The notes under the pieces: generated by a model
What the model was told of the DNA's origin: nothing
What the model saw: only the letters and a program-made list of their open reading frames with translations
The model's database searches: none
Shown: positions 1-64,000 of the stretch, piece after piece
Position numbering within the stretch: the first letter of the stretch is position 1
Layout: each line of letters opens with the position of its first letter
Program-made: the position numbers and the translations under genes
Source: Propionibacteriaceae bacterium
Lineage (GTDB): Bacteria; Actinomycetota; Actinomycetes; Propionibacteriales; Propionibacteriaceae
NCBI GenBank assembly: GCA_031272505.1
Contig: JAISTQ010000005.1
Span: forward strand, 31,572-95,571
Length of the DNA stretch: 64,000 nt
Reading direction: 5' to 3'

Positions 1-219
1 TCCTCGGTGCAGATCGTGGACGCGGCCACCAAGTCCGCCCGCGTGATCGTGCCCGACTTCCAGCTTTCGCTGGCCATCGGCCGCGAAGGGCAGAACGCCC
101 GGCTGGCCGCTCGGCTCACCGGCTGGCGCATCGACATCCGCGGCGACCAGTCCGCGCCGCCCGTCGAGGCTCCGCCGCCGCCCGAGGTGCTGGCCGAGCA
201 AGAGCAGTCTGTTGAGTAA
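1..219 (+). CDS. nusA: Transcription termination/antitermination factor NusA, C-terminal fragment (5' end lies outside the window)
   Basis: Frame-1 ORF with no start in the window. KH-domain-like '[26 protein letters not shown]' followed by an acidic/Pro tail. Lies directly upstream of ylxR-infB, the canonical nusA-infB operon order. Confidence 0.8.
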
Positions 220-457
220 TCCCATCCGCACCTGCATCGGCTGCCGCCAGCCCGCCCCGCAGGACGAGTTGCTGCGCATCGCGCTCATCGACGCTGACGG
301 CCTCCCCAAAGCCGTCTTCGACCCCCACCACCGCCTCCCCGGCCGGGGCGCCTGGCTCCACCCCGAACGCCCCGACTGCGTCCAAGCCGCCCTCGCCGCC
401 AAATCCCTCACCCGCGCCTTCCGCCGCCCCGTCGACTGCTCCGCCCTCCACTCCTGA
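212..457 (+). CDS. YlxR/DUF448 family RNA-binding protein
   Basis: 81 aa with 'RTCIGCR' and 'GRGAWL' motifs typical of YlxR. Sits between nusA and infB. TTG start overlaps the nusA stop. Confidence 0.7.
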
Positions 458-629
458 GTGAGCGAAGCGAGGGAAGTCCGTGTGGCGTTTGGACTGTATT
501 GCGCTCAAGCGCTAGACTTGTTAGTTGGCTCTCAACCGAGGGCTGAACGATCAAACGAGGGGCAACGCTCATGAGAACTCAACCGAGTACAACGAAATGA
601 GCACCATCATCGAATAAACCGGCCCCAAG

Positions 630-652
630 CCTTCAGGCTTCGGGCCTGAAGG
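630..652 (+). promoter_or_regulatory. Stem-loop CCTTCAGGC-TTCGG-GCCTGAAGG that includes the infB Shine-Dalgarno (GGAG 651-654)
   Basis: Perfect 9-bp inverted repeat with a 5-nt loop, ending 6 nt before the infB start at 659. Confidence 0.5.
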
Positions 653-658
653 AGTGTC

Positions 659-3355
659 GTGGCAGCACCAGGCAAAATGCGGGTGTCCTCGCTCGCTAAC
701 GAGTTGGGTGTGGCGAGCAAGGACGTCCTTGCCATCCTTTCCGAAATCGGAGAGTACGTAAAGAGCGCGTCGTCAACCATTGAAAGCCCGATTGTGCGCA
801 AGGTGCGCGAACGGGTGCAGGCCGAGCAGCAGGCCAAGGCCGCCGCGCAGCAACCCGAGCCCGCCCCGGCGGCGCCGGAGGCGAAGGCGGAGCCGGTCGT
901 CGAGGCGAAGCCGCCCGCCCCGGAGCCCACTCCAGAGCCCACCCCGGAGCCGGAGCCCGCACCCGCACCCGAGCCCGAGCCCATCCCGGAGCCCGAGCCC
1001 ATCGCGGAGCCCGAAGCGGTCGTCGAGGCGCCCGCGCCCACCAAGCCCGCCAGCAAAGCCCCCGTCCCCAAGCCCATTCCGAAGCCGTCCCCGGCCTCGA
1101 TTCCGCGTCCGCGCCCGCAGCCACCCCGCCCTGGAGCCACCGGTGGTTTGCCGAGCGGCAGGCGTTCCGGCACCCCGCGCGCCGGCAACAACCCCTTCGC
1201 CTCCGAGCAGGGCATGGGCCGTTGGAAGCCGCGCAGTGACGACAACACCGACACCCGGCGCGGCGGCCAGGGGCAGCGCGGCGGCCAGCAAGGCCAGCGT
1301 TCCGACAGCGACACCCGGAGCAGCCGTCCGGGAGGCCGTCCCTCCGGCGGCGGCTACCGTTCCGGGCAGAGCGGCCCGTCCGGCACCGGCCCGAGTTCGC
1401 CCGGCGGTCGCACCACCCGCGGCGGCCGCGGCGGCCAAGGCACCCAAGGCGCTTTCGGCAAAGGCGGAAAGCGGGGCAAGAAAGGAAAGCAGCGCCGTCG
1501 GCAAGAAGTCGACGAGATGCAGGAGCGCACCTTTGGCGACACCCGGGTCCGCAAGGGCGACGGGGAGACGATCCGGCTGCGGCGCGGCGCCTCGTTGACG
1601 GATCTGGCCGACAAGATCGGCGTGGAGCCGGCCGAGTTGGTGAAGGTGCTGTTCCAGTTGGGCGAGATGGTGAACGCCACCCAGTCGGTGGCCGACGACA
1701 CCCTGGAAATCCTCGGCGAAGAGCTGAATTACAGAATTGAGGTGGTCTCCCCCGAAGAGGAGGACCGCGCGCTGCTCGAATCCTTCCACATCGAGCTGGG
1801 CGACGATCTGGAAGACGAGGCCGAGCTGGAGCTGCGGCCACCCGCCGTCACCGTGATGGGCCACGTCGACCATGGCAAGACGAAGCTGCTGGACGCGCTG
1901 CGGCACACCAATGTGGTCGAGGGCGAGGCCGGTGGCATCACCCAGGCGATTGGCGCCTACCAGGTCTCCGCCACCGTGGACGGCGTGAAGCGCAAGATCA
2001 CCTTCATCGACACCCCCGGCCATGAGGCGTTCACCGCCATGCGCGCCCGTGGCGCGGAAGCGACGGACATCGCGGTGCTGGTGGTGGCCGCCGACGACGG
2101 CGTGATGCCGCAGACGGTGGAGGCGCTGAACCACGCCAAGGCGGCCGAGGTGCCGATCGTGGTCGCCGTCAACAAGATTGACAAGCCCGGAGCCGATCCG
2201 GTGAAGGTACGCGGCCAGCTCACCGAATATGGGCTGGTGCCCGAAGAGTACGGCGGCGACACCCAGTTTGTGGATGTCTCGGCGGTGACCCGCGAAGGCC
2301 TGGATTCGCTGCTGGAGGCCATCGTGTTGACGGCCGACGCCGAGCTGGATCTGCGGGTGAACCCGAATCAGCCGGCCCAGGGCGTCGCCATCGAATCGCA
2401 CTTGGATCGCGGGCGGGGCCCGGTGGCCACCGTGCTGGTCCATCGCGGCACCCTGCACACCGGCGATTCCATCGTGGCCGGCTCGGCCCATGGCCGGGTG
2501 CGCGCCCTGATCGACGACCACGAGCGTTCCGTGGAGGAAGCTCCTCCGTCCATGCCGGTGCAGGTATTGGGCTTGACGTCCGTGCCCGGCGCGGGCGACA
2601 GCTTCCTGGTGGTGGACGACGACCGCACCGCCCGGCAGATCGCCGAACAGCGGGAAGCCCGGCAGCGGGCCGCCTCGTTGGCGCGGGCCGCGAAGCCGCG
2701 TCGTCTCGAAGACATCCTCGAAGAGATGACCAGTGGCGAGATCGCCGAGCTGAACCTGATCCTGAAGGGCGATTCGGCCGGCGCCGTGGAGGCCCTGGAA
2801 GACGCCCTGCTGCAGATCGAGGTCTCCGACGAGGTGGCGCTGCGGGTGATCGATCGCGGTGTGGGCGCGGTCACCGAGACGAACGTCACCTTGGCGGCCG
2901 CCTCCGACGCGGTGATCATCGGCTTCAACGTCCGCGCGGAGGGCAAGGCCACCCAGTTGGCGTCCACCGAGGGCGTGGACATCCGCTACTACACCATCAT
3001 CTACGACGCGATTGACGACATCGAATCCGCCCTGAAGGGGATGCTGAAGCCGATCTACGAGGAGCAGGTGCGCGGCCAGGCCGAGATCCGCGAGATCTTC
3101 CGCTCGTCGAAGTTCGGCAACATCGCCGGCTGCATGGTGATCGAAGGCACCATCCGGCGCAACTCCAAGGCGCGGCTGCTACGCGACGGCGCGGTGGTCA
3201 CCGAAACCAGCATTGCCTCGCTGCGCCGCGAGAAGGACGACGTCACCGAGGTCCGCGAGGGCTTCGAGTGCGGCATCACGCTGCACAACTACAACGACAT
3301 CCACGTCGATGACATCATCGAGACTTACGAGATGGTGGAGAAGCCGCGTGCCTAG
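659..3355 (+). CDS. infB: Translation initiation factor IF-2
   Basis: 898 aa. N-terminal '[11 protein letters not shown]' and a long Pro/Ala/Glu/Gly-rich linker. G-domain '[12 protein letters not shown]', 'DTPGHEAF' and 'NKID' motifs, and the conserved C-terminal domain. Start is GTG 659 or ATG 677. Confidence 0.95.
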
Positions 3356-3773
3356 CCAATTCCGCGAGAAGCAAGCCGAGCAGATCAAGGCGTTGATCGC
3401 CGAACTGTTGGAAAAGCGGGTCAAAGATCCGCGGCTCGGGTTCGTCACCGTCACCGATGTGCGGTTGACGGGCGACGGGCGCGAAGCCACCGTCTTCTAC
3501 ACCGTGCTCGGCGGCGAAGGAGATCGGATGGCGACGGCGGCCGCGCTGGCTTCCGCTGCCGGGCTGCTGCGCTCGGCGGTGGGCAAGAAGCTGGGCATGA
3601 AGTTCACCCCCACCCTGGCCTTCCAGTTGGACGCGGTGGAGGAGGACGCCTCCTTCATTGAGGACGCGCTGCGCAAGGCCCGTGAGCATGACGCGGCGGT
3701 GGCGGCGGCGGCCGAAGGCAAGGAATACGCCGGCGAGGCCGATCCGTACAAGCATCCCGAAGCAGATGAGTGA
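3348..3773 (+). CDS. rbfA: Ribosome-binding factor A
   Basis: RbfA-like '[46 protein letters not shown]'. No ATG after the infB stop; GTG 3348 overlaps the infB stop by 8 nt. The upstream ATG 3213 would lie inside infB. Confidence 0.8.
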
Positions 3774-4632
3774 CGCCGCCGGTTTCCTGGTCATCGACAA
3801 GCCCCCCGGCCTGACGTCACAGCAGGTGGTCAGCCGGGTGAAGCGGGCTTTGGGCGCGAAAAAGGCAGGCCATGCGGGCACCCTCGATCCGATGGCGACC
3901 GGCGTGTTGGTCGTCGGGGTGGGGCGGGCCACCCGGCTGCTCGGCTATCTCTCCGGCCACGACAAGCGCTACGAAGCCACGATCCGGCTCGGGCAAGCCA
4001 CCACCACCGATGACGCCGAGGGTGAGCCGCTCGGCGAGCCCGCCGACACCAGCCAACTCACCGCCGCCCAGATCGACGCCGCCCTGGCCAGCTTCGTGGG
4101 CGAGATTGAGCAGGTGCCCGCGTCCGTCTCCGCGATCAAAGTGGACGGCAAACGCGCCTACGCCCGGGTGCGCGCCGGCGAGGACGTCAGCCTGCCCCCG
4201 CGGAAAGTGCGGGTTTTTTCCCTGGAGCGGATTCCCACCCCCAGCCTGGCCGAGATCCAGATCCAGGTGCACTGCTCGTCCGGCACCTACATCCGGGCCA
4301 TCGCCCGCGACTTGGGCCAACTCTTGGGCGTGGGCGGCCATCTGACGGCGTTGCGCCGCACCTCGGTGAGCGCCTTCGATCTCTCCCAGGCCGTCAGCTT
4401 GGACGAGGTGGACGACACCGCCGAGCTGATCAGCCTGAGCGCGGTGGCCCGCGAGGTGTTCGACTCCCTCGAAGTCGGCCCGGCGGAGGCCGCTGACGTC
4501 GGCTTTGGCCGGGCGATCAGCAACCCCGGCGACACCGCCGAACTGGTCGCGATCTTCGCTGACGGCGAATTCCTCGCCCTCTACGCGCCCGAAGGTTTGA
4601 AGCTCAAACCGGTGGCGGTGTTTCTAGGTTAA
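3766..4632 (+). CDS. truB: tRNA pseudouridine(55) synthase TruB
   Basis: 'GFLVIDKPPGLTSQQVVSRVKRALGAKKAGHAGTLDPMATGVLVVGVG'. ATG overlaps the rbfA stop (ATGA). Confidence 0.9.
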   Translation: MSDAAGFLVIDKPPGLTSQQVVSRVKRALGAKKAGHAGTLDPMATGVLVVGVGRATRLLGYLSGHDKRYEATIRLGQATTTDDAEGEPLGEPADTSQLTAAQIDAALASFVGEIEQVPASVSAIKVDGKRAYARVRAGEDVSLPPRKVRVFSLERIPTPSLAEIQIQVHCSSGTYIRAIARDLGQLLGVGGHLTALRRTSVSAFDLSQAVSLDEVDDTAELISLSAVAREVFDSLEVGPAEAADVGFGRAISNPGDTAELVAIFADGEFLALYAPEGLKLKPVAVFLG

Positions 4633-4637
4633 GGTGG

Positions 4638-5543
4638 ATGACCGTGAGTTCTGGGCAGTCGGCCGTCGCGATCGGCAATTTTGACGGCGTGCACATCGGG
4701 CATCGCGCGGTGCTCGCCGAAGCGCGGGCGCTGCAGCCCGAGAGCGAACTCGTCGTGGTCACCTTCTGGCCGCACCCGCTGCAGTTGCTCACGCCCGCCG
4801 ATCCGCCGAAACTGCTGGGCACCTTGGACGAGCGCCTCGCGCTGCTGAAAGCCGCGGGCGCGGATCGCGTCGAAGTCGTCGAATTCACCCCCGCCCTCGC
4901 CAAAGAGAGCCCAGAGCAGTTCATCGCCGAAGTCTTGCTGCCGCTGCGCCCAGTCCGGGTGGTGGTGGGGGAGAACTTCCGCTTTGGCGCCCAAGCCGTC
5001 GGCGACGTCAACACTTTGCGCGTTTTCGGGCAGGCCGCCGGGTTCGCCACCACCGCGCTGCCGCTGGTGAGCAGCAAAGGCGAGGAAACCACGTCCAGCC
5101 GGATCCGCCAACTCCTGGAGGCCGGGGAGGTGTCCGCGGCGGCGGAGCTGCTGGGACGGCCGTTCCGCTTCTCCGGCGAGGTGGTGCACGGGGAGCATCG
5201 CGGCAAGTCGCTGGGCTTTCCGACGGCCAACCTGCTGGTGCCCGAGGAATTGGCCTCGCCCGCCGACGGTGTGTACGCCGGGCTGGCCCAAATCGGGCAA
5301 AAGGGCTTGCCAGCGGCGATTTCGGTGGGCTCCAACCCCACTTTCGAGGCGGTCTCGCGGCGCATCGAGGCGCATGTGATCGGCCGGGACGATCTGGAGC
5401 TGTACGGGCAGGTCATCAGCGTGGATTTCACCGCCAGATTGCGCGACATGGTGCGCTTCGCGTCCAAAGAAGAGTTGATCAACCAGCTACGAAACGATGC
5501 GGTTGCCGCCCGCGCCGCCTTGGCGCAGAGTAGCCTGTTGTAA
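4638..5543 (+). CDS. ribF: Bifunctional riboflavin kinase / FMN adenylyltransferase
   Basis: 'AIGNFDGVHIGHRAVL' nucleotidyltransferase motif and a C-terminal riboflavin kinase domain ('PTANL...', 'YAGLA'). Conserved truB-ribF order. Confidence 0.9.
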   Translation: MTVSSGQSAVAIGNFDGVHIGHRAVLAEARALQPESELVVVTFWPHPLQLLTPADPPKLLGTLDERLALLKAAGADRVEVVEFTPALAKESPEQFIAEVLLPLRPVRVVVGENFRFGAQAVGDVNTLRVFGQAAGFATTALPLVSSKGEETTSSRIRQLLEAGEVSAAAELLGRPFRFSGEVVHGEHRGKSLGFPTANLLVPEELASPADGVYAGLAQIGQKGLPAAISVGSNPTFEAVSRRIEAHVIGRDDLELYGQVISVDFTARLRDMVRFASKEELINQLRNDAVAARAALAQSSLL

Positions 5544-6356
5544 GTGCGGGCTAAAGAGCTTGGTGTCAGCGACGGGCAGTTGGTGTTGGATTTCTGCCGT
5601 CGTCGGCCGCTGGTGAGTGTGTTCATGGCCTCTCGGGTGGAGGCGGGAATGCTGCGCCCCGGCGCCCCCGGCAAGATCTACGGATACCCGGCCAAGCATT
5701 CGAACGCCTTCCTGCACGTGGGCACCAACCTCACCCCGTTGGCCGAGAACGAAGAGTGCGTCGACGCCTTCGTGGAGGTGGCGAAGAACCGGGTGAGCCA
5801 ATCCATCGTGGGCGAATCCTGGATCACCTTGGCGTATTGGCGGGCGCTCTGTGACGCCTATGGCCGCGAGTACGCCTACGTGCGCGAAGTCCGCCCCAGC
5901 CAGCCGCTGTTGGCGCTTTCGGGCGACCCGCAGGTGCCGCCGTCTCCGGCCGTCAAAGCGCTGGATTTCAGTTGCTACCCCGAGTATCTGGACACCTCGA
6001 TAAGGATGTACACCGAGGAGGTCGGCCAGCAGCCGCCGGACACCTATCCGAGCTATTGCCGCTGGACGTTGAACACCGGCCGGGCCTACGGGGTGGTCAA
6101 GGACAAGCAGGTGCTCTTCAAGACTGACGTGGGGGCGGCCGCGCAGGGAGTCGCCCAAATCCAGGGCGTGTGGCTGAATCCGCGCTATCGGGGCAATGGC
6201 CTGGCCGCCGGGCTGATCTCGGCGGTGGTCACCGAAGTGCGCAAGACGCACCCCACCGTCACCCTCTATGTGAACTCGTTCAACACCCGGGCGCTGCGGG
6301 CCTACAAGGCGGTCGGCTTCTCTCAAGTCGGCGAGTTCGCCACCATCTTGTACTAG
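5544..6356 (+). CDS. GNAT-family N-acetyltransferase, DUF4081-like
   Basis: C-terminal GNAT motif 'VWLNPRYRGNGLAAGLISAVV...TLYVNSFNTRALRAYKAVGF'. Starts 1 nt after the ribF stop, GTG 5544 or ATG 5625. Confidence 0.6.
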   Translation: MRAKELGVSDGQLVLDFCRRRPLVSVFMASRVEAGMLRPGAPGKIYGYPAKHSNAFLHVGTNLTPLAENEECVDAFVEVAKNRVSQSIVGESWITLAYWRALCDAYGREYAYVREVRPSQPLLALSGDPQVPPSPAVKALDFSCYPEYLDTSIRMYTEEVGQQPPDTYPSYCRWTLNTGRAYGVVKDKQVLFKTDVGAAAQGVAQIQGVWLNPRYRGNGLAAGLISAVVTEVRKTHPTVTLYVNSFNTRALRAYKAVGFSQVGEFATILY

Positions 6357-6386
6357 AGTATTCCGGGTTGTACCAAAGGAGTCTTG

Positions 6387-7727
6387 ATGCCGAGCACCAT
6401 CGAAAAGCTGTCCGCCACCCGCGTCAAATTGACGATTGAAATCCCGTTCGCGGAGCTGCAGCCGCTAATCCAGAAGACCTACGCCGAAGTGGCGCAGCAG
6501 ATCAACATCCCGGGCTTCCGCAAGGGCAAGGTGCCCGCCGCGATCATCGATCAGCGGCTGGGCAAGGGGTACGTGCTGCAGGAGGCCATCAACGAGGCGC
6601 TCAGCCCCGCCTACTCGCAGGCGCTGGAGGAGCACGAGGTGGTGCCGTTGGCGCAGCCGGACATCGAGATCACCAAGCTCGAAGAGGGCGAGCTGGTGGA
6701 GTTCACCGCCGAGGTGGACATCCGCCCCGAGATCCTGCTCCCGGATTTCTCCAAGCTGACGGCCGAGGTCGAGGTGTTGACGAACGTGAAGGCCGAGGTG
6801 GACGCCCGGGTGGACACGCTGCGGCAGCGTTTCGCCACTTCCAAGGAAGTCAAGCGGGCCGCCAAGGAAGGCGATTTGACGACCATCAACCTGGTCGCCA
6901 AGATCGGCGGCGAGGTGATTGACGGCGGCATCAGCCAAGACGTCTCCTACAAGGTGGGCGACGAGAACATGATCGCCGGGCTGGAGTCCGCGGTGATCGG
7001 GCTGAAGGCGGGCGAGAGCGCCGAGTTCACCACCACGCTGGCGGGTGGCTCCCACGAAGGCGAGGAGGCGGAGATTGAGGTCACCGTCACCAAAGTCCAG
7101 GAGCAGCAGTTGCCGAAGGTGGACGACGAGTTCGCCCAGTTGGTCTCCCAGTTCGACACCGTGGCCGAGATGCGCGAAGACATCGAGAAGAACGTCCGCG
7201 AGGGGGCCCGCTACGCGCAGTTGCAGCAGGGCCGGGATCGGCTGGTGGAGGCTTTGTTGGAGGCCACCGAGGTGGAGCTACCCGAGGGCGTCATCGCCGC
7301 CGACGTGGAGGATCGGAAGAGCTCCATCCTCGCGCAGTTGCAGCAGGCCGGGATGACTTTAGCCAGCTATCTGGAGCGCACCGGCTCGAAGGAGACGGAA
7401 GAAGAGTTCTACGCCGAGATGGAGGCGAGCGCCCGCCGCGCGCTGAAGACGCAGCTCATCTTGGACGCCATCGCGGATGCCAATGACATCGGGGTCACCG
7501 AGGAAGACCTCGCCTCGATGCTGATGCAGCGGGCGATGGAGAACGGCACCAGTCCCGAAGAGGAGGCCAAGCACATGACGGAGCACGGCCACTTCCACGA
7601 GTGGGCCGGGCAGATCCGCCGCAACAAGGCCGTCGAGGTGATCGTCGCCAAGGCCAAGGTGACGGACGCGAAAGGCAAGAAAGTGGACATCACCATCTCC
7701 GCGCCTTCCGCCGCCGATGACGAGTGA
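6387..7727 (+). CDS. tig: Trigger factor
   Basis: 'MPSTIEKLSATRVKLTIEIP...INIPGFRKGKVP'. AAGGAG RBS at 6376-6381, 5 nt upstream of the ATG. Confidence 0.95.
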   Translation: MPSTIEKLSATRVKLTIEIPFAELQPLIQKTYAEVAQQINIPGFRKGKVPAAIIDQRLGKGYVLQEAINEALSPAYSQALEEHEVVPLAQPDIEITKLEEGELVEFTAEVDIRPEILLPDFSKLTAEVEVLTNVKAEVDARVDTLRQRFATSKEVKRAAKEGDLTTINLVAKIGGEVIDGGISQDVSYKVGDENMIAGLESAVIGLKAGESAEFTTTLAGGSHEGEEAEIEVTVTKVQEQQLPKVDDEFAQLVSQFDTVAEMREDIEKNVREGARYAQLQQGRDRLVEALLEATEVELPEGVIAADVEDRKSSILAQLQQAGMTLASYLERTGSKETEEEFYAEMEASARRALKTQLILDAIADANDIGVTEEDLASMLMQRAMENGTSPEEEAKHMTEHGHFHEWAGQIRRNKAVEVIVAKAKVTDAKGKKVDITISAPSAADDE

Positions 7728-7809
7728 TCCGCCGTAAAGGCGTCAGCCGTGAGCGAACACAAGTGAGAAAAGCCACGCTAACTTGGGTTAACCGGGTAAG
7801 TTCACCTAT

Positions 7810-8433
7810 GTGAGTGAAATGAGTACGTCCCTGCCGCGGCTGGCATTGCCCACCGGGCAGGCGGGCATGAACGATTCGGTCTATCAGGCGTTGCTCGCGA
7901 ACCGCATCATCTTCCTCGGCTCCGAGGTCAAAGATGAGAACGCGAACGCGATCTGCGCGCAGATGCTGCTGCTGAACGCCGAAGACCCCGAGAAGGACAT
8001 CTACCTTTACATCAACTCCCCGGGCGGATCGGTCTCCGCCGGCATGGCCATCTTCGACACCATGCAGTGGATCAGCAATGACGTCGCCACGGTGGCGATG
8101 GGCCTGGCCGCCTCCATGGGCCAGTTCCTGCTTTCCGCGGGCGCGAAGGGCAAGCGGTTCGCGTTGCCGCATTCGCGGATCATGATGCACCAGCCGTCCG
8201 GTGGCCTGGGGGGCACCGCGTCGGACATCAAGATCCAAGCCGAGCAGAGCCTGCACATCAAGCGCGAGATGGCTGCTTTGATTGCCGAGCACACCGGCCA
8301 GAGCGTCGCGCAGATCGAGGCGGATTCGGATCGGGATCGCTGGTTCACCGCCGAGGAGGCGCTGGCCTACGGCTTCATCGATCACGTCTACGAGAAAGCG
8401 GCGCAGATCCAGTCGGTCGCGCCGAACAAGTAG
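7810..8433 (+). CDS. clpP: ATP-dependent Clp protease proteolytic subunit ClpP1
   Basis: 'RIIFLGSEV...[20 protein letters not shown]...MGQA/ASMG...HQP'; Ser-His-Asp triad context. Start is GTG 7810 or ATG 7819. Confidence 0.92.
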
Positions 8434-8442
8434 GGGGTTGAA

Positions 8443-9039
8443 ATGGATATGACGCATTACATCCCACAGTGGGAAGAGCGCACCAGCTACGGCGTGCGGC
8501 GGGTCGATCCGTTCGTCAAGCTCTTCGAGGATCGGATCATCTTCATCGGTGACGTGATCACCGACGATCTGGCGAACGTGATCATGAGCGAGCTGCTTTG
8601 CCTGCAGTCGATGGATCCGGAGCGCCCGGTCTCCATGTACATCAACTCTCCCGGTGGCTCGTTCACCGCGTTGACGGCGATCTACGACACCATGAACTAC
8701 ATCAAGCCCGAAGTGCACACCGTGTGCTTGGGGCAGGCGGCTTCGGCGGCGGCGGTGTTGCTGGCGGCGGGCACCAAGGGGAAGCGGCTGGCGTTGCCGA
8801 ACTCGCGCATCCTGATCCACCAGCCGGCCACCGAGGGCGGTTACGGGCAGTCGTCCGATCTGGAGATCCAAGCGAAGGAGATCCTGCGCATCCGCGATCT
8901 GATGGAGGAGATGCTCGCCCACGACACCGGGCAGCCGAAGGAAAAGATCTCCAAGGACATCGAGCGGGACAAGTACCTGACGGCCGAAGAGGCGAAAGCC
9001 TACGGCATCGTCGACGACATCCTCACCTCATTGAAGTAG
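8443..9039 (+). CDS. clpP: ATP-dependent Clp protease proteolytic subunit ClpP2
   Basis: Paralogous ClpP: 'RIIFIGDVI...[19 protein letters not shown]...[10 protein letters not shown]'. Tandem clpP1-clpP2 is typical of Actinobacteria. Confidence 0.92.
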
Positions 9040-9058
9040 GAAAGCGAAGGGCAGCGTC

Positions 9059-10375
9059 ATGGCAAGGATTCAAGAGACTTCAGAGATGCTGAAGTGCTCC
9101 TTCTGTGGCAAGGCCCAGAAGCAGGTCCGCAAGCTGATCGCCGGGCCGGGGGTGTACATCTGCGAGGAGTGCATCGAGCTGTGCAACGAGATGCTGGACG
9201 AGGAGTTCGCCGCCGCCAAGGGCAAGGACACCTTCAACCAGCTCCCCAAGCCGGCCGAGATCACCGCGTTCCTGGACAGCTACGTGATCGGCCAGGAGAA
9301 GGCGAAGAAGGCGCTCTCGGTGGCGGTGTACAACCACTACAAGCGCATCCAGTCGGAGGCCACGAATCCGGGCTATGCGCGTCGGTCATCAGGCGATGAT
9401 TCCATCGAGTTGAGCAAATCCAACATCCTGCTGATCGGCCCCACCGGCTGTGGCAAGACGTACCTGGCGCAGACGCTCGCGCGGATGCTGAACGTCCCGT
9501 TCGCGATGGCCGACGCCACCGCCTTGACGGAAGCCGGGTACGTGGGCGAGGACGTCGAGAACATCCTGCTGAAGCTGCTGCAGGCGGCCGACTACGACAC
9601 CAAGCGCGCCGAGATGGGCATCGTCTACATTGACGAGATCGACAAGGTCGCCCGCAAGAGCGAGAATCCGTCGATCACCCGGGATGTCTCCGGCGAGGGC
9701 GTGCAGCAGGCGCTGCTGAAGATCCTGGAGGGCACGGTGGCCTCCGTCCCGCCGCAGGGCGGCCGGAAACACCCGCATCAGGAGTACATCCAGTTGGACA
9801 CCACGAACGTGCTGTTCATCCTCGGCGGCGCGTTTGACGGCCTGGACGTGATCATCAACAACCGGGTGGGCAAGCGGCCGCTGGGCTTCAACAACGAGGC
9901 GGCGGCGCGGCGGCCCATCGGGCTTGATCCGTTCGCGGACGTCCGCCCCGAAGACTTGCACAAGTACGGCTTGATTCCCGAGTTCATCGGCCGGCTCCCG
10001 ATGATCGCCTCGGTGACGGCTTTGGACGAGGAGGCGCTGGTGCGCATCCTGGTGGAGCCGCGAAACGCGCTGACGAAGCAGTTCATCAAGCTCTTCGAGA
10101 TGGACGGGGCGCAGTTGCGCTTCACCGACGCGGCGATCAAGGCGATTGCGAAGCAGGCGATCCGGCGCGGGATCGGGGCGCGCGGGCTGCGTTCCATCCT
10201 GGAGGAGAATCTGCTCAACGTGATGTACAAGGTGCCCTCCGAAGGCGATGTCGCCGAAGTGGTGGTGGACGCCGACGTGTTCACCAAGGGGGCGGCCCCG
10301 AAGTTCACCAAGCGGCCACACATCGTCAGCGATGAGCCGCGCCGCAAGGACGAACAACTGCGGAAAACCGCGTAA
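9059..10375 (+). CDS. clpX: ATP-dependent Clp protease ATP-binding subunit ClpX
   Basis: N-terminal zinc ribbon 'CSFCGK...[10 protein letters not shown]', Walker A 'GPTGCGKT', 'IVYIDEIDK' and the '[10 protein letters not shown]' sensor region. Confidence 0.95.
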
Positions 10376-10444
10376 CTGCCAACGATCCGAGCTGGAAACG
10401 CCCGCTTGGGCTAGAATTTCGATGTCTCAGCGAGAGGAGTACCC

Positions 10445-10714
10445 ATGGCGACACGCACAGTGGCTATCGCTTCCGGAATCGGTTTACATGCCCGTCCAGC
10501 CTCACTGTTTGTGCAGGCGGTGGCGGCGACCGGCCTGCCCATCAAGGTGGGTAGGGTGGGCGGCCCGGCGGTTGACGCCCGCAGCATCCTGATGGTGATG
10601 GGGTTGGGCGTCAAGCACAACGAAGAGGTCGAGCTCACCGCCGAGGGTGATGGCGCAGACGCCGCGTTGGATTCGCTGGTGGAGCTGCTGAGCCGCGATC
10701 TCGACGCCGAATGA
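10445..10714 (+). CDS. ptsH: Phosphocarrier protein HPr
   Basis: 89 aa with 'GLHARPAS' active-site His motif. Confidence 0.9.
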   Translation: MATRTVAIASGIGLHARPASLFVQAVAATGLPIKVGRVGGPAVDARSILMVMGLGVKHNEEVELTAEGDGADAALDSLVELLSRDLDAE

Positions 10715-12378
10715 TCACCGGGATCGGCGTGTCCGCCGGGGTGGCCATCGCCCCGATTGTGAAAGTGTCCCCGCCCGCCGGAGTGGATGCGGCGGAAGCC
10801 CCCACTACTGACGCGGCAGCCGCTGCGGCACAGGTGGCCCAGGCGTTGGCTGACGTGGCGGCGAGCTTACAGGCGCGCGCGGCGGCGGCCCCGGAGCATT
10901 CGAAGGCGGTGCTGGAGGCGGGTGCGATGATGGCGGCCGATCCGGGCTTGCAATCCAGCATCGAGGGCGAGTTGCAGGCGGGCAAAGGCGTGACGGCCGC
11001 GGTGGCGGACGCGGTGGGGGAGTACGCCAACATGTTTTTGGCCCTGGGCGGCTATATGGCCGAACGGGTGACGGATCTCTTCGACGTCCGGGATCGGGCG
11101 ATTGCCCGGTTGCGCGGGCTGCCGGAGCCGGGGATTCCCGATTTCGACACCCCGTCGATCCTGGTCGCCCATGATCTGGCGCCCGCCGAGACGGCGTTGC
11201 TGGATCCGGATTTGTGCGCGGGGATCGTCACCGCAGCCGGTGGGCCGACGTCACACACCGCGATCTTGGCCGCCCAGTTGGGGATTCCGGCGGTGGTGCA
11301 GGCGGCGGGCATCATGGATTTGGACGCGGGCACGGTGGTGGCCATTGACGGTTCCGCGGGCACGGTGGACGTCAATCCAAGCGAGCAGGCGCAGGCCGCA
11401 TTGCTGGATCGGCATCAGCGTCGGCAGGCGGCCATCTCGGACAGCACCGCCCCCGGAGCCACCAAAGACGGCCATCCGGTGGCTTTGTTGGCGAACATCG
11501 GGACGGTGGCGGACGCCCGGGCAGCGGCCGCGTTGCCCGTCGAAGGGGTGGGCCTGTTCCGCACCGAGTTCCTGTTCCTGGATCGGGATGACGCCCCCAG
11601 CATGGCCGAACAGGCGGCCACCTATGGCGAGGTCTTTGAGGCCTTCGCGGGCCGGAAGATCGTGGTGCGCACCCTGGATGCCGGAGCGGACAAGCCGTTG
11701 CGTTTCGCCGATCTCGGCCCGGAGGAGAATCCGGCCCTGGGGCGGCGCGGGCTGCGGCTGGGGATGATCCGCGAGGATCTGCTGGACGCCCAGTTGCGGG
11801 CTTTGGCCGTCGCCCAAAAGGGCACCGGGGCGGACGTCTGGGTGATGGCGCCGATGGTGGCGAACGTCACCGAGGCGAAGTGGTTTGCCGCGAAGGTCCG
11901 CGCGGCCGGGCTGCCGAAGGCGGGCGTGATGATCGAGATCCCCGCCGCCGCGATGCGGGCGCAGGACATCCTGGCCGAAGTGGATTTCGCCTCGATTGGC
12001 ACCAATGACTTGCAGCAGTACACCATGGCGGCCGACCGGATGGCGGGTGAGCTGGCCCGGCTGCTGCACTCCTGGGAGCCGGCCGTGTTAGACGTGATCG
12101 GGGCCGCCTGCGTCGGCGCCAAGGCGAACAGCAAGCCGATTGGCGTCTGTGGCGAGGCCGGAGGCGATCCCGCCTTGGCCCTGGTGTTGGTGGGCCTGGG
12201 GGTGACTAGCCTCTCGATGGCGCCGAAGAAAGCTCCAGCCGTCCGCACCGCGTTGGCGTTGCACACGCTTGAAGAATGCCAAGCTCTCGCCCATGTGGCC
12301 GCCGCCGCGTTCACCTGGGAGCAGGCCCGCAAAGCGGTGCTCGCCCGGGCGAACCCGGTGCTGGCTGACCTTATCTAA
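10711..12378 (+). CDS. ptsI: Phosphoenolpyruvate-protein phosphotransferase, PTS enzyme I
   Basis: 555 aa. 'GGPTSHTAILAAQLGIPAVV' phospho-His domain, a PEP-utilising TIM-barrel C-terminus and 'GTNDLQQY'. ATGA overlap with ptsH. Confidence 0.92.
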   Translation: MITGIGVSAGVAIAPIVKVSPPAGVDAAEAPTTDAAAAAAQVAQALADVAASLQARAAAAPEHSKAVLEAGAMMAADPGLQSSIEGELQAGKGVTAAVADAVGEYANMFLALGGYMAERVTDLFDVRDRAIARLRGLPEPGIPDFDTPSILVAHDLAPAETALLDPDLCAGIVTAAGGPTSHTAILAAQLGIPAVVQAAGIMDLDAGTVVAIDGSAGTVDVNPSEQAQAALLDRHQRRQAAISDSTAPGATKDGHPVALLANIGTVADARAAAALPVEGVGLFRTEFLFLDRDDAPSMAEQAATYGEVFEAFAGRKIVVRTLDAGADKPLRFADLGPEENPALGRRGLRLGMIREDLLDAQLRALAVAQKGTGADVWVMAPMVANVTEAKWFAAKVRAAGLPKAGVMIEIPAAAMRAQDILAEVDFASIGTNDLQQYTMAADRMAGELARLLHSWEPAVLDVIGAACVGAKANSKPIGVCGEAGGDPALALVLVGLGVTSLSMAPKKAPAVRTALALHTLEECQALAHVAAAAFTWEQARKAVLARANPVLADLI

Positions 12379-13430
12379 TCGAAGTAGACGACCGGCTTGA
12401 TCAGGTCGGGCGCCTTCTTGTCCATCAGTTCGAACGCCTCGGGCAGTTTGTCGAAGCCGTGGAAGCGGTGCGAGATGATCTGCGTCGGATCGATGCGGCC
12501 ATACTTTATCAAAGCCAGCAACTGGTTGATGCGGGTGGCGCCGCCGGGGCAGAACGAGCCGCGGATGTCCTTGTCGGCCATGCCCAGCCCCCAATCCAGC
12601 GCGGCCAGGTTGAGCTGGTCGGCGCAATCGAAGTAGTTCACGTTGGAGATGATGCCGTTCGCGTGGGTGGCGCGCACGGCCGCGGTGTACGTCTCGCCGT
12701 TGCCGCCAGCGATGATCGTCTTGTCCGCCCCGCCATGGGTGAGCTCGATGATCTGCTTGTCGACCGGGCCGTCCTTGTACGAGATGATTTCCGTCGCCCC
12801 ATATTCGCGGGCCACCTCAATCGCCTTCGGCCGGGTACCCACCGCGATGATCCGGCCCGCGCCCTTCAGCGCCGCACCGGCAATCGCCATCAGCCCGATT
12901 GGCCCGATACCGATCACCACTACCGTCTCGCCGTATTGCACTTCGGCCAACTCCACGCCGTGGAAGCCGGTGGACATCATGTCGACCGTCATCAGCGCCG
13001 CCTCCGGGGACACCCCTGCGGGCAGCGGGGACAGGTTCGCGTCCGCGTGGTTCACGTGGAAGAACTCGGCCATGGTGCCGTCCTTTTGGCCCATCAGCTT
13101 GAACGAGCCGAACGGCTTGGCGTCGTGGCTGAAAGTGCGGGAGTTCTGCACGCCGGGGGCCAGCCAGTCGGGCGTCACACAGGGGACCACCACATAGTCG
13201 CCGGGGGCGAAGCGGGTGACCAGCTCGCCTACCGAATCCACGATGCCGACCGCCTCATGGCCGAGGATGCGATCCACCTTCGGGCCGGAGCCGCCATGCG
13301 CGGTGTGGGTGTCGGAGCTGCAGGGGGCGATGATCGTCGGCTTGATGATGGCGTCGAGAGGGCCGGCGACCGGCTTTTCCTTCTCGATCCAGCCGACGTC
13401 GTTGATCTTGCGCATACCGAATCCGCGCAT
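12375..13430 (-). CDS. Zinc-dependent NAD(P)-dependent alcohol dehydrogenase (medium-chain, secondary-ADH-like)
   Basis: 'GHEAVGIVDSVG' zinc-binding signature and 'GIGPIGLMAIAGAALKGAGRIIAV' Rossmann motif. Convergent 4-nt overlap with ptsI. Confidence 0.85.
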   Translation of the reverse strand: MRGFGMRKINDVGWIEKEKPVAGPLDAIIKPTIIAPCSSDTHTAHGGSGPKVDRILGHEAVGIVDSVGELVTRFAPGDYVVVPCVTPDWLAPGVQNSRTFSHDAKPFGSFKLMGQKDGTMAEFFHVNHADANLSPLPAGVSPEAALMTVDMMSTGFHGVELAEVQYGETVVVIGIGPIGLMAIAGAALKGAGRIIAVGTRPKAIEVAREYGATEIISYKDGPVDKQIIELTHGGADKTIIAGGNGETYTAAVRATHANGIISNVNYFDCADQLNLAALDWGLGMADKDIRGSFCPGGATRINQLLALIKYGRIDPTQIISHRFHGFDKLPEAFELMDKKAPDLIKPVVYFD

Positions 13431-13519
13431 AGTTACTCCTTACATGTAAAGACTTGTCTAAACGACTTTACCGGATAGACCCCAACGGATCTCTTGCGTT
13501 GTTTTTCGGTAGTTTGAGT

Positions 13520-13747
13520 TCAGGTCAGATGCTCTTCGATGCGCAGCGCTCCGGACGGACAAGTGGCCACCACCGCGCGCAGTTTGTCCGCCAGTTCGTC
13601 AGTATTCGCGTACTCCGCGTTGATCCACGGCCGGGCCTTGGTGTTGAACACCTCCGGGAACCCGTGCACGCACTTGGCGGCATGTTGGCACACTTCCAAA
13701 TCGAAAGACACATCGACCTTCGGGCCGGTGTAAAGTTTGCGGGCCAT
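13520..13747 (-). CDS. YjdI/DUF1271-family divergent 4Fe-4S mono-cluster protein
   Basis: About 75 aa: 'MARKLYTGPKVDVSFDLEVCQHAAKCVHGFPEVFNTKARPWINAE...CPSGALRIEE'; Cys pattern of the YjdI family. Confidence 0.65.
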   Translation of the reverse strand: MARKLYTGPKVDVSFDLEVCQHAAKCVHGFPEVFNTKARPWINAEYANTDELADKLRAVVATCPSGALRIEEHLT

Positions 13748-13809
13748 TCCAACCTCCTTCAATCGACTATGACCAGCCTACGTCGCACTCCACTATTTCG
13801 CTGGCTTTT

Positions 13810-16431
13810 CTAGTGGACGCGGCGGACGCCCCAGATTTCTTCGATGTATTGGCGCATGGCGCGGTCGGAGGAGAAGAAGCCGCAGCGGGCGACGTTCAAG
13901 ATGGCGGAGCGGGTCCAGGCTTCTTCGTCGAGGTAGTACTGGGAGACTTTCGCCTGCGTATCAAGGTAGGCCTGGTAATCGGCCAAGGCCAGGAAGCGAT
14001 CTTCGTAGAGCAGATTCGAGATGATCGGGGTGAAGGCGTCCTTGTTGCCGTCGGAGAAATGGCCGGAGGCGATGAGATCGATGGCGGCCTTGAGCGTCTG
14101 GTTGGCCTCGTAGTACTCGTGCGGGGTGTAGCCACGGCTGATCAGCGCCTCCACCTCGGGTTCGCGCATCCCGAAGAGGAAGAAGTGCTCGTCACCCACG
14201 AGTTTGCGGATCTCGACGTTCGCGCCGTCCTCGGTGCCAATCGTCAACGCGCCATTCAGGGCGAACTTCATATTGCCGGTGCCGGAGGCCTCCTTGCCGG
14301 CCAACGAAATCTGCTCGGAGAGATCGGCCGCCGGGATGAGCCGCTCGGCCAGCATCACGTTGTAGTTCGCCGGGAAGGCGACCTGCATGATGCCCTTCAC
14401 CTTCGGATCGGAGTTGATCTTCTTGGCCACCTGGTTGATCAGGTAGATCGTCTCCTTGGCGATGCGGTAGCCGGGTGCGGCCTTGGCACCGAAGATATAG
14501 GTGCGGGGCGTCACCTCGCTGGGCGAGATCTTGCCGGTGATCAACTGCTCATAGACGGTGACGATGTGCAGCAGTTTGAGGCTCTGCCGCTTGTACTCGT
14601 GCAGGCGTTTCACCATCACGTCAAGCAGGTGGCCGCCGTCGAGATCGATACCGTCGCGCACCCGGAGCAGATCGAACAGGCGCTGCTTGTTGGCGGACTT
14701 CACCTTGCGGAACGCGGAGCGGAACTCCGGATCTTCGGCGTAGGGCTCCAGCTCTTGCAGCCGCTCCAGATCCGTCAACCAGCCGACGCCGATGGCATCG
14801 GTGATCAAGGTGGAGAGATTCGGGTTGGCGAGCCGGATGAAACGCCGTGGGGTGACGCCGTTGGTGACGTTCGTAAACCGATCGGGGTAGAGCTGCGAGA
14901 AATCGGGCAGCACCTTGTCGCGCAGCAACTGGCTGTGCAGCTCGGCGACGCCGTTCACCTTTACCCCGGCGACGGTGGCCAGGTAGGCCATCCGGACTTG
15001 CCGGTGGTCCCCGGAGGTGACGATGGACATCCGCTGCGCGCGGGCCTCGTCATTCGGGAAGGCCTTGCGGACCTGGGCGAGGAAGGTGTCGTTGATCTGG
15101 CAGATGATCTCGAAATGACGCGGCAGCAGGCGGCTGAGCAGCTCGGCCGGCCAGACCTCCAGCGCCTCGGGCAGCAGCGTGTGGCAGGTGTAGGCGAAGC
15201 ACTGCTTGGTGGTGTTCCAGGCGTCGTCAAACTCCCAACCGTGCTCGTCCACCAGGATGCGCACCAGCTCGGGGACGGCGATCACCGGGTGGGTGTCGTT
15301 GAGCTGGAAGATGACCCGATCCGGCAGCGTGTGCAGATCGACGTTGGGGCCCAGCTCGTCCCGGATGAAATTCTTCAACGAGCACGCGGCGAAGAAGTAC
15401 TGCTGCTGCAAGCGCAGTTCCTTGCCCTGCGGGGTGGAATCCTCCGGGTAGAGCACCTTGGTGATGTTTTCCGCGAAGGTCTGCGAGCGGACCGCCTCCA
15501 CGTAATCCCCGGCGTTGAAAATGGCGAGATCGAAGGCCTTGGTAGCCGTTGCGCTCCAGAGTCGCAACGTGTTTACGCGGCCGTTCTGATAGCCGGGCAC
15601 CATGTAGTTGTACGGGACGCCCATCACATTCCAGGCGGGCAGCCAGCGCACCCGCTCGGTGCCGTTTTCGTCAAAATAATGCTCGGTGCTGCCGCCGAAA
15701 TTCACCTGGACGGCCGCCTCCGGGTGCGGGAACTCCCACGGCATCCCGAGGCTGAGCCAGGTGTCGGCCTGCTCGACCTGCCGCCCGTCCACGAACGTCT
15801 GCTTGAAGATGCCGTACTCGTAGCGGATGCCGTAGCCGATGCAGGGGACGCTCATCGTCGCCAGCGAATCCAGGAAACAGGCGGCCAAGCGCCCCAAGCC
15901 GCCGTTGCCCAAACCGGGCTCCACCTCCTGGCTGCGCAGCATCGTCAAATTCAAGCCGCAGCCGTCCAACGCCTTGCGGGCGACCTCGGTCAAATCTGTA
16001 GCTAACAGGGCATTGCCGAGCTGCCGGCCGAGCAAATACTCGGCGCTGAGGTAGGCCACCGTCTTCGCGTTTTCCTCGCGATAGCGGCGGCCCGTCTCCA
16101 GCCAGCGGGCCATCAGATAGTTCCGCACGGTGCGGGCGAGGGCGAGGTATTGGTCGTTGATTGACGAGCGGGAGAGGGCGACGCCCTGATCCGTGTTTAA
16201 TTCGTGTAAAAACTCGCGGACGAAGCCGTCCACCGAGTGTGGCGGGGAGGTGACAGGGGCCAAAGCCACCGGGTGAGACGGCTTCTTCATGGGCCCAACC
16301 CGACCGGTGCCCATCGAGGGCGCGCCGTCGGCAGGCAGATCGTCAGCCGTCAGACTGGGCTCGAAAAACTCGTACTCGCTCACCCAAATAAGGCTACCGT
16401 TTGTGAGAGCAATGGTCTGACATTTCACCAT
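13810..16431 (-). CDS. glgP: Glycogen/alpha-glucan phosphorylase
   Basis: PLP-site 'EASGTGNMKFALNGALTIGTEDGANVEI' and GT35-wide similarity. The maximal ORF is shown; the true start is probably Met40 or Met48 (about 16314 or 16290). Confidence 0.9.
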   Translation of the reverse strand: MVKCQTIALTNGSLIWVSEYEFFEPSLTADDLPADGAPSMGTGRVGPMKKPSHPVALAPVTSPPHSVDGFVREFLHELNTDQGVALSRSSINDQYLALARTVRNYLMARWLETGRRYREENAKTVAYLSAEYLLGRQLGNALLATDLTEVARKALDGCGLNLTMLRSQEVEPGLGNGGLGRLAACFLDSLATMSVPCIGYGIRYEYGIFKQTFVDGRQVEQADTWLSLGMPWEFPHPEAAVQVNFGGSTEHYFDENGTERVRWLPAWNVMGVPYNYMVPGYQNGRVNTLRLWSATATKAFDLAIFNAGDYVEAVRSQTFAENITKVLYPEDSTPQGKELRLQQQYFFAACSLKNFIRDELGPNVDLHTLPDRVIFQLNDTHPVIAVPELVRILVDEHGWEFDDAWNTTKQCFAYTCHTLLPEALEVWPAELLSRLLPRHFEIICQINDTFLAQVRKAFPNDEARAQRMSIVTSGDHRQVRMAYLATVAGVKVNGVAELHSQLLRDKVLPDFSQLYPDRFTNVTNGVTPRRFIRLANPNLSTLITDAIGVGWLTDLERLQELEPYAEDPEFRSAFRKVKSANKQRLFDLLRVRDGIDLDGGHLLDVMVKRLHEYKRQSLKLLHIVTVYEQLITGKISPSEVTPRTYIFGAKAAPGYRIAKETIYLINQVAKKINSDPKVKGIMQVAFPANYNVMLAERLIPAADLSEQISLAGKEASGTGNMKFALNGALTIGTEDGANVEIRKLVGDEHFFLFGMREPEVEALISRGYTPHEYYEANQTLKAAIDLIASGHFSDGNKDAFTPIISNLLYEDRFLALADYQAYLDTQAKVSQYYLDEEAWTRSAILNVARCGFFSSDRAMRQYIEEIWGVRRVH

Positions 16432-16462
16432 TCGCGGGCACTCTCTGGTTAGGCTTTACCCA

Positions 16463-17677
16463 ATGGACACCACACCACGCCGTCATCGATTCAACTGGGT
16501 CTGGGGCCCGGCGTTCGTGGCGGCCATCGCGTATGTCGATCCGGGCAATGTGGCGGCCAACCTGAGCGCCGGCGCCGAATATGGCTACCTGCTGGTATGG
16601 GTGCTGGTGATGGCGAACGTGATGGCGATGCTGGTGCAATATCTGAGCGCGAAACTGGGTTTGGTTACGCAAAAGAGCCTCCCGGAACTGCTTGGGGAGC
16701 GGATGCGCAAGGCGCCCCGGCTGCTGTTTTGGGGACAGGCGGAGCTGGTGGCGGCGGCGACGGATCTGGCCGAGGTGATCGGCGGGGCGATCGCGCTGAA
16801 GATTCTTTTCGGGCTGCCGCTGCTGCTCGGCGGGGTGATCATCGGGGTGGTTTCGATGGGTTTGCTGGCGGTGCAGAACCGCCGCGGTGAAAAGAGTTTC
16901 GAATTTGTGGTGATCGGTTTACTGCTGATAATCACCATCGGGTTCGTGGCGGGCCTGTTTGTCTCACATGTTGATTGGCTGCAGGCGGCCGAGGGCGTGC
17001 TGCCGCGTTTTGACGGGACGGAGTCGGTGCTGCTGGCGGCGTCGATGCTGGGGGCGACGGTGATGCCGCACGCCATCTACGTCCATTCCGCGTTGACGAC
17101 CGAGCAGGCCGGGCACGAAGGCCGCAAGGCGCTGCCCCGGATGCTCCGGGTGACCCGCTGGGACGTCTTCGCCTCGATGCTGGTGGCGGGGGCCGTCAAC
17201 ATCGCGATGCTGCTGCTGGCGGCGGCGACGCTGCGCGGGCAGACCGGCACCGATTCCATCGAGGGGGCGTGGGAGGCGATCAACAACACCCTCGGCCCGG
17301 CGGTCGGCGTGCTCTTCGGGATCGGGCTGCTGGCCTCCGGCCTGGCCTCGACGTCGGTGGGCACCTTCGCGGGCGCGACCATCATGTCCGGCCTGCTGCG
17401 CGCCAAAGTGCCGCTGCTGGTGATGCGCCTGATCACCCTCGTCCCCGCGCTGGCGATCCTCGCCATCGACATCTCGCCCACCTGGGCGCTGGTGATTTCG
17501 CAGGTCTTCCTCTCCTTCGGCATCCCCTTCGCGCTCATCCCGCTGGTGGTGCTCACCTCGCAACGCAAAACCATGGGCCGCTTCGCCAACTCCATCCACC
17601 TGCAAGTCTTGGCCTGGATCGTGGTCGCCGCCATCGTCGCCCTCAACGTGCTGCTGATCATCCTCTCGTTTACGTAG
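16463..17677 (+). CDS. mntH: NRAMP-family divalent metal (Mn2+/Fe2+) transporter
   Basis: 'GPAFVAAIAYVDPGNVAANLSAGAEYGY' NRAMP signature and 'ATVMPHAIYVHSAL' consensus transport motif; about 11 TM segments. Confidence 0.9.
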   Translation: MDTTPRRHRFNWVWGPAFVAAIAYVDPGNVAANLSAGAEYGYLLVWVLVMANVMAMLVQYLSAKLGLVTQKSLPELLGERMRKAPRLLFWGQAELVAAATDLAEVIGGAIALKILFGLPLLLGGVIIGVVSMGLLAVQNRRGEKSFEFVVIGLLLIITIGFVAGLFVSHVDWLQAAEGVLPRFDGTESVLLAASMLGATVMPHAIYVHSALTTEQAGHEGRKALPRMLRVTRWDVFASMLVAGAVNIAMLLLAAATLRGQTGTDSIEGAWEAINNTLGPAVGVLFGIGLLASGLASTSVGTFAGATIMSGLLRAKVPLLVMRLITLVPALAILAIDISPTWALVISQVFLSFGIPFALIPLVVLTSQRKTMGRFANSIHLQVLAWIVVAAIVALNVLLIILSFT

Positions 17678-17680
17678 CAA

Positions 17681-17708
17681 GGCTGCCCCCCTGGTGAGGG
17701 AGGCAGCC
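17681..17708. terminator. GC-rich hairpin (GGCTGCCCCC...GGGAGGCAGCC) between the convergent mntH and GH3 genes
   Basis: Inverted repeat immediately after the mntH stop (17675-17677) and before the minus-strand gene stop (17728). No clear U-tract. Confidence 0.45.
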
Positions 17709-17727
17709 CTGCCTATGCACTTGTGTA

Positions 17728-20700
17728 CTACTTGACTTTCTTCGAAGTCTTGACGGCGGAGACCGGCGAATAGTACTTCACCTTGGAGACCGTCTTGTAG
17801 GACTGGACGCGGACCTGATAGGTCTTGCCCTTCGTCAGCTTCTTGATCACCAGCGAAGCCTTGGACTTCGCGACCGTCTTCGACTTCCAGGCGGTGGTGC
17901 CCTTCACCCGATAGGTGATCCGATAGCCCGTCACCGCCTGCGCGGCGGAGGCTTTCTTCCAAGCGACCTTCAGCTGCTTCTTGCCCACGGTGAGCGTCGG
18001 CGCGGCGAGCTTCTTCGGCAGAATCTTGAACGTCACGGTCTTGGTGCCCGCATACGCGCCCTTGCCGGTGATCGTCACCGTGCCCTTGCCGATGGCCTTG
18101 TTCGCGCCGGTCGACGTGATGGTGTAATCCGTCCCGACAACCAGCTTCTTGCCCGCCACCGTCAAGGTGAACCCGGAGGAGATCTTCTTGCCCGTCCAGG
18201 CTTTCGCCGCGGCGGTGACCGTCACCGACGACAACTGCGTCGGCGCGGACGCCTGGGCGACCGGCACCAGCGAGGCGATCGCCACCGAGAGATTGGTGAG
18301 CGCCGCCTGGAGTTGCTCAGCCGTCGAGTTCGGATTGGCGAGGACGGCTTTGGCCGCCTGCAATGCCGCCTCATAGGCCGCATATGACGGGGCGGTGTAG
18401 CCCGCCGAGGCGACCGGCGTCACCAGCAAGCTGGCCAACGCGCCACGTACCGTAGCCGGATCGGACGCGCTCGCCCCGCCGGCGGTGACCGTGATCGTCG
18501 CGGCGGCCGACTGATAGACGCCGTCGCGCACCGAGACCACGGTGACGCGCACCTGCCCGGCCTTGGCGGCCGTCAACACGCCCGCGCTGGTGACCGATGC
18601 GCCCGCGGTGTTGGTGTCCATCGGGGCGATGGAGTAGGTGTACTCCGCGCCCCAAGCCGCCGGGACCAGATCGGCGAGCAACTGGTATCCGCCCTTGGCG
18701 TCACCCAAGGTGACCGTCTGGTCGGGGAAGCGGACTTGCTCAGCCTGGATCACGGTGTGGGTGGCATCATCGGACACGTAGGCGCCGTCATAGACCACCA
18801 CCGGGAAGGTGTCGGACTTGGTGGAGCCGTCAGCCGTCACCGCGGCGGTGATTTGCGCCACGCCCGCCGAAATCGGAGCCACCGCGCCGTTGGCGTCAAC
18901 CTGGGCGACTGCCGGGTTCGACGAGGTGTAGGTGACCGTCACCGCAGACAAGTCGTAGAACGACTGGTCAGTGCGGGTCGCGGACAGGTTGGCGTGGATG
19001 ACGTTGCCGGGCGCGGCGGTGTTCAGCGTGGTCCCGTCGGGGACGACGGTCACCACGTCGAGGGCTGGCGCCAGCGTGCCGGACAGGTTGATGGTGGTGG
19101 TCAGCCCATTGTGTGCGGTGACCGGATCAACTACCGAGGACGTGCCGACTTGGAGCGTCCAAGCGCCCACGTCATACGTCCGCTTGCCCGCCACCGAATC
19201 CCAGAACCAGAGATCCGCGATGTCGAGCGGGATGGTGATCGTCTTCGTCTCATTGGCGGCGAACTCGACCTTCTGGAAGCCCTTCAGCTGCTTGTCCGCG
19301 CGCAGCGGATCGCCGGCCTTCGGGGAGGTGGCGTAGAGCTGGATGACTTCCTTGCCGGCCCGGCTGGAGTTGTTGGTGACGTTCACCGAGACCGTGATCG
19401 AATCGTTGGGCGTCACCGCCGTCTTCGACACCACCAGGTTGGAGTAGGTGAACGTCGAATATGACAGGCCATGGCCGAAGGGGTACGTCACCGGCCCAGT
19501 GAAGTACTGGTAGGTGCGGCCCAGCCGACCGTCAGTCGGGGTCAAGGTGTAATCGGTCGTCTCCCGCAGGTCGCGCACCGGATCTTCATAGTAGGTGAAG
19601 GGCAGCTTACCGCTCGGGTTGACGTCGCCCCAGAGCACCTCGGGGACGGTGTCCGCCTGATACTCGCCGTTGTACGTCGTCCAAATGATGGCCTTGCAGT
19701 TCTGGAACGGGGCGGTATCCACCTGGCCGACCGCCTGAATCCACACGATGGTGTTCGGGTTGAGGGCGCAAGCCTCATGGGCGATGTCCGACTGGAAGCG
19801 GGGCAACGCGATGGTCTTGCGATCCTGCTCTTCGGCCGAGTCCGAGGACTTGGTGGCCGTTGAGGTGCGGGTGCCCACATAGGCGATCACCGCGTCCGCG
19901 CTGCTGACGGCCGAGATGAGGGCCGGCTGCGCGTTGGCACCCAGGAAGGAGCCCACCGGCGTGGCATTGCGGTACTGGATGCGAATCCGCACCGTTTGCG
20001 CCGCCGCCGTGGGGCTGCCCAGGTTGATCGCCGCCGTGGTGGACGGGATGACCGAATAGCCGCTGGTGGTTTCGCCGACGTTGCTCTGCGGGGTGGTGCC
20101 CACGGAGGCCAAAGTGGCGGTGCTGGCACCGATTTGGATGTCGTAGTAGCCGCCCGGAGTTGGCGGGCCGCCGTACTGCTGCAAGCGGATGTACTGGGTG
20201 CCCGCCGGAATCGTGCCGGTGAACTCGACATAGCCTTCGATGGCGTCGCCGACGCCGACGAAGGAGCGGAAGCCGCCGCCCCAGATGGTCGCGCCTTGCT
20301 CATACCCGTCGAGCACTGCGGTGCCGGTGGCCTGCATCTGCTGCGCGGTGATCGCCCCAATGGCGGTAGGCGTCGGCGGGACGTCCGGATCGGCGCTGAA
20401 GAACTGAAGGCCGCCAATGGCGGGCTTGCCGGGCTCCTGCATCGCCGGGCTGTAGGTGACGTTGGCCGCGCCCAGCTTGTCCTCCAAGGCCACCTTGACG
20501 GTGCGGTTCACCAGATCAGCCGGGACAGTGGTGGGCGAATAGTCGCCGTGGACCAACTCGTCGCCAAACTCGCCGAGGAGCACCACGTTGGTGTCGGAGG
20601 CCGCGAGCGGGAGGATGCCGTCATTCTTCAACAGGACCACGCCCTCCTGGGAGGCCTGCTTGGCGACCGCGCGGTGTTCGGACGTCGAAATCTGGTTGCT

Positions 20701-21909
20701 CAGGTTGTAACTCGACCATGGGGTGGACGCGTCAAACTCACCGAGCCGCATCCGGACGGTGAAGGCGCGGGTCAAGTTGATGTTGAGTTCGTTCTCGGTG
20801 ATCAGGCCCTGCTGGATGGCGGGGATGATATTTGGCGCGTACTGGGTGCCGTTGCAATCGACGTCAGTGCCCGCCTTCAGCGACCAGGCGGTGCCTTCGG
20901 CGCGGGTCAGCGCCCGGCCCACAATCGCGGGAGCCCAGGCGTGACCGTCATTGTTGCCCTCCACGTGCGCGTCGGTCACGTCGTCGATGGCGCCGCAGTC
21001 CGAGGTGATGAAACCGTCAAACCCGAAAGTCCGGCGGGCCAACGTTTCCACGGTGTAGGTGTTAGCTGATTGCGGGATGCCGTTGACGGCGTTGTACGAC
21101 GTCATGCCGGAGGCGGCGCCGTAATCCTTCCAAAGCGTCTCGAAGGCGGGGGTGTAGTACTCGCGCAACTCGGCTTCGGTGAGGTTTGACGAGCCGTCAT
21201 GCCGGTTGTTCTCGGAGTTGTTCGCCAAGTAGTGCTTCGGGGTGGCGACTGACTTCAGGTAGCCGCCGTTGGTCTCGGTGGCACCTTGCAGGCCGGCGGT
21301 GAACGCGCCGCCAATCTGGCCGGCCAGGTATGGGTCTTCGCCGTAGGTTTCCTCAGCGCGGCCCCAGCGGGGATCGCGGTGCATGTTGATGGTGGGGGAC
21401 CACCACGTCAAGCCCCAGCGCCGATCCGCGTTGGCTGGGTCTTCCCAGTAGGCGCGACCTTCGTCAGAGGTGACTTTGGTGGTTTGGGCGACCAAGGTTG
21501 GGTTCCACGAGGAAGCCAAACCGAGGCCGGTGGGGAACTCGGTGGCCTCGCCGGTGACACCGAGGCTGGAACCGGACAGGGTGCCCGACGCCGCTGCGCG
21601 GGCCACGCCATGCAAGGCTTCATTCCAGTAAGTGAAAGCCTTCACGCCGAGCCGCGGGATGGCCGGGGCGACGACGTGCGGTGGGTTGGTGGAGCGCAAC
21701 TGCTCCGCTTTCTCCGCGAGCGTCATCCGGGAGACGAGATCCGCCGCTCGGACTTCAAAGGGAAGGGAGGTGTCCTGGTAGGGCAAGAGCGGTGCCGCCG
21801 GAGCGTCAGTCACGCTCACCAGGGAGGTGATGACGAGGCCGACAGCGGCTAAGCCTGCCAGTAATCGTTTGGGTTGGGTAATGGGTTTAAATGGGGTAAG
21901 GGACTTCAT
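17728..21909 (-). CDS. Secreted glycoside hydrolase family 3 enzyme (beta-glucosidase/beta-xylosidase type) with Big_2/FN3-like and lysine-rich C-terminal domains
   Basis: GH3 N-domain motifs 'YWNEALHGV', 'GFDGFITSDCGAIDD' and 'KHYLANNSENNRHDG'. Signal peptide 'MKSLTPFKPITQPKRLLAGLAAVGLVITSLVSV'. ATG 21909 has an AGGAG RBS; the ORF runs upstream to 22125 but lacks an RBS there. The C-terminal 150 aa are Lys-rich and FN3-like. Confidence 0.85.
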   Translation of the reverse strand: MKSLTPFKPITQPKRLLAGLAAVGLVITSLVSVTDAPAAPLLPYQDTSLPFEVRAADLVSRMTLAEKAEQLRSTNPPHVVAPAIPRLGVKAFTYWNEALHGVARAAASGTLSGSSLGVTGEATEFPTGLGLASSWNPTLVAQTTKVTSDEGRAYWEDPANADRRWGLTWWSPTINMHRDPRWGRAEETYGEDPYLAGQIGGAFTAGLQGATETNGGYLKSVATPKHYLANNSENNRHDGSSNLTEAELREYYTPAFETLWKDYGAASGMTSYNAVNGIPQSANTYTVETLARRTFGFDGFITSDCGAIDDVTDAHVEGNNDGHAWAPAIVGRALTRAEGTAWSLKAGTDVDCNGTQYAPNIIPAIQQGLITENELNINLTRAFTVRMRLGEFDASTPWSSYNLSNQISTSEHRAVAKQASQEGVVLLKNDGILPLAASDTNVVLLGEFGDELVHGDYSPTTVPADLVNRTVKVALEDKLGAANVTYSPAMQEPGKPAIGGLQFFSADPDVPPTPTAIGAITAQQMQATGTAVLDGYEQGATIWGGGFRSFVGVGDAIEGYVEFTGTIPAGTQYIRLQQYGGPPTPGGYYDIQIGASTATLASVGTTPQSNVGETTSGYSVIPSTTAAINLGSPTAAAQTVRIRIQYRNATPVGSFLGANAQPALISAVSSADAVIAYVGTRTSTATKSSDSAEEQDRKTIALPRFQSDIAHEACALNPNTIVWIQAVGQVDTAPFQNCKAIIWTTYNGEYQADTVPEVLWGDVNPSGKLPFTYYEDPVRDLRETTDYTLTPTDGRLGRTYQYFTGPVTYPFGHGLSYSTFTYSNLVVSKTAVTPNDSITVSVNVTNNSSRAGKEVIQLYATSPKAGDPLRADKQLKGFQKVEFAANETKTITIPLDIADLWFWDSVAGKRTYDVGAWTLQVGTSSVVDPVTAHNGLTTTINLSGTLAPALDVVTVVPDGTTLNTAAPGNVIHANLSATRTDQSFYDLSAVTVTYTSSNPAVAQVDANGAVAPISAGVAQITAAVTADGSTKSDTFPVVVYDGAYVSDDATHTVIQAEQVRFPDQTVTLGDAKGGYQLLADLVPAAWGAEYTYSIAPMDTNTAGASVTSAGVLTAAKAGQVRVTVVSVRDGVYQSAAATITVTAGGASASDPATVRGALASLLVTPVASAGYTAPSYAAYEAALQAAKAVLANPNSTAEQLQAALTNLSVAIASLVPVAQASAPTQLSSVTVTAAAKAWTGKKISSGFTLTVAGKKLVVGTDYTITSTGANKAIGKGTVTITGKGAYAGTKTVTFKILPKKLAAPTLTVGKKQLKVAWKKASAAQAVTGYRITYRVKGTTAWKSKTVAKSKASLVIKKLTKGKTYQVRVQSYKTVSKVKYYSPVSAVKTSKKVK

Positions 21910-22134
21910 AAGGGCTCCTAGTAGACTGCGCGACTTCGCGCACGCTCGAATGGCCACACCGCCAGCGGCCGTGGCCTTAAGCGCTGTTCCCAACCTATTG
22001 AAATCCGGCCTTGCCAGCGCCGGATACTGCCGGATTGGAAAACGTTTCGCAGTTGGCGATGACGGGAATTCGGGCATGTGCGCTGTGAGCGAACGGGGTT
22101 GGTTGCACAGTTTTTTCACGTACACTCGAATCTT

Positions 22135-24609
22135 GTGTGGACTGTAGGTTGGAAGCGGCGCGCCGTCGTGGCGCTGGGTGTGTTGGGCTTAATTCTGGTC
22201 GGTTTGCCGGTGGCTACGCCGCCCGCAGATGCTGGCTCGGAGATCGGCAGCCACTACATTCCATTGATCGGCGAAGACCATGTGACTCGCCTGGCGGCTT
22301 TGAGCAGCGAGGATTCCACCGCGGCGCAAGGGCGGCTGCGGGCGCAGAGCTTGACGCTCCCGACGTCATACGATCTGCGTAGCGAACACCCGGAATACTT
22401 GACGCCAGTGCGCAACCAGGGCAACTACGGCACCTGTTGGGCCTTCGGGGCGACCACGGTGGGCACCGCCTCGTTGGTGATTAACAACGTCACCGAAGAG
22501 ACCGTCGCGCTGTCGCCGAAACACCTGGCCTACGCCGCCAACGGCGAACACAACTTGCACTCGCTGGTCAACAATCTGTACACCGACGCTGACGATTCCC
22601 CGATGATGCTGGGCGGCAGCTTCGAACTCACGCTGGGGGCGTGGTCGAACTGGATGGGGCCGCGCCTCGAATCCGCCTTCCCGTACCCGACCTCCGGGCC
22701 GCCGGATCCCACCCCGATCACCTCCGCTGCCGAGATCTACACCGCCGATTACCACCTGGATGCGATGTACTCGCTGCCGGGACTTTATGCCAACGCGAAC
22801 AAGACGATCTTCTCGACGGGGAACCTGACGGCGGTCAAAGAGCACCTTTATAACGTCGGCCCGCTCACCATGGATGTGAAATCGAAGGGCGGCACGGTCA
22901 GTTGGTACACCAACACCGTCTCCGACCCGGATCACCTGGTCACCGTGGTGGGCTGGGATGACGACTACTCGCGCACCAACTTCTCGTCGAACACCAAGCA
23001 GCAGCCCGCCGGTAACGGGGCTTGGATCATCGAGAACTCCTACGGCGCGAACTCGGGCGAGAACGGCTACATGTACGTGTCGTACTACGACAAGTCGGTG
23101 GGCCTGTTCGACTACTACTCGCTCACCAGCGCCGACAACTACGACCTGAACCAATCGTGGTCGTTCAACAGCTACATCACCTGGGACAACGAGGATGCCA
23201 ACGGGCAGCGGCGCACCGACATTTACGCCGCGAACGTCTACACCGCAGTCGAAAAGCAGGCCGTCAAGGCGGTGATGGTCTCGAACTCGACGATCGGGAA
23301 CGACTACACCGTGGACGTCTACCGCGCGGTGGTGGACGAGCCTGATTCCGGGGTGCGGATTCCCAGCGCGCAGACTACCGTGACGAACGCCAAGTACGGC
23401 ATCGACACCGTGGAGCTTGCCGAGCCGGTGGTGGTGGCCGCTGGCGAGAAGTACGCGGTGGTGGTGCACTACACCCACGCCGGGACGACGAATTTCGCCG
23501 GCCCGCTGCTGGAGGCCGAGGTGATCTACGAGACGTCCACCTCAAACACCAAGTGGATGGAAGTGCCCGAATCCGCGAAGGTGCAGCCCGGCCAAAGCTA
23601 TGTCGGCAATGACGGCGAGGCTTGGAAAGACCTGGTCGAAGATGGCCGCTACTCCTACTTCGAGGTGGGCAACGTGGTGCTCCCGGCGTTGAGCGACTAC
23701 ACTGACGCCGATCCGGATCCGTTGCCGACGCCCACCCCGAGTGAGTCGCCGAGTGACACTCCGACCGACATCGCCACTGAGTCCCCGAGTGAGACTCCCA
23801 GCGAGTCTCCCAGTGAGTCGCCGAGTGAATCGCCGACAGTGAGCGTCACTCCCGATCCCACCATTGACCCGACGGTGACGCCGACCGTCACCACCACGCC
23901 GACGGTTACCACCACGCCGACGGTGACCACCACGCCGAAGCCGACTGCCACCGTCACGCCGACTGTGTCCGTCACGCCAAAACCGACGGCGACGGCCACC
24001 CCGACCCCCAGCAACACCCCGGCGAGCACCCCCACGTCATCGCAACAAGCCCCCGACCAGGGCAGCCCGGCGGACGATTCCGCCACCGTGACGACCGACG
24101 ATCCGCCCGCCCCGAAGGTGGACGCGGTGCGCGGCCCGCAGGCCATCGTCTATCTGAAGCAGAAGACTTCCTACCAGCTTTACGCGGCCGCCTACCTGGG
24201 TGCGGTGAAGACCGCCGAGAAGGTGACGTGGACCAGCTCCAACACCAAGGTGGCCACCGTCTCTTCCACCGGCAAGGTGAAGACCAAGGCCGTCAAGAGC
24301 ACCAAGAAGGTGGTGATCAGCGCCACCTCCAACGGGGTCGTGAAGCGGATCACCGTCTATGTGGTGCCGAAGGCCAAGAAGCTGGGCACGGTGAAGCTCT
24401 CCTACGCCGCCAGCATCGCGAAGGGGTATTCCGCCTTCGTCACCGTGAACACCGGCAAGGCCACCAACCCGAAGCTCACCTTCAAGGCCTCCAACTCGCG
24501 GATCTCCGTGGACAAGTACGGCAAGCTGGTGGCCAAGGCGAAGGGCAAGGCCAAACTCTACGTGAAGGTGAACGGACACAAGTTCACCAAGGCCATCACC
24601 GTCCGCTAA
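22135..24609 (+). CDS. Secreted papain-like (C1 family) cysteine peptidase with Pro/Thr/Ser-rich linker and C-terminal Big_2 Ig-like domains
   Basis: Catalytic-Cys motif 'NQGNYGTCWAFG' and the downstream 'VGWDD...AWIIENSYG' His/Asn region. Signal peptide after the GTG 22135 start, assigned by alignment with the paralog. Linker with SESP and TPTVTT repeats. C-terminal 'VTWTSSNTKVATVSSTGKV...ITVYV' Big_2 domain. Confidence 0.8.
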   Translation: MWTVGWKRRAVVALGVLGLILVGLPVATPPADAGSEIGSHYIPLIGEDHVTRLAALSSEDSTAAQGRLRAQSLTLPTSYDLRSEHPEYLTPVRNQGNYGTCWAFGATTVGTASLVINNVTEETVALSPKHLAYAANGEHNLHSLVNNLYTDADDSPMMLGGSFELTLGAWSNWMGPRLESAFPYPTSGPPDPTPITSAAEIYTADYHLDAMYSLPGLYANANKTIFSTGNLTAVKEHLYNVGPLTMDVKSKGGTVSWYTNTVSDPDHLVTVVGWDDDYSRTNFSSNTKQQPAGNGAWIIENSYGANSGENGYMYVSYYDKSVGLFDYYSLTSADNYDLNQSWSFNSYITWDNEDANGQRRTDIYAANVYTAVEKQAVKAVMVSNSTIGNDYTVDVYRAVVDEPDSGVRIPSAQTTVTNAKYGIDTVELAEPVVVAAGEKYAVVVHYTHAGTTNFAGPLLEAEVIYETSTSNTKWMEVPESAKVQPGQSYVGNDGEAWKDLVEDGRYSYFEVGNVVLPALSDYTDADPDPLPTPTPSESPSDTPTDIATESPSETPSESPSESPSESPTVSVTPDPTIDPTVTPTVTTTPTVTTTPTVTTTPKPTATVTPTVSVTPKPTATATPTPSNTPASTPTSSQQAPDQGSPADDSATVTTDDPPAPKVDAVRGPQAIVYLKQKTSYQLYAAAYLGAVKTAEKVTWTSSNTKVATVSSTGKVKTKAVKSTKKVVISATSNGVVKRITVYVVPKAKKLGTVKLSYAASIAKGYSAFVTVNTGKATNPKLTFKASNSRISVDKYGKLVAKAKGKAKLYVKVNGHKFTKAITVR
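23881..23934 (+). repeat. 3 x 18-nt in-frame repeat encoding (P-T-V-T-T-T) in the peptidase linker; SESP-type repeats at about 23760-23835
   Basis: ccgaccgtcaccaccacg / ccgacggttaccaccacg / ccgacggtgaccaccacg. Confidence 0.8.
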
Positions 24610-24658
24610 TCCGCCCCCTCCGGTTGGCCTCATAGGAACGGCCGGTAGACTAGGGGCG

Positions 24659-26848
24659 ATGTTGAGCCAGGGTTGGAAACAGCGTTTCGGCGTCGCGGGG
24701 GCTGCGCTGGCGTTGCTCCTTGTCTCGTTGCCCGCAGTATCCGCACCCGCTGATGAGGCCAATGAAATCAACGGCAGCTTCATCGCGCTGGTCTCCCCGG
24801 ATCGGAAGACGCGCCTGGCCGTCCTGGAAGCCGCAGAAGGCGAAGCCGGGGGGTTGCGCGGGCCAGCGGCGGCCACTTTGCCCGCCCAATATGATCTGCG
24901 CACGGCCAAGCCGCAGTTGGTGGACGCGGTGCGCGACCAGGGGAATTACGGCACCTGTTGGGGTTTCGGGGCCACCGCCGTCGCGTCGGCCTCGCTGGTG
25001 CACAACTCGCTGGCCAGCTCCGTCGTCCCGCTTTCGCCGAAGCATCTGGCCTACGCGGTGAGCGGCGCCTTCGGGCTGCATTCCACGGTGTCTGACCTGT
25101 ACACCAATTCCAGCGAGGCCCCGATGATGCTGGGCGGCTATTTCGAGTTGACGATGAGCGCCTGGTCGAACTGGATGGGCCCGCGCACCGAAGCCAGCTT
25201 CCCCTACCCCACGTCCGGGCCGCCCGATCCGTCACCGATCACCACCAAGGCGCAGATCTACTCCGCCGACTACCACTTGGACGAGGCATACACCCTGCCG
25301 GGGCCGTACGCGGCGGGCTCGAACAAGTTGAACTCGGACTTCGTGGAAGCGAACGTGACGGCCGTCAAAGAGCACATCTACAACGTGGGCCCGCTGGCGA
25401 TGGACATCAAGTCCAAGGGCACGGTGGTGAACTGGTACACCGGGTCGAAAACCGACGCCGATCACATGGTCACCGTGGTGGGTTGGGACGACACCTTCTC
25501 GCAGGACAACTTCTCGACCAAACCCGCCGGGAATGGCGCTTGGATCGCGCAGAACTCCTACGGCGCGACGTCCGGCAGTGGCGGCTACATCTACGTCTCC
25601 TATTACGACAAGTCCGTCAACTTCTTTGATTACTATTCGCTGACGAGCGCCGCTGACTACGGCGTGAACCAGTCCTGGGCGCTGAACAGCGACATCACCT
25701 GGGACAACGAGGACACCAACAACCAGCGTCGCCGCGACATTTACGCGGCCAACGTCTATACCGCGAGCGCCAACCAGTCGGTGAAGGCGGTGCTGGTCTC
25801 GAACACCACGATCGGGAACAGCTACACCGTCGACATCTACCGCAACGTCTCCACCACGCCCAGCACCGGGGTACGGATCCCGGAGGCCCAAGCCACCCGC
25901 AGCAACGCCAAGTACGGCGTGGAGACGGTGGAGTTGGCCACGCCGGTGGTGGTCGCGGCGGGGGAGAAGTACGCGGTCGTCGTCCACTACACCAACACCA
26001 AGAGCGAGTTCTCCGGGCCGATGCTGGAAGCCGAGGTCGTCTACGCGTCGTCCACCTCTAACGTGAAGACGATGGAGGTGCCCGCGGACGCCAAGATCGT
26101 CGCCGGGCAGAGCTACATCGGCTATGACGGCAGCACCTGGAAGGATCTCGCCACCGAGGGCCGCTTCAACGAAAGCCAAATCGGGAACCTGATGCTGCCC
26201 GCACTCGGCGACTACACCTCCGCGCCGCCGCAGCCGCTGCCCACCCCGACCGAGACGGCGACGGCCAGCCCGTCCCCGACGCCGTCCATCTCCACCACCG
26301 TCCCGAGCAGCACCGAAACTGTGGGCGCTCCGGCACCCACCCAGACGACGGCCAAGGTGGACGCGATCCGCGGCCCGCAGTCGAAGGTGTACCTGAAGCA
26401 GAAAACCACCTACCAGCTCTATGCGGCCGCCTACCTGGGCGCGACGAAGACCAGCCAGAAGGTGACGTGGAAGAGTTCGAACACCAAGATCGCCACCGTC
26501 TCGTCCACCGGCAAGGTGAAGACCAAGGCGGTCAAATCCACCAAGAAGGTGGTGATCAGCGCCAGCTCGAACGGCATCACCAAGAAGATCACCGTCTACG
26601 TGGTCCCGAAGGCCAAGAAACTCGGCACCGTGGTGCTCTCCTACGCCGCCAAACTCTCCGTCGGCTACTCCAGCTTCGTCACCGTGAACGCCGGCAAGGC
26701 CACCAACCCCAAGCTCACCTTCAAAACCTCCAACTCCCACCTGGTCGTCAACAAATACGGCCAAACCACCGCCAAATCCAAAGGCTCCGCCAAACTCTAC
26801 GTCTACGTCGGCTCCCACCGCATCACCAAAACCATCACCATCCGCTGA
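24659..26848 (+). CDS. Secreted papain-like (C1 family) cysteine peptidase, tandem paralog of 22135-24609
   Basis: 'DQGNYGTCWGFG', same domain order, signal peptide 'MLSQGWKQRFGVAGAALALLLVSLPAVSAPA'. The C-terminal Big_2 region is about 80% identical in DNA to the upstream copy. Confidence 0.85.
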   Translation: MLSQGWKQRFGVAGAALALLLVSLPAVSAPADEANEINGSFIALVSPDRKTRLAVLEAAEGEAGGLRGPAAATLPAQYDLRTAKPQLVDAVRDQGNYGTCWGFGATAVASASLVHNSLASSVVPLSPKHLAYAVSGAFGLHSTVSDLYTNSSEAPMMLGGYFELTMSAWSNWMGPRTEASFPYPTSGPPDPSPITTKAQIYSADYHLDEAYTLPGPYAAGSNKLNSDFVEANVTAVKEHIYNVGPLAMDIKSKGTVVNWYTGSKTDADHMVTVVGWDDTFSQDNFSTKPAGNGAWIAQNSYGATSGSGGYIYVSYYDKSVNFFDYYSLTSAADYGVNQSWALNSDITWDNEDTNNQRRRDIYAANVYTASANQSVKAVLVSNTTIGNSYTVDIYRNVSTTPSTGVRIPEAQATRSNAKYGVETVELATPVVVAAGEKYAVVVHYTNTKSEFSGPMLEAEVVYASSTSNVKTMEVPADAKIVAGQSYIGYDGSTWKDLATEGRFNESQIGNLMLPALGDYTSAPPQPLPTPTETATASPSPTPSISTTVPSSTETVGAPAPTQTTAKVDAIRGPQSKVYLKQKTTYQLYAAAYLGATKTSQKVTWKSSNTKIATVSSTGKVKTKAVKSTKKVVISASSNGITKKITVYVVPKAKKLGTVVLSYAAKLSVGYSSFVTVNAGKATNPKLTFKTSNSHLVVNKYGQTTAKSKGSAKLYVYVGSHRITKTITIR

Positions 26849-27293
26849 CGCCCCCGCAGGCGAATCCTCCTGCCACCTCAGCCCGTTCAGATTTGAGTTC
26901 TTGCACTTTTCGGCGGCGGATCACGACAACAACTCATCACGGTAGAACGGGGACGGAACCACGGGCACAGAGTGCTGTGGGAGGTGGGACGAAAGGCGGG
27001 CGGGCGGTGGCTGCCCGCGAAGGCGAGAGGCAAGGCAACCACGGGTGAACGCCCGCGGACTCTTCGTTCAACGCGGGCCGTTGGGTGTGCATGACGAGAC
27101 ACTTGGCCCGCAAGGTGGGGATGGGGGGAGGAGGGAAACTACTCAATCGTTTTCCAAGAAAGGCCGATTCTGCAATCTATTGAGTAGTTTTGGGTTCCCA
27201 CAGGGGGTGCGGGAGGTATGGGTGTGTCGGCGCGGATCGGGCGGCTATGGCGGGTGGAATGGCAATGGTGAGGGGGGTAGGTGGGGCTAAGCT

Positions 27294-28193
27294 GTGCGGG
27301 TGAACTCGGAGCGGCAGGGGTTGGTGTATGGGGTGGTCGCGTACACGTTCTGGGCGGTTTTTCCGCTGTATTTCTTGTTGGTGGCGGCGGCGAGTTCGAT
27401 TGAGATCATCTGGCATCGGATCGCGTGGTCGTTGGTGTTCTCGTTGGTTGGGGTGCTGCTGGTGCGGCAGTGGCGGCAGTTGCTCGCCACCGCGAAGAAC
27501 TGGCGGTACTCGGGGCGGTTGGCCATCGCCGGGGTGTTGGTGGCGACGAACTGGTTCCTGTACGTCTACTCGGTGCAGAACGGGATGCTGGTCGACGCCT
27601 CGATGGGCTACTTCGTCAATCCGCTGGTGACGGCGCTGCTCGCCATCATCTTTCTTGGGGAGCGGCCGCGCGCGTTGCAGTTGACGGCCTTGGCGTTCGG
27701 CTCGTCGGCGGTGGTGGTGATCTCCATCTGGTACGGGCAGATCCCGTGGATGTCGCTCTCCTTGGCGTTCTCATTCGGTTTCTATGGGCTGATCAAAAAG
27801 CAGGTCTCGCAAGAGGTGCCGCCGCTGATCGGGCTCACCCTGGAGACGGCCCCGATCACGCCGATTGCGGTGGGGTTCATCATCTTCCTGCAGGTGACGG
27901 GCACCGGCACGCTCACCAGCGTCAGCCCGCTGCACACGGTGGCGCTCTGCTGCGCCGGCATCGTGACCGCCGGCCCGCTGCTGCTCTATGCGGCCTCCGC
28001 GAAACGCATCCCGCTCACCACGCTGGGGTTGCTGCAATACATCTGCCCAATCGGGCAGTTCCTGCTCGCCATCACCGTCTTCGGCGAAGCGATGCCGCCG
28101 GCCCGCTGGATCGGCTTCGTGTTGGTGTGGATCGCGTTGATAATCCTGACGGCCGACCTACTCGTGCATCACAGCGAATCGCCGAAATCCTGA
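27294..28193 (+). CDS. rarD: RarD (EamA/DMT superfamily) membrane protein
   Basis: 10-TM protein; the 'VYSVQNGMLVDASMGYFVNPLV' and 'LLQYICPIGQFLLAI' blocks match RarD. Start codon uncertain (GTG 27294, 27300 or 27324). Confidence 0.8.
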   Translation: MRVNSERQGLVYGVVAYTFWAVFPLYFLLVAAASSIEIIWHRIAWSLVFSLVGVLLVRQWRQLLATAKNWRYSGRLAIAGVLVATNWFLYVYSVQNGMLVDASMGYFVNPLVTALLAIIFLGERPRALQLTALAFGSSAVVVISIWYGQIPWMSLSLAFSFGFYGLIKKQVSQEVPPLIGLTLETAPITPIAVGFIIFLQVTGTGTLTSVSPLHTVALCCAGIVTAGPLLLYAASAKRIPLTTLGLLQYICPIGQFLLAITVFGEAMPPARWIGFVLVWIALIILTADLLVHHSESPKS

Positions 28194-29617
28194 CGGAACT
28201 TGGCCACCAGCTCGGCCGGCCAATCGCCAATCGGACGCAGCCGCCCATAGAAGAAGCGCAGGATCTCCGGCTCCTCGTCCCACTCCAGGCCGCCGACGAT
28301 CCGACGGTTGGCATAGAGCCAGCGGATGCGGTCAATCGCGTAGTTGACCTGGGAGAGGGTGAAGACGCGCCGCGGCATCGCGAGGCGCAGCAACTCCATG
28401 TCGGCCAGCGGCTCGGTGCCGTCCGGCTCCCGCTGCTCGCTCATGGTGCCACGCTCCATGCCGCGCACACCCGAGGCGATGTACACCGCCGCCGTCAACG
28501 AGGCTGACGGATACTGCCGCTGATCCACGTGGTCGAGGAAACGCATCGCGTCCAGGTGCGCGCCCAGGCCACCGGGCGGCGTGACCACCGGAATGTTGTA
28601 CTTCTGCAACTCGGTGACCATGTGGGCGATGAAGTTCGGCCCCTGGTTGATCATGTCTTCGTCGAGCGTCTCGTCCAGGCCGATCACGATGGCCTCCATC
28701 TCGCGCACGCTCATGCCGCCGTACGTCAAGAAGCCCTCGTACATCGGCACGAAGCCGCGCATCCGCTTGTACAGTTCCTCATTCGAGGTGCAGATGCCGC
28801 CGCCGCGGCCGAAGCCGAGCTTGCGGAACGAGGAGTAGACGATGTCGCTCAGCGAGGCCATCTCCAGCACGATCTCGTGGATCGACATGTCCTTGCAGGC
28901 GGCTTCGCGGGTCTTGATGAAGTGCAGGTTGTCGGCCAGCAGCGAGGCGTCCAGCACCAGCAGGATGCCGTGCTTGTGGCAAGTCTCGGAAACCTCGCGC
29001 AGGTTCGCCAGCGAGAACGGCTGGCCACCGATGAGGTTCGTGCCCGCCTCCATCCGCACGAACGGAATCCGATCCGCGCCGATCTCCTCCACCAGCGCCT
29101 CCAGCCGCGCGCAATCGAACTCGCCCTTGAAGGGATCGTCGTTGGAGACGTCCAGCCCCTCCTTCTTGATGAACTCGACGACGCGGGCGCCATCGCGCAC
29201 CAGGTGGGCTTTGGTGGTGGTGAAGTGGTAGTTCATCGGGACGACGTCACCGGGCTTGATGAACGTCACCGAGAGGATGTTCTCGGCGGCGCGGCCCTGG
29301 TGGGTGGGCAGGAAGTACTTCAGCCCGAAAAACTCCTGCAGCTTGGCGTGCAGCCTGAAGAAGGTGGCTGAGCCCGCGTAGGCGTCGTCAGCGAGCAGCA
29401 TCGCCGCCTGCTGCCGGTCGCTCATCGCGTTCACGCCCGAATCGGTGAGCATGTCCAGGAAGACGTCTTTGTTCTCCAGCAGGAACGAGTTGTAGCCGGC
29501 GGCGGCCATCGCCTGGGCGCGCTGCTCGATGGGCAGCAGGGTGAGCTTTTGGATAATGCGGACTTTGTGCATCTCCAGCGGAAAGGTCTCGCCGGAGAAA
29601 TAGCTGACATTGGACAT
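28169..29617 (-). CDS. tnaA: Tryptophanase / tyrosine phenol-lyase family beta-eliminating lyase (PLP-dependent)
   Basis: 'NSFLLENKDVFLDMLTDSGVNAMS', 'FTTTKAHL' and 'SFRKLGFGRGGGICTSN' blocks including the PLP-Lys region. AAGGAG RBS 5 nt before ATG 29617. 25-nt convergent overlap with rarD. Confidence 0.85.
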   Translation of the reverse strand: MSNVSYFSGETFPLEMHKVRIIQKLTLLPIEQRAQAMAAAGYNSFLLENKDVFLDMLTDSGVNAMSDRQQAAMLLADDAYAGSATFFRLHAKLQEFFGLKYFLPTHQGRAAENILSVTFIKPGDVVPMNYHFTTTKAHLVRDGARVVEFIKKEGLDVSNDDPFKGEFDCARLEALVEEIGADRIPFVRMEAGTNLIGGQPFSLANLREVSETCHKHGILLVLDASLLADNLHFIKTREAACKDMSIHEIVLEMASLSDIVYSSFRKLGFGRGGGICTSNEELYKRMRGFVPMYEGFLTYGGMSVREMEAIVIGLDETLDEDMINQGPNFIAHMVTELQKYNIPVVTPPGGLGAHLDAMRFLDHVDQRQYPSASLTAAVYIASGVRGMERGTMSEQREPDGTEPLADMELLRLAMPRRVFTLSQVNYAIDRIRWLYANRRIVGGLEWDEEPEILRFFYGRLRPIGDWPAELVAKFRQDFGDSL

Positions 29618-29668
29618 GTCACTCCTTCGTGGGTTACTGACAACGTGCAATGATACCGCGCGAAACGG

Positions 29669-30412
29669 CTAGTCGCGTTGGTACTCGAAGTGCAGCTTTA
29701 CCTTGTCGCCGCGGAACAGCACCTTGGTGTACTCGAAGACGCGGCCGGTCTTGGACGAGTGGGTGTCAGTGAGCAGCAGCAGCGGGAAGCGGCGTTCGAC
29801 GCCGAGCAGCCGGGCTTCAGCGGTGGTGGCCAGCACCGATTCCAGCGTTTCGGTGACGGACGCGCTGGTGAGCTCGAAGTCGTTGGCGAGCACCATGCAG
29901 AGCTGTTCGGCCTCCAAAGAATCACCGGTGAGCGTGGGGGCCAAAGCCTTGGGGACGTAGCTGAGGTGCAGTGAAATCGGGGTGCCTTCGACGTTGCGGA
30001 GCCGCTTGGTGAAGTAGAGCGGCTCGTCGACGGGGACGTCAAAGATGCGGGCGAGCTGGATGTCCGCCTGGATCTCGTGGAACTCGATCAGCGCCGTGGA
30101 GGTGGAGTACCCCATCGACTCCAACTGCTCGCGGATGCCCTGGTAGGCGAGCGGGCCGGTGGGGATCTTCGGCTCGATGACGAAAGTGCCCTTCCCTTGG
30201 ACGCGATGCAGCAGCCCCTCGTTCACCAACTGGGTGACCACCGCGCGGGCCGTCATCCGCGAGATGCCGAACATCCGCGAGAGTTCCAACTCGGAGGGGA
30301 TCATCTGATTCGGCCCGTACACGCCCGAAACAATTTCGGCGCGCAACAACTCTTCGAGCTGCTTGTACAGCGGTTTCGGGCTGTCTTTACGCAGCGGGCC
30401 GGGCTCCGTCAT
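29669..30412 (-). CDS. GntR-family (HutC/UTRA subfamily) transcriptional regulator
   Basis: N-terminal wHTH 'PSELELSRMFGISRMTARAVVTQLVNEGLLHRVQGKGTFV' and a C-terminal UTRA effector domain. Confidence 0.85.
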   Translation of the reverse strand: MTEPGPLRKDSPKPLYKQLEELLRAEIVSGVYGPNQMIPSELELSRMFGISRMTARAVVTQLVNEGLLHRVQGKGTFVIEPKIPTGPLAYQGIREQLESMGYSTSTALIEFHEIQADIQLARIFDVPVDEPLYFTKRLRNVEGTPISLHLSYVPKALAPTLTGDSLEAEQLCMVLANDFELTSASVTETLESVLATTAEARLLGVERRFPLLLLTDTHSSKTGRVFEYTKVLFRGDKVKLHFEYQRD

Positions 30413-30447
30413 GCCTAAATAGTAGCCCCTTCGTCCTAAAAACGCAT

Positions 30448-30496
30448 TTGACAGCGGCGGTGTTTTCTGCCTAGTCTTCTATACAAGTTCTATCAA
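30448..30496 (+). promoter_or_regulatory. Sigma70-like promoter (-35 TTGACA at 30448-53, -10 TAGTCT at 30472-77) overlapped by the direct repeats TTCTATACAA / TTCTATCAA (30477-30496)
   Basis: Perfect -35 hexamer and an 18-bp spacer. The repeats sit at the predicted TSS, between the divergent GntR gene and the rpiB operon. Confidence 0.4.
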
Positions 30497-30529
30497 CGCA
30501 GATGGAGCCCAGCGAGCAAGGAGATTGAC

Positions 30530-30970
30530 ATGCGTCTGGCCTTCGGAGCCGACCCAAACGCCATTGAACTTAAGGATCATTTGCTGGCAACCGCGAAATC
30601 ATTAGGGCACGAATGCGAAGATTATGGCCGCGATGATCCCGTCTATGCCAACGTCGCCATAGATGTGGCCACGGCAGTGGCCTCGGGCAAGTTCGATAGG
30701 GGGGTACTGGTCTGTGGGACGGGTATCGGAGTAGCCATCGCCGCCAACAAGGTGCCGGGAGCGTACGCCGCAAACATCCATGACGTATACCAAGCTGAAC
30801 GCGCACAGCTGAGCAACAACGCCAACATCGTCACCTTTGGCGCACAGGTCATCGGTCCGGTGTTGGCGGCTCGGCTGCTGGAGGCGTATCTTGCCGTCAG
30901 CTACGATCCGAACTCGCGCTCCGCGCCGAAAGTCGGGAGAATCTGCGACTACGAGGCGAACGGGCAATGA
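30530..30970 (+). CDS. rpiB: Ribose-5-phosphate isomerase B (RpiB/LacA/LacB family)
   Basis: 'GVLVCGTGIGVAIAANKVPGAYAA' motif. AAGGAG RBS. Lower GC than the flanking genes. Confidence 0.85.
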   Translation: MRLAFGADPNAIELKDHLLATAKSLGHECEDYGRDDPVYANVAIDVATAVASGKFDRGVLVCGTGIGVAIAANKVPGAYAANIHDVYQAERAQLSNNANIVTFGAQVIGPVLAARLLEAYLAVSYDPNSRSAPKVGRICDYEANGQ

Positions 30971-31836
30971 GCGCCGTCACCGAGTGCCGCTACCGGGCCG
31001 CCAAAGCCCGGCAACATGTGGTAAGGATGGTTCGTTCGTCGGGAGCCGGGCACATGGGCGGGGCGCTCTCCTGCATCGACATGGTCACCGCGCTCTATTT
31101 CCACACCATGCGGCTGCCCGCGCATGACGGGCCCTGGCCGGATGCCGCCACCTACCTGCGCGAAGCCGATCCGGGGCGCGACCGCTTCGTGCTGTCCGCC
31201 GGCCACAAGTGCATGGCCCAGTATGCGGTGCTCGCCGAGGCGGGCTACTTTCCGCTGGAGGTGCTGGACACCTACGGCAAGCTGGGCACCAAGATTCCGG
31301 GCCACCCGGACATGTGGAAGCTGCCCGGCATCGAGGCCAACACCGGGGCGCTCGGCCACGGCACCGCCATCTCGCTGGGCATGGCGCTCGGGCTGCGCGG
31401 CACCGACGCGCGCGTCTTCACCATTTTGGGTGACGGGGAACTCCCCGAAGGCTCGAACTGGGAGGCTTTCGCCGCCGCCGCCCACCATCGGGCCGGGAAT
31501 CTGGTGGCGATCATTGACGTCAACGGGCTGCAGATCTCCGGGCCGGTCACCGAGGTGATGAACATGGAGCCCATCGCCGCCAAGCTGGAGGCCTTCGGGT
31601 GGCAGGTCTGGGAGGTGGACGGCAACGACATGGCGGCAGTCATCGAGTTGTTTGACGCGCTCCCGGTGGGCACCGAAAAGCCGCAGGCGATCATCGCGCG
31701 CACCGTGAAAAGCAAGGGCTTGAGCTTCGCCGAAGGCCGGGTGGAATACCACTACTGGAAGCCGAAGCCGGAGCAGTTGGCGCAAGCGGAGGCGGAGACG
31801 CAAGCCGCCGTGAGCGAAGCGGAGGTGCAGCGATGA
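30967..31836 (+). CDS. Transketolase, N-terminal (TPP-binding) subunit
   Basis: 'GHMGGALSCIDMV' and 'ILGDGELPEGSNWEA' TPP-binding blocks. ATGA overlap with rpiB. Confidence 0.85.
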   Translation: MSAVTECRYRAAKARQHVVRMVRSSGAGHMGGALSCIDMVTALYFHTMRLPAHDGPWPDAATYLREADPGRDRFVLSAGHKCMAQYAVLAEAGYFPLEVLDTYGKLGTKIPGHPDMWKLPGIEANTGALGHGTAISLGMALGLRGTDARVFTILGDGELPEGSNWEAFAAAAHHRAGNLVAIIDVNGLQISGPVTEVMNMEPIAAKLEAFGWQVWEVDGNDMAAVIELFDALPVGTEKPQAIIARTVKSKGLSFAEGRVEYHYWKPKPEQLAQAEAETQAAVSEAEVQR

Positions 31837-32783
31837 GCATCGGAGAGCTGCGCGATCCGCGCAAGACGTTCGGGGCCGCCATCGCCGCCGTCGCCGAGGC
31901 GGACGAGCGCGTCGTCATCCTCTCGGCCGATTCCGGCAAATCCTCGGGGTTCACCGATTTCGCCGCCAAGCACCCGGATCGCTATTTCGAGCTGGGCATC
32001 ATGGAACAATGCGCGACGGGGGTGGCCGCCGGGCTGGCCACCACCGGCAAGATCCCGGTGTTCTGCGCCATCGCCCCGTTCACCGAAGTCCGGCCTTACG
32101 AGATGGTCCGCAACGACGTCGGCTACATGCGCCAAAACGTGAAGATCGCCGGCCGCAACGCGGGCATCTCCTATTCAGATTTGGGCTCCACCCACCATTC
32201 GCTGGAGGATTTCGCGGTGATGCGGATGATTCCGGGGATGACGGTGATCGCCCCGCAGGATCCGACCGAAATCGAGGCGGCCGCCCAGGCGATTCTGGCC
32301 CACCACGGGCCGGTTTACATCCGCTTCGGCAACGATCCGATCCCGGAGCTGTTCGAGCCCGGCGAGTTCGTGATCGGCCAAGCCCGGCTGATCCGCGAGC
32401 TGGCCGCACCAGGCCGTCCCGCCGTCACCATCATCTCCACCGGAGCTTTGACGAACGCGGCGATCGGGGCAGCCGAACTTTTGGATGCCGCGGGCATCGA
32501 CGTCGAATTGTTGGGAATGCCGACCATCTGGCCGGTTGACGGCGCCGCGGTGCGGGCGTCGGCGGCGAAGACCAAGCGCGTCTTCACCGTCGAGGAACAT
32601 TATGTGCTTGGAGGGTTGGGTACTATCGTTCAGGAAGTCCTGGACGGGACGGGCGTGTCGGTTACCAAGCTGGGGATACCGCATGAATATGCGACATCGG
32701 GGCCGTATCTGCAAATCCTATCCAGCTACGGGCTGGATGCTGAAGGGATAACCGAAGCCATACAAAGGAGTATCAATGGTTGA
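31833..32783 (+). CDS. Transketolase, C-terminal (pyrimidine-binding) subunit
   Basis: 'GIMEQCATGVAAGLATTGKIPVF' and 'GSTHHSLEDFAVMRMIPGMTVIAP'. ATGA overlap with the N-terminal subunit. Confidence 0.85.
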   Translation: MSIGELRDPRKTFGAAIAAVAEADERVVILSADSGKSSGFTDFAAKHPDRYFELGIMEQCATGVAAGLATTGKIPVFCAIAPFTEVRPYEMVRNDVGYMRQNVKIAGRNAGISYSDLGSTHHSLEDFAVMRMIPGMTVIAPQDPTEIEAAAQAILAHHGPVYIRFGNDPIPELFEPGEFVIGQARLIRELAAPGRPAVTIISTGALTNAAIGAAELLDAAGIDVELLGMPTIWPVDGAAVRASAAKTKRVFTVEEHYVLGGLGTIVQEVLDGTGVSVTKLGIPHEYATSGPYLQILSSYGLDAEGITEAIQRSING

Positions 32784-33495
32784 TCTATCCAAACTGGACA
32801 AGTGGGCGCTGGGCAAGTGTTTTGACCACAGCGTGCTGCCGAAGCAGACCACCGAGGCGGACATCCGCGCCGGGTGCCAGGAGGCCGTCAAATACAACTG
32901 CGCCGCCTTCTATTCGGCCTCCCCTTACTGGACCCCAGTCGTCGTTGAAGAGTTGGCCGGGACGGACGTCCACGTGGCCACCGGGATCGGCTTCCCGTTC
33001 GGTTGCCAGCCGGGCAAGGTGAAGGCCTTGGAGACCGAGATGGCCGTGCAGGCGGGTTGCACCGCGGTGGACACCGTCATCAACCAGGGCGCGTTGAAGT
33101 CGCGCCGGTTGGCCGAGTTCAAGCAGGATCTGGCGGATTACAAGGACGCCGCCGGGGACGCGTTGACGAAGGTCATCCTGGACACCTGCTTCCTCACCGA
33201 CGAGGAGATCGTGATCGCCTGCGAGACCATCGCCGAGCTGGGCTTCGACTATGCGAAGACTTCCACCGGCCAGTTCGAGGGGCCGACGATGGAGCAGTTC
33301 CTCTTGATGAAAAAGACGCTGGAAGGCACCGGCATCAAGCTGAAGGTCGCCGGGGTGAAGTTCCCGCGCCCGCAGAACGCCTACTGCTTCCTCGCCGCCG
33401 GCGCCGACCTGATCGGCACCCGCGCGGCCGTCGCCATCATCGACGCGCTGGATCAGATGCGCGAGATCGGGATCGTCCCGCCGTACAATCCGTAG
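32776..33495 (+). CDS. DeoC/LacD-family aldolase (deoxyribose-phosphate aldolase-like)
   Basis: 'KVILDTCFLTDEEI' and Schiff-base-Lys context 'FDYAKTSTGQ'. AAGGAG RBS. Confidence 0.7.
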   Translation: MVDLSKLDKWALGKCFDHSVLPKQTTEADIRAGCQEAVKYNCAAFYSASPYWTPVVVEELAGTDVHVATGIGFPFGCQPGKVKALETEMAVQAGCTAVDTVINQGALKSRRLAEFKQDLADYKDAAGDALTKVILDTCFLTDEEIVIACETIAELGFDYAKTSTGQFEGPTMEQFLLMKKTLEGTGIKLKVAGVKFPRPQNAYCFLAAGADLIGTRAAVAIIDALDQMREIGIVPPYNP

Positions 33496-33542
33496 TCTCC
33501 GCCGTCATCGCGGGCCAGCCGAGATGACCGGAAAGTGAACTC

Positions 33543-34178
33543 ATGACATATGACCTGATCATCCTGGATCTGGATGGGACTATCGCCCATACGCTGCCAG
33601 GCATCGCCCACGCCGCCGCGCAAGTGATGGCGCAGTTGGGCTATGCCGCGCCAGATCCGGATTCCGTGCAGTCAAAGGTGGGCGGGGGCGCCCGCAAGCT
33701 GTTCGAGCGGCTGTTCGCCGACGTGGACGATCCGCCGGTCGACGCGGCCACCGAGCGCTTTCTCGCCTACTACAACGCGCACGCCGAAGCGGGCACCACC
33801 CTCTACCCGGATGTCGTGGAGACGCTGGAGCGCCTGCACGGCACCACCAAGCTGGCGGTATGCACGGCCAAAGCCCGCCCGGCCACGCTTCGGATCTTCG
33901 AGCACTTCGACATCCTGAAGTACTTCGATCTTGTCGTCGCCATGGACGACATGCAAAAACCGAAACCAGATCCGGGCGGAGTCGCCACGATTTTGCAAAA
34001 ACTGGACGTTGACAAGCAAAAATGCCTCTATGTGGGAGACTCTTCCACAGACTTGCAGACCGCGCTCAACGCAGAGGTGGATTGCTGGATCGTCGATTAC
34101 GGCTATGGCTTCGACAAGGCACTGGCCTTGGGCGGCTACCGCAAAATCATCTCCGGTTTCGCCGAGATACACAACTGA
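33543..34178 (+). CDS. HAD-superfamily phosphatase (phosphoglycolate/sugar-phosphatase type)
   Basis: 'LIILDLDGTI' motif I, 'KPKPDP' and 'YVGDSSTDLQ' motifs III/IV. Confidence 0.8.
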   Translation: MTYDLIILDLDGTIAHTLPGIAHAAAQVMAQLGYAAPDPDSVQSKVGGGARKLFERLFADVDDPPVDAATERFLAYYNAHAEAGTTLYPDVVETLERLHGTTKLAVCTAKARPATLRIFEHFDILKYFDLVVAMDDMQKPKPDPGGVATILQKLDVDKQKCLYVGDSSTDLQTALNAEVDCWIVDYGYGFDKALALGGYRKIISGFAEIHN

Positions 34179-34249
34179 ATATCCCATCAACCGTCCACCA
34201 ACGCCGGTGGATGCTATAGCCCACCAACGGAGGTGGGCAAGGAAGGAAA

Positions 34250-35809
34250 ATGATGAGCAGTTACGTTGTCGGCATCGACGTCGGCACCACTGGTTCCAAG
34301 GCGATGGTCTTCGACCTGAGCGGAAACATCATCGGTAAGGGCTATCGCGAGTACAAGCTCGATGAGCCGAAGCCAAACTGGGTGGAAGTCGGGGCGCAAT
34401 TCATCCTCGACATCACCTTCGAGGCGGTCCAGGAAGCGGTCGCGGATTCCCAGGTGGATCCGGCCGACATCAAGTCCATCTCGTTCTCGGTGAATCGCTC
34501 CAGCTTCTGCTTGTTCGACGAGGACATGAACGTCATCGACGACAAGATGATCGTCTGGCTTGATTCCCGCGCCGAATCGGTGATGGAAGAGATGAACGCC
34601 AAGATCTCCCCGGAGCGTCGCAACGAGATCACCGGGATGCCCGGCTACAACATCTTCGCCGCGGCCAAGTACTACTGGGTGAAGGTCAACGAGCCGGAGA
34701 CGTACGCCAAGACGAAGTATTTCGCCTCGGTGGATTCGCTGGCGATGTGGGGCTTCGGGTCTGACGAATTCGTCGCCGAGACGTCGAACGCCTCAGTGAC
34801 CGGCCTGCTGGACGTGCGCACCCTGGATTGGTCGGACGAGCTGTGCGAGGCTTTGGACTTCGACAAGGCGAAGTTCCCCAAGCTGGTCGCTCCCGGCTCG
34901 GTCGTCGGCGAAGTGAAGGCCGAGGTGGCCGCGAAGACGGGCCTGGCCGTGGGCACCAAGATTGTGGCCGGTTCGGGCGATCAGCAGTTGGCCGCCATGG
35001 GCGCGGGCGTCATCAAGGACGGCGCCGCCTCGCTCACCATCGGCACCTTCGGGCTGCTGGCGGTCGGACTGGCCCAGCCTGATTTCGCCTCGTTGACGGG
35101 CATGATGATCCCGTCGTCGCCGGTGCTCGGCGTGTTCGAGGTCGAGGGCCCGCAGGTTTCCGGCGCCACCTGCTACCGCTGGGCGCGCGACACGCTCTGC
35201 CAGGCGGAAGTGGCTGAGGGTGAGGAAACCGGCGTCGATCCGTACGTGCTGATGGAGCAGAACTACATCTCGCAGTCGGTTCCCGGCGCGAACGGCGTGA
35301 TCTTCTATTCGGCGCTCTTCGGCTCCGGCTATCCCACCTGGGATACCAACGCCACCGGCATGTTCCTGGGGCTGCGCAACACGCACACCAAGGCAGACAT
35401 GATCCGTTCCGTGATGGAGGGCATCACCATTGAGGCCCGGCACATCCTGGATTCGATGCTGTCAGCCGGCGTGCAGATGGAAGACGTGATCACCCTCACC
35501 GGTGGCGCGTCGAAGTCCGCGGGCTGGTGCCAGATCGTGGCGGATGTCTTCGGTTTGAAGATCCGCACTTTGGACGTCCCCGACGCGGCAGTGCTCGGCG
35601 CAGCTGGCCTGGCCGCCGTCGGCGCGGGGTTGTACGCGAACGTCGGCGAAGTGGTGGCCAACATGGTCCGCTTCGACAAGGTCTACGAGCCCATCGAGGC
35701 CAACGTCGCCACGTACAACGCCACGTTCGAAGCCTACAAGGCCGCCTATTACGGCCTGAAGGAGAAGGACGTCTTCACTCAACTCGCAGAGCTGCGTCCC
35801 GCTGAGTGA
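34250..35809 (+). CDS. FGGY-family carbohydrate kinase (xylulokinase/ribulokinase-like)
   Basis: 'YVVGIDVGTTGSKAMVFD' and C-terminal 'LTGGASKSAGWCQIVADVFG'. Confidence 0.85.
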   Translation: MMSSYVVGIDVGTTGSKAMVFDLSGNIIGKGYREYKLDEPKPNWVEVGAQFILDITFEAVQEAVADSQVDPADIKSISFSVNRSSFCLFDEDMNVIDDKMIVWLDSRAESVMEEMNAKISPERRNEITGMPGYNIFAAAKYYWVKVNEPETYAKTKYFASVDSLAMWGFGSDEFVAETSNASVTGLLDVRTLDWSDELCEALDFDKAKFPKLVAPGSVVGEVKAEVAAKTGLAVGTKIVAGSGDQQLAAMGAGVIKDGAASLTIGTFGLLAVGLAQPDFASLTGMMIPSSPVLGVFEVEGPQVSGATCYRWARDTLCQAEVAEGEETGVDPYVLMEQNYISQSVPGANGVIFYSALFGSGYPTWDTNATGMFLGLRNTHTKADMIRSVMEGITIEARHILDSMLSAGVQMEDVITLTGGASKSAGWCQIVADVFGLKIRTLDVPDAAVLGAAGLAAVGAGLYANVGEVVANMVRFDKVYEPIEANVATYNATFEAYKAAYYGLKEKDVFTQLAELRPAE

Positions 35810-35892
35810 GCCAACACACAACTGAATACCAAACCATCATCCGGCTTGGGCACAGTGCTGTGCCCAGCCGGCACCTAAACGAAAGGTAAATA

Positions 35893-36507
35893 ATGACATT
35901 CGTAGGACAACTACTGATGTGGGCAGTTCCGGTTGGCTTCTTGGCGCTGGTCTGCCAGGTAATCGATCAGCTGATCTTGAAGGTCGGCGGGATCGGCCCG
36001 TGGAAGGCGGGCGGCGGCTGGGTCATGTTCCAGACGTGGGCTTTGTGGTTCCTGGTCTATTACATGCTGGGCGGGGCGAGCGCGTATGATGCGGGGAAAT
36101 CACCGGGCAACCTCACGGTCATCGTGATGGGATTCTGCGGTTACATCGTGGGTATCATCGCGGCCATCTGCATCTTTGAGCTGGCAGGGCTCATCGGCAA
36201 GGTGACCGCCTTCTGGTCAGTGCCGATTGCGCTGTTCGTGGTCTGCATCCCGGCCCTGTATTGGGGCTGGAGCGTGAACCCGATCGGCATCAACCCGGCA
36301 CTGTTCCTCGGCGCAGCGACATTCTTCTGCGCAATGAGCTATTTCGGCGACCGTGAAGGCGCCTTCAAGCCGGACACCGGTAAATGGGCACGGTATGGGC
36401 AAACAGCCCTTGGCGAGCTGGTGTTCTGCGCTATTGGCCTCCCGTGCGGCTGGCTGACCCTCGCTCTGGGCGAAGGTCTGATGGCCTGGTGCGGCGTCGC
36501 TGGATAG
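35893..36507 (+). CDS. Hypothetical integral membrane protein (5-6 TM), DUF1097-like?
   Basis: Hydrophobic 204 aa with no recognisable catalytic motif. Lower GC. Confidence 0.5.
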   Translation: MTFVGQLLMWAVPVGFLALVCQVIDQLILKVGGIGPWKAGGGWVMFQTWALWFLVYYMLGGASAYDAGKSPGNLTVIVMGFCGYIVGIIAAICIFELAGLIGKVTAFWSVPIALFVVCIPALYWGWSVNPIGINPALFLGAATFFCAMSYFGDREGAFKPDTGKWARYGQTALGELVFCAIGLPCGWLTLALGEGLMAWCGVAG

Positions 36508-36582
36508 TTCTCGATGCGCTGCCTCTCGGGGTACTCGCCCCTGAGGGGCAGCGCGTCGCCAAACACACAAGAAAGGAAAATC

Positions 36583-37530
36583 ATGAGATACGCAACCTTT
36601 GGCCGCACCGGCCTGGAGCTTTCCAAGATTGCCATCGGCACTTGGGGCATCGGTGGGGCTGGCTGGGGTGGCCAGAAGGAAGAGGATTCCATCGCGGCCA
36701 TCCAGGCGATGTTGGAAGCGGGCGTCAATTTCATCGACACCGCCCCTATCTATGGCTATGGCGAAGCGGAGAAAGTGATCGGCAAGGCCCTGGCGGGCGT
36801 GGATCGCTCCAAGCTGGCCATCGCCACCAAGTTCGGCGTCACCTGGCCGGAAGGCCCGGAGGCCGGTGTGCTGGTCCAGAACGGCTCGCGCGACAACATC
36901 ATGCGCGAGCTGGAGCTCTCTTTGACGTCGCTGGGCACCGATTACCTGGACGTCTACATGCAGCACTGGCCGGACGTGGACACCAAGGCTCCCGCCTCGG
37001 AGACTTTTGGCACCCTGCAGGAGTTGAAGGAGCAGGGCGTGATCAAGCACGTCGGCGTCTCCAACTCCAATCCCGAGCTGATCGCCGCCGCGAACGAGTA
37101 CACCGACGTCGAGGTGTTGCAGGTGCAGCACTCGATGCTGGAGCGCTCGAACGAGGAGCTGATGGGCTGGGCAATCGCGAACGGCATGGCCGTCATGGCC
37201 TGGGCGCCGCTCGCGGCTGGAATGCTCACGGGCAAATACCGGGGCCAGCCGCCGACCTTCGGCGCGGACGATTGGCGCACGCTGTTCTATCCGTTCTTCA
37301 AAGAGCCGGAATGGTCGCGCGCGCAGCAGATTCTGAAGACTCTCGATGAGATCGCCATCGCCCATGACACGCAGGTATCGGCGGTGGCCATCAACTGGAG
37401 CGCGCAGCATCCGCTTGTTTCCACGGCGCTGGTAGGCGTTCGTAACCAGCAGCAAGGCGAAGAGAATGCTGCCGCCCTCACTTGGGAGCTGACGCCAGCC
37501 GAGATCGCGAAGATCAACGCTGCCCTTTAA
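36583..37530 (+). CDS. Aldo/keto reductase
   Basis: 'MRYATFGRTGLELSKIAIGTWGIGG...DTAPIYGYGEAE' AKR signatures. GGAAAGGAAAA RBS. The ORF track begins earlier at 36514. Confidence 0.85.
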   Translation: MRYATFGRTGLELSKIAIGTWGIGGAGWGGQKEEDSIAAIQAMLEAGVNFIDTAPIYGYGEAEKVIGKALAGVDRSKLAIATKFGVTWPEGPEAGVLVQNGSRDNIMRELELSLTSLGTDYLDVYMQHWPDVDTKAPASETFGTLQELKEQGVIKHVGVSNSNPELIAAANEYTDVEVLQVQHSMLERSNEELMGWAIANGMAVMAWAPLAAGMLTGKYRGQPPTFGADDWRTLFYPFFKEPEWSRAQQILKTLDEIAIAHDTQVSAVAINWSAQHPLVSTALVGVRNQQQGEENAAALTWELTPAEIAKINAAL

Positions 37531-37563
37531 GCAAGCCCAGCCCGCACCAGTACAATCGGGTGC

Positions 37564-38391
37564 GTGCGCAGAGTTTGGTTGATCCTCGCGAGTGTGCCGC
37601 TGTTGGCCGCTTGCGCGCAGGTGTACCCCGCCAGCCCGGCACCGGCTCCGAGCGTCAGCCCAAGTGCAACACCGACGGTGGTGGTTCCCAGTGTGGAGCC
37701 ATCACCGTCGGTCTCTTTCACGGTGGAGCCAGTGACGCCCACCCCAATCCCTTCCGTCACGCCGACTCCTTCCGTCACCCCCACTCCCACCCCCAGTGAA
37801 ACTCCCAGCGGCGAGCCCACGCCCGACACCCGCGAGGGTAAAGAACTGGACGAGCCGTACACCGTCAACGGCATCATCTTGATCAACAAGCAGCACCCGG
37901 TCTCGAAAAACTACGTGCCCGACGAAATCACCAAGCAAGGTTTGACGCCGGAGGCCGACAAGGCCGTCACCAAACTCATGAAAGCCGCCCGGGCCGACGG
38001 GATCACTATCAAGATCCGCGAATCGTACCGCTCGTATGCGACCCAGAAGACCATCTACAACCGGGCCTTAAAGACCTATGAGACCGAGGAATTGGCGAAG
38101 CGCTACAACGCGGCGCCGGGCAAGAGCGAGCACCAATCCGGCCTTGCGGTGGATTTCTGGGACGGCAAGCTGCGCGGCCAGGGCATCGCGAAGACGGCGC
38201 TGGGCAAATGGCTGTGGAAGCACTCCTGGGAATATGGGTACATCCTGCGCTACCCGCCGGATGACAAGGAGAAGATCACCGGCTACATCTATGAGCCGTG
38301 GCATTTCCGCTATGTCGGCGTGGAGGTCGCCAAGGAATTCGGGGCGAACAGCACGCTCACCCTCGAAGAGTATCTGGGCGTGTTGGATTAA
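37564..38391 (+). CDS. Lipoprotein, M15 family D-alanyl-D-alanine carboxypeptidase (VanY-like)
   Basis: Lipobox 'LLAACAQ', a Pro/Thr/Ser linker, and 'SEHQSGLAVDF' with 'EPWHFRYVG' zinc-binding motifs of VanY/M15B. Confidence 0.8.
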   Translation: MRRVWLILASVPLLAACAQVYPASPAPAPSVSPSATPTVVVPSVEPSPSVSFTVEPVTPTPIPSVTPTPSVTPTPTPSETPSGEPTPDTREGKELDEPYTVNGIILINKQHPVSKNYVPDEITKQGLTPEADKAVTKLMKAARADGITIKIRESYRSYATQKTIYNRALKTYETEELAKRYNAAPGKSEHQSGLAVDFWDGKLRGQGIAKTALGKWLWKHSWEYGYILRYPPDDKEKITGYIYEPWHFRYVGVEVAKEFGANSTLTLEEYLGVLD

Positions 38392-38398
38392 AGAGAAA

Positions 38399-38420
38399 CC
38401 CCTGATCTTCCGACCAGGGG
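38399..38420. terminator. Hairpin CCCCTG-(10 nt)-CAGGGG between convergent genes
   Basis: 6-bp GC stem between the peptidase stop (38391) and the dhaK stop (38449). Confidence 0.35.
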
Positions 38421-38448
38421 CCCTCTAGTTAATAGTTTTTACTTGTGT

Positions 38449-39450
38449 CTAGAAGACGCGGATCGGGATTTCGGCGGGGGCGTTCAGATAGCCCTCGATC
38501 TCCTCATCCAGCTTGCACAGGGTGAGCGAGAAGCCCGCCATCTCCAGCGAGGTGCAGTACTCGCCCACGTAGTTCTTGGCGATCACCAGGCCGCGCTCGG
38601 CGCACTTCTTGGCCGCCAAGCCGTAGAGCAGGTACAGCTCGGAGATCGGGGTGCCACCGAGGCCGTTGATCATCACAGCCACCCGGTCGCCCGCCTGGTA
38701 CGGCAGGTCGTCGGCGACGGCCGCGAAGACCTCGTCCATGATGTCGGAGGCGGGGCGGATCTTGTCGCGACGCCGGCCCGGCTCGCCGTGGATGCCGACG
38801 CCGACCTCAATCTCGTCATCGCCGATCTCGAAGATCGGGGTGCCCTTGGCGGGCGGGGTGCAGGAGGTGAGCGCGATACCCATGGAGCGGATCCAGCCGT
38901 TCACCTTCTCACCGACCGCGACCACCTCGGCGAGGCTCTTGCCCGCTTCGGCAGCGGCCGCGACCGCCTTGATGACGAAGAAGTTGCCCGCGACGCCCCG
39001 GCGGCCCACGGTGTAGAGGCTGTCCTGGACGGCGACGTCGTCATTGACGATGACCACGCCGATTTCGGTGTCGGGCAGCTCGGCCTCGGCCATTTCCTTG
39101 GCCATGTCCCAGGCCATCCGGTCGCCGGTGTAGTTGTTGATCAGGTGCAGGATACCCTTGTTGGGCCGGGCGGCCAGCAGCTTGGTGCATTCGAGCACGT
39201 AATCCATCGGCGGGGCGGCGAAGACGTTGCCAGGGCAGCAGGCGTCCAACATGCCGGGGCCGACGATCATGGAGTGCGCGGGCTCGTGGCCCGAGCCGGA
39301 ACCCTGCATGATGAGCACCTTGTCCGGGGTCTCCTTGCGGACCAGGATGTTGTATTCGGGCACCCAATCGAGGGTGTCTTGGTTGGCCAGATAGATGCCT
39401 TCGAACATGTCGTGGACGAAGTTCGCGGGATCATCGACGAATTTCTTCAT
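38449..39450 (-). CDS. dhaK: Dihydroxyacetone kinase, DhaK subunit
   Basis: 'GSGSGHEPAH', 'DDVAV' and the His-containing dihydroxyacetone-binding region. Confidence 0.9.
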   Translation of the reverse strand: MKKFVDDPANFVHDMFEGIYLANQDTLDWVPEYNILVRKETPDKVLIMQGSGSGHEPAHSMIVGPGMLDACCPGNVFAAPPMDYVLECTKLLAARPNKGILHLINNYTGDRMAWDMAKEMAEAELPDTEIGVVIVNDDVAVQDSLYTVGRRGVAGNFFVIKAVAAAAEAGKSLAEVVAVGEKVNGWIRSMGIALTSCTPPAKGTPIFEIGDDEIEVGVGIHGEPGRRRDKIRPASDIMDEVFAAVADDLPYQAGDRVAVMINGLGGTPISELYLLYGLAAKKCAERGLVIAKNYVGEYCTSLEMAGFSLTLCKLDEEIEGYLNAPAEIPIRVF

Positions 39451-39496
39451 AGTTCTCCTTAAATTGGGGTATTTGGGTGTTCAGTTGTGCCGCCGG

Positions 39497-40129
39497 TTAG
39501 AGGGCAGCGCAGATAGCCTTCGCCATGTCTCCGACGGCGACGATGCCCGGATCGTAGGTGCCGATGGAGCGTTCACCGGTGAAAGACTGCCGACCGCGCT
39601 TGGCGATCCAGCCCTTCGACGTCTCGCGCATCTCATAGGCGGCGTCGGCGGCCTTGGCGAATGCCTCCAGCAGGGTGCCTTCGCCGCTGGCTGCGGATTC
39701 CGCCAAGGAGACCGCGATGGCGTCCAAGGCGTCCACCAGCGTCTTGTCGCCAAGCTGGGCGCCGCCGCGCTTCATGATGCCCTCGATGGCGCTGCGGAGC
39801 CCGGCCACGATCTCGTCCAGCGTGATCTCGGTCTTGCCCCGGAAAGCGATTCCGGTACGCATGAACAGCGTGCCCCAAACCGGCCCGGAGCTGCCCCCGG
39901 TGTTCGCCGTCAGGGCGCTGGCGACATTGAGCAGGGTGGCCCCGATGGAGCTGTGGTCATAGCTGTCCCATTGGGCTTTCACCACCTTGAATCCGCTCGC
40001 CAAAGAGACGCCGAAATCGGCATCTCCCATCACGCCGTCCAACTCCGAAAAGTAGGCTTCATTGGCAATGGCGACATCAGCCATGGTGAGTACGACAGTC
40101 TCGGCTTGAGCCTGGGTAAGGTTATCCAT
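39497..40129 (-). CDS. dhaL: Dihydroxyacetone kinase, ADP-binding DhaL subunit
   Basis: 'DGVMGDADFGVSL' and 'GGSSGPVWGTLF' Dak2 motifs. Confidence 0.9.
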   Translation of the reverse strand: MDNLTQAQAETVVLTMADVAIANEAYFSELDGVMGDADFGVSLASGFKVVKAQWDSYDHSSIGATLLNVASALTANTGGSSGPVWGTLFMRTGIAFRGKTEITLDEIVAGLRSAIEGIMKRGGAQLGDKTLVDALDAIAVSLAESAASGEGTLLEAFAKAADAAYEMRETSKGWIAKRGRQSFTGERSIGTYDPGIVAVGDMAKAICAAL

Positions 40130-40216
40130 TCTGCATCACCTCCTCGTGTTGTGCAGATATGTATAGCCTAGTCCCATCAAGTTTTCGCCGCTCCAACTTC
40201 ATCTGTCCGAAACATT

Positions 40217-41227
40217 TCACATCCAGCGGCCGGCGATGGGGTGGGCGCAGTGGGGGCAGTGGCCGGAGGTGAGGGTGTTTTGGGTGACGTGGAAGCCGTC
40301 GCGGATGATGAGGGGGGCGTGGCAGGCGGGGCAGTAGGTGGTGGCGCCCTCAAGGTCGCGGATGTTGCCGGTGTAGACGAAGTGCAGGCCGTTGGCCTGG
40401 GCGAGGTGGCGGGCGCGGGCCAGGGTGGCGGCGGGGGTGCGGGGAGTGTCGCGCATCCGGTTGTCGGGGTGGAAGGCGGTGAAGTGCAGCGGGACGTGCG
40501 GGCCGAGCGCGTCGGCCACCCAGGCGCTGAGCGCGTCGATTTCGGCGTCGGAGTCGTTTTGGCCGGGGATCAGCAGGGTGGTGATCTCCAGCCAGACGTT
40601 GGTCTCGCGGGCCAGGTAAACCAAAGTCTCTTTGACGGGGGCGAGCCGCGCTCCCGTCAAGCGGCGGTAGAAATCGTCCGAGAAGCTCTTCAAATCGACG
40701 TTGGCGCCGTCCATCGCCGCGAAGAACTCGGCGCGGGGCTCGGCTTCGATATATCCGGCGGTGACCGCGATGTTCACCAGCCCGGCCTCCCGGCAGGCGC
40801 TGGCCGAGTCGATGGCGTATTCGGCGAAGATGATCGGATCGTTGTAGGTGTAGGCCACGCCCCGGCAGCCCCGGCCGGAAGCGAGCGCGGCGATCTGCTC
40901 GGGGGTGGCGGCGGCCGCCATCAAATCCAAGCTGCGGGCGGTGGAAAGCTCCCAGTTCTGGCAGAACTTGCAGGCCAGGTTGCAGCCGGCCGTCCCGAAG
41001 CTGAGCACGGTGGAGCCGGGAAAAAAGTGGTTCAGCGGCTTCTTCTCCACCGGGTCGACGGCAAATCCCGAAGAGCGCCCGTAGGTGGTGAGCATCAGTT
41101 GCCCGCCCAGGTTTTGGCGGACGAAGCAGAAGCCCCGCTGGCCTTCGCGCAGCGAGCAGTGCCGCGGGCAGAGCGTGCAGCGGACTTTCCCGTCAACCTC
41201 GCTCCACCAGCGCGCCGGGCTATTCAT
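40217..41227 (-). CDS. AmmeMemoRadiSam system radical SAM enzyme
   Basis: 'GCNLACKFCQN' CxxxCxxC; PFL-activase-like; C-terminal Cys/His cluster 'CPACH...CPHCAH'. Adjacent to AMMECR1 and MEMO1-like genes. Confidence 0.85.
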   Translation of the reverse strand: MNSPARWWSEVDGKVRCTLCPRHCSLREGQRGFCFVRQNLGGQLMLTTYGRSSGFAVDPVEKKPLNHFFPGSTVLSFGTAGCNLACKFCQNWELSTARSLDLMAAAATPEQIAALASGRGCRGVAYTYNDPIIFAEYAIDSASACREAGLVNIAVTAGYIEAEPRAEFFAAMDGANVDLKSFSDDFYRRLTGARLAPVKETLVYLARETNVWLEITTLLIPGQNDSDAEIDALSAWVADALGPHVPLHFTAFHPDNRMRDTPRTPAATLARARHLAQANGLHFVYTGNIRDLEGATTYCPACHAPLIIRDGFHVTQNTLTSGHCPHCAHPIAGRWM

Positions 41228-41774
41228 GGAAGGCGCTCACCTGGTAGACGTGGAGCCGCACGTCATCCCCCCAGTAGTCGGCAGCCAGCCGGGCTTTGCG
41301 CTTCAGATGCGCCATGAACACCCGCTTATCTGGCAGATCCTCCCAAACCTGCGGCAGGAAGGTGGCGCGATGGCTGCCCGCCTCCAGGATCACCCCGTCG
41401 ATGTCCGGGCGGAGCTGGGCCAGCGCGTCCGCCTCGGAGGTGAAACTCAGCTCCTGCGGGGGCGTCAGCACCGAGACTTCCACGTCCACCTGCGCGAACT
41501 CGTCGCGCGAAAGCGGCGGGAAGCGCGGATCGCGGAAGGCGGCGGAGACGGCGTTGGAGCGCACGTCCTCACCGAGCCAGCGCCAGGCCTCCAGGGAGCC
41601 GATGCAGCCGCGCAGCCGCCCGTCGATGGTGAGGGTGACGAAGGCAGCCCCCCGTTCGTTGAGCCACTCGGCCTCACCGTCTGGCTCGGCAGCGGGCAGA
41701 TTCAGTTGGGTGGCGATGGCCGACCGGGCCAGCCGCGTCAATACCAATCCGGCGTCATCAGGCAAGGCAGTCAT
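41220..41774 (-). CDS. AmmeMemoRadiSam system protein A (AMMECR1 domain)
   Basis: 'AFVTLTIDGRLRGCIGSLEA' AMMECR1 motif. 8-nt overlap with the radical SAM gene. Confidence 0.85.
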   Translation of the reverse strand: MTALPDDAGLVLTRLARSAIATQLNLPAAEPDGEAEWLNERGAAFVTLTIDGRLRGCIGSLEAWRWLGEDVRSNAVSAAFRDPRFPPLSRDEFAQVDVEVSVLTPPQELSFTSEADALAQLRPDIDGVILEAGSHRATFLPQVWEDLPDKRVFMAHLKRKARLAADYWGDDVRLHVYQVSAFHE

Positions 41775-41782
41775 GGGTACTC

Positions 41783-42550
41783 CTATTCGTAAAAGGCGAA
41801 GCTGGCATAGCCGACCACGCGGCGTTTGTCGCCAGCGGTGTCCCCCGAATTGCAGGCGGCGAGCAGCTTAGGCTGCCAACCGTGGTCGCGGGCGGCGAGC
41901 AGGAAGCCATTCAGCGGGTAGTACCCGCAGGCGTCCTCATGGCCGACCGATTCCAGGGCCAAAATCCGCTCGATGGTCTGCGCGTCCTGGGCCTGTGCCT
42001 CGGGATACGTTAAATAATGCGAGAGATCGGAGGAGACGACGAAGCGCAACTCCGGCTCGGTGAAAAGCACGTCCAACACCTCGGCGACGTCGGCGGGCGA
42101 GACCCAGCCGACCGCCAGCGGCAGCACCTCGGTGACGCCCAGGCGCTGCAGGAACGGCAGGTGCACTTCGATGGAATGCTCCTCGGCGTGGACGCGGGCG
42201 TCTTGCACCACCTGCTCGAAATCGCTGACGAGCTCCACCCCCCGCTCCCAGACGGATACTTCGCCGAGCGGGGTGGCCAGCGCGTCCGCGTCCGGCAACG
42301 CCAACGCCGGGATGCCGACCCGATGGCACGGGCCGAGCACCACCACCGGCCCCAGGTCAGCCCCTTTCCAGCAGGCATAGGCCTGCCCGGCGGTCGAGCC
42401 GGAATAGACGTAGCCGGCGTGCGGGGCGACCAGCGCGCGCGGGGTGGGGGAGGTGGCGGCGGGGACGTCCAGAAAGCCGTCCACGGTCTTTTCCAAAGTG
42501 TGGGCGTCGCCAGGGTAGAACAGCCCGGCGACGGCGGCGGGCCGGATCAT
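41783..42550 (-). CDS. AmmeMemoRadiSam system protein B (MEMO1 family)
   Basis: 'AGLFYPGD', 'APHAGYVYSGSTAG' and 'SSDLSHY' MEMO1 motifs. Confidence 0.85.
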   Translation of the reverse strand: MIRPAAVAGLFYPGDAHTLEKTVDGFLDVPAATSPTPRALVAPHAGYVYSGSTAGQAYACWKGADLGPVVVLGPCHRVGIPALALPDADALATPLGEVSVWERGVELVSDFEQVVQDARVHAEEHSIEVHLPFLQRLGVTEVLPLAVGWVSPADVAEVLDVLFTEPELRFVVSSDLSHYLTYPEAQAQDAQTIERILALESVGHEDACGYYPLNGFLLAARDHGWQPKLLAACNSGDTAGDKRRVVGYASFAFYE

Positions 42551-43545
42551 GTGGCCTCCTCGTTTATTAGGGCAAGCAGTTCGGTTTTGCGCTCCGCGGT
42601 GGCGAAGGAGGCGGTGACGGAGTTGCGGCAGAGCTGCAACAGTTGGGCGTCGTCAAGGCCGAACTCGGCGGTGACGGCGGCGAAGTTCGCCCCCAGGTAG
42701 CCGCCGAAGTAGGCCGGATCGTCAGAGTTGACGCTCACCAGCACTCCGGCATCCAGCAAAGCGGGCAGCGGGTGGGCGGCCAAGGTGTCGACGGCCTGCA
42801 GCCGCACGTTGGAGAGCGGGCAGAGCGTCAACGGGATTTGCCGCGCGGCCAAGGCGGCGAGCAAGGTGCCGTCTTCGACGGAGCGGATGCCATGGTCGAT
42901 GCGTTCGGCGTGCAGCAGGTCCAATGCCTGCCAGACGTAATCGGGCTCGCCCTCCTCGCCGGCGTGGGCCACCACATGCAGCCCCAGCTCGCGCGCCCGT
43001 GCGAAGACTGCAATGAACTCTGACGGCGGGTGGCCCACCTCGGCCGAATCCAACCCGACGCCGAGCAACTGCCCCAGATATGGCTCGGCGGCCGCGAGCA
43101 GCTCGGCGGCCGCGTCCGCGCCCAAATCGCGCAGGAAGCACATGATCAGCCCGCCGGTGATGCCCAACTCCAGCGCCGCTCGGGAGGCTGCCTCCGTCAA
43201 TCCGGCGATCACCTCCGCCAGCGGCACCCCGTTGCGGACATGCACCTGCGGATCGAAGAAGAGTTCCGCGTGCGCCACCCCGTCGGCGGCCGCCCGCTGG
43301 TAGTACGCCCAGGCGAGCTGCGCGAAATCCTCCTGGGTGCGCAGTACCGTCATGCACTGGTAGTACAGATCCAGGAATGACTGCAGGGAGGTGAACTGGT
43401 AGCGTCCGCGCAATTCGGCAACGCTGTCCCACGGCAAAGGCACCGCGTTTCGCCGCGCCAACTCGAATACCATCTCGGGCTCCAGCGTCCCCTCCACATG
43501 CAGATGCAATTCCGCTTTTGGCACCCGGACTAGCTCCATGCGCAA
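42547..43545 (-). CDS. add: Adenosine/adenine deaminase
   Basis: 'PKAELHLHVEGTL', 'VVAHAGEEG' and 'SVNSDDPAYFG' metal-binding motifs. ATGA overlap with the MEMO1 gene. Confidence 0.88.
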   Translation of the reverse strand: MRMELVRVPKAELHLHVEGTLEPEMVFELARRNAVPLPWDSVAELRGRYQFTSLQSFLDLYYQCMTVLRTQEDFAQLAWAYYQRAAADGVAHAELFFDPQVHVRNGVPLAEVIAGLTEAASRAALELGITGGLIMCFLRDLGADAAAELLAAAEPYLGQLLGVGLDSAEVGHPPSEFIAVFARARELGLHVVAHAGEEGEPDYVWQALDLLHAERIDHGIRSVEDGTLLAALAARQIPLTLCPLSNVRLQAVDTLAAHPLPALLDAGVLVSVNSDDPAYFGGYLGANFAAVTAEFGLDDAQLLQLCRNSVTASFATAERKTELLALINEEAT

Positions 43546-43564
43546 ATCCTAGTCGGTTGGTGGG

Positions 43565-46243
43565 TTGCCGGTGATCCGATGCCGCAGGGGTACTTTAGTT
43601 TTCTGCGCGGATTTGCGTCAATCACTCGCCTCGCTGGCCCGGTTGGCATACGATTCGAATGTGTACGAGAGTGTGCGGAACATTATCGATTCGATTCTGG
43701 AGTATCTGCGTGGCGAGGTGAGCGTACACCTGGTCGGGATGCGGGGCTCCGGCCGCACCTTGGTCACCTCGCTGGTCACCGAGCGGCTCACCGAAGAAGG
43801 TGTCACCGTCGCGTCGGTCACCGGCATTCCGGCTTTGAAAGATCGGCCGCTGGGCGCGCTGTTGGCCTCCGGTTTGCTGAATCCGCCCGTCGGGGCCGGG
43901 GGAACGGCGGCCGCACCGCCAGCGCCAGCCGGCGGCACCTCCATCGCGAGTGCGGTCACCTCGCTGTTGCGGCACCTGCCCCAGCCGAATTCGGTCTTGA
44001 TCGTGGACGACGCCGACGAGTTGGACCAATCCAGCGCGGGTGTGATCGACGCCGCCCGCACCCGACAGCGCTTCCTGGTGCTGGCCGTCCGCCGTCCGGG
44101 CGGAGCCAGCCGCGAGGCCACCTCAGCTTTGACGTCGCTGGTGAATCCCTGCGCCCGACTCACCTTGCATCCGATGCACTTTGACCAACTGCACTCGCTC
44201 GTGCATGATCTGCTGCCCGGCACCGTGGAATCCGCCACCGTGGCCCGCATCGCCACCGCCACCGGGGGCCTGCCCGGTTTGGTGCAGGCGGTGATCGGCA
44301 CCGGCAAGCGCACCGGGGCGATCGCCCAGGTGCAAGGCCAGTGGAAGGCCGTGGGCGATCTCTATTCGGAACGGCTGGCGGTGCCCATCTCGCTGCACCT
44401 CTATGGGTTGAACGATGCCGAGATGGACGCCTTGCTGCGGCTGGCCTGGATGGGTTCGGTGCCCGCCTCCGACGTCCACCTGATCGCCGACCTGCCCACC
44501 TTGGCGCGGCTGGACGACATCGGCGTGGTGCAGATCATGGATTCCTCCGCGGGCCGCATCGGCTCGGTCTTCCCGCCGCTGTTGGCCGAATACCTGCGTC
44601 GCGAGTCTTCCAGCACCCGCCGCACCCTGATCTTGCGCGAACTCGAGGAGGCCGGCGCTGACCCGCAATCGGAGATCAGCCGCTGGGTAAGCCCGCGTCG
44701 CGGCCTGACGGTTTCCGATTCGTCACTGCTCTCCAGCCGGATTCGCGAATACTGGGAGGCGGAGACGCAGCTCAACCGGACGGAATGGCTCAAAGACCAA
44801 TCTCCGCAGAACGCGGTGCCGCTGGTGACCTCGATGATCTCCGCTTCCGCCAGCGCCGAGGAGATCGAGCATGTGATCCAGCGCACCGACAAGCGCAAGT
44901 CGAGTGATTTCTGGAAGGCGCGGCTGGCGATGTGGACCGCCATCTATCGGGCGGTCGCCCGCGAAGATCTGCAGGGCGCCCAGGAGTTGCTGGCCCAGCG
45001 AAAGAAAGACAATCCCGCCTTCGCCGACGTGTTGAGCTTCATTTCCGAGCATCTGCAGTTCGTCTGCGACCGGGTGCCCGACGTCGAATGGGACAAGGTG
45101 CCGAAACTGGTGGACGAGCTGCACCAGGACGTCCGCGTGGGGCTGCTGGTGGAGTGCCTCATCGCCCAAGGCCGTCCCGCCGACGCGTTGAAGCTGTTGG
45201 AACAGTACAGTCCGGAGTTCCTCTCCTACGCCGACCACAATCCGATCTATCGCGGCTTGGCGATGCTGCTGAACGGCCAGGTGCTGGAAGGCACCCGGTG
45301 GGCCGAGCAGCAGTTGGCCATCGCCCAGGACGAGTTGCATCCGGGGCTGATCCAGGCGAACGGCTATGTGGTGGCTTTCGGATTGGCGCTGCAAGGGCGC
45401 TTCCACGAGCTGGGCACCATCGCCGCCTCGATTTTGACGCTCACGGGCGTCACCACCCTGTACGAAATCTTCCAGCGCGGCGTGATGACGCTGGCCGCCT
45501 TGGCGGCGGTCTGGGATGGCCGGGTGGCCTACGCGACCACGCTGGCCGATCAAGCGGCGCACGTGCAGAAGCTGGGGCCGTTCCCGGCGATGTTGACGGA
45601 AGTGGCGCCCGAGTTGATCTACGTCGAGGGCGAGGAAGCCGGCGAGACGCTGTGGCGGGCCACCGATGATCTGCTGGAACGCGGCTATATCTCGGCGGCG
45701 ATCTTCTGCGGGTCGGCGGCGATCGTGAAGAAACGGGACCTCAAGCGGGCCGCCAAGCTGGCCAAGGTGGCGGGCAAGACCCAAAGCCAACTGCTGCGCT
45801 CGATGGGCAACTTCATCTTGGCCGCCGCCGAGATGGATTCGGCCGCGCTCCGCCGCTCCGTCAAGGAGATGGAGGGCACCGGCGTGGCGCTGCACGTACT
45901 GCGGGGCTCGGTGATGCTGGCCATGGCACTGCGGCAAGACGGCGACATTGAGGGCTCCGCCGAGGTCGCCGACGAGGCTTTCCGGACATCGGCCATCAAC
46001 GTGTCGGTGAAGCAGCGGATGTTCCTGCCCTTGGCGGAAGCGTGCGGCCTGTCCATCCGGGAGTTGGAGATCGGCAAGATGTTGGCGTCGGGGAAGAACC
46101 CCACCGAGGTCGCCCAAGAGCTTGATCTGAGCGTCCGTACCGTAGAAAACCACGTTTCGAGCACATATCGGAAGGTCGGTGTGGGCTCAAGGAAGCGATT
46201 AAGTGCCGCAATTACCACCTGGTTGGGGGGTTTAGAGGTCTGA
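43565..46243 (+). CDS. LAL-type LuxR-family transcriptional regulator (N-terminal AAA/NTPase, C-terminal LuxR HTH)
   Basis: Walker A 'GMRGSGRTLV'; C-terminal 'LSIRELEIGKMLASGKNPTEVAQELDLSVRTVENHVSSTYRKVGV'. Start uncertain (TTG 43565, GTG 43571 or 43661). Confidence 0.8.
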   Translation: MPVIRCRRGTLVFCADLRQSLASLARLAYDSNVYESVRNIIDSILEYLRGEVSVHLVGMRGSGRTLVTSLVTERLTEEGVTVASVTGIPALKDRPLGALLASGLLNPPVGAGGTAAAPPAPAGGTSIASAVTSLLRHLPQPNSVLIVDDADELDQSSAGVIDAARTRQRFLVLAVRRPGGASREATSALTSLVNPCARLTLHPMHFDQLHSLVHDLLPGTVESATVARIATATGGLPGLVQAVIGTGKRTGAIAQVQGQWKAVGDLYSERLAVPISLHLYGLNDAEMDALLRLAWMGSVPASDVHLIADLPTLARLDDIGVVQIMDSSAGRIGSVFPPLLAEYLRRESSSTRRTLILRELEEAGADPQSEISRWVSPRRGLTVSDSSLLSSRIREYWEAETQLNRTEWLKDQSPQNAVPLVTSMISASASAEEIEHVIQRTDKRKSSDFWKARLAMWTAIYRAVAREDLQGAQELLAQRKKDNPAFADVLSFISEHLQFVCDRVPDVEWDKVPKLVDELHQDVRVGLLVECLIAQGRPADALKLLEQYSPEFLSYADHNPIYRGLAMLLNGQVLEGTRWAEQQLAIAQDELHPGLIQANGYVVAFGLALQGRFHELGTIAASILTLTGVTTLYEIFQRGVMTLAALAAVWDGRVAYATTLADQAAHVQKLGPFPAMLTEVAPELIYVEGEEAGETLWRATDDLLERGYISAAIFCGSAAIVKKRDLKRAAKLAKVAGKTQSQLLRSMGNFILAAAEMDSAALRRSVKEMEGTGVALHVLRGSVMLAMALRQDGDIEGSAEVADEAFRTSAINVSVKQRMFLPLAEACGLSIRELEIGKMLASGKNPTEVAQELDLSVRTVENHVSSTYRKVGVGSRKRLSAAITTWLGGLEV

Positions 46244-46265
46244 ATTACGCACGGTTTGCGGAATT

Positions 46266-46299
46266 TTGTACCTAATTCGCCCAAATTTGTACCTAATTT
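46266..46299 (+). promoter_or_regulatory. Direct repeat TTTGTACCTAATT x2 (21-bp register)
   Basis: Copies at 46266-46278 and 46287-46299, 23 nt after the LuxR-family gene stop. AT-rich in a high-GC genome. Confidence 0.4.
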
Positions 46300-46373
46300 G
46301 GGGGGGTAGTACGCACAACGACCCTAACCATCACGTACGGTTGAAACATACCTCGGGAAAGGAAGGGCATCAC

Positions 46374-46454
46374 ATGAAGCACCAGCTCATGCAGCAGCGT
46401 AGCGTCGATGCCCTATGCTTGGCGGCTCAGTTCCCACCTCTCACATTTAGATGA
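46374..46454 (+). CDS. Candidate small ORF (26 aa, MKHQLMQQRSVDALCLAAQFPPLTFR) with strong RBS
   Basis: GGAAAGGAAGGG 7 nt upstream of the ATG. Followed by two perfect inverted repeats: 46466-46476/46500-46510 and 46524-46535/46547-46558. Confidence 0.3.
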   Translation: MKHQLMQQRSVDALCLAAQFPPLTFR

Positions 46455-46691
46455 GCCGCTAGAGAGAGTGTCTGCCAACCTCACCTCTCAACACCCCCCC
46501 GGCAGACACTCAACCCCATCGTGGGCCGACCGGTGTTCCCGCTTTACCGGTCGGCCCACCCAGGTTTAACGGGCCGGAATCAGCCCCCCAGCCCAACTCA
46601 TAATCCATCCACAGCTTCGGCACATTTTTGCAACATAGGTTTGCGGCGTCTGGGGTTCGTCCAGACGTAGTCGTCAACTGAGAGGCCGACC

Positions 46692-47738
46692 ATGGGGAAG
46701 AACGTTTTCAAGATCGTCCTGGATCTGATCCTGCTTGTCACCGCCACCTTGCTGTACCACTCCCAAGTTTTGGGGCTGGCGTTCCATGAGATCGCCGGGC
46801 TGTGCATCGCCGGGGTGATCGTGATCCATCTCGCCTTCGGCTGGAAGAGCCTGGTGGGTACCACGAAGCGGCTGTTCGCCAAAGGAACGCCGTGGCGGAT
46901 GCGGGTGCGCTGGATCGTGGGCGCCTGCCTGCTGGTGAGCTTCGCGCTGATCGTGGTCTCCGGCCTGTTCATTTCCGAGATCGTGCTGCCCAGCTCCGGC
47001 GGCGGCCGGGGCGGCTCGTGGCGGGTCATCCACGACTTCTGCGCTGGCTTGACGATCATCTTCGCCGGCGTCCACATCGGCCTGCACTGGGATTTCGTGC
47101 GGGGTGTGGGAAGCAAGGTGTTGAAGATTCCGGCCAACATCGCCCGTCCGCTCTCCTATGGGCTGCTCGCCATCGTGTTGGCCTTCGGCGCCTTCTCGCT
47201 GGTGACCAGCAACCTCGCCAGCTTGCTGATGACCCCGTTCAACGGCACCGGCGGCGGGATGCGGATCGTTACCTCCGGTGGCCAGCCCGGCAATTTCCCC
47301 TCCGATTTCCCCACCGACGGCACCTTCCCCACCGACGGCGCCTTCCCCACGGACGGCACCATGCCGCAGCGCGGCGGTGGCCGGGGCAGCCTGCCCGAAG
47401 GCGAAGGCCCGAGCTTCAACCAAGAGGGCGAGGGGCCGACCTTCAACCAAGAGAGTGATTCCCAAGCCGGCGGGATGCAGGTGTACCCGTCAGACTTCCC
47501 CACCGACTTCCAGTCCGGCGAGGGCGGCCAGATCCGGATCGCGGGCGGCGGCGGCGGCGGCCGGTTCCGTTCCGGCGGCTCGGGCACCGGCTTCGTCGGC
47601 GCCTTGGGCGATTTCGCCACCTACACCTCGATGATGGCGTTGTTTGCCGCAGTTAGCTACCTGATCGCGCGGCGCGGCAAGGACGAAATCGTGGCCCCCG
47701 CACCGGTCCCCGAAGAGACCATCGATCCCACCGAGTGA
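46692..47738 (+). CDS. Membrane protein with DUF4405-like His-containing 4-TM N-terminal module and Gly/FPTDG-repeat C-terminal region
   Basis: N-terminus 'KIVLDLILLVTATLLYHSQVLGLAFHEIAGLCIAGVIVIHLAFGW' with several conserved His. Repeats 'FPSDFPTDGTFPTDGAFPTDG', 'EGEGPSFNQEGEGPTFNQE' and 'GGGGGG'. A C-terminal hydrophobic segment. Confidence 0.6.
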   Translation: MGKNVFKIVLDLILLVTATLLYHSQVLGLAFHEIAGLCIAGVIVIHLAFGWKSLVGTTKRLFAKGTPWRMRVRWIVGACLLVSFALIVVSGLFISEIVLPSSGGGRGGSWRVIHDFCAGLTIIFAGVHIGLHWDFVRGVGSKVLKIPANIARPLSYGLLAIVLAFGAFSLVTSNLASLLMTPFNGTGGGMRIVTSGGQPGNFPSDFPTDGTFPTDGAFPTDGTMPQRGGGRGSLPEGEGPSFNQEGEGPTFNQESDSQAGGMQVYPSDFPTDFQSGEGGQIRIAGGGGGGRFRSGGSGTGFVGALGDFATYTSMMALFAAVSYLIARRGKDEIVAPAPVPEETIDPTE

Positions 47739-47757
47739 GGTAGACTATCCCTTCGCG

Positions 47758-47831
47758 CGGGGCATAGCGCAGCTTGGTAGCGCATCCGCTTTGGGAGCGG
47801 AAGGTCGCAGGTTCAAATCCTGTTGCCCCGA
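47758..47831 (+). tRNA. tRNA-Pro (anticodon UGG)
   Basis: Manual cloverleaf fold: 7-bp acceptor CGGGGCA/TGCCCCG, D-arm GCGC/GCGC, anticodon stem TCCGC/GCGGA with loop TTTGGGA (anticodon TGG), T-arm GCAGG-TTCAAAT-CCTGT. CCA not encoded. Confidence 0.85.
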
Positions 47832-47888
47832 CGAAGCCGAGCATTGGTGGTAGATTGGAGCCGTCCGTTCCCTGTAAGTGAGGCTCAC

Positions 47889-48290
47889 ATGAAAAACCTA
47901 GTCAGAATCCCTACCCTCGTCCTGCTCGCGCTGTTGGTGGTGAGCGGTTGCGCCTCGGGCTCGCCGATCGAGCAATTCGTGGCCGCCGGCCAATCGCAGG
48001 TCGATTCCGTCAAAGAGTCGTTTGGTGACACGTTCAGCTCGGTCGAGTTGTCGGCGGAAGGCGAGAACACCATCGTCTACACCTATGTCTTCGGCACTGA
48101 GCAAGACATCCCGACGATCTCGGCCGGCTTCGAGTCGACGACCAGCACCCTGCAGTCCGGCTGTGACGAGGCGGTCTTCCCGGCGATGCGGCAAGCTGGC
48201 ATCAGCGATCCGGCCGCCAAATACGTATATCTGAACCCAGACGGCACCGAAGTCTGGTCCACCTACATCTATCCCTCCGCGGAGGAGTAG
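47889..48290 (+). CDS. Lipoprotein (DUF4854-like)
   Basis: 'MKNLVRIPTLVLLALLVVSGCASG' lipobox; 133 aa; no catalytic motifs. Confidence 0.6.
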   Translation: MKNLVRIPTLVLLALLVVSGCASGSPIEQFVAAGQSQVDSVKESFGDTFSSVELSAEGENTIVYTYVFGTEQDIPTISAGFESTTSTLQSGCDEAVFPAMRQAGISDPAAKYVYLNPDGTEVWSTYIYPSAEE

Positions 48291-48405
48291 CCACAACGCC
48301 TTGGCTCGTCCCGGTCTCAGGGGAGAACCGGGGCGAGATTTGGCGCGCAATCAGGGGATTAGATGAAAGACTGTACTTACCTAATCCTCGGTTCAAGGAG
48401 AGAAC

Positions 48406-49641
48406 ATGGCTCTTATACAAGCAATTACGGATGCCGCTGGCGGCGTCTTGGCCGACAGCTGGCTCGATTTCTTCTCGATGGACGCAATGGACGACAACGT
48501 CCTGCTCACCAAAGGGACGATCTACACCGGTGGCCGCGGCTCGAACACCAAGGGCTCGGACAACATCATTTCCAACGGTTCGGGCATCGTCGTCTTTGAC
48601 GGGCAGGCTGCTGCGGTGGTCGACAACGGCGTGGTCGTCGAGTTCACCGCCGTGCCCGGCAAGTACACCTACCAGCAGTCCTCAGAGCACACCATCTTCG
48701 AAGGCGGTGGCCTGGCCAGCAACTTGGGCGAGATGTTCCGCCAGGGCATCGAGCGCTTCAAGTATGGCGGCGGCGTCTCGAAGGATCAGCGTGTCTACTA
48801 CTTCAACATCAAGGAGATCAAGGGGAACAAGTACGGCACCTCCAGCCCGATCCCGTTCCGCTTCGTCTATCCGGATCTCAACTTCGCGGTCACCGGCGGG
48901 ATCCGCTGCAACGGCGTCTTCTCCTACCGGATCACCAACCCGCTGCTCTTCTACACCTTCACCGCGGGCAACGTGAATCCGTCCTTCACCCGCGACATGA
49001 TCGACGAGCAGCTCAAGAGCGAGGTCTACACGGCGCTGCAGCCGGCGTTGGGCGAGTTCTCCGCGCGCGGCATCACCTACGACAAGATCACCACCTATGT
49101 GGACGATCTGGCCAAGCTGATGAACGATCAGCTCTCCGCCCAGTGGAAGGATCTGCGCGGCATCGAGATCGTCTCCTTCGGCGTCAATTCGGTGACGGCT
49201 CCGGAAGAGATCGTCAAGAAGATCAACGACCTCGAGTTCGCGAAGGCGATGAGCGATCCGACCGTGGCCGCGGGCCGATTGGCCGCCGCGCAGGCCGACG
49301 CGATGACGACGGCCGCCGCCAACGAGGCGGGCGCGATGACCGGCTTCCTCGGCATGGGGATGGCCGGACAGGCCGGTGGCATGAATCCCGCCCAGCTCTT
49401 CCAGATGGGCCAGGCCGCGCAGCCCGCCGCTCCGGTCGCGCCGGAAGCCGCTCCCGCCGCTCCGGTGGCTCCGGTGGCTCCCGAGGCTCCTGTTGCACCT
49501 GTCGCTCCGGAGGCCCCGGTGGCCGCTGCTCCGGCAGCGCCGCCGGCTCCGCTCTTCGCCTGGACTTGCGCCGCCTGTGGCCATGATGGCAACACCGGCA
49601 AGTTCTGCGAGGAATGCGGCGCACCCAAGCCCGCGGCGTAA
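48406..49641 (+). CDS. SPFH/Band-7 (Band_7_1, YdjI-like) protein with Ala/Pro-rich linker and C-terminal zinc ribbon
   Basis: About 300-aa SPFH-like domain, then (APVAPEA)n repeats and terminal 'CAACGHDGNTGKFCEECG'. Architecture matches B. subtilis YdjI. Confidence 0.7.
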   Translation: MALIQAITDAAGGVLADSWLDFFSMDAMDDNVLLTKGTIYTGGRGSNTKGSDNIISNGSGIVVFDGQAAAVVDNGVVVEFTAVPGKYTYQQSSEHTIFEGGGLASNLGEMFRQGIERFKYGGGVSKDQRVYYFNIKEIKGNKYGTSSPIPFRFVYPDLNFAVTGGIRCNGVFSYRITNPLLFYTFTAGNVNPSFTRDMIDEQLKSEVYTALQPALGEFSARGITYDKITTYVDDLAKLMNDQLSAQWKDLRGIEIVSFGVNSVTAPEEIVKKINDLEFAKAMSDPTVAAGRLAAAQADAMTTAAANEAGAMTGFLGMGMAGQAGGMNPAQLFQMGQAAQPAAPVAPEAAPAAPVAPVAPEAPVAPVAPEAPVAAAPAAPPAPLFAWTCAACGHDGNTGKFCEECGAPKPAA

Positions 49642-49702
49642 CGGCCCGTGCGGTCCCCGGCGCCAGCCGGGGGCTCGGCCATGGCATTGAGAGGAGGTGA
49701 GT

Positions 49703-50797
49703 ATGGCGGTATTGGAGTACAAGTGCCCAAACTGCGGCGGTGCGATCAGTTTTGACGCCACCGCGCAGCAGATGAAGTGCCCGTATTGCGAATCCACGTT
49801 TGACGTCCAGGCGCTGATCCAGCACGACAAGCTGCTCAGCCAGCCGCAGCCGGACGAATCCGTCAACTTCGGCTACGAAGAGCAGCAGTATGCGGACGGC
49901 GAGCTGGCCGGCATGGTCGTCTACTCGTGCACCTCCTGCGGCGGCGAGATCGTGGGCTCGGAGGTGATGGGCGCCACTTCCTGCCCGTTCTGCGGGAACC
50001 CAGTCGTCGTCACCTCGAAATTCTCCGGAGATCTGCGCCCCGATGCCGTCATCCCCTTCAAGCTCACCAAAGAACAGGCCTTGGCGGCGTTGAAGCAGCA
50101 CTATCTGGGCAAAAAGCTGCTGCCGAAGGTCTTCAAGGACCAGAACCACCTCGACGAGATCAAGGGTATCTACGTTCCCTACTGGCTTTTCGACGCGGAC
50201 GCGGTGGCCGATCTGGCCTATCACGCCACCACCGTGTCCACCTGGTCGGATTCGGACAACATCTACACCCGCACGTCACACTACTCGGTGCTGCGCGCCG
50301 GCGCGCTGGGCTTCAACCTGGTGCCGATGGACGGCTCCTCGCGGATGGACGACGCGATGATGGAATCCATCGAGCCCTTCGATTTCTCCCAGGCCGTCGA
50401 TTTCCAGACGGCCTACCTCGCCGGCTTTTTCGCGGATCGCTATGACGTCACCGCCGAGCAGGCGCAGACCCACGTCGCCGACCGGGTGGTGAACTCCACC
50501 GCGAGCGCTTTCCGGCGCACCGTGAGCGGCTACGCCTCCGTCACCACTGAGCGGCAGAGCATCCAACTGCAAAACGGGAAGGTCCGCTACGCGCTGCTGC
50601 CGGTGTGGGTGCTCTCCACCTCCTGGGAGGGCAACGCCTACACCTTCGCCATGAATGGGCAGACGGGCAAGTTCGTCGGCGATCTGCCCATGGACAAGGG
50701 GGCCTTCTGGCGCTGGTTCCTGGCCATCTTCGGCGGCGGCTTGGTGGGGTTCGGCGCGCTGGCCACCTTGCTGCTTTGGGGTGGGGGTGCGTTCTGA
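49703..50797 (+). CDS. Zinc-ribbon membrane protein (YdjG-like)
   Basis: Three CxxC pairs at the N-terminus ('CPNCGG...CPYCES', 'CTSCGG...CPFCGN') and a C-terminal TM helix. GAGGAGG RBS 5 nt upstream of the ATG. Confidence 0.7.
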   Translation: MAVLEYKCPNCGGAISFDATAQQMKCPYCESTFDVQALIQHDKLLSQPQPDESVNFGYEEQQYADGELAGMVVYSCTSCGGEIVGSEVMGATSCPFCGNPVVVTSKFSGDLRPDAVIPFKLTKEQALAALKQHYLGKKLLPKVFKDQNHLDEIKGIYVPYWLFDADAVADLAYHATTVSTWSDSDNIYTRTSHYSVLRAGALGFNLVPMDGSSRMDDAMMESIEPFDFSQAVDFQTAYLAGFFADRYDVTAEQAQTHVADRVVNSTASAFRRTVSGYASVTTERQSIQLQNGKVRYALLPVWVLSTSWEGNAYTFAMNGQTGKFVGDLPMDKGAFWRWFLAIFGGGLVGFGALATLLLWGGGAF

Positions 50798-51759
50798 TGG
50801 CGATGTTGCGAAAGGCGCTGGCGGCGGTGGCCGTCACCATGCTCACGCTGTTTGCGGCGGTGGCGCCCGCGGCGGCGGATACCGGGCTGGGCCGGGTGGC
50901 CGAGGGCGAGCGGCTGCCCCGCTTTGTGGACGACATGGGCCTGCTCACCGCAGACGAGGCGGCCGCGTTGACGGCGAAGCTGGACGAAATCTCGCTGCGT
51001 CACAACTTCGACGTGGTGGTGGTCGACGTCGCCGCCCTTGATGACCGCGAAGCCCGCCTCTATGCGGCCGATTTCTACGAGGAGAACTTTTACGGCCTGG
51101 ACGAGGAGCATTCCGGGGCCATCTTGCTGCTGGCGATGGAAGATCGCGATTTCGGCTTCGCCACCACCGGCACCGGCATCGCGGCCTTCACCGTTGCCGG
51201 CCAGAAATACCTGGATACCTTATTCCTGCCGCAGTTGGGCGAGGATGACTGGTATGGCGGCTTCACCGGCTATGCCGACGCGGTGGATGATTTCCTGAAT
51301 CACTACGAGGCGGGCGATCCTTACGACTACAGCAACATCCCGGACACGTCCGAAGACGACGACGACGAGGGCAGCTACTACCCCGAATACGATCCGTATC
51401 CGCAATACGATCCCGACCAGAACACCGGCAACCGGAAGAGCAACGACCACACGTCCACCATCGTGATGTTCTACGGTGGGGCCTTGGTGCTGGCGCTGAT
51501 CGCCGCGCTCAGCGTGCTGCTTTCCTGGAAGGGCAAGCTCAAATCGGTGAAAGCCCGCACCGAGGCGGACGACTACATCCGCAAGGGCAGCTTCGTGCTC
51601 ACCGCCCAGTCGGACACCTTCCTCTATTCGAACGTGGTCGCCGTGCCCCGCCCCAAGGACACCGATTCCGGCGGCGGCAGCTTCGGCTCGCACGGCTCCT
51701 TCGGCGGATTCAGCTCTTCGGGCGGTTCGAGTTTCTCCGGCCATTCGGGAAAGTTTTAG
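50797..51759 (+). CDS. TPM-domain (YgcG/YdjH-like) membrane protein with Gly/Ser-rich C-terminal tail
   Basis: Signal peptide; 'FVDDMGLLTADEAAALTAKLDEIS...VVVV' TPM motif; TM helix; C-terminal 'GGGSFGSHGSFGGFSSSGGSSFSG'. Start overlaps the previous stop (TGATG). Confidence 0.7.
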   Translation: MAMLRKALAAVAVTMLTLFAAVAPAAADTGLGRVAEGERLPRFVDDMGLLTADEAAALTAKLDEISLRHNFDVVVVDVAALDDREARLYAADFYEENFYGLDEEHSGAILLLAMEDRDFGFATTGTGIAAFTVAGQKYLDTLFLPQLGEDDWYGGFTGYADAVDDFLNHYEAGDPYDYSNIPDTSEDDDDEGSYYPEYDPYPQYDPDQNTGNRKSNDHTSTIVMFYGGALVLALIAALSVLLSWKGKLKSVKARTEADDYIRKGSFVLTAQSDTFLYSNVVAVPRPKDTDSGGGSFGSHGSFGGFSSSGGSSFSGHSGKF

Positions 51760-51829
51760 CCCAGATTCGGTGTGGGGACGTAACTGAAGCGGCACACAAC
51801 GTTATCCTTGGATGGTCGGAAGGAGTCCG

Positions 51830-52228
51830 GTGAAGACAGCAAGGCTTACCGCGCTGATTTTTGCAGCGCTTGATGTGGTGTTGGCGGTGGCGATCATCGT
51901 GCTGGTCGCCACGGGCGGGTCCAGCCCCACGAAGTACATCGCCGAGATCGAGGTGCAGGAGCAGGCGGGCTCGGTCGTCAAGACGGCGAACTACCTGCCC
52001 ATCCTGGATGAGAGCGTCGATTGGGCGGAGCTGCCCCAGGAGCAGCGGATCGAGATCGCCCGCGCGGCCTGCAAAGAGGCGCTGGCGCAGATCGCCGCCG
52101 ACGAGACGGTCGTCTACAACATCCTGGGTTTGACGTCCACCAAGAGTCCCGCCTTCCTCTATGCTCCCGAGCCGGAGAAGGTACAGATCATTGTGGACAA
52201 CGAGATGGTAGGGGAGGCTGAGCTATGA
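51830..52228 (+). CDS. Small membrane-anchored hypothetical protein
   Basis: GTG start after an AAGGAG RBS. One N-terminal TM helix. Overlaps the next gene by 4 nt. Confidence 0.5.
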
Positions 52229-52731
52229 GCAAAGCAGACAAAGCCAAATCCAAGGCCACCCCTCCTGAAGACAACGGCAGCGAGCTTTCGCCGGCCGATC
52301 TGCTCAATTTTGAGTTTGACGAGCCGGATGAGGTTGATCCAGCCGAGCTGATCGATTTCGAGGCTCCCGCCGAACCGGAGCCGGAAGTCGTCGAACCCGA
52401 ACCGGAACCCGAGCCGGAGCCGGAACCCGAGCCGGAACCCGAGCCCGAGCCCGAGCCGGAACCCGAGCCGGAGCCAGAACCCGAACCGGAGCCCGAGCCC
52501 GAGCCCGAGCCCGAGCCGGAAGTGGTCCTGGAGGAGCCGGAACCCAAGCCGGAAGCCGCGGCGGAGCCCGTCGCTCTAGCTGAACCCGCCGATGCGGCCG
52601 CTGCGGCGGAACCCGAGGGGGAGGAAGCTGCCGCGCCCGCCAAACCCAAGCCTTGGCCGCTCTACGCGCTGATCCTGGGCACCATCGCGGTAGTGGAAGC
52701 CATCGTCGTCATTGTCCTCGCCAGCGGGTAG
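52225..52731 (+). CDS. Acidic (Glu-Pro)22 dipeptide-repeat protein with C-terminal TM anchor
   Basis: 168 aa with 22 consecutive EP repeats (52393-52527) and C-terminal '[25 protein letters not shown]'. Confidence 0.6.
52393..52527 (+). repeat. (GAR-CCN)22 hexanucleotide coding repeat encoding (Glu-Pro)22
   Basis: gaaccc/gagccg units, directly visible in the sequence. Confidence 0.9.
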
Positions 52732-52758
52732 CTAAGCGTAGCTAACTCTTATGGCAGC

Positions 52759-53220
52759 TTATGGCAGCGGGAGTTCGCGCCCGTCGTCAAGCTCGATAAT
52801 CTCTTCGACGCGGCGGGTGTGGCGTTCGCCGCCGACGAAGCTGGATTCGATGAAGGTGTCCACGATCATCAGCGCCAACTCCGGGCCCACCACCCGCGCC
52901 CCGAGAGCGAGCATGTTGGCGTTGTTGTGCTCGCGGGCCATCTTCGCGGAGAACGGCTCGGAGCAGATCACGCAGCGGATGCCGTGGATCTTGTTCGCCG
53001 CGATGCCGATGCCGACGCCGGTGCCGCAGATGATGATGCCCAGCTCGGCCGCGCCGGAGACGACTTTCGCGGCGGCGGCCGCTCCCCAGAGCGGATAGTC
53101 GGTGCTCTGCGTGGAATCGGTGCCCAGGTCGTCAACCTGATGCCCGGCGGCAACCAGGTGGGCGGCGATGAAGGCTTTCAATTCAGGGGACGAATGGTCA
53201 CCAGCGAGAACGATGCGCAT
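52759..53220 (-). CDS. rpiB: Ribose-5-phosphate isomerase B, second copy
   Basis: 'GIIICGTGVGIGIAANKIHGIRC' and 'MRIVLAGDHS'. Start placed at Met35 of the maximal ORF. Confidence 0.85.
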   Translation of the reverse strand: MRIVLAGDHSSPELKAFIAAHLVAAGHQVDDLGTDSTQSTDYPLWGAAAAAKVVSGAAELGIIICGTGVGIGIAANKIHGIRCVICSEPFSAKMAREHNNANMLALGARVVGPELALMIVDTFIESSFVGGERHTRRVEEIIELDDGRELPLP

Positions 53221-53224
53221 AGCG

Positions 53225-53230
53225 CTATAA
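53225..53230 (+). promoter_or_regulatory. Consensus -10 hexamer TATAAT, 7 nt upstream of the leader-peptide GTG
   Basis: Exact TATAAT. Spacing is consistent with a leaderless transcript beginning at the GTG. Confidence 0.35.
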
Positions 53231-53237
53231 TAGCCCT

Positions 53238-53279
53238 CGTGTTTGCGCGACTGCTGCTTGGTTGCCGCAGCGAGGCCTA
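53238..53279 (+). CDS. Candidate leuA leader peptide MFARLLLGCRSEA (Leu-Leu-Leu)
   Basis: 13-codon ORF with three consecutive Leu codons (CTG CTG CTT). Its 3' end overlaps the 5' arm of a hairpin. Confidence 0.4.
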
Positions 53280-53299
53280 ATCCCCAGGCTTCCTCGCTG
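53266..53299 (+). promoter_or_regulatory. Attenuator-like hairpin GCAGCGAGG-(16 nt)-CCTCGCTGC upstream of leuA
   Basis: Perfect 9-bp inverted repeat; weak U-tract (GAGTTTG) after it. Confidence 0.4.
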
Positions 53300-53338
53300 C
53301 GGAGTTTGCCCGCGCCTGACACCCCAACTCACAGATAG

Positions 53339-56509
<3,171 letters not shown>

Positions 56510-56533
56510 GCGCTCCTCCGGGTGTAGTTATGC

Positions 56534-57628
56534 CTAGTGAAGCTCGCCTTTGCGGAATCGGGAGTCCAGGTAGAGCAGCACGGTGAGCGATTCGCTGAAG
56601 GGCGTGATGAACACCGAGACGGCATAGAGCAGGATCGCGAAGACGATCAAGCTCCCGATAGCGAATGCCACGCCAAAGCCGATGCCGCCGATCACTTCGG
56701 CGGGGATGCCGACGATCAGGCTGCCCAGCAGCGAGATGCCGACGATGCGCCAGAATGAGCCTTTCACCAGCGCGCGGGAGCGCTTGAAGGCGGCGATCGG
56801 GGAGCAGTCCTCCAAGATCACCACGGTGGGCACGAAGAACAGCCGGAACAACACGAAGAACAGGATGATGGCGGCGATGAAGTGCAGCAGCGCTCCGATG
56901 CCCATCATGGGGGCGTTCCTTTGGATACCGCCGACCATGAACAAGATGGTGGGGATGGCGAGGGTGGCATAGACGATCAGCACCAGCAGGATCTCCGCCC
57001 CGATCAGCGGCAGCAGCCGCCCGATTTTCGCTTTGAAGGCCTCGGATAGCGTCACCTTGTTGCCGTAGGCGGCCTGGGCGGCGCCGTAGGGGAGAGTCAC
57101 CGAGAGCGGCAGCAGCACCAGCGTCGCCAAGAGCAACAGCACCGACATCTGGATCATCCGTCCGGGTGACAAGTATGCGCTGAGGTATTCCATGAGCACT
57201 TCCGGATCAGGGCCTAGCTCGATGTTCGTCCGCACATAGGAGATCAAGATGCCGAAGATCCCAAAGACGCCGGAGAACCACATCAGCACCATGGAGATGC
57301 CCCCGAAGATGGCTGGGGCTCCGAGCATCAGGCCGGGGTTGAATCTAATGGTCTTGAAAGCGCCGCTGAGGATGTCACCCAAGGACATCGGTCGCAGCGG
57401 CACCGTCCCCACGGGCGCCGGCTCCGGCGGAATCGAGTAGCCCTGCGGGGATTGCGGTTGCGCTTGGTATTGCGGCTGGGCCGGGTATTGGGGCTGGGCC
57501 GGATATTGCGGCTGGGCCGGGTATTGGGGCTGGGCCGGGTATTGGCCTGGCGGTGGCGTCTGGTAGGCCGGAGGTTGCGGCTCCGGGGGACGTGGTTGTT
57601 GTGGATCAGGGGGTGGGTACTCCGTCAT
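56534..57628 (-). CDS. Membrane protein with N-terminal Pro/Gln-rich (QPQYPA)5 repeat region and polytopic C-terminal domain
   Basis: 'YPAQPQ' x5 encoded by 18-nt repeats at about 57466-57557, followed by about 6 TM segments. No assignable family. Confidence 0.6.
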   Translation of the reverse strand: MTEYPPPDPQQPRPPEPQPPAYQTPPPGQYPAQPQYPAQPQYPAQPQYPAQPQYQAQPQSPQGYSIPPEPAPVGTVPLRPMSLGDILSGAFKTIRFNPGLMLGAPAIFGGISMVLMWFSGVFGIFGILISYVRTNIELGPDPEVLMEYLSAYLSPGRMIQMSVLLLLATLVLLPLSVTLPYGAAQAAYGNKVTLSEAFKAKIGRLLPLIGAEILLVLIVYATLAIPTILFMVGGIQRNAPMMGIGALLHFIAAIILFFVLFRLFFVPTVVILEDCSPIAAFKRSRALVKGSFWRIVGISLLGSLIVGIPAEVIGGIGFGVAFAIGSLIVFAILLYAVSVFITPFSESLTVLLYLDSRFRKGELH

Positions 57629-57679
57629 GGTTCTCTCCTCTCAACATGACTTGATAACAACTCTATAACAAGTCACTTC

Positions 57680-58435
57680 TTACGCGGAGCCGAAGCGGCG
57701 GGTGCGGTGGGCGAAGGTCTCGATGGCGGCCCAGAGGTCGCGGCGGTCGAAATCAGGCCAGTATTTGTCGCAGAAGACCAGTTCGGCGTAGGCGGATTCG
57801 AAGAGCTGGAAATTGGAGAGGCGCTGCTCACCCGAAGAGCGGATGAAGAGGTCGACGTCGGGAATCTCGGGGTGGTAGAGGTAGCGGCGGAAAGTCTTCT
57901 CGTTGACGCGGCTGGGATTGACGCGGCCGGCGGCGGCGTCGGCGGCCAAACGGGCGGCCGCATCCACGATCTCGGCCCGGCCCCCGTAGTTCATGCAGAA
58001 CTGGAACGTCAACGTGTCGTTGTGCTTGCTGAGCTCCTCTGCGAACTGCAGCTCCTTGATGACGCTACGCCACAACCGTCCGGCTTGGCCAGCCCAGAGC
58101 ACCTTCACCCCCATCTCGTGCAGGGCGTCGCGGCGCCGGTGGATCACGGTGCGGTTGAAGCCGAGCAGCCAGCGCACCTCGTCAGGGGAGCGCCGCCAAT
58201 TCTCGGTGGAGAAGGCGAACACGCTGAGGTATTTCACCCCGATCTCAATCGCCCCCTCGATGACGTCGAAGAGCGCCCCTTCGCCGCGGGTGTGCCCTTC
58301 GGTGCGGGCCAGCCCCCGCTGCTTCGCCCAGCGCCCATTTCCGTCCATCACGATGGCGACATGGGCCGGGATCAGCTTCGGATCCAGGCTTGGTGGGGTG
58401 GCTCCGGACGGATGCGGCGTCGGCGGCTTAGGCAT
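57680..58435 (-). CDS. uppS: Isoprenyl transferase / undecaprenyl-diphosphate synthase
   Basis: 'HVAIVMDGNGRWA' and 'DLFIRSSGEQRLSNFQLFESAYAELVF'. Start placed at Met11 (58435); the ORF extends to 58465. Confidence 0.9.
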   Translation of the reverse strand: MPKPPTPHPSGATPPSLDPKLIPAHVAIVMDGNGRWAKQRGLARTEGHTRGEGALFDVIEGAIEIGVKYLSVFAFSTENWRRSPDEVRWLLGFNRTVIHRRRDALHEMGVKVLWAGQAGRLWRSVIKELQFAEELSKHNDTLTFQFCMNYGGRAEIVDAAARLAADAAAGRVNPSRVNEKTFRRYLYHPEIPDVDLFIRSSGEQRLSNFQLFESAYAELVFCDKYWPDFDRRDLWAAIETFAHRTRRFGSA

Positions 58436-58454
58436 ATTGGTATCGTAGCGTGCA

Positions 58455-59413
58455 TGAGTGGACATATTTATGTTTCACGGCGGCTCACCGTAGCGGCAAT
58501 GGAGTTGCTGGAGCAAGTCTCAGTGGAAAAGCAGATCGGCGGCGAGCTTCCGGCTACCCGCGCGGAGTTGTTGGCGGGCGCCGCCGGGGCAGCCGGGGTG
58601 ATCTCGATGCTGTCAGACAAGATTGACGCGGAGTTCTTCGACGCCGCCGGCCCACAGCTGAAAGTGGTGGCGAATCTGGCGGTCGGTTTCGACAACATTG
58701 ATCTCGCCGAGGCCGCGCAGCGGGGGGTCGTGATCACCAACACCCCCGGCGTGCTCGACAACGCCACCGCGGATTTGACGTTCGCGCTGCTGTTGGCCGT
58801 CACCCGCCGGATCGTGGAATCCGACGCCTGGGCGCGGGCTGGCAAACCGTGGCTCTGGGGGCCGAACGAATATGTGGGTTTGGATGTTTCCAACGGCACC
58901 ACGCTCGGCATTATCGGCTTGGGCCGGATCGGCGGCGCGGTCGCCAAGCGGGCCAAGGCTTTTGACATGCGGGTCATCGCCACCGCCCATCGCCATGAGG
59001 TCGGCGAGGTGGTTGACGGGGTGGAGATCGTCGAGTTGGACACCCTGCTTTCCGAGGCGGACGTGGTCAGCCTGCACGTCCCGCTCACCGCGGCCAACCG
59101 GCACTTGATCGACGCGGCCGCCATCGCCAAGATGAAGCGCGGCAGCTATCTCGTCAACGCCGCCCGTGGGGGAGTGGTTGACGAACTCGCGGTGGTCGCC
59201 GCTTTGGAATCCGGCCAACTCGCCGGCGCCGCCTTCGACGTCTTCGAGGGTGAGCCCAACATCCGTCCCGAACTGCGCGCCCGCCCGGACGTGGTGCTGG
59301 CCACCCACATCGGCTCGGCCGGCCGCAAAACCCGCGACACCATGGGCAAACTCTGCATCGACAACGTCCTCGCCGTGCTCTCCGACCAACCCGCCCTGAC
59401 CCCGGTCGAGTGA
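58455..59413 (+). CDS. D-isomer-specific 2-hydroxyacid dehydrogenase (glyoxylate/hydroxypyruvate reductase-like)
   Basis: 'LGIIGLGRIGGAVAKRA' NAD motif and 'NAARGGVVDE...HIGSA' catalytic region. Confidence 0.88.
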
Positions 59414-59475
59414 GCTGACGTTGCGGTATTGAGAATTGAGTGCGTGGCCACCAGTAGCGGCTAAGTATTGACGAT

Positions 59476-59523
59476 AATTCGCCAAGTTACTTGGTGATAT
59501 ATCGGCAAGTTACTTGGCGAATT
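59476..59523. promoter_or_regulatory. 48-bp near-perfect palindrome AATTCGCCAAGTTACTTGGTGATA|TATCGGCAAGTTACTTGGCGAATT
   Basis: 21 of 24 arm positions are complementary. AT-rich island upstream of the DUF4143 ATPase gene. Each arm contains the sub-palindrome CCAAGTTACTTGG. Confidence 0.6.
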
Positions 59524-59578
59524 GTCAAGGGTTACGGTAGGCTCAGTTCGTGGATAGGCTTAGAGAGAGGGTATGTAG

Positions 59579-60859
59579 GTGATAGAGCATCCCAATCCAT
59601 ACCAGGCGCGGGTGGTTGATGAGACGCTGCTGACGTTGATGCGCGCTGCAGGAGCAGTGGAGATTGTCGGGCCAAAGTGGTGTGGAAAGACCACGACGGC
59701 AGAGCAGTTGGCAAACAGCGCCGTGTACTTTCAAGACCCGGACACTCGACAGGCAAACCTGCAATTGGCTGCCAGCCGTCCGTCCTTGCTGTTGCAAGGG
59801 GAAAAGCCGGTGTTGCTTGACGAGTGGCAGGACGCTCCCTCGATTTGGGATGCGGTACGGTTCGCGGTCGATCGGGATTCGCGCCCAGGGCAATTTTTGC
59901 TTACTGGCTCCGCGACGCCCTCCAAAGCCGCTGAAGGGCAAGTTCGCCATTCGGGGACGGGCAGGTTTCTGAAGCTGCGGATGCGGCCGATGAGCCTCTA
60001 CGAATCCGGCGAGTCCAACGGGCAAGTGTCGCTGTCGGAACTGTTTCACTCGGTCGAACCGGCGGCGCAGTCACTATTGTCTCTTGAAGGCTTAGCCCAG
60101 GCGATTGTCCGAGGGGGGTGGCCAGCAACTGTGCTGCACACCGGAGGTGATCCGTTGGCCACTTCGCGGGGCTATCTAGAGTCTCTCGCGGAATCGGACA
60201 TCTCGAAGGTGGACGGGATGGAGAAGAATCCTCGTCGGGTCCGGTTGTTATTGCGCTCCTTAGCGCGCAACGAATCGACGCAAGCCGCCATGACCACCTT
60301 GCGAGCTGATATGGCGGCGGACGAGGGCAGCGTGTCCGTGAACACTATCGCCCTGTATCTGAATGCTCTCCGCCGGTTGTTCGTGCTCGACGAACAGGAG
60401 GCTTGGCCGGAAGGGGCGCGTTCGAAGGTGGCGCAGCGCAGTAGCCCGGTCAGACGGTTTTGTGACCCTTCGCTGGCTACTGCGGCATTGGGCATCACGG
60501 CAGACAAACTGCTGACCGACTACTCCACTCTTGGCCTGCTATTCGAGTCACTGTGCATCCGCGATTTGCGCGTCTATGCCGAGGCGAGCGGCGCTTCCGT
60601 CTTCCACTATCGGGATGCCCGCGACCTGGAGTGCGACGCCATTGTCGAAAATCTGGACGGAAGCTGGAGTGCGTTCGAGGCGAAACTTACGGCGTCAGGC
60701 TTCGACGATGCCGCCGCAAATCTGCTGAACATCAAGAAACACGTTCGTTCCCAACACGGTGGAGAGGCGTCTTTCCTCGCAATCCTGACCGCAGAACCTT
60801 ATGGCTACCTTCGCACCGACGGCGTTCTCGTATTGCCACTGGCCTGCCTCAAGCCGTAG
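59579..60859 (+). CDS. AAA-family ATP-binding protein with DUF4143 C-terminal domain
   Basis: Walker A 'GPKWCGKTT' and Walker B 'VLLDEWQ'. Lower GC and weaker GC3 bias than the neighbours. Confidence 0.75.
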   Translation: MIEHPNPYQARVVDETLLTLMRAAGAVEIVGPKWCGKTTTAEQLANSAVYFQDPDTRQANLQLAASRPSLLLQGEKPVLLDEWQDAPSIWDAVRFAVDRDSRPGQFLLTGSATPSKAAEGQVRHSGTGRFLKLRMRPMSLYESGESNGQVSLSELFHSVEPAAQSLLSLEGLAQAIVRGGWPATVLHTGGDPLATSRGYLESLAESDISKVDGMEKNPRRVRLLLRSLARNESTQAAMTTLRADMAADEGSVSVNTIALYLNALRRLFVLDEQEAWPEGARSKVAQRSSPVRRFCDPSLATAALGITADKLLTDYSTLGLLFESLCIRDLRVYAEASGASVFHYRDARDLECDAIVENLDGSWSAFEAKLTASGFDDAAANLLNIKKHVRSQHGGEASFLAILTAEPYGYLRTDGVLVLPLACLKP

Positions 60860-60910
60860 CGCGGCAGCGCCAGACCCGGCTGCTCGCCAAGTCGGCCTTC
60901 CGGCCCGCGT

Positions 60911-62158
60911 TCAGTTTGCGCGGTTGAAGAGTTCGATGGCGCGGGTGTAGACGTCGACGTAGCGGCGGGACATGGCGGCGGCGGTGAGGGAGTCGCTCAG
61001 GCTGTGGCTGGCGGCGCTCATGGCGGCGCGGCGGGCCGGGTCGGCGGCGAGTTGGGCCATGGCGGCGGCCAGATCGGGGGCCTCCTTGCCGGTGAGGATC
61101 GAGTTGTGCTCGTCCACCCCGATGGTGAGCCGCTCGTCGCAGTAGATGATTGGCGCGCCGGCGGCGGCCGCCTCGATGAGCACCATGGGTTGCACGTCGA
61201 AGTGGTAGGAGCCGAGGATGAACGCGTCGGCGTCGGCCATCTCCTGGGCGAGGCGGCGTTGGTCGCCGATCAGGCCGGTGAACAGCACCCGGCCTTTGGT
61301 GATCTTCTCAGCTTGACGCTTCAGCGCGGCGAACTCGCCCCCGTCACCGATGATCAGCAGCTCGGTGTCGTCATCGGCGAGCTGCGCGTAGGCCTCCAGG
61401 ATGACGTCCACCCTTTTCTGCTTGTCCAGCCGGCCCACCGAGAGGAACCGGGTGATGCCATCGCGTTCGCGTTTGCGCTTCACCTCCACGAAAGCCTGGG
61501 AGACCGCGTTCGGGATCACGCTCATCCGATCCGCGAGCGCGCCTCCGGAGGCGGCCACGATGGGATCGGCGATGTGCTTGGCGGGCGAGGTGGAGAGCGT
61601 CACATGGGCGGCGAAGCTCGCCAGGGAGCGGAAATCGCGCTTGTCGTAGGGGCTGTCTTCGTTGACGACCTGGTTCTCACCCATCTCAATCGGCGGCAGA
61701 TCCCCTTGGTAGCGGTCCAGCAGCTTCACCGCCAGCCCCTGCAGATATAGGTGCGAAACAAACCGGGAGGCGATCGGGGTGGTGAGGTGCGCGCCGGCGA
61801 AATTGGTGTGGAAGGTGTGCACCTGCGGCACTTGCAGCAGTTGGCGCAGCATCATCCCCAGATAGAAGGCGCCGCGTTCGTTCTGGGTGTGGATCACGTC
61901 CAGCGGATACTTGGCGGCGATGCGGCGCACCAATCCGCCCGTGGCGGCGGTGACGCACAGGTGGCTGGGGGTGCCCGGAAAGCGCCACACCGGCGTCTTG
62001 AAATACCCCCCGACCTCGGGCGCGTGGAAGTGGGTGCGCGGCGCGAACAGCGTCACCTCGTGCCCGGCGGCGTCCAGCGCGGCCAACTGCACCTGCAGCG
62101 AACGGCCGATGCCCCCGGATTCGGGGAAGAAGTCGTCAGTGAACAATCCAACCCGCAT
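60911..62158 (-). CDS. GT4-family glycosyltransferase
   Basis: GT-B fold; C-terminal 'FLSVGRLDKQKRVDVILEA...DAFILGSYHFDVQPMVLIEAAAAGAPII' EX7E-type motif. AAGGAG RBS. Confidence 0.85.
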   Translation of the reverse strand: MRVGLFTDDFFPESGGIGRSLQVQLAALDAAGHEVTLFAPRTHFHAPEVGGYFKTPVWRFPGTPSHLCVTAATGGLVRRIAAKYPLDVIHTQNERGAFYLGMMLRQLLQVPQVHTFHTNFAGAHLTTPIASRFVSHLYLQGLAVKLLDRYQGDLPPIEMGENQVVNEDSPYDKRDFRSLASFAAHVTLSTSPAKHIADPIVAASGGALADRMSVIPNAVSQAFVEVKRKRERDGITRFLSVGRLDKQKRVDVILEAYAQLADDDTELLIIGDGGEFAALKRQAEKITKGRVLFTGLIGDQRRLAQEMADADAFILGSYHFDVQPMVLIEAAAAGAPIIYCDERLTIGVDEHNSILTGKEAPDLAAAMAQLAADPARRAAMSAASHSLSDSLTAAAMSRRYVDVYTRAIELFNRAN

Positions 62159-62168
62159 GTGCGCTCCT

Positions 62169-62792
62169 TTACGCTTTGATGACGATGGCAGCCGCCTGCG
62201 AGCCCCAGGAATCGGCCAACACCACCGTGGTGTCGACTCGCTCGTAGAGAGTGAAATGCAGCCAGCCGGTGTACTCCTCGCCCTCCCGGAGCTCGGTCTT
62301 CACGAACGAAGGCTCCCGGTAGGAGGGGTAGCCGGTGTAGATGTCGGCCACCTTGTTGTCCATGGCGTGGAAGTAGGTGTCCACCCAGCCCTTGGTGGAA
62401 ATGATGTGGACGCAGACCTCCAGCCCGTCATCGGTGAACTCGTAGTCGGTGATCTCCCAGCGGCCGGTGGAGCTGCCCATCTCGAATGCCTCGCCCCAAG
62501 CGTCCTCGGTGGCGGTGACCTCGGTGGGGGTGGCGGTCGGCGTGGGAGTGATGCCGCCGTTCGGCAGGAAGTAGACCAGCCAGACGATCAGGGCCACCAG
62601 CGCGGCGAGTGCCGCTCCGATGATCCACGGGGCTTTCGGGCGGGGCGGGGCGAAATCCTCGACGCCGAGGCCGGGTTCTGGCGGCGGCGGGGCCGGGGTG
62701 ACGGCGGCCCAGTCGGTGGCCACAATCCCGCTGGACTTCGGTTTCGCCAACGGCGGGGGTGTCCATTCGGCAGGTGGTCGTTGCTCAGTCAT
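62169..62792 (-). CDS. Single-TM membrane-anchored protein with Pro-rich N-terminus and DUF4352-like extracytoplasmic domain
   Basis: Start placed at 'MTEQRPPAEW' (Met171 of a longer high-GC ORF). TM 'WIIGAALAALVALIVWLVYFL'. Weak RBS. Confidence 0.5.
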   Translation of the reverse strand: MTEQRPPAEWTPPPLAKPKSSGIVATDWAAVTPAPPPPEPGLGVEDFAPPRPKAPWIIGAALAALVALIVWLVYFLPNGGITPTPTATPTEVTATEDAWGEAFEMGSSTGRWEITDYEFTDDGLEVCVHIISTKGWVDTYFHAMDNKVADIYTGYPSYREPSFVKTELREGEEYTGWLHFTLYERVDTTVVLADSWGSQAAAIVIKA

Positions 62793-62828
62793 CTCCCTAA
62801 GCGTAGCGCGAAGCCGTAGAATAACCGG

Positions 62829-63923
62829 GTGCCTAGTGAATTGATTTTCTGGATTATCGTCGGCGTGATCGTCGCCGCGCTGGTGGCGGCCACCGTCGTG
62901 GTGCTGGTATCCAAGCGAAAAGTGCCACCGGCCGCCCCGGAAGCGGAGGTGGAGGTCGCCGCCCCGCCGGTTATGGAGGCGGAAGCGCCGTCCACACCAG
63001 CCCCCGAACCGCCCGCCTCCCGGCTGCAACGGCTGCGCCGCAAGCTGAGCGCCGCCGAGAATCCGTTCGCCAAGGCGCTGTTGAGCGTCTTGTCCGGCAC
63101 CAAGCTGGACGATGAGGCTTTCGACGACTTGGAGGCCACCTTGCTCACCGCCGATCTGGGCGTGGAGCCGACGGCCAAGCTGATCGAGGCGCTGCGCCGC
63201 GAGGCCGGGGTTTCCGGCACCGCCGATCCGGCCGAGATCAAGCAGGTCCTGCACGACGAGTTGGTCAAGCTCGGCCAGCCGGAGTTGGACCGCACTCTGC
63301 ATGTGAGCGGGGACGGAGTGCCTGGCGTGGTGCTGGTGGTGGGGGTGAACGGCACCGGCAAGACCACCACCATCGGCAAGCTGGCCCGGCTACTGGTGGC
63401 CACCGACCGCAGCGTGCTCTTGGGCGCGGCAGACACCTTCCGGGCGGCCGCCGCCGACCAGTTGCAGACGTGGGGAAGCCGCGTCGGGGTGGAGACGGTG
63501 CGCGGCGAGGAGGGCGCCGATCCGGCCTCGGTGGCTTACGCCGCCATTGAGGCGGGCATCGCGAAAGACGTGGACACCGTGGTGGTGGACACCGCCGGGC
63601 GGCTGCACAACAAGGCCGGGCTGATGGACGAGCTGGGCAAGATCAAGCGGGTGATCGAAAAGCAGGCCCCGATCACCGAGGTGCTGCTGGTGCTCGATGC
63701 CACCACCGGCCAGAACGGCCTGATCCAGTCGCGGGTCTTCGCCGAGGTGGTGGAGGTGACGGGCATCGTGCTCACCAAACTCGACGGTTCGGCCAAGGGC
63801 GGCATCGTGTTCGCGGTGCAGCAAGAGCTAGGCGTCCCGGTGAAGCTGGTCGGCCTGGGTGAGGGGCCGGACGATCTCGCCCCATTTGACGTTCCCGCCT
63901 TCGTCTCCGCGCTGCTCAGTTAA
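62829..63923 (+). CDS. ftsY: Signal recognition particle receptor FtsY
   Basis: N-terminal TM helix and acidic region. NG domain motifs 'GVNGTGKTTTIGKLA', 'DTAGR' and 'TKLDGSAKGG'. Confidence 0.93.
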   Translation: MPSELIFWIIVGVIVAALVAATVVVLVSKRKVPPAAPEAEVEVAAPPVMEAEAPSTPAPEPPASRLQRLRRKLSAAENPFAKALLSVLSGTKLDDEAFDDLEATLLTADLGVEPTAKLIEALRREAGVSGTADPAEIKQVLHDELVKLGQPELDRTLHVSGDGVPGVVLVVGVNGTGKTTTIGKLARLLVATDRSVLLGAADTFRAAAADQLQTWGSRVGVETVRGEEGADPASVAYAAIEAGIAKDVDTVVVDTAGRLHNKAGLMDELGKIKRVIEKQAPITEVLLVLDATTGQNGLIQSRVFAEVVEVTGIVLTKLDGSAKGGIVFAVQQELGVPVKLVGLGEGPDDLAPFDVPAFVSALLS

Positions 63924-63945
63924 ACTTTTCCCCGGAGGTATCCAG

Positions 63946-64000
63946 TGTTCGACAATCTGCAAAGCAAGCTCTCCAACTCGTTTCGCAACCTGCGCGGCAA
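63946..64000 (+). CDS. ffh: Signal recognition particle protein Ffh, 5' fragment (continues beyond the window)
   Basis: 'VFDNLQSKLSNSFRNLRG' matches the Ffh N-terminus (MFxNLxxxLxxxxRxLxG). GGAGG RBS at 63933-63937. Confidence 0.7.

Follow-up and report, generated by a model that had tools for sequence, protein, structure and literature searches.

Secreted GH3 and Cwp84-type hydrolases with lysine-rich C-terminal tails, and their possible retention on the cell envelope, in an uncultured Propionibacteriaceae bacterium

Positions 17728-26848 of the window, the whole 64-kb stretch of DNA that was analysed (64,000 nucleotides), contain three intact genes, each encoding a modular hydrolase with Sec-type secretion, and the ORF call returned the lengths of 1393, 824, and 729 aa given by an earlier, sequence-only reading of this DNA. 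A GH3 exo-glycosidase gene on the minus strand (17728..21909, 1393 aa) begins with an ATG at 21909, with AGGAG 8 nt upstream; its product is identical to the JGI protein P0054, and the NCBI entry MDR1790177.1 gives this gene a shorter start. Divergent from it on the plus strand are two Cwp84-type cysteine protease genes, C1a (22135..24609, 824 aa) and its tandem paralog C1b (24659..26848, 729 aa), which are 66% identical; the ORFs of all three genes are supported by Pfam. The GTG start of C1a at 22135 was picked by alignment with the start of C1b and is uncertain, the longest ORF beginning at 22078. C1b is 100% identical to NCBI MDR1790179.1, 'lectin like domain-containing protein [Propionibacteriaceae bacterium]', and since it begins 49 bp after C1a, the two genes probably form one operon. 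The 225 bp that separate the divergent GH3 and C1a genes (21910..22134, defined by position only) presumably hold both promoters, and neither a scan for sigma-70-like consensus sequences nor an Rfam search gave a match there. A hairpin read from the sequence where the Nramp and GH3 genes converge (GGCTGCC...GGCAGCC, 17678..17727) is a possible two-way terminator and was not picked up by the terminator scan. The N-termini of all three proteins, read by eye, have a basic n-region, a hydrophobic core, and an Ala-X-Ala-like end and look like Sec signal peptides; that of GH3 comprises about aa 1-36 (MKSLTPFKPITQPKRLLAGLAAVGLVITSLVSVTDA; 21802..21909, minus strand, boundary approximate).

In GH3, the signal peptide is followed by the GH3 N-domain, a GH3 C-domain with an insertion, an Fn3-like domain, an Ig-like/FIVAR stalk, and a lysine-rich Ig+FN3 tail, all encoded on the minus strand, and all Pfam matches exceed their gathering scores, which bears out the earlier GH3 assignment. 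The N-terminal barrel (Glyco_hydro_3, PF00933, 109.9 bits) lies at 20758..21561. The C-domain (Glyco_hydro_3_C, PF01915, 125.9 bits; 19459..20640) is matched over 394 residues by a 200-position profile, the gap corresponding to an insertion of ~200 aa (aa 455-665, 19915-20547) that has no Pfam match and no PDB sequence match. The Fn3-like domain (PF14310, 64.6 bits; 19135..19350) leads into an acidic stalk of Ig-like (Big-like/Big_2) domains and a FIVAR helical domain (18247..19134; FIVAR, 29.3 bits, at 18268-18402), where a 60-aa segment has 0-2 Lys and 2-9 Asp+Glu. The motif GFITSDC places Asp304 at codon 20998-21000, which we take, from knowledge of the GH3 family, to be the putative nucleophile. 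The nearest relatives are xylan 1,4-beta-xylosidases and beta-glucosidases, and the nearest solved structure is the xylan 1,4-beta-xylosidase 7vc6 (E 1e-87). The three-domain core (barrel, alpha/beta sandwich, Fn3-like) and the SDC nucleophile motif are common to these enzymes and GH3, but GH3 adds the C-domain insertion and a ~470-aa C-terminal extension (stalk, FIVAR, and lysine-rich tail) and scores far under the cut-off of its best NCBIfam equivalog, Xyl3A NF041776 (454 versus 1250 bits). The protein is best explained by these matches as an exo-enzyme of the beta-xylosidase/beta-glucosidase branch.

C1a and C1b share one domain order: signal peptide, a short pro-region without a Pfam match, C1A domain, lectin-like domain, Pro/Thr/Ser linker (long in C1a and shorter in C1b), and a lysine-rich tail of two Big_2 domains. 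Scores for C1a and C1b are above gathering for Peptidase_C1 (59.9 and 55.0), Lectin_like PF18560 (68.3 and 65.2 bits), and Big_2 (26.6 and 26.9), in agreement with the papain-like C1 assignment made before. In C1a, the Peptidase_C1 domain (22357..23088) has the catalytic residues Gln95, Cys101 (22435-22437), His267 (22933-22935), and Asn301, the lectin-like domain lies at 23203..23643, and the linker of ~140 aa (23695..24114) includes tandem DNA repeats at 23737-24005 (Tandem Repeats Finder). The corresponding features of C1b are the Peptidase_C1 domain at 24878..25603, the catalytic residues Gln94, Cys100 (24956-24958), His269 (25463-25465), and Asn299, and the lectin-like domain at 25727..26164. 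The Gln/Cys/His/Asn columns are invariant in a 16-sequence protease alignment. The best solved relative is Cwp84 of Clostridioides difficile (4d59/4ci7, E 1e-16), a C1A protease that is associated with the cell surface and processes the S-layer precursor SlpA into its mature form (PMC4089489), and the alignment with 4d59 covers both the C1A and the lectin-like domain. C1a and C1b are best explained as Cwp84-type papain-like proteases with a C1A domain fused to a lectin-like domain, a character that the sequence-only reading overlooked. They resemble Cwp84 in the signal peptide and pro-region, the papain-like domain with its Gln/Cys/His/Asn set, the lectin-like beta-sandwich (PF18560, a family defined from Cwp84) directly after it, an Asp of C1a that aligns, as read by eye, with Asp320 in the S2 pocket of Cwp84, and the occurrence of paralog pairs in both organisms (Cwp84/Cwp13 and C1a/C1b). 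They differ in their low sequence similarity (C1b shares 24-33% identity with relatives found elsewhere), in carrying a Pro/Thr linker and two lysine-rich Big_2 domains in place of three CWB2 wall-binding repeats, in their high-GC actinobacterial host, and in the lack of an S-layer gene within the 64-kb window.

A scan of 185,579 species genomes, which is not a census, yielded at least 513 confirmed relatives of the proteases; the best 80 of 513 include no Actinomycetota and none above 32% identity, which fits the earlier remark that Actinobacteria seldom have C1A proteases with a secretory signal. Among the matches listed, the only actinobacterial relatives are from Propionibacteriaceae MAGs, and the relatives as a whole come mainly from rumen/gut fibre degraders, Synergistaceae, and methanogens. 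A third protease paralog (MDR1790741.1, P0002/P0049), apparently from the same MAG, adjoins BioY, NAD kinase, and an SMC-type ATPase gene and has no glycosidase neighbour.

These observations bear on the earlier proposal that the locus is an island for degradation of host glycoproteins (mucin or IgA), in which the glycosidase would strip glycans and the proteases would cut the exposed peptide. The three genes are adjacent and all their products are secreted, and Cwp84 reportedly degrades some host matrix proteins in vitro. However, the matches of GH3 are to beta-xylosidases and beta-glucosidases, a Pfam scan of roughly 20 ORFs of the window revealed no family of typical mucin-degrading glycosidases, the genes flanking the three hydrolases are housekeeping genes, the third paralog is without a glycosidase partner, and the protease relatives are mostly of the origins given above, which makes this function very unlikely. 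Nor is there any sign of an island; GC and GC3 equal those of the surroundings, and no tRNA or mobile gene was found at the borders. The best explanation is that an uncultured Propionibacteriaceae bacterium carries the three genes as a small cluster in its core chromosome.

All three proteins end in a polycationic tail of 164-172 aa. The GH3 tail (aa 1222-1393; 17728..18246, minus strand), an MBG-like Ig domain plus FN3 (fn3 36.5 bits, E 8e-11), has 33 K, 3 R, 1 D, and 0 E (net +35, pI 10.7) and ends ...KTSKKVK. The two-Big_2 tails have 30 K, 4 R, and 3 D+E in C1a (aa 661-824, 24115..24609; net +31, pI 10.5) and 28 K, 3 R, 1 D, and 0 E in C1b (aa 566-729, 26354..26848; net +30, pI 10.5). Lysine makes up 17-19% of the tails, and each tail has 1-3 Asp+Glu residues; the 35 other ORFs of the window that served as background have 3.7% Lys and 11.8% Asp+Glu. 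With 28-33 Lys each, far above chance, the tails are as lysine-rich as previously described. In a 60-aa scan with a threshold of 8 Lys, they are the richest segments of the window (13-16 Lys), and three other ORFs barely reach the threshold (8-9 Lys). The heads of the same proteins are acidic (pI 4.3-4.8, net -19 to -47). AlphaFold2 models of the GH3 tail (mean pLDDT 95.2) and the C1b tail (86.6) indicate that the tails are folded domains rather than disordered low-complexity sequence; the former forms two beta-sandwiches whose structural matches are Ig-FN3 tandems, and the latter matches LigA Big_2 domains and S-layer Ig-like domains. Each enzyme is an electrostatic dipole of an acidic head, a spacer, and a folded, lysine-coated pair of beta-sandwiches. 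The single architecture proposed earlier stands as far as secretion, a catalytic domain, and a lysine-rich C-terminus are concerned, but the GH3 and protease tails are not homologous (hhalign probability 0.3%), and the low-complexity linker is found in the proteases, whereas GH3 has its Ig-like/FIVAR stalk instead.

The lysine richness is selected rather than imported because tail GC3 is 0.92-0.95 (GH3 0.92, C1a 0.95), no lower than elsewhere in each gene, with AAG as the predominant Lys codon (29/30 in C1a, 30/33 in GH3, and 18/28 in C1b), because K/(K+R) is 0.88-0.92 against a background of 0.38, because two unrelated folds show equal composition, and because no other region is as well conserved between the paralogs C1a and C1b, the tail having 77% identity versus 66% for the catalytic plus lectin domains, with an identity of 0.70 at the third codon position versus 0.84 at positions 1+2. 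The tails might instead be passive spacer or stability domains, with lysines derived from low-GC Firmicutes donors or from a solubility adaptation without binding, given that the nearest protease relatives and most tail carriers are low-GC Clostridia, in which Lys is generally abundant, and that structure searches return generic Ig/FN3 folds only. We regard this as distinctly unlikely in view of the full adoption of host codon usage, the scarcity of Arg and acidic residues, the acidic or neutral character of domains with this fold in the interior of these proteins, and the convergence and conservation just described.

Comparison with other proteins shows that the tails are exchanged as modules. 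The third protease paralog bears a GH3-type tail, 45% identical to that of GH3; P0053, from another Propionibacteriaceae MAG, combines a GH3-type tail with a CAP match that is weak and sub-threshold; and P0058, from a Bifidobacteriaceae MAG, has a lysine-rich tail of two Big_2 domains. The tail types are also present on LRR/amidase-like giants, and P0030 is a small protein of signal peptide, acidic linker, and tail only. The lysine-rich module is very widespread, above all in Lachnospiraceae. In this family and other Clostridia, C1+lectin proteases have the same full architecture, with lysine-rich, acid-poor C-termini of Big_2 type (L004, L007, L014, L022, and L046) or FN3 type (L002, L006, L011, and L053), P0192 being a further example; several align with C1b over nearly the whole length of C1b, at no more than 32% identity among the best 80 of 513, and they sit in low-GC genomes in which Lys is cheap. 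We found no paper that tests the lysine-rich tails of these or homologous proteins. In a review of Gram-positive surface display, the text has neither 'Big' nor 'fibronectin type III' (PMC5817068). The enzymes themselves are ordinary; the lysine-rich tail is common but uncharacterised.

Among 75 complete C1+lectin relatives, classed by simple sequence-pattern rules rather than HMMs, 15-16 have lysine-rich, acid-poor Ig/FN3 C-termini, and the others include dockerin-like sequences (7), DUF4214-like repeats (6), and a membrane segment or LPXTG-like signal (6); a lysine-rich tail together with another anchor occurs in 0/75. In large relatives, the Ig+FN3 unit lies 2-7 or about 95-100 residues from the C-terminus, and net charge is negative or near neutral until, solely at the C-terminus, it reaches values of about +15 to +26 per 80 aa. 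The same charge data would apply if the tails targeted external polyanions, such as acidic polysaccharides of plant or microbial origin, mucin-type glycans, extracellular DNA, or the surface of another cell, and so concentrated freed enzymes on substrates or in a biofilm matrix; Ig-like/FN3 modules on glycosidases can act in substrate binding, and proteins of the P0030 type could be free binders. However, the same tail types are attached to proteins with unrelated substrates (a glycosidase, a protease, the weak-CAP protein, and the giants), they always lie at the extreme C-terminus behind a stalk or wall-spanning-type linker, and they alternate with cell-anchoring rather than carbohydrate-binding modules, so that external targeting seems possible but unlikely.

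As stated earlier for sortase motifs and S-layer homology domains, GH3, C1a, and C1b have no LPXTG-like motif near the C-terminus, and Pfam and sequence inspection revealed no SLH, CWB2, or hydrophobic C-terminal segment. Lysines of Braun lipoprotein are cross-linked to peptidoglycan by an L,D-transpeptidase, and one of the tail lysines (for example, the conserved C-terminal Lys of the FN3-type tail, ...KKVK) could be attached in this way or through isopeptide bonds. The lack of another anchoring signal in the three proteins and the last residue of GH3-type tails, Lys in 18/20 and Arg in 2/20 (alignment A2), agree with such covalent attachment. This idea is purely speculative and extremely unlikely, as C1a and C1b, with Big_2-type tails, both have Arg as their last residue, the neighbours in the window include no gene for a transpeptidase or transglutaminase, and a beta-strand surface adequately explains the alternating Lys pattern.

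The reading we prefer, with a probability of roughly 55%, is that the polycationic tails hold the enzymes non-covalently on the cell's own envelope. It is plausible and gains indirect support from the opposite charges of head and tail, from selection acting on the tails, from their reuse as modules, and from the fact that they never occur together with a known anchor at the same position. In the model that we infer for envelope binding, ligand, surface location, and substrates of the three enzymes, export and signal-peptide cleavage would be followed by exit of the tail from the translocon last, and the tail would bind, mainly by charge, to polyanionic envelope polymers, with teichoic- or teichuronic-type acids, acidic wall polysaccharides, and lipoglycans as candidate ligands. 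The spacer, a Pro/Thr-rich linker in the proteases and the Ig/FIVAR stalk in GH3, would cross the wall and keep the acidic head outward at the cell surface, where sugars and peptides could be released beside the cell's own transporters.

The proposed principle, in which a C-terminal, often high-pI module keeps a secreted protein on anionic wall polymers without sortase, is also that of the basic, non-covalent wall-binding modules found in Gram-positive bacteria, namely SLAP (Lactobacillus), GW (Listeria), CWB2, and SLH. SLH takes the same C-terminal position in the protease homolog P0003, as does CWB2 in Cwp84 (PMC4089489), and this equivalence would, circumstantially, favour non-covalent retention. 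The tails described here have no sequence or fold relationship to these modules, and Pfam placed them in none of the four families; they are ordinary Ig-like/FN3 beta-sandwiches, distinctive by charge alone. The surface mannanase RiGH26 of Roseburia intestinalis is, like GH3, a secreted glycosidase without a sortase signal, although it belongs to a different enzyme family, and the role given to its Ig-like domains is a proposal (PMC6385246). Ig-like and FN3 domains also serve elsewhere as spacers or substrate-binding modules.

The three enzymes encoded between positions 17728 and 26848, a GH3 family glycosidase (1393 aa) and two tandem Cwp84-type cysteine proteases (C1a, 824 aa, and C1b, 729 aa), end in strongly basic tails. 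The glycosidase tail (aa 1222-1393, 172 aa) contains 33 Lys, 3 Arg, and a single acidic residue (net charge +35, pI 10.7), that of C1a (aa 661-824, 164 aa) 30 Lys, 4 Arg, and 3 acidic residues (+31, pI 10.5), and that of C1b (aa 566-729, 164 aa) 28 Lys, 3 Arg, and 1 acidic residue (+30, pI 10.5). Outside the tails all three proteins are acidic (pI 4.3-4.8, net charge -19 to -47). Lysine makes up 17-19% of the tails versus 3.7% of 35 other ORFs in the window, and K/(K+R) is about 0.9 versus 0.38. A 60-aa scan of the window found the tails to be the richest in lysine by far (13-16 Lys); three other ORFs reach 8-9. A VanY-type D-Ala-D-Ala carboxypeptidase (37531-38391, + strand) comes next, with a stretch of 164 aa that contains 18 Lys, and lacks the tail signature because acidic residues are also present.

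Neither an LPXTG-like motif near the C-terminus nor a C-terminal hydrophobic segment was found in the three proteins, and they have no Pfam match to SLH (PF00395) or CWB2. All three are secreted proteins with a high-pI C-terminal module, and no other anchor was found in them. The sequence-only reading had described lysine-rich C-termini, no sortase motif or S-layer homology, and C1 peptidase, GH3, and Big_2/FN3 domains; these points are borne out, the Peptidase_C1 and GH3 domains scoring above their cut-offs and the Big_2 and FN3 domains being placed by Pfam. The interpretation that we favor, with a rough probability of 0.55, is that the tails hold the enzymes non-covalently on the envelope of the producing cell. 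The polycationic tail would be the final part to be exported and would stick by charge to anionic envelope polymers, while a linker or stalk would span the wall and the acidic head would be held outward. This layout matches that of sortase substrates, which consist of a functional domain, a Pro-rich wall-spanning region, and an anchor, and it agrees with a published proposal for RiGH26 of Roseburia intestinalis (PMC6385246). Covalent attachment through a tail lysine is a minor alternative.

The tails are predicted to be folded domains. AlphaFold2 models contain two beta-sandwiches in each tail modeled, with a mean pLDDT of 95.2 for GH3 and 86.6 for C1b. Fold searches returned Ig-FN3 tandems for the GH3 tail and Big_2 or S-layer Ig-like domains for the C1b tail; in structure searches with both tails the matches were generic Ig/FN3/Big_2 folds alone, none of them informative on function. 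The GH3 tail is composed of an MBG-like Ig domain and an FN3 domain, and each protease tail of two Big_2 domains. Homology between the two tail types was rejected (hhalign probability 0.3%).

Four features indicate that the lysine coat is itself selected, namely codon usage, its occurrence on two unrelated folds, the confinement of positive charge to the C-terminus, and tail conservation. GC3 in the tails is 0.92-0.95, at or above that in the remainder of each gene, and AAG accounts for 29 of 30 Lys codons in the C1a tail, 30 of 33 in GH3, and 18 of 28 in C1b. Tail composition therefore carries no trace of AT-rich foreign DNA, and recent import from an AT-rich donor was rejected as the source of the lysine richness. 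Ig-like domains in the interior of these proteins are acidic. In large relatives the net charge is negative or near neutral until the C-terminal end, where alone it climbs to about +15 to +26 per 80 residues. No other segment is as well conserved between the two proteases as the tail, with 77% identity versus 66% in the catalytic and lectin-like domains. Tail nucleotide identity is 0.70 at third codon positions versus 0.84 at positions 1 and 2, which indicates purifying selection rather than recent gene conversion. That the tails are passive spacers is a further minor alternative.

The two proteases are recognizable members of the C1A family. Peptidase_C1 scores 59.9 bits in C1a and 55.0 in C1b (Pfam gathering cut-off 20.7), and the oxyanion Gln, catalytic Cys and His, and supporting Asn are present in both (Q95/C101/H267/N301 in C1a; Q94/C100/H269/N299 in C1b), in columns that are invariant in a 16-sequence alignment. 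Directly after the C1A domain comes a lectin-like domain (PF18560; 68.3 and 65.2 bits, cut-off 27), followed by Big_2. The stretch of about 40-45 residues that follows the signal peptide and precedes the C1 domain has no Pfam match and is a candidate for the short propeptide, distinct from the cathepsin-type I29 domain, of Cwp84-type proteases. The best solved relative is Cwp84 of Clostridioides difficile, from which PF18560 was defined; the phmmer alignment to 4d59 covers both domains (E 1e-16). Cwp84 consists of a signal peptide, a short propeptide, a cathepsin-L-like domain, a lectin-like domain, and three wall-binding repeats (PMC4089489). Where Cwp84 ends in three CWB2 repeats, C1a and C1b have two Big_2 domains and no CWB2 match. 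Proteases of the Cwp84 type cleave an S-layer precursor and have S-layer genes close by; no S-layer or SLH gene was found among about 20 window ORFs scanned with Pfam. Pro/Thr/Ser linkers occur in the proteases only. With 140 aa in C1a against 48 aa in C1b, they are evolutionarily labile in length. The DNA encoding the C1a linker (23737-24005, + strand) contains tandem repeats with periods of 12, 18, 36, and 42 bp that code for SESP and TPTVTT repeats.

The glycosidase has a complete GH3 core (barrel 109.9 bits, C-terminal alpha/beta sandwich 125.9, Fn3-like 64.6, all above the Pfam cut-offs), followed by an Ig-like segment, FIVAR, and the terminal FN3 domain. The S/T-D-W/C motif is present as GFITSDC, and we take its Asp304 to be the nucleophile from what is known of the family. 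The closest solved structures are xylan 1,4-beta-xylosidases (7vc6, E 1e-87) and beta-glucosidases. Among NCBIfam equivalogs Xyl3A (NF041776) scores best, but its 453.8 bits fall far short of the cut-off (1250), and Xyl3A represents the nearest branch only. An insertion of about 200 aa within Glyco_hydro_3_C (aa 455-665; 19915-20547, - strand) has no Pfam match and no sequence match in the PDB. Some GH3 enzymes have a PA14 domain at this topological position, and the insertion may be an accessory beta-domain. The spacer of the glycosidase is a folded Ig/FIVAR stalk. Of the single architecture first proposed for the three enzymes, the lysine-rich beta-sandwich ends hold up; the common tail does not, as the two types are non-homologous, nor does the low-complexity linker in GH3.

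The tails appear to be exchanged between enzymes. In its catalytic region a third C1+lectin paralog (P0002/P0049; MDR1790741.1) shares 44% identity with C1a and C1b, but it lacks Big_2 and ends instead in a GH3-type Ig+FN3 tail with 45% identity to that of the glycosidase. It appears to come from the same metagenome-assembled genome (MAG) as the window because its accession belongs to the same series and its contig is 62 kb; its neighbors are housekeeping genes, with no glycosidase among them. A protein from another Propionibacteriaceae MAG, whose CAP match is weak and below threshold (P0053), terminates in the same FN3-type tail, and a fragment from a Bifidobacteriaceae MAG ends in a K-rich tail of two Big_2 domains (P0058). 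A complete 265-aa protein from a JGI metagenome (P0030) consists of a signal peptide, an extremely acidic Asp/Glu/Tyr-rich linker of about 45 aa, and a K-rich Ig+FN3 tail and nothing else, and so amounts to a naturally occurring tail-only construct that bears an anionic brush.

A set of 185,579 genomes, one per species, was scanned with a protease profile, which yielded 513 confirmed relatives. The best 80 of these share at most 32% identity and belong to Lachnospiraceae, Ruminococcus, Oscillospiraceae, Synergistaceae, Methanosarcina, and others, with none from Actinomycetota, where Cwp84-type proteases seem to be rare, making up a paralog group of small size in MAGs of Propionibacteriaceae. 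The 75 complete genes were classed by C-terminus with simple sequence-pattern rules rather than HMMs. K-rich, acid-poor Big_2 or FN3 tails were found in 15-16 of the 75, dockerin-like motifs in 7, DUF4214-like repeats in 6, and a membrane segment or LPXTG-like signal in 6; 12 have no C-terminal extension and 29 fall into other classes. In none of the 75 does a K-rich tail occur together with another anchor type. A more distant homolog from another Propionibacteriaceae MAG (P0003) has SLH at its end and other SLH proteins nearby. In Propionibacteriaceae MAG GCA_009781145.1 (locus L082, 10001-13402 and 16902-22083) the C1+lectin homolog is SLH-ended and has two more SLH proteins less than 10 kb away, one of which carries LGFP repeats. 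Related genomes thus seem to use differing anchor currencies for one protease family. The DUF4214-like repeat (…GR..D..G...W…EF..I…YG[LIV]), found at the C-terminus in P0181, L008, L019, L031, L037, L040, and L076, is an alternative C-terminal module on C1+lectin proteases and on giant proteins with MBG repeats, and may be another anchoring module.

Among cluster representatives, 79,587 matched an Ig+FN3 tail profile at E<=1e-3 and 16,341 did so at E<=1e-30, counts that are upper bounds because the profile also matches generic FN3 domains (titin, neogenin). In the top matches, one of which is a C1+lectin protease (P0192), the Ig+FN3 unit lies 2-7 or about 95-100 residues away from the C-terminus. 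Giant multi-repeat proteins dominate this search, which informs on family size and C-terminal placement rather than on enzyme diversity. Word-indexed searches with tails alone gave few, mostly fragmentary matches and overlooked GH3 itself and C1b; they were left out of the counts. Clostridia make up most of the carriers of K-rich Ig/FN3 tails seen; a few others are anaerobic Actinomycetota (MAGs of Propionibacteriaceae and Bifidobacteriaceae).

The main rival to retention on the producer's own envelope is that the tails target external polyanions. Degradation of host mucin or IgA, which the sequence-only reading had suggested, is not supported: GH3 belongs to the xylosidase/glucosidase branch, and a glycosidase does not consistently accompany the protease paralogs. 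None of the enzyme families typical of mucin degradation was found among the approximately 20 window ORFs scanned with Pfam, and the relatives (best 80 of 513) are typical of fibre-degrading and anaerobic digester-type communities.

The enzymes are ordinary GH3 and Cwp84-like C1A members, since the genes are already named in databases, under the correct family names, and the architecture is common in Lachnospiraceae. What merits attention is the tail, an extreme lysine coat on two unrelated beta-sandwich modules that purifying selection maintains in a high-GC genome, that is carried by different exoenzymes, apparently in one genome, and that occupies the position of known anchors in homologs. 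As the charge signature is retained in a 65% GC background, the locus lends itself to a clean test. Literature searches turned up no experiments on lysine-rich Big_2/FN3 tails in the role of wall anchors, and in a broad review of Gram-positive surface display (PMC5817068) the terms 'Big' and 'fibronectin type III' are absent from the text. A lysine-coated Ig/FN3 tail would follow the known principle of non-covalent basic wall-binding modules, in an unstudied form. More tentatively, and at somewhat less than even odds, lysine-coated Ig-like/FN3 C-terminal tandems could constitute an unrecognized, very widespread class of sortase-independent anchors, set by surface charge rather than fold, convergent in Big_2, MBG-like, and FN3 domains, and exchangeable with dockerin, SLH, CWB2, and LPXTG. 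Should the tails prove to anchor proteins to the envelope, surface display could be annotated for many 'Ig-like/FN3 domain-containing' proteins in Clostridia of the gut and rumen and in some Actinomycetota; this would bear on how these bacteria hold polymer-degrading enzymes and their products near the cell, and would provide a simple charge-based display tag.

All three ORFs are long and intact, and their codon usage is that of genuine genes (GC3 0.85-0.88; window GC 63-66%). GH3 (17728-21909, - strand) begins at an ATG with AGGAG 8 nt upstream, and a 225-bp intergenic region separates it from the divergent C1a (22135-24609, + strand); C1b (24659-26848, + strand) starts 49 bp past C1a. The GTG start of C1a was chosen by alignment with the C1b start and is uncertain; the longest ORF runs from 22078, and no obvious ribosome-binding site accompanies the start codon. 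C1b matches, with 100% identity, MDR1790179.1, a 'lectin like domain-containing protein' of a Propionibacteriaceae MAG in NCBI. The NCBI counterpart of GH3, MDR1790177.1 (1363 aa), omits the first 30 codons from the ATG at 21909 (21820-21909, - strand) and with them the signal peptide; the longer form is favored because the JGI model has 1393 aa and AGGAG lies 8 nt upstream. C1a was not found in a collection of 15 billion proteins with either start codon, nor among the matches of the 66%-identical C1b, and may be in the public record under a different annotation or a pseudogene label.

The genes had been taken for a hydrolase island; they form a gene cluster instead. Composition is uniform across the region, housekeeping genes lie on either side (ClpX, PTS enzyme I, glycogen phosphorylase, Nramp, EamA, a beta-eliminating lyase, GntR, RpiB, and transketolase, with IF-2 and LeuA further out), and neither a tRNA nor a mobile gene was found at the cluster borders, the sole tRNA of the window being 20 kb off; island status was rejected on these grounds. 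A scan of 17400-27400 found no promoter consensus, and no regulatory RNA was found in the window. The 50-bp gap between the convergent Nramp (mntH-like) gene and GH3 contains an inverted repeat (GGCTGCC...GGCAGCC, 17678-17727), a possible two-way terminator overlooked by the consensus scan. About 1.3 kb downstream of C1b, past the EamA transporter gene, the beta-eliminating lyase (28169-29650, - strand), of the tryptophanase or tyrosine phenol-lyase family, adjoins the GntR/UTRA regulator and hints at aromatic amino-acid fermentation with production of indole or phenol.

Follow-up and report, generated by a model that had tools for sequence, protein, structure and literature searches.

The 448-bp spacer (46244-46691) that follows a LAL-like regulator gene in an uncultured Propionibacteriaceae genome probably serves the usual purposes of transcript ending and control, and is not a peptide-signal locus; the former is favoured because the 26-codon open reading frame (ORF) within it is unlike a real gene. 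Our best reading, which we advance tentatively, is that the spacer holds a plus-strand transcript-end module of the regulator gene together with an operator-like site, and that this module may both insulate the regulator from the next unit and damp translation of the next gene through pairing of its loops with the SD. An earlier note had pictured the spacer as structured and possibly regulatory, with direct repeats, a short ORF and hairpins. By direct reading of the DNA and with the tools used here, all of these features were located within a few bases of where they had been placed, and the view of a non-random spacer that looks regulatory is supported. In the window (the whole 64-kb stretch of DNA that was analysed), the 5′ part of the spacer, where GC content falls to 44%, belongs to the lowest 0.07% of 100-nt windows. 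The hairpin-bearing part has 60-62% GC and a strong C-over-G skew (lowest 0.45% of the window). The plus-strand fold of the entire spacer is more stable than that of shuffled sequences (z −3.4). No Rfam family, 6C included, matched the spacer even at E values up to 10, a consensus promoter scan of it found nothing, and a terminator scan was likewise empty, with a U-tract absent after every hairpin.

The regulator ORF (43565-46243) encodes 892 aa if its first TTG is taken as the start. By gene callers and alignment of the family, the start is placed at GTG 43661 (860 aa) or 43613 (876 aa), and the former is likely (JGI start call, alignment A1); the gene is given as 43661-46243 on the plus strand. 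The C-terminus is a LuxR/GerE HTH (Pfam GerE, 44.2 bits; cutoff 23.5). The N-terminus carries a P-loop-like domain in which, as read in both DNA and protein, the Walker A Lys is replaced by Arg (GMRGSGRT), and its AAA_16 match (29.7 bits) lies under the Pfam cutoff of 32.6. In NCBIfam only weak matches to AbsR2 and IniR were obtained. The nearest orthologs are merely 46% and 39% identical, and the gene 3′ of the regulator ortholog is DUF1508 in one locus (L001) and PFK in the other (L002).

Part of the evidence for a transcript-end module comes from hairpin hp2 (46521-46559, plus strand). Its arms (46521-34 and 46546-59) pair at 14 of 14 positions in a perfect 14-15 bp stem (−33.3 kcal/mol, z −6.5) closed by the loop GUUCCCGCU(UU). 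The GC-rich stem, GGGCCGACCGG/CCGGTCGGCCC, recurs 3′ of both nearest orthologs irrespective of the next gene, 183-226 nt past the stop codon in L001 and 4-50 nt past it in L002. The longest word common to the window spacer and L002 is 15 nt, a length reached in 1 of 3000 dinucleotide shuffles; for L001 it is 12 nt, reached in 76 of 3000. Both words map to the hp2 element, and the upstream spacers of the same regulator genes have no common word longer than 6 nt. Since the stem recurs after both orthologs and the upstream spacers lack such sharing, hp2 may be an ancestral terminator-type 3′-end hairpin of the regulator gene that evolves together with it. The hairpins noted earlier are real, and this one is kept in relatives. 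The element was found in three genomes only and is missing from more distant orthologs.

The strand on which hp2 forms is indicated by the L002 sequence. There, a C-to-U and an A-to-G change in the 5′ arm yield U-G and G-U pairs and the closing U-A is flipped to A-U, so that the hairpin forms on the plus strand only and the substitutions keep pairing solely in plus-strand RNA. This argues for reading the spacer, a putative composite control and 3′-end region, as plus-strand RNA. The L001 hairpin has a z of −4.3, and that of L002 is no stabler than shuffles (z −0.1). In hp2, a 14-15 bp GC-rich sense-strand hairpin past a stop codon (4 nt past in L002) resembles an intrinsic terminator, but it is not followed by a U-tract; U-tract-less 'I-shaped' terminator hairpins have been proposed for mycobacteria. 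It also differs in that the stem sequence is kept besides the structure. A plain terminator needs no conservation of stem sequence, hence something more specific may act on hp2. Most likely, hp2 would end or stabilise plus-strand transcripts, which would start at the regulator promoter and possibly also at another promoter, situated among the AT-rich repeats. Intergenic palindromic repeats of the REP/MITE type share with hp2 a GC-rich palindromic hairpin, a 3′ intergenic position and a sequence common to related genomes. The identity of hp2 as a dispersed repeat was rejected: its stem has one copy in the 64 kb and one in every locus fetched, always with the same gene, and near-matches in the fetched loci occur at background density.

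In the lineage of the window, ∼275 nt now separate the regulator stop codon from hp2, and this interval includes two further hairpins. One of them, hpA (46419-46462, plus strand; RNAfold −17.2 kcal/mol), had been missed earlier and is a fourth hairpin of the spacer. Its arms (46419-29 and 46452-62) form 11 bp, namely 8 Watson-Crick GC-rich pairs, one U-A and two G-U, around a C-rich loop of 22 nt, GUUCCCACCUCUCACAUUUAGA. Across all transcript models tested, the pairing probability of the stem was 0.89-0.96 and the loop motif was 78-95% unpaired. The perfect stem of hp1 (46466-46511, plus strand; −19.9 kcal/mol) pairs at 11 of 11 positions (46466-76 and 46501-11) around a C-rich 24-nt loop, AACCUCACCUCUCAACACCCCCCC, that closes in a C7 run. 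The two 11-bp stems are mutually unrelated in sequence, yet the 9-mer CACCUCUCA stands at position 6 of either loop; the 64 kb contain CACCTCTCA at just two places, 47 nt apart and at equal offset from the two stems. Another short motif, GUUCCC, is common to the loops of hpA, hp2 and the L001 hairpin. The predicted hpA, hp1 and hp2, with unpaired loops, were present in every transcript model tested. The loops of hpA and hp1 are far larger than those of intrinsic terminators, and neither hairpin is conserved in L001 or L002.

The downstream gene begins at ATG 46692 and, with its SD UGAGAGG (46679-85), spans 46679-47738 on the plus strand; it codes for a DUF4405/cytochrome-b561-like membrane protein (Pfam DUF4405, 44.8 bits). 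Upstream of it, a possible promoter/5′-UTR zone (46599-46671, plus strand) contains a −10-like hexamer, CATAAT (46599-604), and hairpin hp3 (46643-46671; core CGTCTGG/CCAGACG at 46647-53 and 46661-67; −15.2 kcal/mol); since the consensus scan was empty, the promoter is only putative. A tRNA-Pro gene (anticodon TGG; 47758-47832, plus strand; Rfam tRNA 69.2 bits, ARAGORN), which the earlier note did not contain, starts 20 nt past the DUF4405 stop codon.

The motif CACCUCUCA shows complementarity to UGAGAGG, the ribosome-binding site of DUF4405. Of the five TGAGAGG copies in the window, three are SDs and the other two lie antisense in the loops of hpA and hp1. The duplexes of the two loops with the DUF4405 start region (−15.6 and −15.2 kcal/mol) are more stable than those of shuffled loops (−9.5 and −10.2 kcal/mol; 1.6% reach the observed values). 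Many G-rich partners across the window, however, pair better with these loops than the DUF4405 start region does. In actinobacterial sRNAs, C-rich loops bind G-rich ribosome-binding sites with no need of a chaperone, and a function as alternative terminators has been suggested for them too (PMC6486639). The C-rich loops described here may have a regulatory role. We propose that hpA, hp1 and hp2 may constitute a ∼145-nt, C-rich and G-poor three-hairpin module whose loops stay single-stranded. Such a module would insulate the regulator from the DUF4405/tRNA-Pro unit, and its anti-SD-like loops may damp DUF4405 translation by pairing with the UGAGAGG site.

The same hairpins could instead belong to an independent trans-acting small RNA, or to a fragment processed from the 3′UTR of the regulator, an explanation that we regard as rather unlikely. 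The transcript would be ∼150-260 nt long, end at hp2, and use as seeds the single-stranded loops of hpA, hp1 (CACCUCUCA) and hp2 (GUUCCC), with the G-rich ribosome-binding sites of DUF4405 and of the other two genes that have UGAGAGG as candidate targets, much as 6C works in Actinobacteria or RsaE in Firmicutes. The set of three stable hairpins whose C-rich loops are unpaired, the duplication of a loop motif at the same position on unrelated stems, the sharing of GUUCCC, the conservation of hp2 beyond the needs of a terminator, the confinement of TGAGAGG to SDs and loop antisense copies, the better-than-shuffled loop duplex and the chaperone-independent precedent all favour it. Both 6C (Rfam RF01066; B11 in Mycobacterium) and the spacer module have stable hairpins in succession whose C-rich loops are single-stranded, and both occur in high-GC Gram-positive genomes; the C7 run of hp1 adds to the likeness. 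In contrast to 6C, a pan-actinobacterial locus, the spacer element gives no covariance-model match, is tied to the regulator gene, has three hairpins, is conserved in three genomes only, and has 22-24-nt loops with the CACCUCUCA motif in hpA and hp1. The empty promoter scan and the lack of conservation of hpA and hp1 in L001 and L002 also weigh against a small RNA. Furthermore, no loop-SD complementarity to neighbouring start regions was found for hp2 or for the L001 and L002 hairpins, that is, for the hairpin that is conserved, and the many better G-rich partners leave target specificity unproven.

The 26-codon ORF, MKHQLMQQRSVDALCLAAQFPPLTFR (46374-46454), lies exactly where it had been reported; the SD-like GGAAAGGAAGGG (46356-46367) ends 6 nt 5′ of its ATG, and the two together (46356-46454, plus strand) are probably no conserved protein-coding gene. 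Its codon-usage log-likelihood is −15.5, as against +14.8±7.0 for segments of real genes, of which 0.3% score equally low, and its GC3 is 65% versus 88% for genes. It was not called as a gene by any source. A search of the spacers of the two nearest orthologs, the conservation check that had been proposed, yielded no counterpart. The idea of a conserved leader or signal peptide is therefore not borne out; most likely the ORF is fortuitous, and at best it would be a translated leader that is not conserved. Its SD-like match ranks 23rd among the 3834 ATG/GTG sites of the window (top 0.6%), and it is surpassed by that of a 23-codon mirror ORF which starts at GTG 46484 on the opposite strand. We consider it highly improbable that the ORF product is a signalling peptide, secreted or modified, or a RiPP precursor, which the neighbouring LuxR-type regulator would sense or control: only adjacency and the SD-like sequence speak for it, but the product lacks a signal peptide or a recognisable leader/core organisation, and neither an exporter or other transporter, protease, modification or maturation enzyme nor a receptor of the kind typical of peptide signalling was found near the regulator and spacer. 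As for radical SAM genes, the nearest one is part of an AMMECR1-Memo-radical SAM triad 5 kb off, on the opposite strand.

Leader-peptide (uORF) control of the DUF4405/tRNA-Pro unit, which we consider improbable, would make more of the ORF. A promoter near the repeats would give a long leader, and translation of the ORF, perhaps slowed at its rare CCA-CCU Pro-Pro codons, would remodel hpA and the downstream structures or expose a C-rich Rho-loading sequence, thereby setting read-through or DUF4405 translation. In keeping with this, the SD-like match is strong, the stop codon lies within the hpA 3′ arm, 12 nt 5′ of hp1, the RNA 3′ of the ORF is C-rich, G-poor and Rho-loading-like, and the downstream unit includes tRNA-Pro(UGG), the reader of CCA. 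A pairing of positions 46410-32, within the ORF, with the SD and AUG of DUF4405 is also feasible (−30.7 kcal/mol versus −25.4±2.5 for shuffles, 2.3% of which reach it), but this long-range pairing is lost once the transcript boundaries change. The search for a terminator/antiterminator pair that would be mutually exclusive yielded none, the Pro-Pro codons amount to the CACCUCUCA loop motif read in frame, whose second copy is non-coding, and the non-genic codon usage and lack of conservation count here as well. The same genome does use such a device: contrary to the earlier statement that the rest of the window has nothing comparable, positions 53226-53305 contain a textbook attenuator of the leader-peptide type for leuA, in which a TATAAT box is combined with a leaderless ORF of 13 codons, three Leu codons in a row among them, and a perfect 11-bp hairpin followed by a U-run. 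In both, a short ORF stands just 5′ of a strong hairpin, with a gene downstream, but the spacer lacks the diagnostic codon run, the U-run and alternative pairing, and ∼180 nt plus two more hairpins precede the DUF4405 gene.

The operator-like part of our preferred reading concerns two sites at 46261-46302 (no strand assigned). The 13-bp direct repeat TTTGTACCTAATT occurs at 46265-46277 and 46286-46298, 21 bp start to start; the first copy lies inside a small palindrome, GAATT-N8-AATTC (46261-78), and the second inside CCCAAATT-N7-AATTTGGG (46280-302). At up to two mismatches these are the only matches in the 64 kb (0.10 expected; 0 of 100 shuffles reach two), which bears out the earlier view of unique, operator-like repeats. 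They might form a tandem site, two helical turns apart, for a dimeric DNA-binding protein, the adjoining regulator being merely one candidate. Sites of MalT/LAL- and LuxR-type regulators include MalT boxes and the NarL heptamers TACYYMT; the repeats resemble them as short direct boxes at helical-turn spacing beside a LuxR-HTH regulator gene, and TACCTAA within the 13-bp repeat is NarL heptamer-like. ComA is reported to bind direct-repeat sites (PMC4797271). Unlike those systems, the repeats could not be linked to the adjacent regulator by comparison; they were not found beside its orthologs or upstream of the regulator itself.

A spacer with no dedicated function is improbable as well. It would be a patchwork in which AT-richer DNA, inserted or duplicated, has joined an old terminator (hp2); this DNA could be, for example, a decayed miniature mobile element with GGGGGGTTTAGAGGT (46225-39) and ACCTCTCAACACCCC (46483-97) at its borders, and repeats and ORF would be by-products. 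These two sequences form a 13/15 inverted repeat enclosing ∼273 bp, the composition is locally aberrant, the 21-nt repeat units resemble a tandem duplication, and hp2 is the sole conserved part. On the other hand, no second copy of any part was found in the 64 kb, the fetched loci or phage and plasmid collections, and the two 11-bp stems with an in-register 9-mer on otherwise unrelated sequence argue for selection. Likewise, none of the four differences between the 21-nt units touches the 13-nt core. A G7 run (46300-06) lies 3′ of the repeats. Four G/C runs of at least 6 bases cluster in the spacer, and the window is otherwise depleted of such runs.

The regulator ORF (43565-46243, plus strand) encodes 892 aa when counted from its first TTG, and the gene callers, together with an alignment of 19 family members, place the start either at GTG 43661 (860 aa) or at 43613 (876 aa). 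LAL regulators, of which MalT is the prototype, are ~800-1100 aa long and have a helical-repeat (TPR-like) middle region. The protein studied here, of 860-892 aa, carries at its C-terminus (residues 829-878 of the 892-aa ORF) a GerE/LuxR-type helix-turn-helix that scored 44.2 bits in Pfam (cutoff 23.5); TPR_19 (24.3 bits, cutoff 25), TPR_14 and the N-terminal AAA_16 match (29.7 bits, cutoff 32.6) stayed below their cutoffs. The canonical Walker A motif GxxxxGK[ST] is absent: the regulator reads GMRGSGRT (window 43736-43759), with an arginine at the place of the lysine. This replacement is a property of the family, whose P-loop follows the pattern GxRGSGR[ST] in the 19 aligned homologues, with S62, G63 and R64 of the regulator invariant or nearly so. 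The Walker B-like hhhhDD motif (D148, D149) is kept. The earlier note had called the protein a LAL-type regulator; judged from its sequence it is LAL-like in architecture and has the expected helix-turn-helix, but its P-loop is non-canonical and its AAA_16 match sub-threshold. Since an arginine replaces the Walker A lysine, the N-terminal NTPase domain may be non-canonical or inactive.

The 448-bp spacer (46244-46691) that follows the regulator gene ends at the ATG (46692) of a plus-strand gene for a DUF4405/cytochrome-b561-like membrane protein (Pfam). A plus-strand tRNA-Pro gene (anticodon TGG, 47758-47832) lies 20 nt past the DUF4405 stop codon. It is overlapped by the mechanical ORF 47823-48290 (DUF4854), so that the true start of the latter must be further downstream; a Logan contig identical to the window ends at 47834, 2 nt beyond the tRNA-Pro end. 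On the other side, and divergent from the regulator, an adenosine deaminase gene (42547-43545) adjoins, on the same strand, the 'AmmeMemoRadiSam' triad (minus strand, 40217-42550; radical SAM 40217-41227, AMMECR1 41220-41774, Memo-like 41783-42550).

The spacer opens with the window's most AT-rich part, its first 100 nt having 44% GC (lowest 0.07% of 100-nt windows), and the hairpin zone has a C-over-G skew among the strongest of the window (lowest 0.45%). Folded as plus-strand RNA, the whole spacer is more stable than shuffled sequences (z -3.4). Runs of G6/C6 are depleted window-wide (26 observed versus 90 ± 14 expected), and four distinct G/C runs of at least 6 nt lie here within 365 nt (46225-30, 46300-06, 46494-500 and 46584-89). 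On the plus strand the G runs occupy the 5' half and the C runs the 3' half of the spacer region; G7 (46300-06) and C7 (46494-500) are mutually complementary. The elements that the earlier note had listed in the spacer, namely the 13-bp repeats, a Shine-Dalgarno (SD)-like match with its ORF, and the hairpins hp1, hp2 and hp3 (core 46647-53/46661-67), are all present.

NCBI assigns the DUF4405 protein to a Propionibacteriaceae MAG, and many of the related loci are from termite-gut MAGs. The nearest regulator orthologue is 46% identical (L001 = L005, Propionibacteriaceae Md513_bin89) and the next one 39% identical (L002 = L006 = L023, Actinomycetes Emb289P4bin49). No regulator relative closer than 46% was found in the genome scan (17 loci) or the metagenome scan (9 loci), and no DUF4405 homologue exceeds 38% identity. 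Only one other contig carries this locus, and it is 100% identical to the window. At such distances fine-scale conservation of the spacer is beyond reach, and only strongly constrained elements can appear. The regulator has no constant neighbours: it is followed by DUF4405 in the window, by DUF1508 in L001 and by PFK in L002, and on the upstream side, too, the genes differ. More distant relatives show other surroundings again: L024 carries a second, paralogous regulator in tandem (5529 onward), in L015 and L018 the gene after the regulator starts with a similar N-terminal sequence, and L002 has a weak Peptidase_S26 (signal peptidase) Pfam match upstream of the regulator (4173-4985), a hint that in other genomes this regulator family may control gene clusters of the secreted-fibre type.

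When the spacer was compared with all loci by six-frame tblastn and blastn, only the stem of hp2 was recovered. This hairpin (46521-34/46546-59, plus strand) has 14/14 bp and a folding energy of -33.3 kcal/mol (z -6.5). Its stem, GGGCCGACCGG/CCGGTCGGCCC, reappears in L001 as a hairpin 183-226 nt past the regulator stop (14 bp, -32.7 kcal/mol, z -4.3). In L002 the 15-mer CCGGTCGGCCCACCC, located 35 nt past the regulator stop, serves as 3' arm in a hairpin of 13 bp starting 4 nt beyond that stop. A 15-mer common to the L002 and window spacers was reached in 1 of 3000 dinucleotide shuffles, and a 12-mer common to the L001 and window spacers in 76 of 3000; both matches fall on the same 40-nt element. 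The spacers upstream of these three regulator genes served as a control and have no common word longer than 6 nt. The element is absent from more distant regulator orthologues.

Base-pair changes among the three sequences were taken from their predicted folds. In the 5' arm of L002, C-to-U and A-to-G changes give U-G and G-U pairs; this hairpin also has one bulge, and its closing pair U-A is flipped to A-U. With these changes the hairpin is predicted for the plus strand only. Because the L002 changes keep the pairing, and do so on that strand, the folds point to selection on the plus-strand RNA structure of the regulator transcription unit. Furthermore, a plain terminator needs structure only, and hence the conservation of the hp2 stem sequence goes beyond what a terminator would need.

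Other explanations of the hp2 palindrome were considered. A small protein encoded over hp2 on the minus strand was discarded: the shared GPTG/PVGP residues follow from the palindrome, and tblastn gave nothing further. Pairing of the regulator 5' region with hp2 was also rejected; several orthologues contain GGCCGACCGG in the 5' part of their coding sequence, but the window gene does not, the word does not correspond to the Walker A codons, and the regulator 5' UTRs have no complementarity to hp2. Dispersed repeats of the REP or MITE type occur in multiple copies per genome, whereas hp2 is single-copy in 64 kb, with near-matches at background in the window (6 observed versus 6.4 expected) and in the fetched loci; it is therefore not a dispersed repeat. 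The plasmid and phage collections held no hp2 match either, and a MITE or REP origin was dropped. That the region is a non-functional patchwork or the remnant of a mobile element is improbable in our estimation.

Upstream of hp2 lie two further plus-strand hairpins, hpA (46419-29/46452-62; 11 bp, -17.2 kcal/mol), which the earlier note had overlooked, and hp1 (46466-76/46501-11; 11/11 bp, 24-nt loop). Their 11-bp stems are unrelated in sequence, and in both the 9-mer CACCUCUCA (46435-43 and 46482-90) has its first base at loop position six. No further copy of it lies in the 64 kb, and outside the 9-mer the two units align at random level. The pair is a repeated design particular to this lineage. 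The CCUCUCA within the 9-mer is the exact complement of UGAGAGG, which occurs five times in the window, twice antisense in the hpA/hp1 loops and three times as a Shine-Dalgarno sequence, for DUF4405, for a zinc-ribbon gene at 49703 and for a DUF7544 gene at 57628 (minus strand). The loops are predicted to be 78-100% unpaired, depending on loop and transcript model. Their duplexes with the DUF4405 start region reach -15.6 and -15.2 kcal/mol (-9.5 and -10.2 in shuffled sequences), values attained by 1.6% of composition-matched shuffles.

These loops resemble in their logic the actinobacterial sRNAs with C-rich loops, such as 6C (PMC6486639). The loops of 6C carry conserved cytosine runs; here the hp1 loop has C7, and the hpA and hp2 loops have CCC only. 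No match to 6C (RF01066) was detected by cmscan of 45900-47000 (E up to 10, permissive filters), and the whole window at the Rfam gathering threshold returned tRNA only. For riboswitches, T-box and other cis-regulatory RNAs (Rfam 15) there were only chance matches of 14-18 bits, to eukaryotic lncRNA/miRNA models. Anti-SD complementarity is absent from the conserved hairpins (hp2 and those of L001 and L002), and across the window the loops find, in this G-rich genome, many partners stronger than the DUF4405 start region, so that anti-SD targeting was discarded as a conserved or specific property. Given the lack of an Rfam match, the conserved hairpins without complementarity and the many stronger partners, pairing of the loops as anti-SD with DUF4405 is a hypothesis that the predicted duplexes favour weakly. 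Foremost among the rival explanations is a genuine sRNA with C-rich loops, either trans-acting or derived from the 3'UTR, which we consider possible, if rather doubtful.

More speculative, and in our view unlikely, is a structured RNA not described before that termite-gut Propionibacteriaceae and related Actinomycetes would carry in genetic linkage with the clade of LAL-like regulators that have the Arg-for-Lys P-loop. The sequence-conserved GGGCCGACCGG...CCGGTCGGCCC hairpin, with a GUUCCC-type loop, would be the core of this RNA and the 3' terminus of the regulator transcript; here it would have been elaborated into a three-hairpin riboregulator with C-rich loops that forms a two-layer control unit with the regulator. 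As anti-Shine-Dalgarno seeds, the duplicated CACCUCUCA loops would target the mRNA of the neighbouring DUF4405 gene and other UGAGAGG-led mRNAs. Should a transcription-factor mRNA indeed give rise, at or beside its 3' end, to a C-rich-loop riboregulator, protein and RNA regulation would be coupled in one further case, in which the choice of targets by actinobacterial C-rich loops could be tested on a small scale. To our knowledge, essentially no RNA biology is known from uncultured termite-gut Propionibacteriaceae. The 525-nt spacer that follows the L001 orthologue is itself strongly structured (z -4.9; L001 5262-5690), with two long-range perfect helices (12 bp, 5441-52/5552-63; 9 bp, 5465-73/5538-46). 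In it also lie a C-rich direct repeat of 14 nt (CCCACATTTCCCGC / CCCAGTTTTCCCGC; spacing 28 nt) and a 10-mer, CCTCTCACAT, in common with the window hpA loop; the Rfam matches of this spacer were at chance level.

The direct repeats TTTGTACCTAATT (46265-77 and 46286-98) each lie in a small palindrome of their own, GAATT-N8-AATTC and CCCAAATT-N7-AATTTGGG, with centres 21 bp apart. The four differences between the two 21-nt units are all outside the 13-nt core. No other copy of the repeats exists in the window when up to 2 mismatches are allowed; with 3, matches appear at chance level. Their palindromic embedding and two-turn phasing look like a tandem operator for a dimeric DNA-binding protein, with a TACCTAA core that we take to resemble NarL-type heptamers. 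The repeats are absent upstream of the regulator and beside its orthologues, and at these places no link to the adjacent regulator was found. A promoter scan gave no consensus sites in the spacer region, and -10 candidates picked by eye (CATAAT 46599-604, TAGGTT 46636-41, TACGGT 46336-41) were left unsupported by it.

A canonical intrinsic terminator has a GC-rich stem, a 3-8 nt loop and a U-tract; the spacer hairpins have loops of 9-24 nt and are followed by CAACCCC (hp1) or CCAGGUUUAAC (hp2), and a scan of 46000-46900 gave 0 terminator sites. Taken together, the best-supported reading, which we hold tentatively and at somewhat less than even confidence, is that of a composite region made of an ancestral 3'-end hairpin, lineage-specific hairpins and operator-like repeats. 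In this composite, hp2 would be the ancestral, sequence-conserved 3'-end hairpin of the regulator gene, preceded by the lineage-specific hpA and hp1 with their duplicated C-rich loops; the three would together end and insulate plus-strand transcripts before the DUF4405/tRNA-Pro unit, and the operator-like repeat pair would bind a protein. At most, the element combines an operator with one of two known kinds of RNA element, a terminator-type 3' hairpin or an RNA with C-rich loops. The observation in the earlier note was real, and its interpretation is borne out in part. If only a terminator and an operator are present, they mark the 3' boundary of the regulator unit, which aids annotation, argue against annotating the 26-codon ORF as a gene, and indicate that this genome has sequence-conserved 3' hairpins lacking a U-tract. 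The significance is local and for the specialist, with no long-standing question opened; an experiment would be worthwhile on two counts, the conservation of hp2 at the sequence level and the duplication of the loop motif.

The micro-ORF (26 codons, 46374-46454, plus strand) has its stop codon inside the 3' arm of hpA. The earlier note had credited it with a near-ideal ribosome binding site. The SD-like match GGAAAGGAAGGG (46356-67) is there, at -13.1 kcal/mol, but it ranks only 23rd of 3834 ATG/GTG sites (most better-ranked sites being intragenic), and it is surpassed (-13.7) by that of a 23-codon ORF which starts at GTG 46484 on the opposite strand. The codon-usage log-likelihood of the micro-ORF is -15.5; real 26-codon gene segments score +14.8 ± 7.0, and just 0.3% of them go that low. 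Off-frame segments average -31.5, and the micro-ORF is equalled or exceeded by 18% of the spacer windows. Its GC3 is 65%, versus 88% for genes. L001 and L002 have no counterpart, no pipeline called it as a gene, and an exact look-up of five candidate small ORFs gave none. Long-range pairing between the micro-ORF and the DUF4405 start was marginal (reached by 2.3% of shuffles), varied with the assumed transcript ends, and was set aside. The micro-ORF is probably not a conserved coding gene, and it might still be translated as a lineage-specific leader.

A leader-peptide attenuator has a conserved ORF with a regulatory codon run. The micro-ORF lacks both, and its codon usage is non-genic: its only codon runs are QQ and PP, and CCA CCU (Pro-Pro), the sole codons of note, come from reading the loop motif in frame. 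No mutually exclusive terminator/antiterminator pairings emerged from the repeat search or from partition-function folding; hpA, hp1 and hp2 form independently (P ~0.9-1.0) without a competing helix. The leader-peptide reading of the earlier note thus finds neither a codon run, nor conservation in relatives, nor alternative pairings. A uORF or Rho-type leader for DUF4405, in spite of the SD-like match, is as improbable as the patchwork reading and ranks with it below the sRNA. Lowest of all, and very improbable, is a RiPP locus or the peptide-signal locus also proposed there: the neighbours of the regulator and spacer are adenosine deaminase, Memo, AMMECR1, radical SAM, DUF4405, tRNA-Pro, DUF4854, SPFH, a zinc-ribbon protein and TPM, with no adjacent maturation, export or receptor genes.

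The true form of a leader-peptide attenuator in this genome is that of leuA (53226-53305, plus strand; leuA ATG at 53351), and the statement that nothing comparable exists elsewhere in the window is thus wrong. This classical leader has TATAAT at 53226-31, an apparently leaderless 13-codon ORF (GTG, 53239-53280; (M)FARLLLGCRSEA) with three consecutive Leu codons, and an 11-bp perfect hairpin (53265-75/53292-302) followed by AGUUUG. Elsewhere in the window, a 27-nt AT-richer near-perfect palindrome, GATAATTCGCCAAGTTACTTGGTGATA / TATCGGCAAGTTACTTGGCGAATTGTC (59473-59526; 85% complementary, no spacer), stands just upstream of an ORF starting at 59579 and looks like an operator. An intergenic AT-rich inverted repeat, AAACTACTCAATCGTTT / AATCTATTGAGTAGTTT (27136-27190; 17 nt, 88% complementary, 21-nt spacer), lies in a zone that also has G-rich runs (27123, 27272). 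Finally, 52188-52731 holds a long tract of low complexity, in which the plus-strand ORF 52225-52731 reads as (EP)n and the minus-strand ORF 52188-52649 as (GS)n.

Follow-up and report, generated by a model that had tools for sequence, protein, structure and literature searches.

Six co-directional open reading frames follow a tRNA-Pro gene in a 64,000-nucleotide stretch of DNA from a Propionibacteriaceae metagenome-assembled genome (the whole stretch is referred to here as the window). Three of them encode an SPFH protein, a Zn-ribbon membrane protein and a TPM protein, resembling YdjI, YdjG and YdjH (SamI, SamG and SamH) of Bacillus subtilis. An earlier interpretation, made by a model from the DNA alone (the sequence-only reading), saw a rearranged six-gene envelope or phage-stress module, possibly acquired at the tRNA gene. 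Which genes belong together, and are the gene order, the missing pspA and the tRNA neighbor peculiar to this genome? Our analyses make it probable that positions 48406-51759 are a three-gene operon of the YdjGHI/SamGHI type in its commonest form, acting as proposed below, and that the three extra genes and tRNA-Pro are not parts of the module. The equivalence was drawn from Pfam families and from architectures described in the literature; the B. subtilis proteins were compared by description rather than by identity or phylogeny.

Locus layout and encoded proteins

The window was annotated from GC3-filtered ORFs and Pfam, and all features were found at the coordinates first proposed (Table 1). 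The genes had been described as co-directional and overlapping; they are co-directional, but overlap occurs at only two junctions, by 1 nt between G and H (TGATG) and by 4 nt between the small protein and EP protein genes (ATGA), while the remaining junctions have gaps of 52-115 nt (56, 115, 61 and 52 nt). The ATG at 49703 is the correct start of G, as homologue N-termini read MxLxEYKCPNCGG. The hairpin in the SPFH/G intergenic region folds at -29.3 kcal/mol (RNAfold, 49636-49705) and is not found in relatives, in which the corresponding gap is 2-6 nt; a 14-bp hairpin (~48305-48337) lies 3' of the lipoprotein gene. A promoter scan of the locus returned zero promoter-like sites, and a terminator scan returned two terminator-like sites, both intragenic and fewer than in shuffled sequences. 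Neither a terminator nor a promoter was found in the gap from H to the two downstream genes, which may thus be transcribed together with the triad.

Table 1. Features of the locus; positions are counted from the first nucleotide of the window.
Feature	Position	Strand	Remarks
tRNA-Pro(tgg)	47758-47832	+	ARAGORN; neighbor only
DUF4854 lipoprotein, 133 aa	47889-48290	+	DUF4854 6.7e-9, lipobox; adjacent gene, outside conserved module
SamI/YdjI-like SPFH protein, 411 aa	48406-49641	+	Soluble; SPFH domain, long helices, A/P-rich linker, C-terminal Zn ribbon
A/P-rich low-complexity linker of SPFH protein	49363-49560	+	
C-terminal Zn ribbon of SPFH protein, WTCAACGHDGNTGKFCEECGAP	49561-49629	+	C388, C391, C401, C404
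G+C-rich hairpin, SPFH/G intergenic	49643-49680	+	Without T tract
SamG/YdjG-like tail-anchored protein (G), 364 aa	49703-50797	+	
G Zn ribbons	49724-49789 and 49928-49993	+	N-terminal
G alpha/beta region	about 50060-50692	+	
G C-terminal TM	50720-50776	+	
SamH/YdjH-like TPM protein (H), 320 aa	50797-51759	+	
H signal or anchor	50815-50871	+	
H TPM domain, predicted extracytoplasmic	50926-51291	+	Followed by acidic linker
H second TM	51460-51516	+	
H predicted cytoplasmic motif and G/S tail	51517-51756	+	
Small N-terminally anchored protein, 138 aa	51812-52228	+	Adjacent gene, outside conserved module
Acidic tail-anchored (EP)21 protein, 168 aa	52225-52731	+	Outside conserved module
(EP)21 repeat, coding part	52393-52518	+	

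The domain assignments of the sequence-only reading for the three central genes all held. The SPFH protein matches Band_7_1 (7.5e-16) and Band_7 (5.9e-6) and has no hydrophobic segment; it is soluble, with neither a TM nor a hairpin anchor. Its ribbon has the form WTCxxCG..GKFCxECG, nearly invariant across 12 homologues (W386 and G398 invariant, the four Cys at least 90% conserved), and is present in two to three copies in some homologues. The predicted structure, of moderate confidence only (pLDDT 65), has the fold of ring-forming SPFH proteins, and the chain ends in a flexible A/P linker followed by the Zn ribbon. Published descriptions of YdjI use the same terms, a Band-7 domain with a Zn ribbon at the C-terminus.

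G has two N-terminal CxxC..CxxC ribbons (C8/11/26/29 and C76/79/94/97), invariant in 31 homologues, and a sole hydrophobic segment at its C-terminus (residues 340-358). The top match of its structural model is the YpeB C-terminal domain, and its alpha/beta region is PepSY/YpeB-like. With its paired Zn ribbons, its YpeB-related (NTF2/PepSY-like) domain and its TM, G matches the account of YdjG by Ravi et al., in which a YpeB-related NTF2-like domain is combined with two Zn ribbons and a TM. This topology would make G tail-anchored, with the ribbons and the alpha/beta region in the cytoplasm. Sequence comparison detects no solved structural relative of either the SPFH protein or G. Two long G homologues, P0122 and P0123, were considered as fusions and rejected as internally duplicated assembly artefacts.

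H contains a full-length TPM domain (TPM_phosphatase, 8.6e-22, residues 44-165), two hydrophobic segments (residues 7-25, signal or anchor, and 222-240, second TM) and a G/S-rich tail ending in GKF. Of 57 homologues, at least 60% keep the motif that follows the TM (K.V....A..Y...S..T...D.FLY), and at least 60% keep the terminal GKF. The two segments would place the TPM domain outside the membrane and the conserved motif and tail in the cytoplasm. For YdjH, too, the literature gives a TPM domain and a low-complexity tail. In domain content, topology and adjacency, the three genes therefore agree with the YdjI/YdjG/YdjH set originally recognized.

In B. subtilis, YdjI foci and PspA foci need YdjG/H, and loss of SamI causes constitutive signaling that depends on SamH and for which PspA is dispensable. 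By homology with that system (PMC8581546; bioRxiv 10.64898/2026.02.06.704340), G and H would form a membrane complex that reports envelope or membrane state, an SPFH oligomer would be recruited to the membrane by this complex, and the SPFH scaffold would both restrain G/H signaling and organize a fluid membrane patch. The triad would most likely work through a sensor complex of G and H in the membrane, which docks the SPFH oligomer and is restrained by it, and the translational coupling of G and H through their 1-nt overlap fits a complex of fixed ratio. For this genome, we infer the oligomerization, interactions, topology and stress response of the triad.

Conservation, gene order and the PspA question

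To place the locus among its relatives, we surveyed the 80 loci nearest to the SPFH protein in species-representative genomes, and the statistics accordingly describe its subfamily and not all Band_7_1 proteins. The SPFH, G and TPM genes occur together at 60 of the 80 loci, in distinct species; because these loci are independent, the association is more than chance. They are adjacent, co-directional and kept as a set, and the trio is highly conserved across Bacillota, Actinomycetota, Spirochaetota and Fibrobacterota, at ~50-60% identity (~50% for the SPFH protein and ~60% for G across phyla) and with thousands of clusters. One instance, from Enterococcus gallinarum, is a RefSeq-annotated trio adjoining dnaX. 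The order I-G-H had been taken as rearranged, which the survey does not bear out: I-G-H is dominant in the sample (~50-53 loci), whereas the Bacillus order G-H-I occurs at 6.

Pfam, run on 150 neighboring ORFs from the first half of the loci, placed at most 4 ORFs in any one family, and the 25 commonest families did not include PspA_IM30; neighbors at the second half were covered by jackhmmer only. In Monoglobus, a TIM44-like protein adjoins the SPFH gene, but it was rejected as a partner since it does not recur at loci with the SPFH gene alone.

The absence of pspA holds within the window. A six-frame phmmer search of the 64 kb with an E. coli PspA seed gave only matches at E of 0.7 or above, and none of the mid-sized ORFs, viewed by eye, was PspA-like. 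The seed was valid (PF04012, 9e-49; 100% identical to an E. coli record) and sensitive enough to recover PspA of Paenibacillus, Bacillus and Niallia at 5e-15 to 3e-22. As a peculiarity of this genome, however, the absence does not stand, since pspA lies within 10 kb at 0/80 loci, and the annotated Enterococcus locus is likewise without a linked pspA. A PspA-led search of a plasmid collection for a PspA-linked triad found other kinds of PspA locus: that of Paenibacillus is a Lia/PspC-type cluster, PspA is accompanied by DUF4178/DUF4247 in Bacillus sp. N5-665 and JAS24-2, and PspA of Niallia is solitary, all of them without the triad. An upstream pspA is a trait of the Bacillus operon and not of the three protein families. 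The order I-G-H with no linked pspA is the commonest form of the module.

A PspA-type effector would then be either encoded elsewhere or not needed. It is possible, although we lean against it, that the triad serves as a membrane receptor for a PspA/IM30 protein encoded elsewhere in the genome. YdjI with YdjG/H places PspA at the membrane in B. subtilis, PspA/IM30 occurs in Actinobacteria (e.g., on a Pseudarthrobacter plasmid), and our PspA search covered 64 kb of the genome. Against such a receptor role stand the lack of PspA in the window and near any locus of the subfamily, as well as the existence of SamGHI phenotypes that are independent of PspA. Linkage to PspA is therefore not a conserved trait, and the data do not call for PspA dependence.

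Flanking genes and the tRNA-Pro gene

All three extra genes are present as first noted, with one correction of detail. The upstream gene does encode a DUF4854-like lipoprotein, with the lipobox LVVSGC in addition to its Pfam match. The small protein has an N-terminal anchor (residues 14-32); a word-indexed search returned only the self-match, and a full search of 1.84 billion proteins returned 45 representatives. The last protein has an EP repeat, whose uninterrupted run is (EP)21 (residues 57-98) and not (EP)22, with 29 EP dipeptides overall, 51 D+E versus 7 K+R, and a C-terminal TM (residues 148-166).

Do all six genes make up one functional envelope module, with the extra three as lineage-specific subunits or effectors? 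They are co-directional with short gaps, the small protein and EP protein genes are translationally coupled, and no terminator-like site separates H from the small protein gene. In addition, unrelated lipoprotein genes (DUF5640, DUF5067 and one with an EP linker) lie inside or beside the triad at ~12 of the 80 loci, and a lipobox screen counted 16/499 nearby ORFs versus 28/3108 elsewhere in the flanks, an enrichment from a crude regex with unequal denominators. However, jackhmmer found homologues of the lipoprotein, small and EP proteins at none of the 80 related loci, so conservation of the triad does not extend to the extra genes. Two other Propionibacteriaceae assemblies have a bare triad, the small-protein family is tiny, two of its relatives that were examined lie in contexts without a triad, and a strong hairpin lies 3' of the lipoprotein gene. 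We therefore consider a six-gene module unlikely; the lipoprotein gene and the small/EP pair are lineage-specific neighbors and not conserved parts of the three-gene module.

A more specific form of the idea is less probable again: a PspA-free triad may have recruited the small/(EP)21 pair, possibly together with the DUF4854 lipoprotein, into a six-gene trans-envelope unit with the EP protein in the role of PspA, which we regard as a long shot. The observations that touch on the pair as an effector are the shared direction of the genes, the undetected terminator and the variable lipoproteins near triads elsewhere; positive support is nil.

The position directly 3' of a tRNA gene raised the further idea of a horizontally acquired island, possibly an anti-phage or phage-stress system. 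The triad does lie at different chromosomal sites in the two related Propionibacteriaceae, and the GC content of the lipoprotein region (0.59) is slightly low. On the other hand, GC ranges from 0.59 to 0.69 versus 0.64 for the window, and GC3 is like that of neighboring genes. No integrase or recombinase was found in the flanks, confirming the lack of an integrase reported at the outset, and a search of the window for the 29-nt tRNA-Pro 3' end, with 3 mismatches allowed, found no second copy. Nor is a tRNA a regular neighbor of the triad elsewhere (60 loci checked). With no tRNA 3' repeat, no GC shift and no recurrent adjacency, the tRNA ceases to be a sign of acquisition; tRNA-Pro is an incidental neighbor.

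The defense part of the idea fares no better. PADLOC gave only weak matches at the level of Zn ribbons (E of 0.002 or worse) and no significant match to a defense model, and 2.9 million viral contigs contained one partial match only. The 'phage' database matches are unverified bacterial fragments, and the plasmid matches are chromosome-like replicons. Taken together, an acquired island or defense system is highly improbable.

Comparison with known systems

The SPFH assemblies HflK/C-FtsH, QmcA-YbbJ (SPFH-NfeD), flotillins and stomatin/prohibitin rings are membrane-anchored, whereas the SPFH protein here has neither a TM nor a hairpin. It also differs in its added C-terminal Zn ribbon and in having no NfeD or protease partner; none of the six products matches NfeD. 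Unlike flotillins, the B. subtilis SPFH homologue is associated with membrane that is fluid and detergent-soluble. Like the TPM proteins E. coli YgcG, plant TLP18.3/Psb32 and C. elegans MOLO-1, H has the TPM domain at full length, and a TM and a glycine-rich tail come after it; in contrast to these, the H gene is translationally coupled to G and has an SPFH gene linked to it. Whether TPM acts biochemically as a phosphatase or as an assembly factor is a matter of dispute in the literature. E. coli PspA-PspBC offers an analogy only, argued by Baur et al., in which a membrane sensor pair is checked by a peripheral cytoplasmic partner; the locus encodes no homologues of PspA, PspB, PspC or PspF, and the folds are unrelated.

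The closest counterpart is the pspA-ydjGHI (pspA-samGHI) operon of B. subtilis, which has the same three architectures in adjacent, co-directional genes. The present locus differs in its order (I-G-H versus G-H-I), in lacking an upstream pspA and a recognizable sigma-W-type context, in its actinobacterial host and in its longer A/P linker. Work on YdjGHI/SamGHI has been confined to B. subtilis, with PspA as its constant point of reference. Our survey agrees with a recent proposal in which SamGHI senses membrane stress independently, and suggests that the Bacillus pspA linkage may be a local addition. In practice, genes labeled 'hypothetical', 'SPFH' and 'TPM' can be named as one module, in which the tRNA and the other neighbors should not be included. 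Set beside the B. subtilis operon, the locus adds one more member to a family that is known but poorly understood. Neither its gene order nor its lack of pspA nor its tRNA neighbor is special; they are normal or coincidental.

Layout and membrane topology of the cluster

The SPFH/Band_7_1 gene (I), the double zinc-ribbon gene (G) and the TPM gene (H) of the window form an added member of a known, little-understood module. They belong to six ORFs, all in the same direction, downstream of a tRNA-Pro gene (see table). The sequence-only reading had described these six genes, the tRNA and their domain features, and all are present; the EP repeat that it counted as (EP)22 is an unbroken (EP)21. The genes are co-directional, as it stated, while the overlaps that it also described are confined to two junctions, G/H (1 nt, TGATG) and small protein/EP protein (4 nt, ATGA); the remaining gaps measure 56, 115, 61 and 52 nt. 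G and H are translationally coupled. A G+C-rich hairpin lies 3' of the lipoprotein gene, at about 48305-48337, and a second one (-29 kcal/mol) between the SPFH and G genes, at 49643-49680; together, these may set apart the lipoprotein transcript and tune the ratio of I to G/H. The SPFH-G hairpin is not kept in relatives, where the I-G spacing is 2-6 nt.

Features of the cluster and its neighbours in the window
Feature	Position	Strand	Details
Adenosine deaminase			upstream neighbour
AAA/TPR/LuxR regulator			upstream neighbour
DUF4405 / cytochrome-b561-like membrane protein	46692-47738		upstream neighbour
tRNA-Pro(tgg)	47758-47832	+	ARAGORN; sole tRNA of the window
Lipoprotein	47889-48290	+	lipobox LVVSGC; DUF4854 match, 6.7e-9
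SPFH protein (I), 411 aa	48406-49641	+	Band_7_1 match, 7.5e-16
G protein, 364 aa	49703-50797	+	zinc-ribbon matches, all sub-threshold
TPM protein (H), 320 aa	50797-51759	+	TPM_phosphatase match, 8.6e-22
Small protein, 138 aa	51812-52228	+	N-terminal anchor
Acidic EP protein, 168 aa	52225-52731	+	C-terminal anchor
rpiB		-	downstream neighbour
leuA			downstream neighbour
argG			downstream neighbour

A hydropathy scan, which also gave the anchors of the small and EP proteins, found no hydrophobic segment in the SPFH protein, a single C-terminal segment in G (residues 340-358), and in H an N-terminal signal or anchor plus a second transmembrane segment (TM; residues 222-240). The SPFH protein has an SPFH fold; neither it nor G has a solved-structure relative detectable by sequence. 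Two elements of H beyond its TPM domain, the motif K.V....A..Y...S..T...D.FLY that follows the TM and GKF at the very end, are each shared by 60% or more of 57 homologues. Motifs are conserved on the side of the membrane that we infer to be cytoplasmic.

Related loci: gene order, pspA and accessory genes

One genome per species was scanned and the best 80 loci were taken (SPFH 44-58% identical), from Clostridia, Selenomonas, Megasphaera, Lysinibacillus, Streptococcus, Treponema, Olsenella, Eggerthellaceae and Propionibacteriaceae; their six-frame ORFs were searched with phmmer and jackhmmer. All three genes are present at 60 of the 80 loci, in the order I-G-H at 50-53 of these and G-H-I at six, and the SPFH gene stands alone at 13/80, at least two of which are cut by contig ends. 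PspA was found within 10 kb at none of the 80 loci. The sensitivity of the E. coli PspA seed (PF04012 match at 9e-49; 100% identity with an E. coli record) is adequate, since the same type of search finds the PspA of Paenibacillus, Bacillus and Niallia at 5e-15 to 3e-22. At the G-H-I loci, too, the upstream genes are unrelated, and in Enterococcus gallinarum the RefSeq annotation places [quoted passage not shown] next to dnaX and shows no PspA. Within the 64-kb window, six-frame phmmer with the E. coli seed gave nothing below E = 0.7, and ORFs of middle size could be recognised as housekeeping genes, among them truB, ribF, clpP1/P2, those for transketolase subunits, and uppS. Based on the 80-locus survey, I-G-H order without pspA, which had been taken as unusual, is the norm for this subfamily. 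The most useful by-product of the analysis is the picture of a widespread and highly conserved trio, unlinked to pspA at every one of the 80 loci sampled; a PspA encoded elsewhere may be recruited.

The window lipoprotein, small protein and EP protein have homologues at 0/80 loci, and two other Propionibacteriaceae assemblies hold a bare trio at differing sites: one adjoins tig-clpP1P2-clpX, genes that lie 40 kb from the trio in the window, and the other is a few kb upstream of leuA. The three extra genes therefore fall outside the conserved unit, and their presence, earlier read as part of the module, is incidental. Pfam searches of 150 neighbouring ORFs placed each family in at most four ORFs. 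The extras that recur are a DUF4428 zinc-ribbon protein, encoded between I and G at 10 loci, DUF6935, which follows H at nine loci, and otherwise only assorted lipoproteins.

Accessory genes vary in or beside the triad, for example at the related loci L074 (7765-8598), L024 (14730-15218), L068 (11990-12343) and L016 (5660-7270). Their lipoproteins include the DUF5640 and DUF5067 families, with an (EP)7 linker in the DUF5067 protein of L016. A crude lipobox screen put the frequency of same-strand lipoprotein genes near the triad at about 3.5 times that in the rest of the flanks. The small protein family has just 45 representatives in 1.84 billion proteins, and a word-indexed search gave no relatives; no triad lies near its relatives at the two readable contexts. 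Two large proteins, 1574 and 813 aa long (P0259 and P0281), also contain the extracytoplasmic domain of the small protein, repeated 5-7 times in tandem.

Several records depart from the three-gene form. In another Propionibacteriaceae MAG (L002, JAIRKB010000069.1, 11327-12622), the 431-aa G homologue has a second hydrophobic stretch and 'QGQLKTVHLQAEAKDNVRKGSFQVTHTRDHYL' after its TM, the latter resembling the post-TM cytoplasmic motif of the window TPM protein, and the next gene encodes a Metallophos phosphoesterase, not TPM. This protein looks like G joined to an H protein that has lost its TPM domain and kept its C-terminal half. Two apparent long G homologues, P0122 (531 aa) and P0123 (485 aa), were rejected as fusions: stretches of 100-200 residues are exactly duplicated within them, and they are most likely metagenome assembly artefacts. 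Three Lysinibacillus loci (L045, L060, L066) have SPFH and G followed directly by DegV, with no TPM gene detectable in the over 8 kb available downstream, and are a two-gene form of the module. An actinobacterial variant is found on a high-GC human-faeces contig (L091, MT835641.1, 6433-9040), where the gene after SPFH encodes a G-like protein of 450 aa, extended at its N-terminus by a proline-rich region, and a search for a TPM gene detected none. On a Monoglobus pectinilyticus replicon (L083, 4999-7251), an SPFH homologue (37% identical) lies 3' of a "TIM44-like domain-containing protein" with a CxxC..CxxC ribbon of its own at the C-terminal end, and G and TPM genes are both missing; the TIM44-like partner was not found at the 13 SPFH-only loci.

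Genomic surroundings and mobility

The adjacency to tRNA-Pro had been read as a sign of acquisition, and it is incidental. No integrase is found among the genes flanking the cluster, no second copy of the last 29 nt of the tRNA was detected with up to three mismatches tolerated, and at related loci the triad does not regularly lie beside a tRNA. Composition is ordinary: cluster GC is 0.59-0.69 (window G+C, 64%), and GC3 of the cluster genes is 0.73-0.88, like that of their neighbours. The exact window SPFH and G proteins carry LBR20_* locus tags from a Propionibacteriaceae bacterium MAG. The upstream DUF4405 protein has a long insert of low complexity, in which FPTDG and EGEGP(S/T)FNQE units recur, along with a G-rich stretch ahead of its last TM.

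PADLOC gave no meaningful match among the cluster products, 2.9 million viral contigs yielded one partial match, and plasmid matches are chromosome-like replicons. The phage-collection records with SPFH-G genes are UNVERIFIED short contigs. Nine "phage" records matching G are unverified fragments of this kind. One of them, "Listeria phage LM 4-11-1" (L090, OR846934.1), bears dnaX-recR-tmk-holB beside SPFH-G, the same context as in an Enterococcus gallinarum replicon (L082), so this phage entry is in fact a piece of bacterial chromosome.

Proposed mechanism and comparison with B. subtilis SamGHI/YdjGHI

G is probably a tail-anchored protein whose ribbons and alpha/beta region lie in the cytoplasm, the TPM domain of H would be extracytoplasmic, and the two proteins may associate in a membrane complex. 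The SPFH protein, which has no anchor, could oligomerise and be docked on G/H; contacts might be made by its conserved N-terminus and Zn ribbon, by the G pre-TM motif FAMNGQTG and by the H post-TM motif. By analogy with B. subtilis, this scaffold would restrain signalling by G/H and mark or stabilise stressed, fluid membrane.

In B. subtilis, foci of YdjI and PspA require YdjG/H. Baur et al. (2026 preprint, bioRxiv 10.64898/2026.02.06.704340) renamed the genes samGHI and reported that loss of SamI leads to constitutive stress signalling that depends on SamH and for which PspA is dispensable. Ravi et al. described the SPFH protein as Band-7 with a C-terminal Zn ribbon, YdjG as a TM protein with two Zn ribbons and an NTF2-like domain related to YpeB, and YdjH as TPM with a low-complexity tail. 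The window triad has every one of these published architectural features, a likeness by description rather than by sequence alignment, and the sequence-only reading had recognised the module family correctly.
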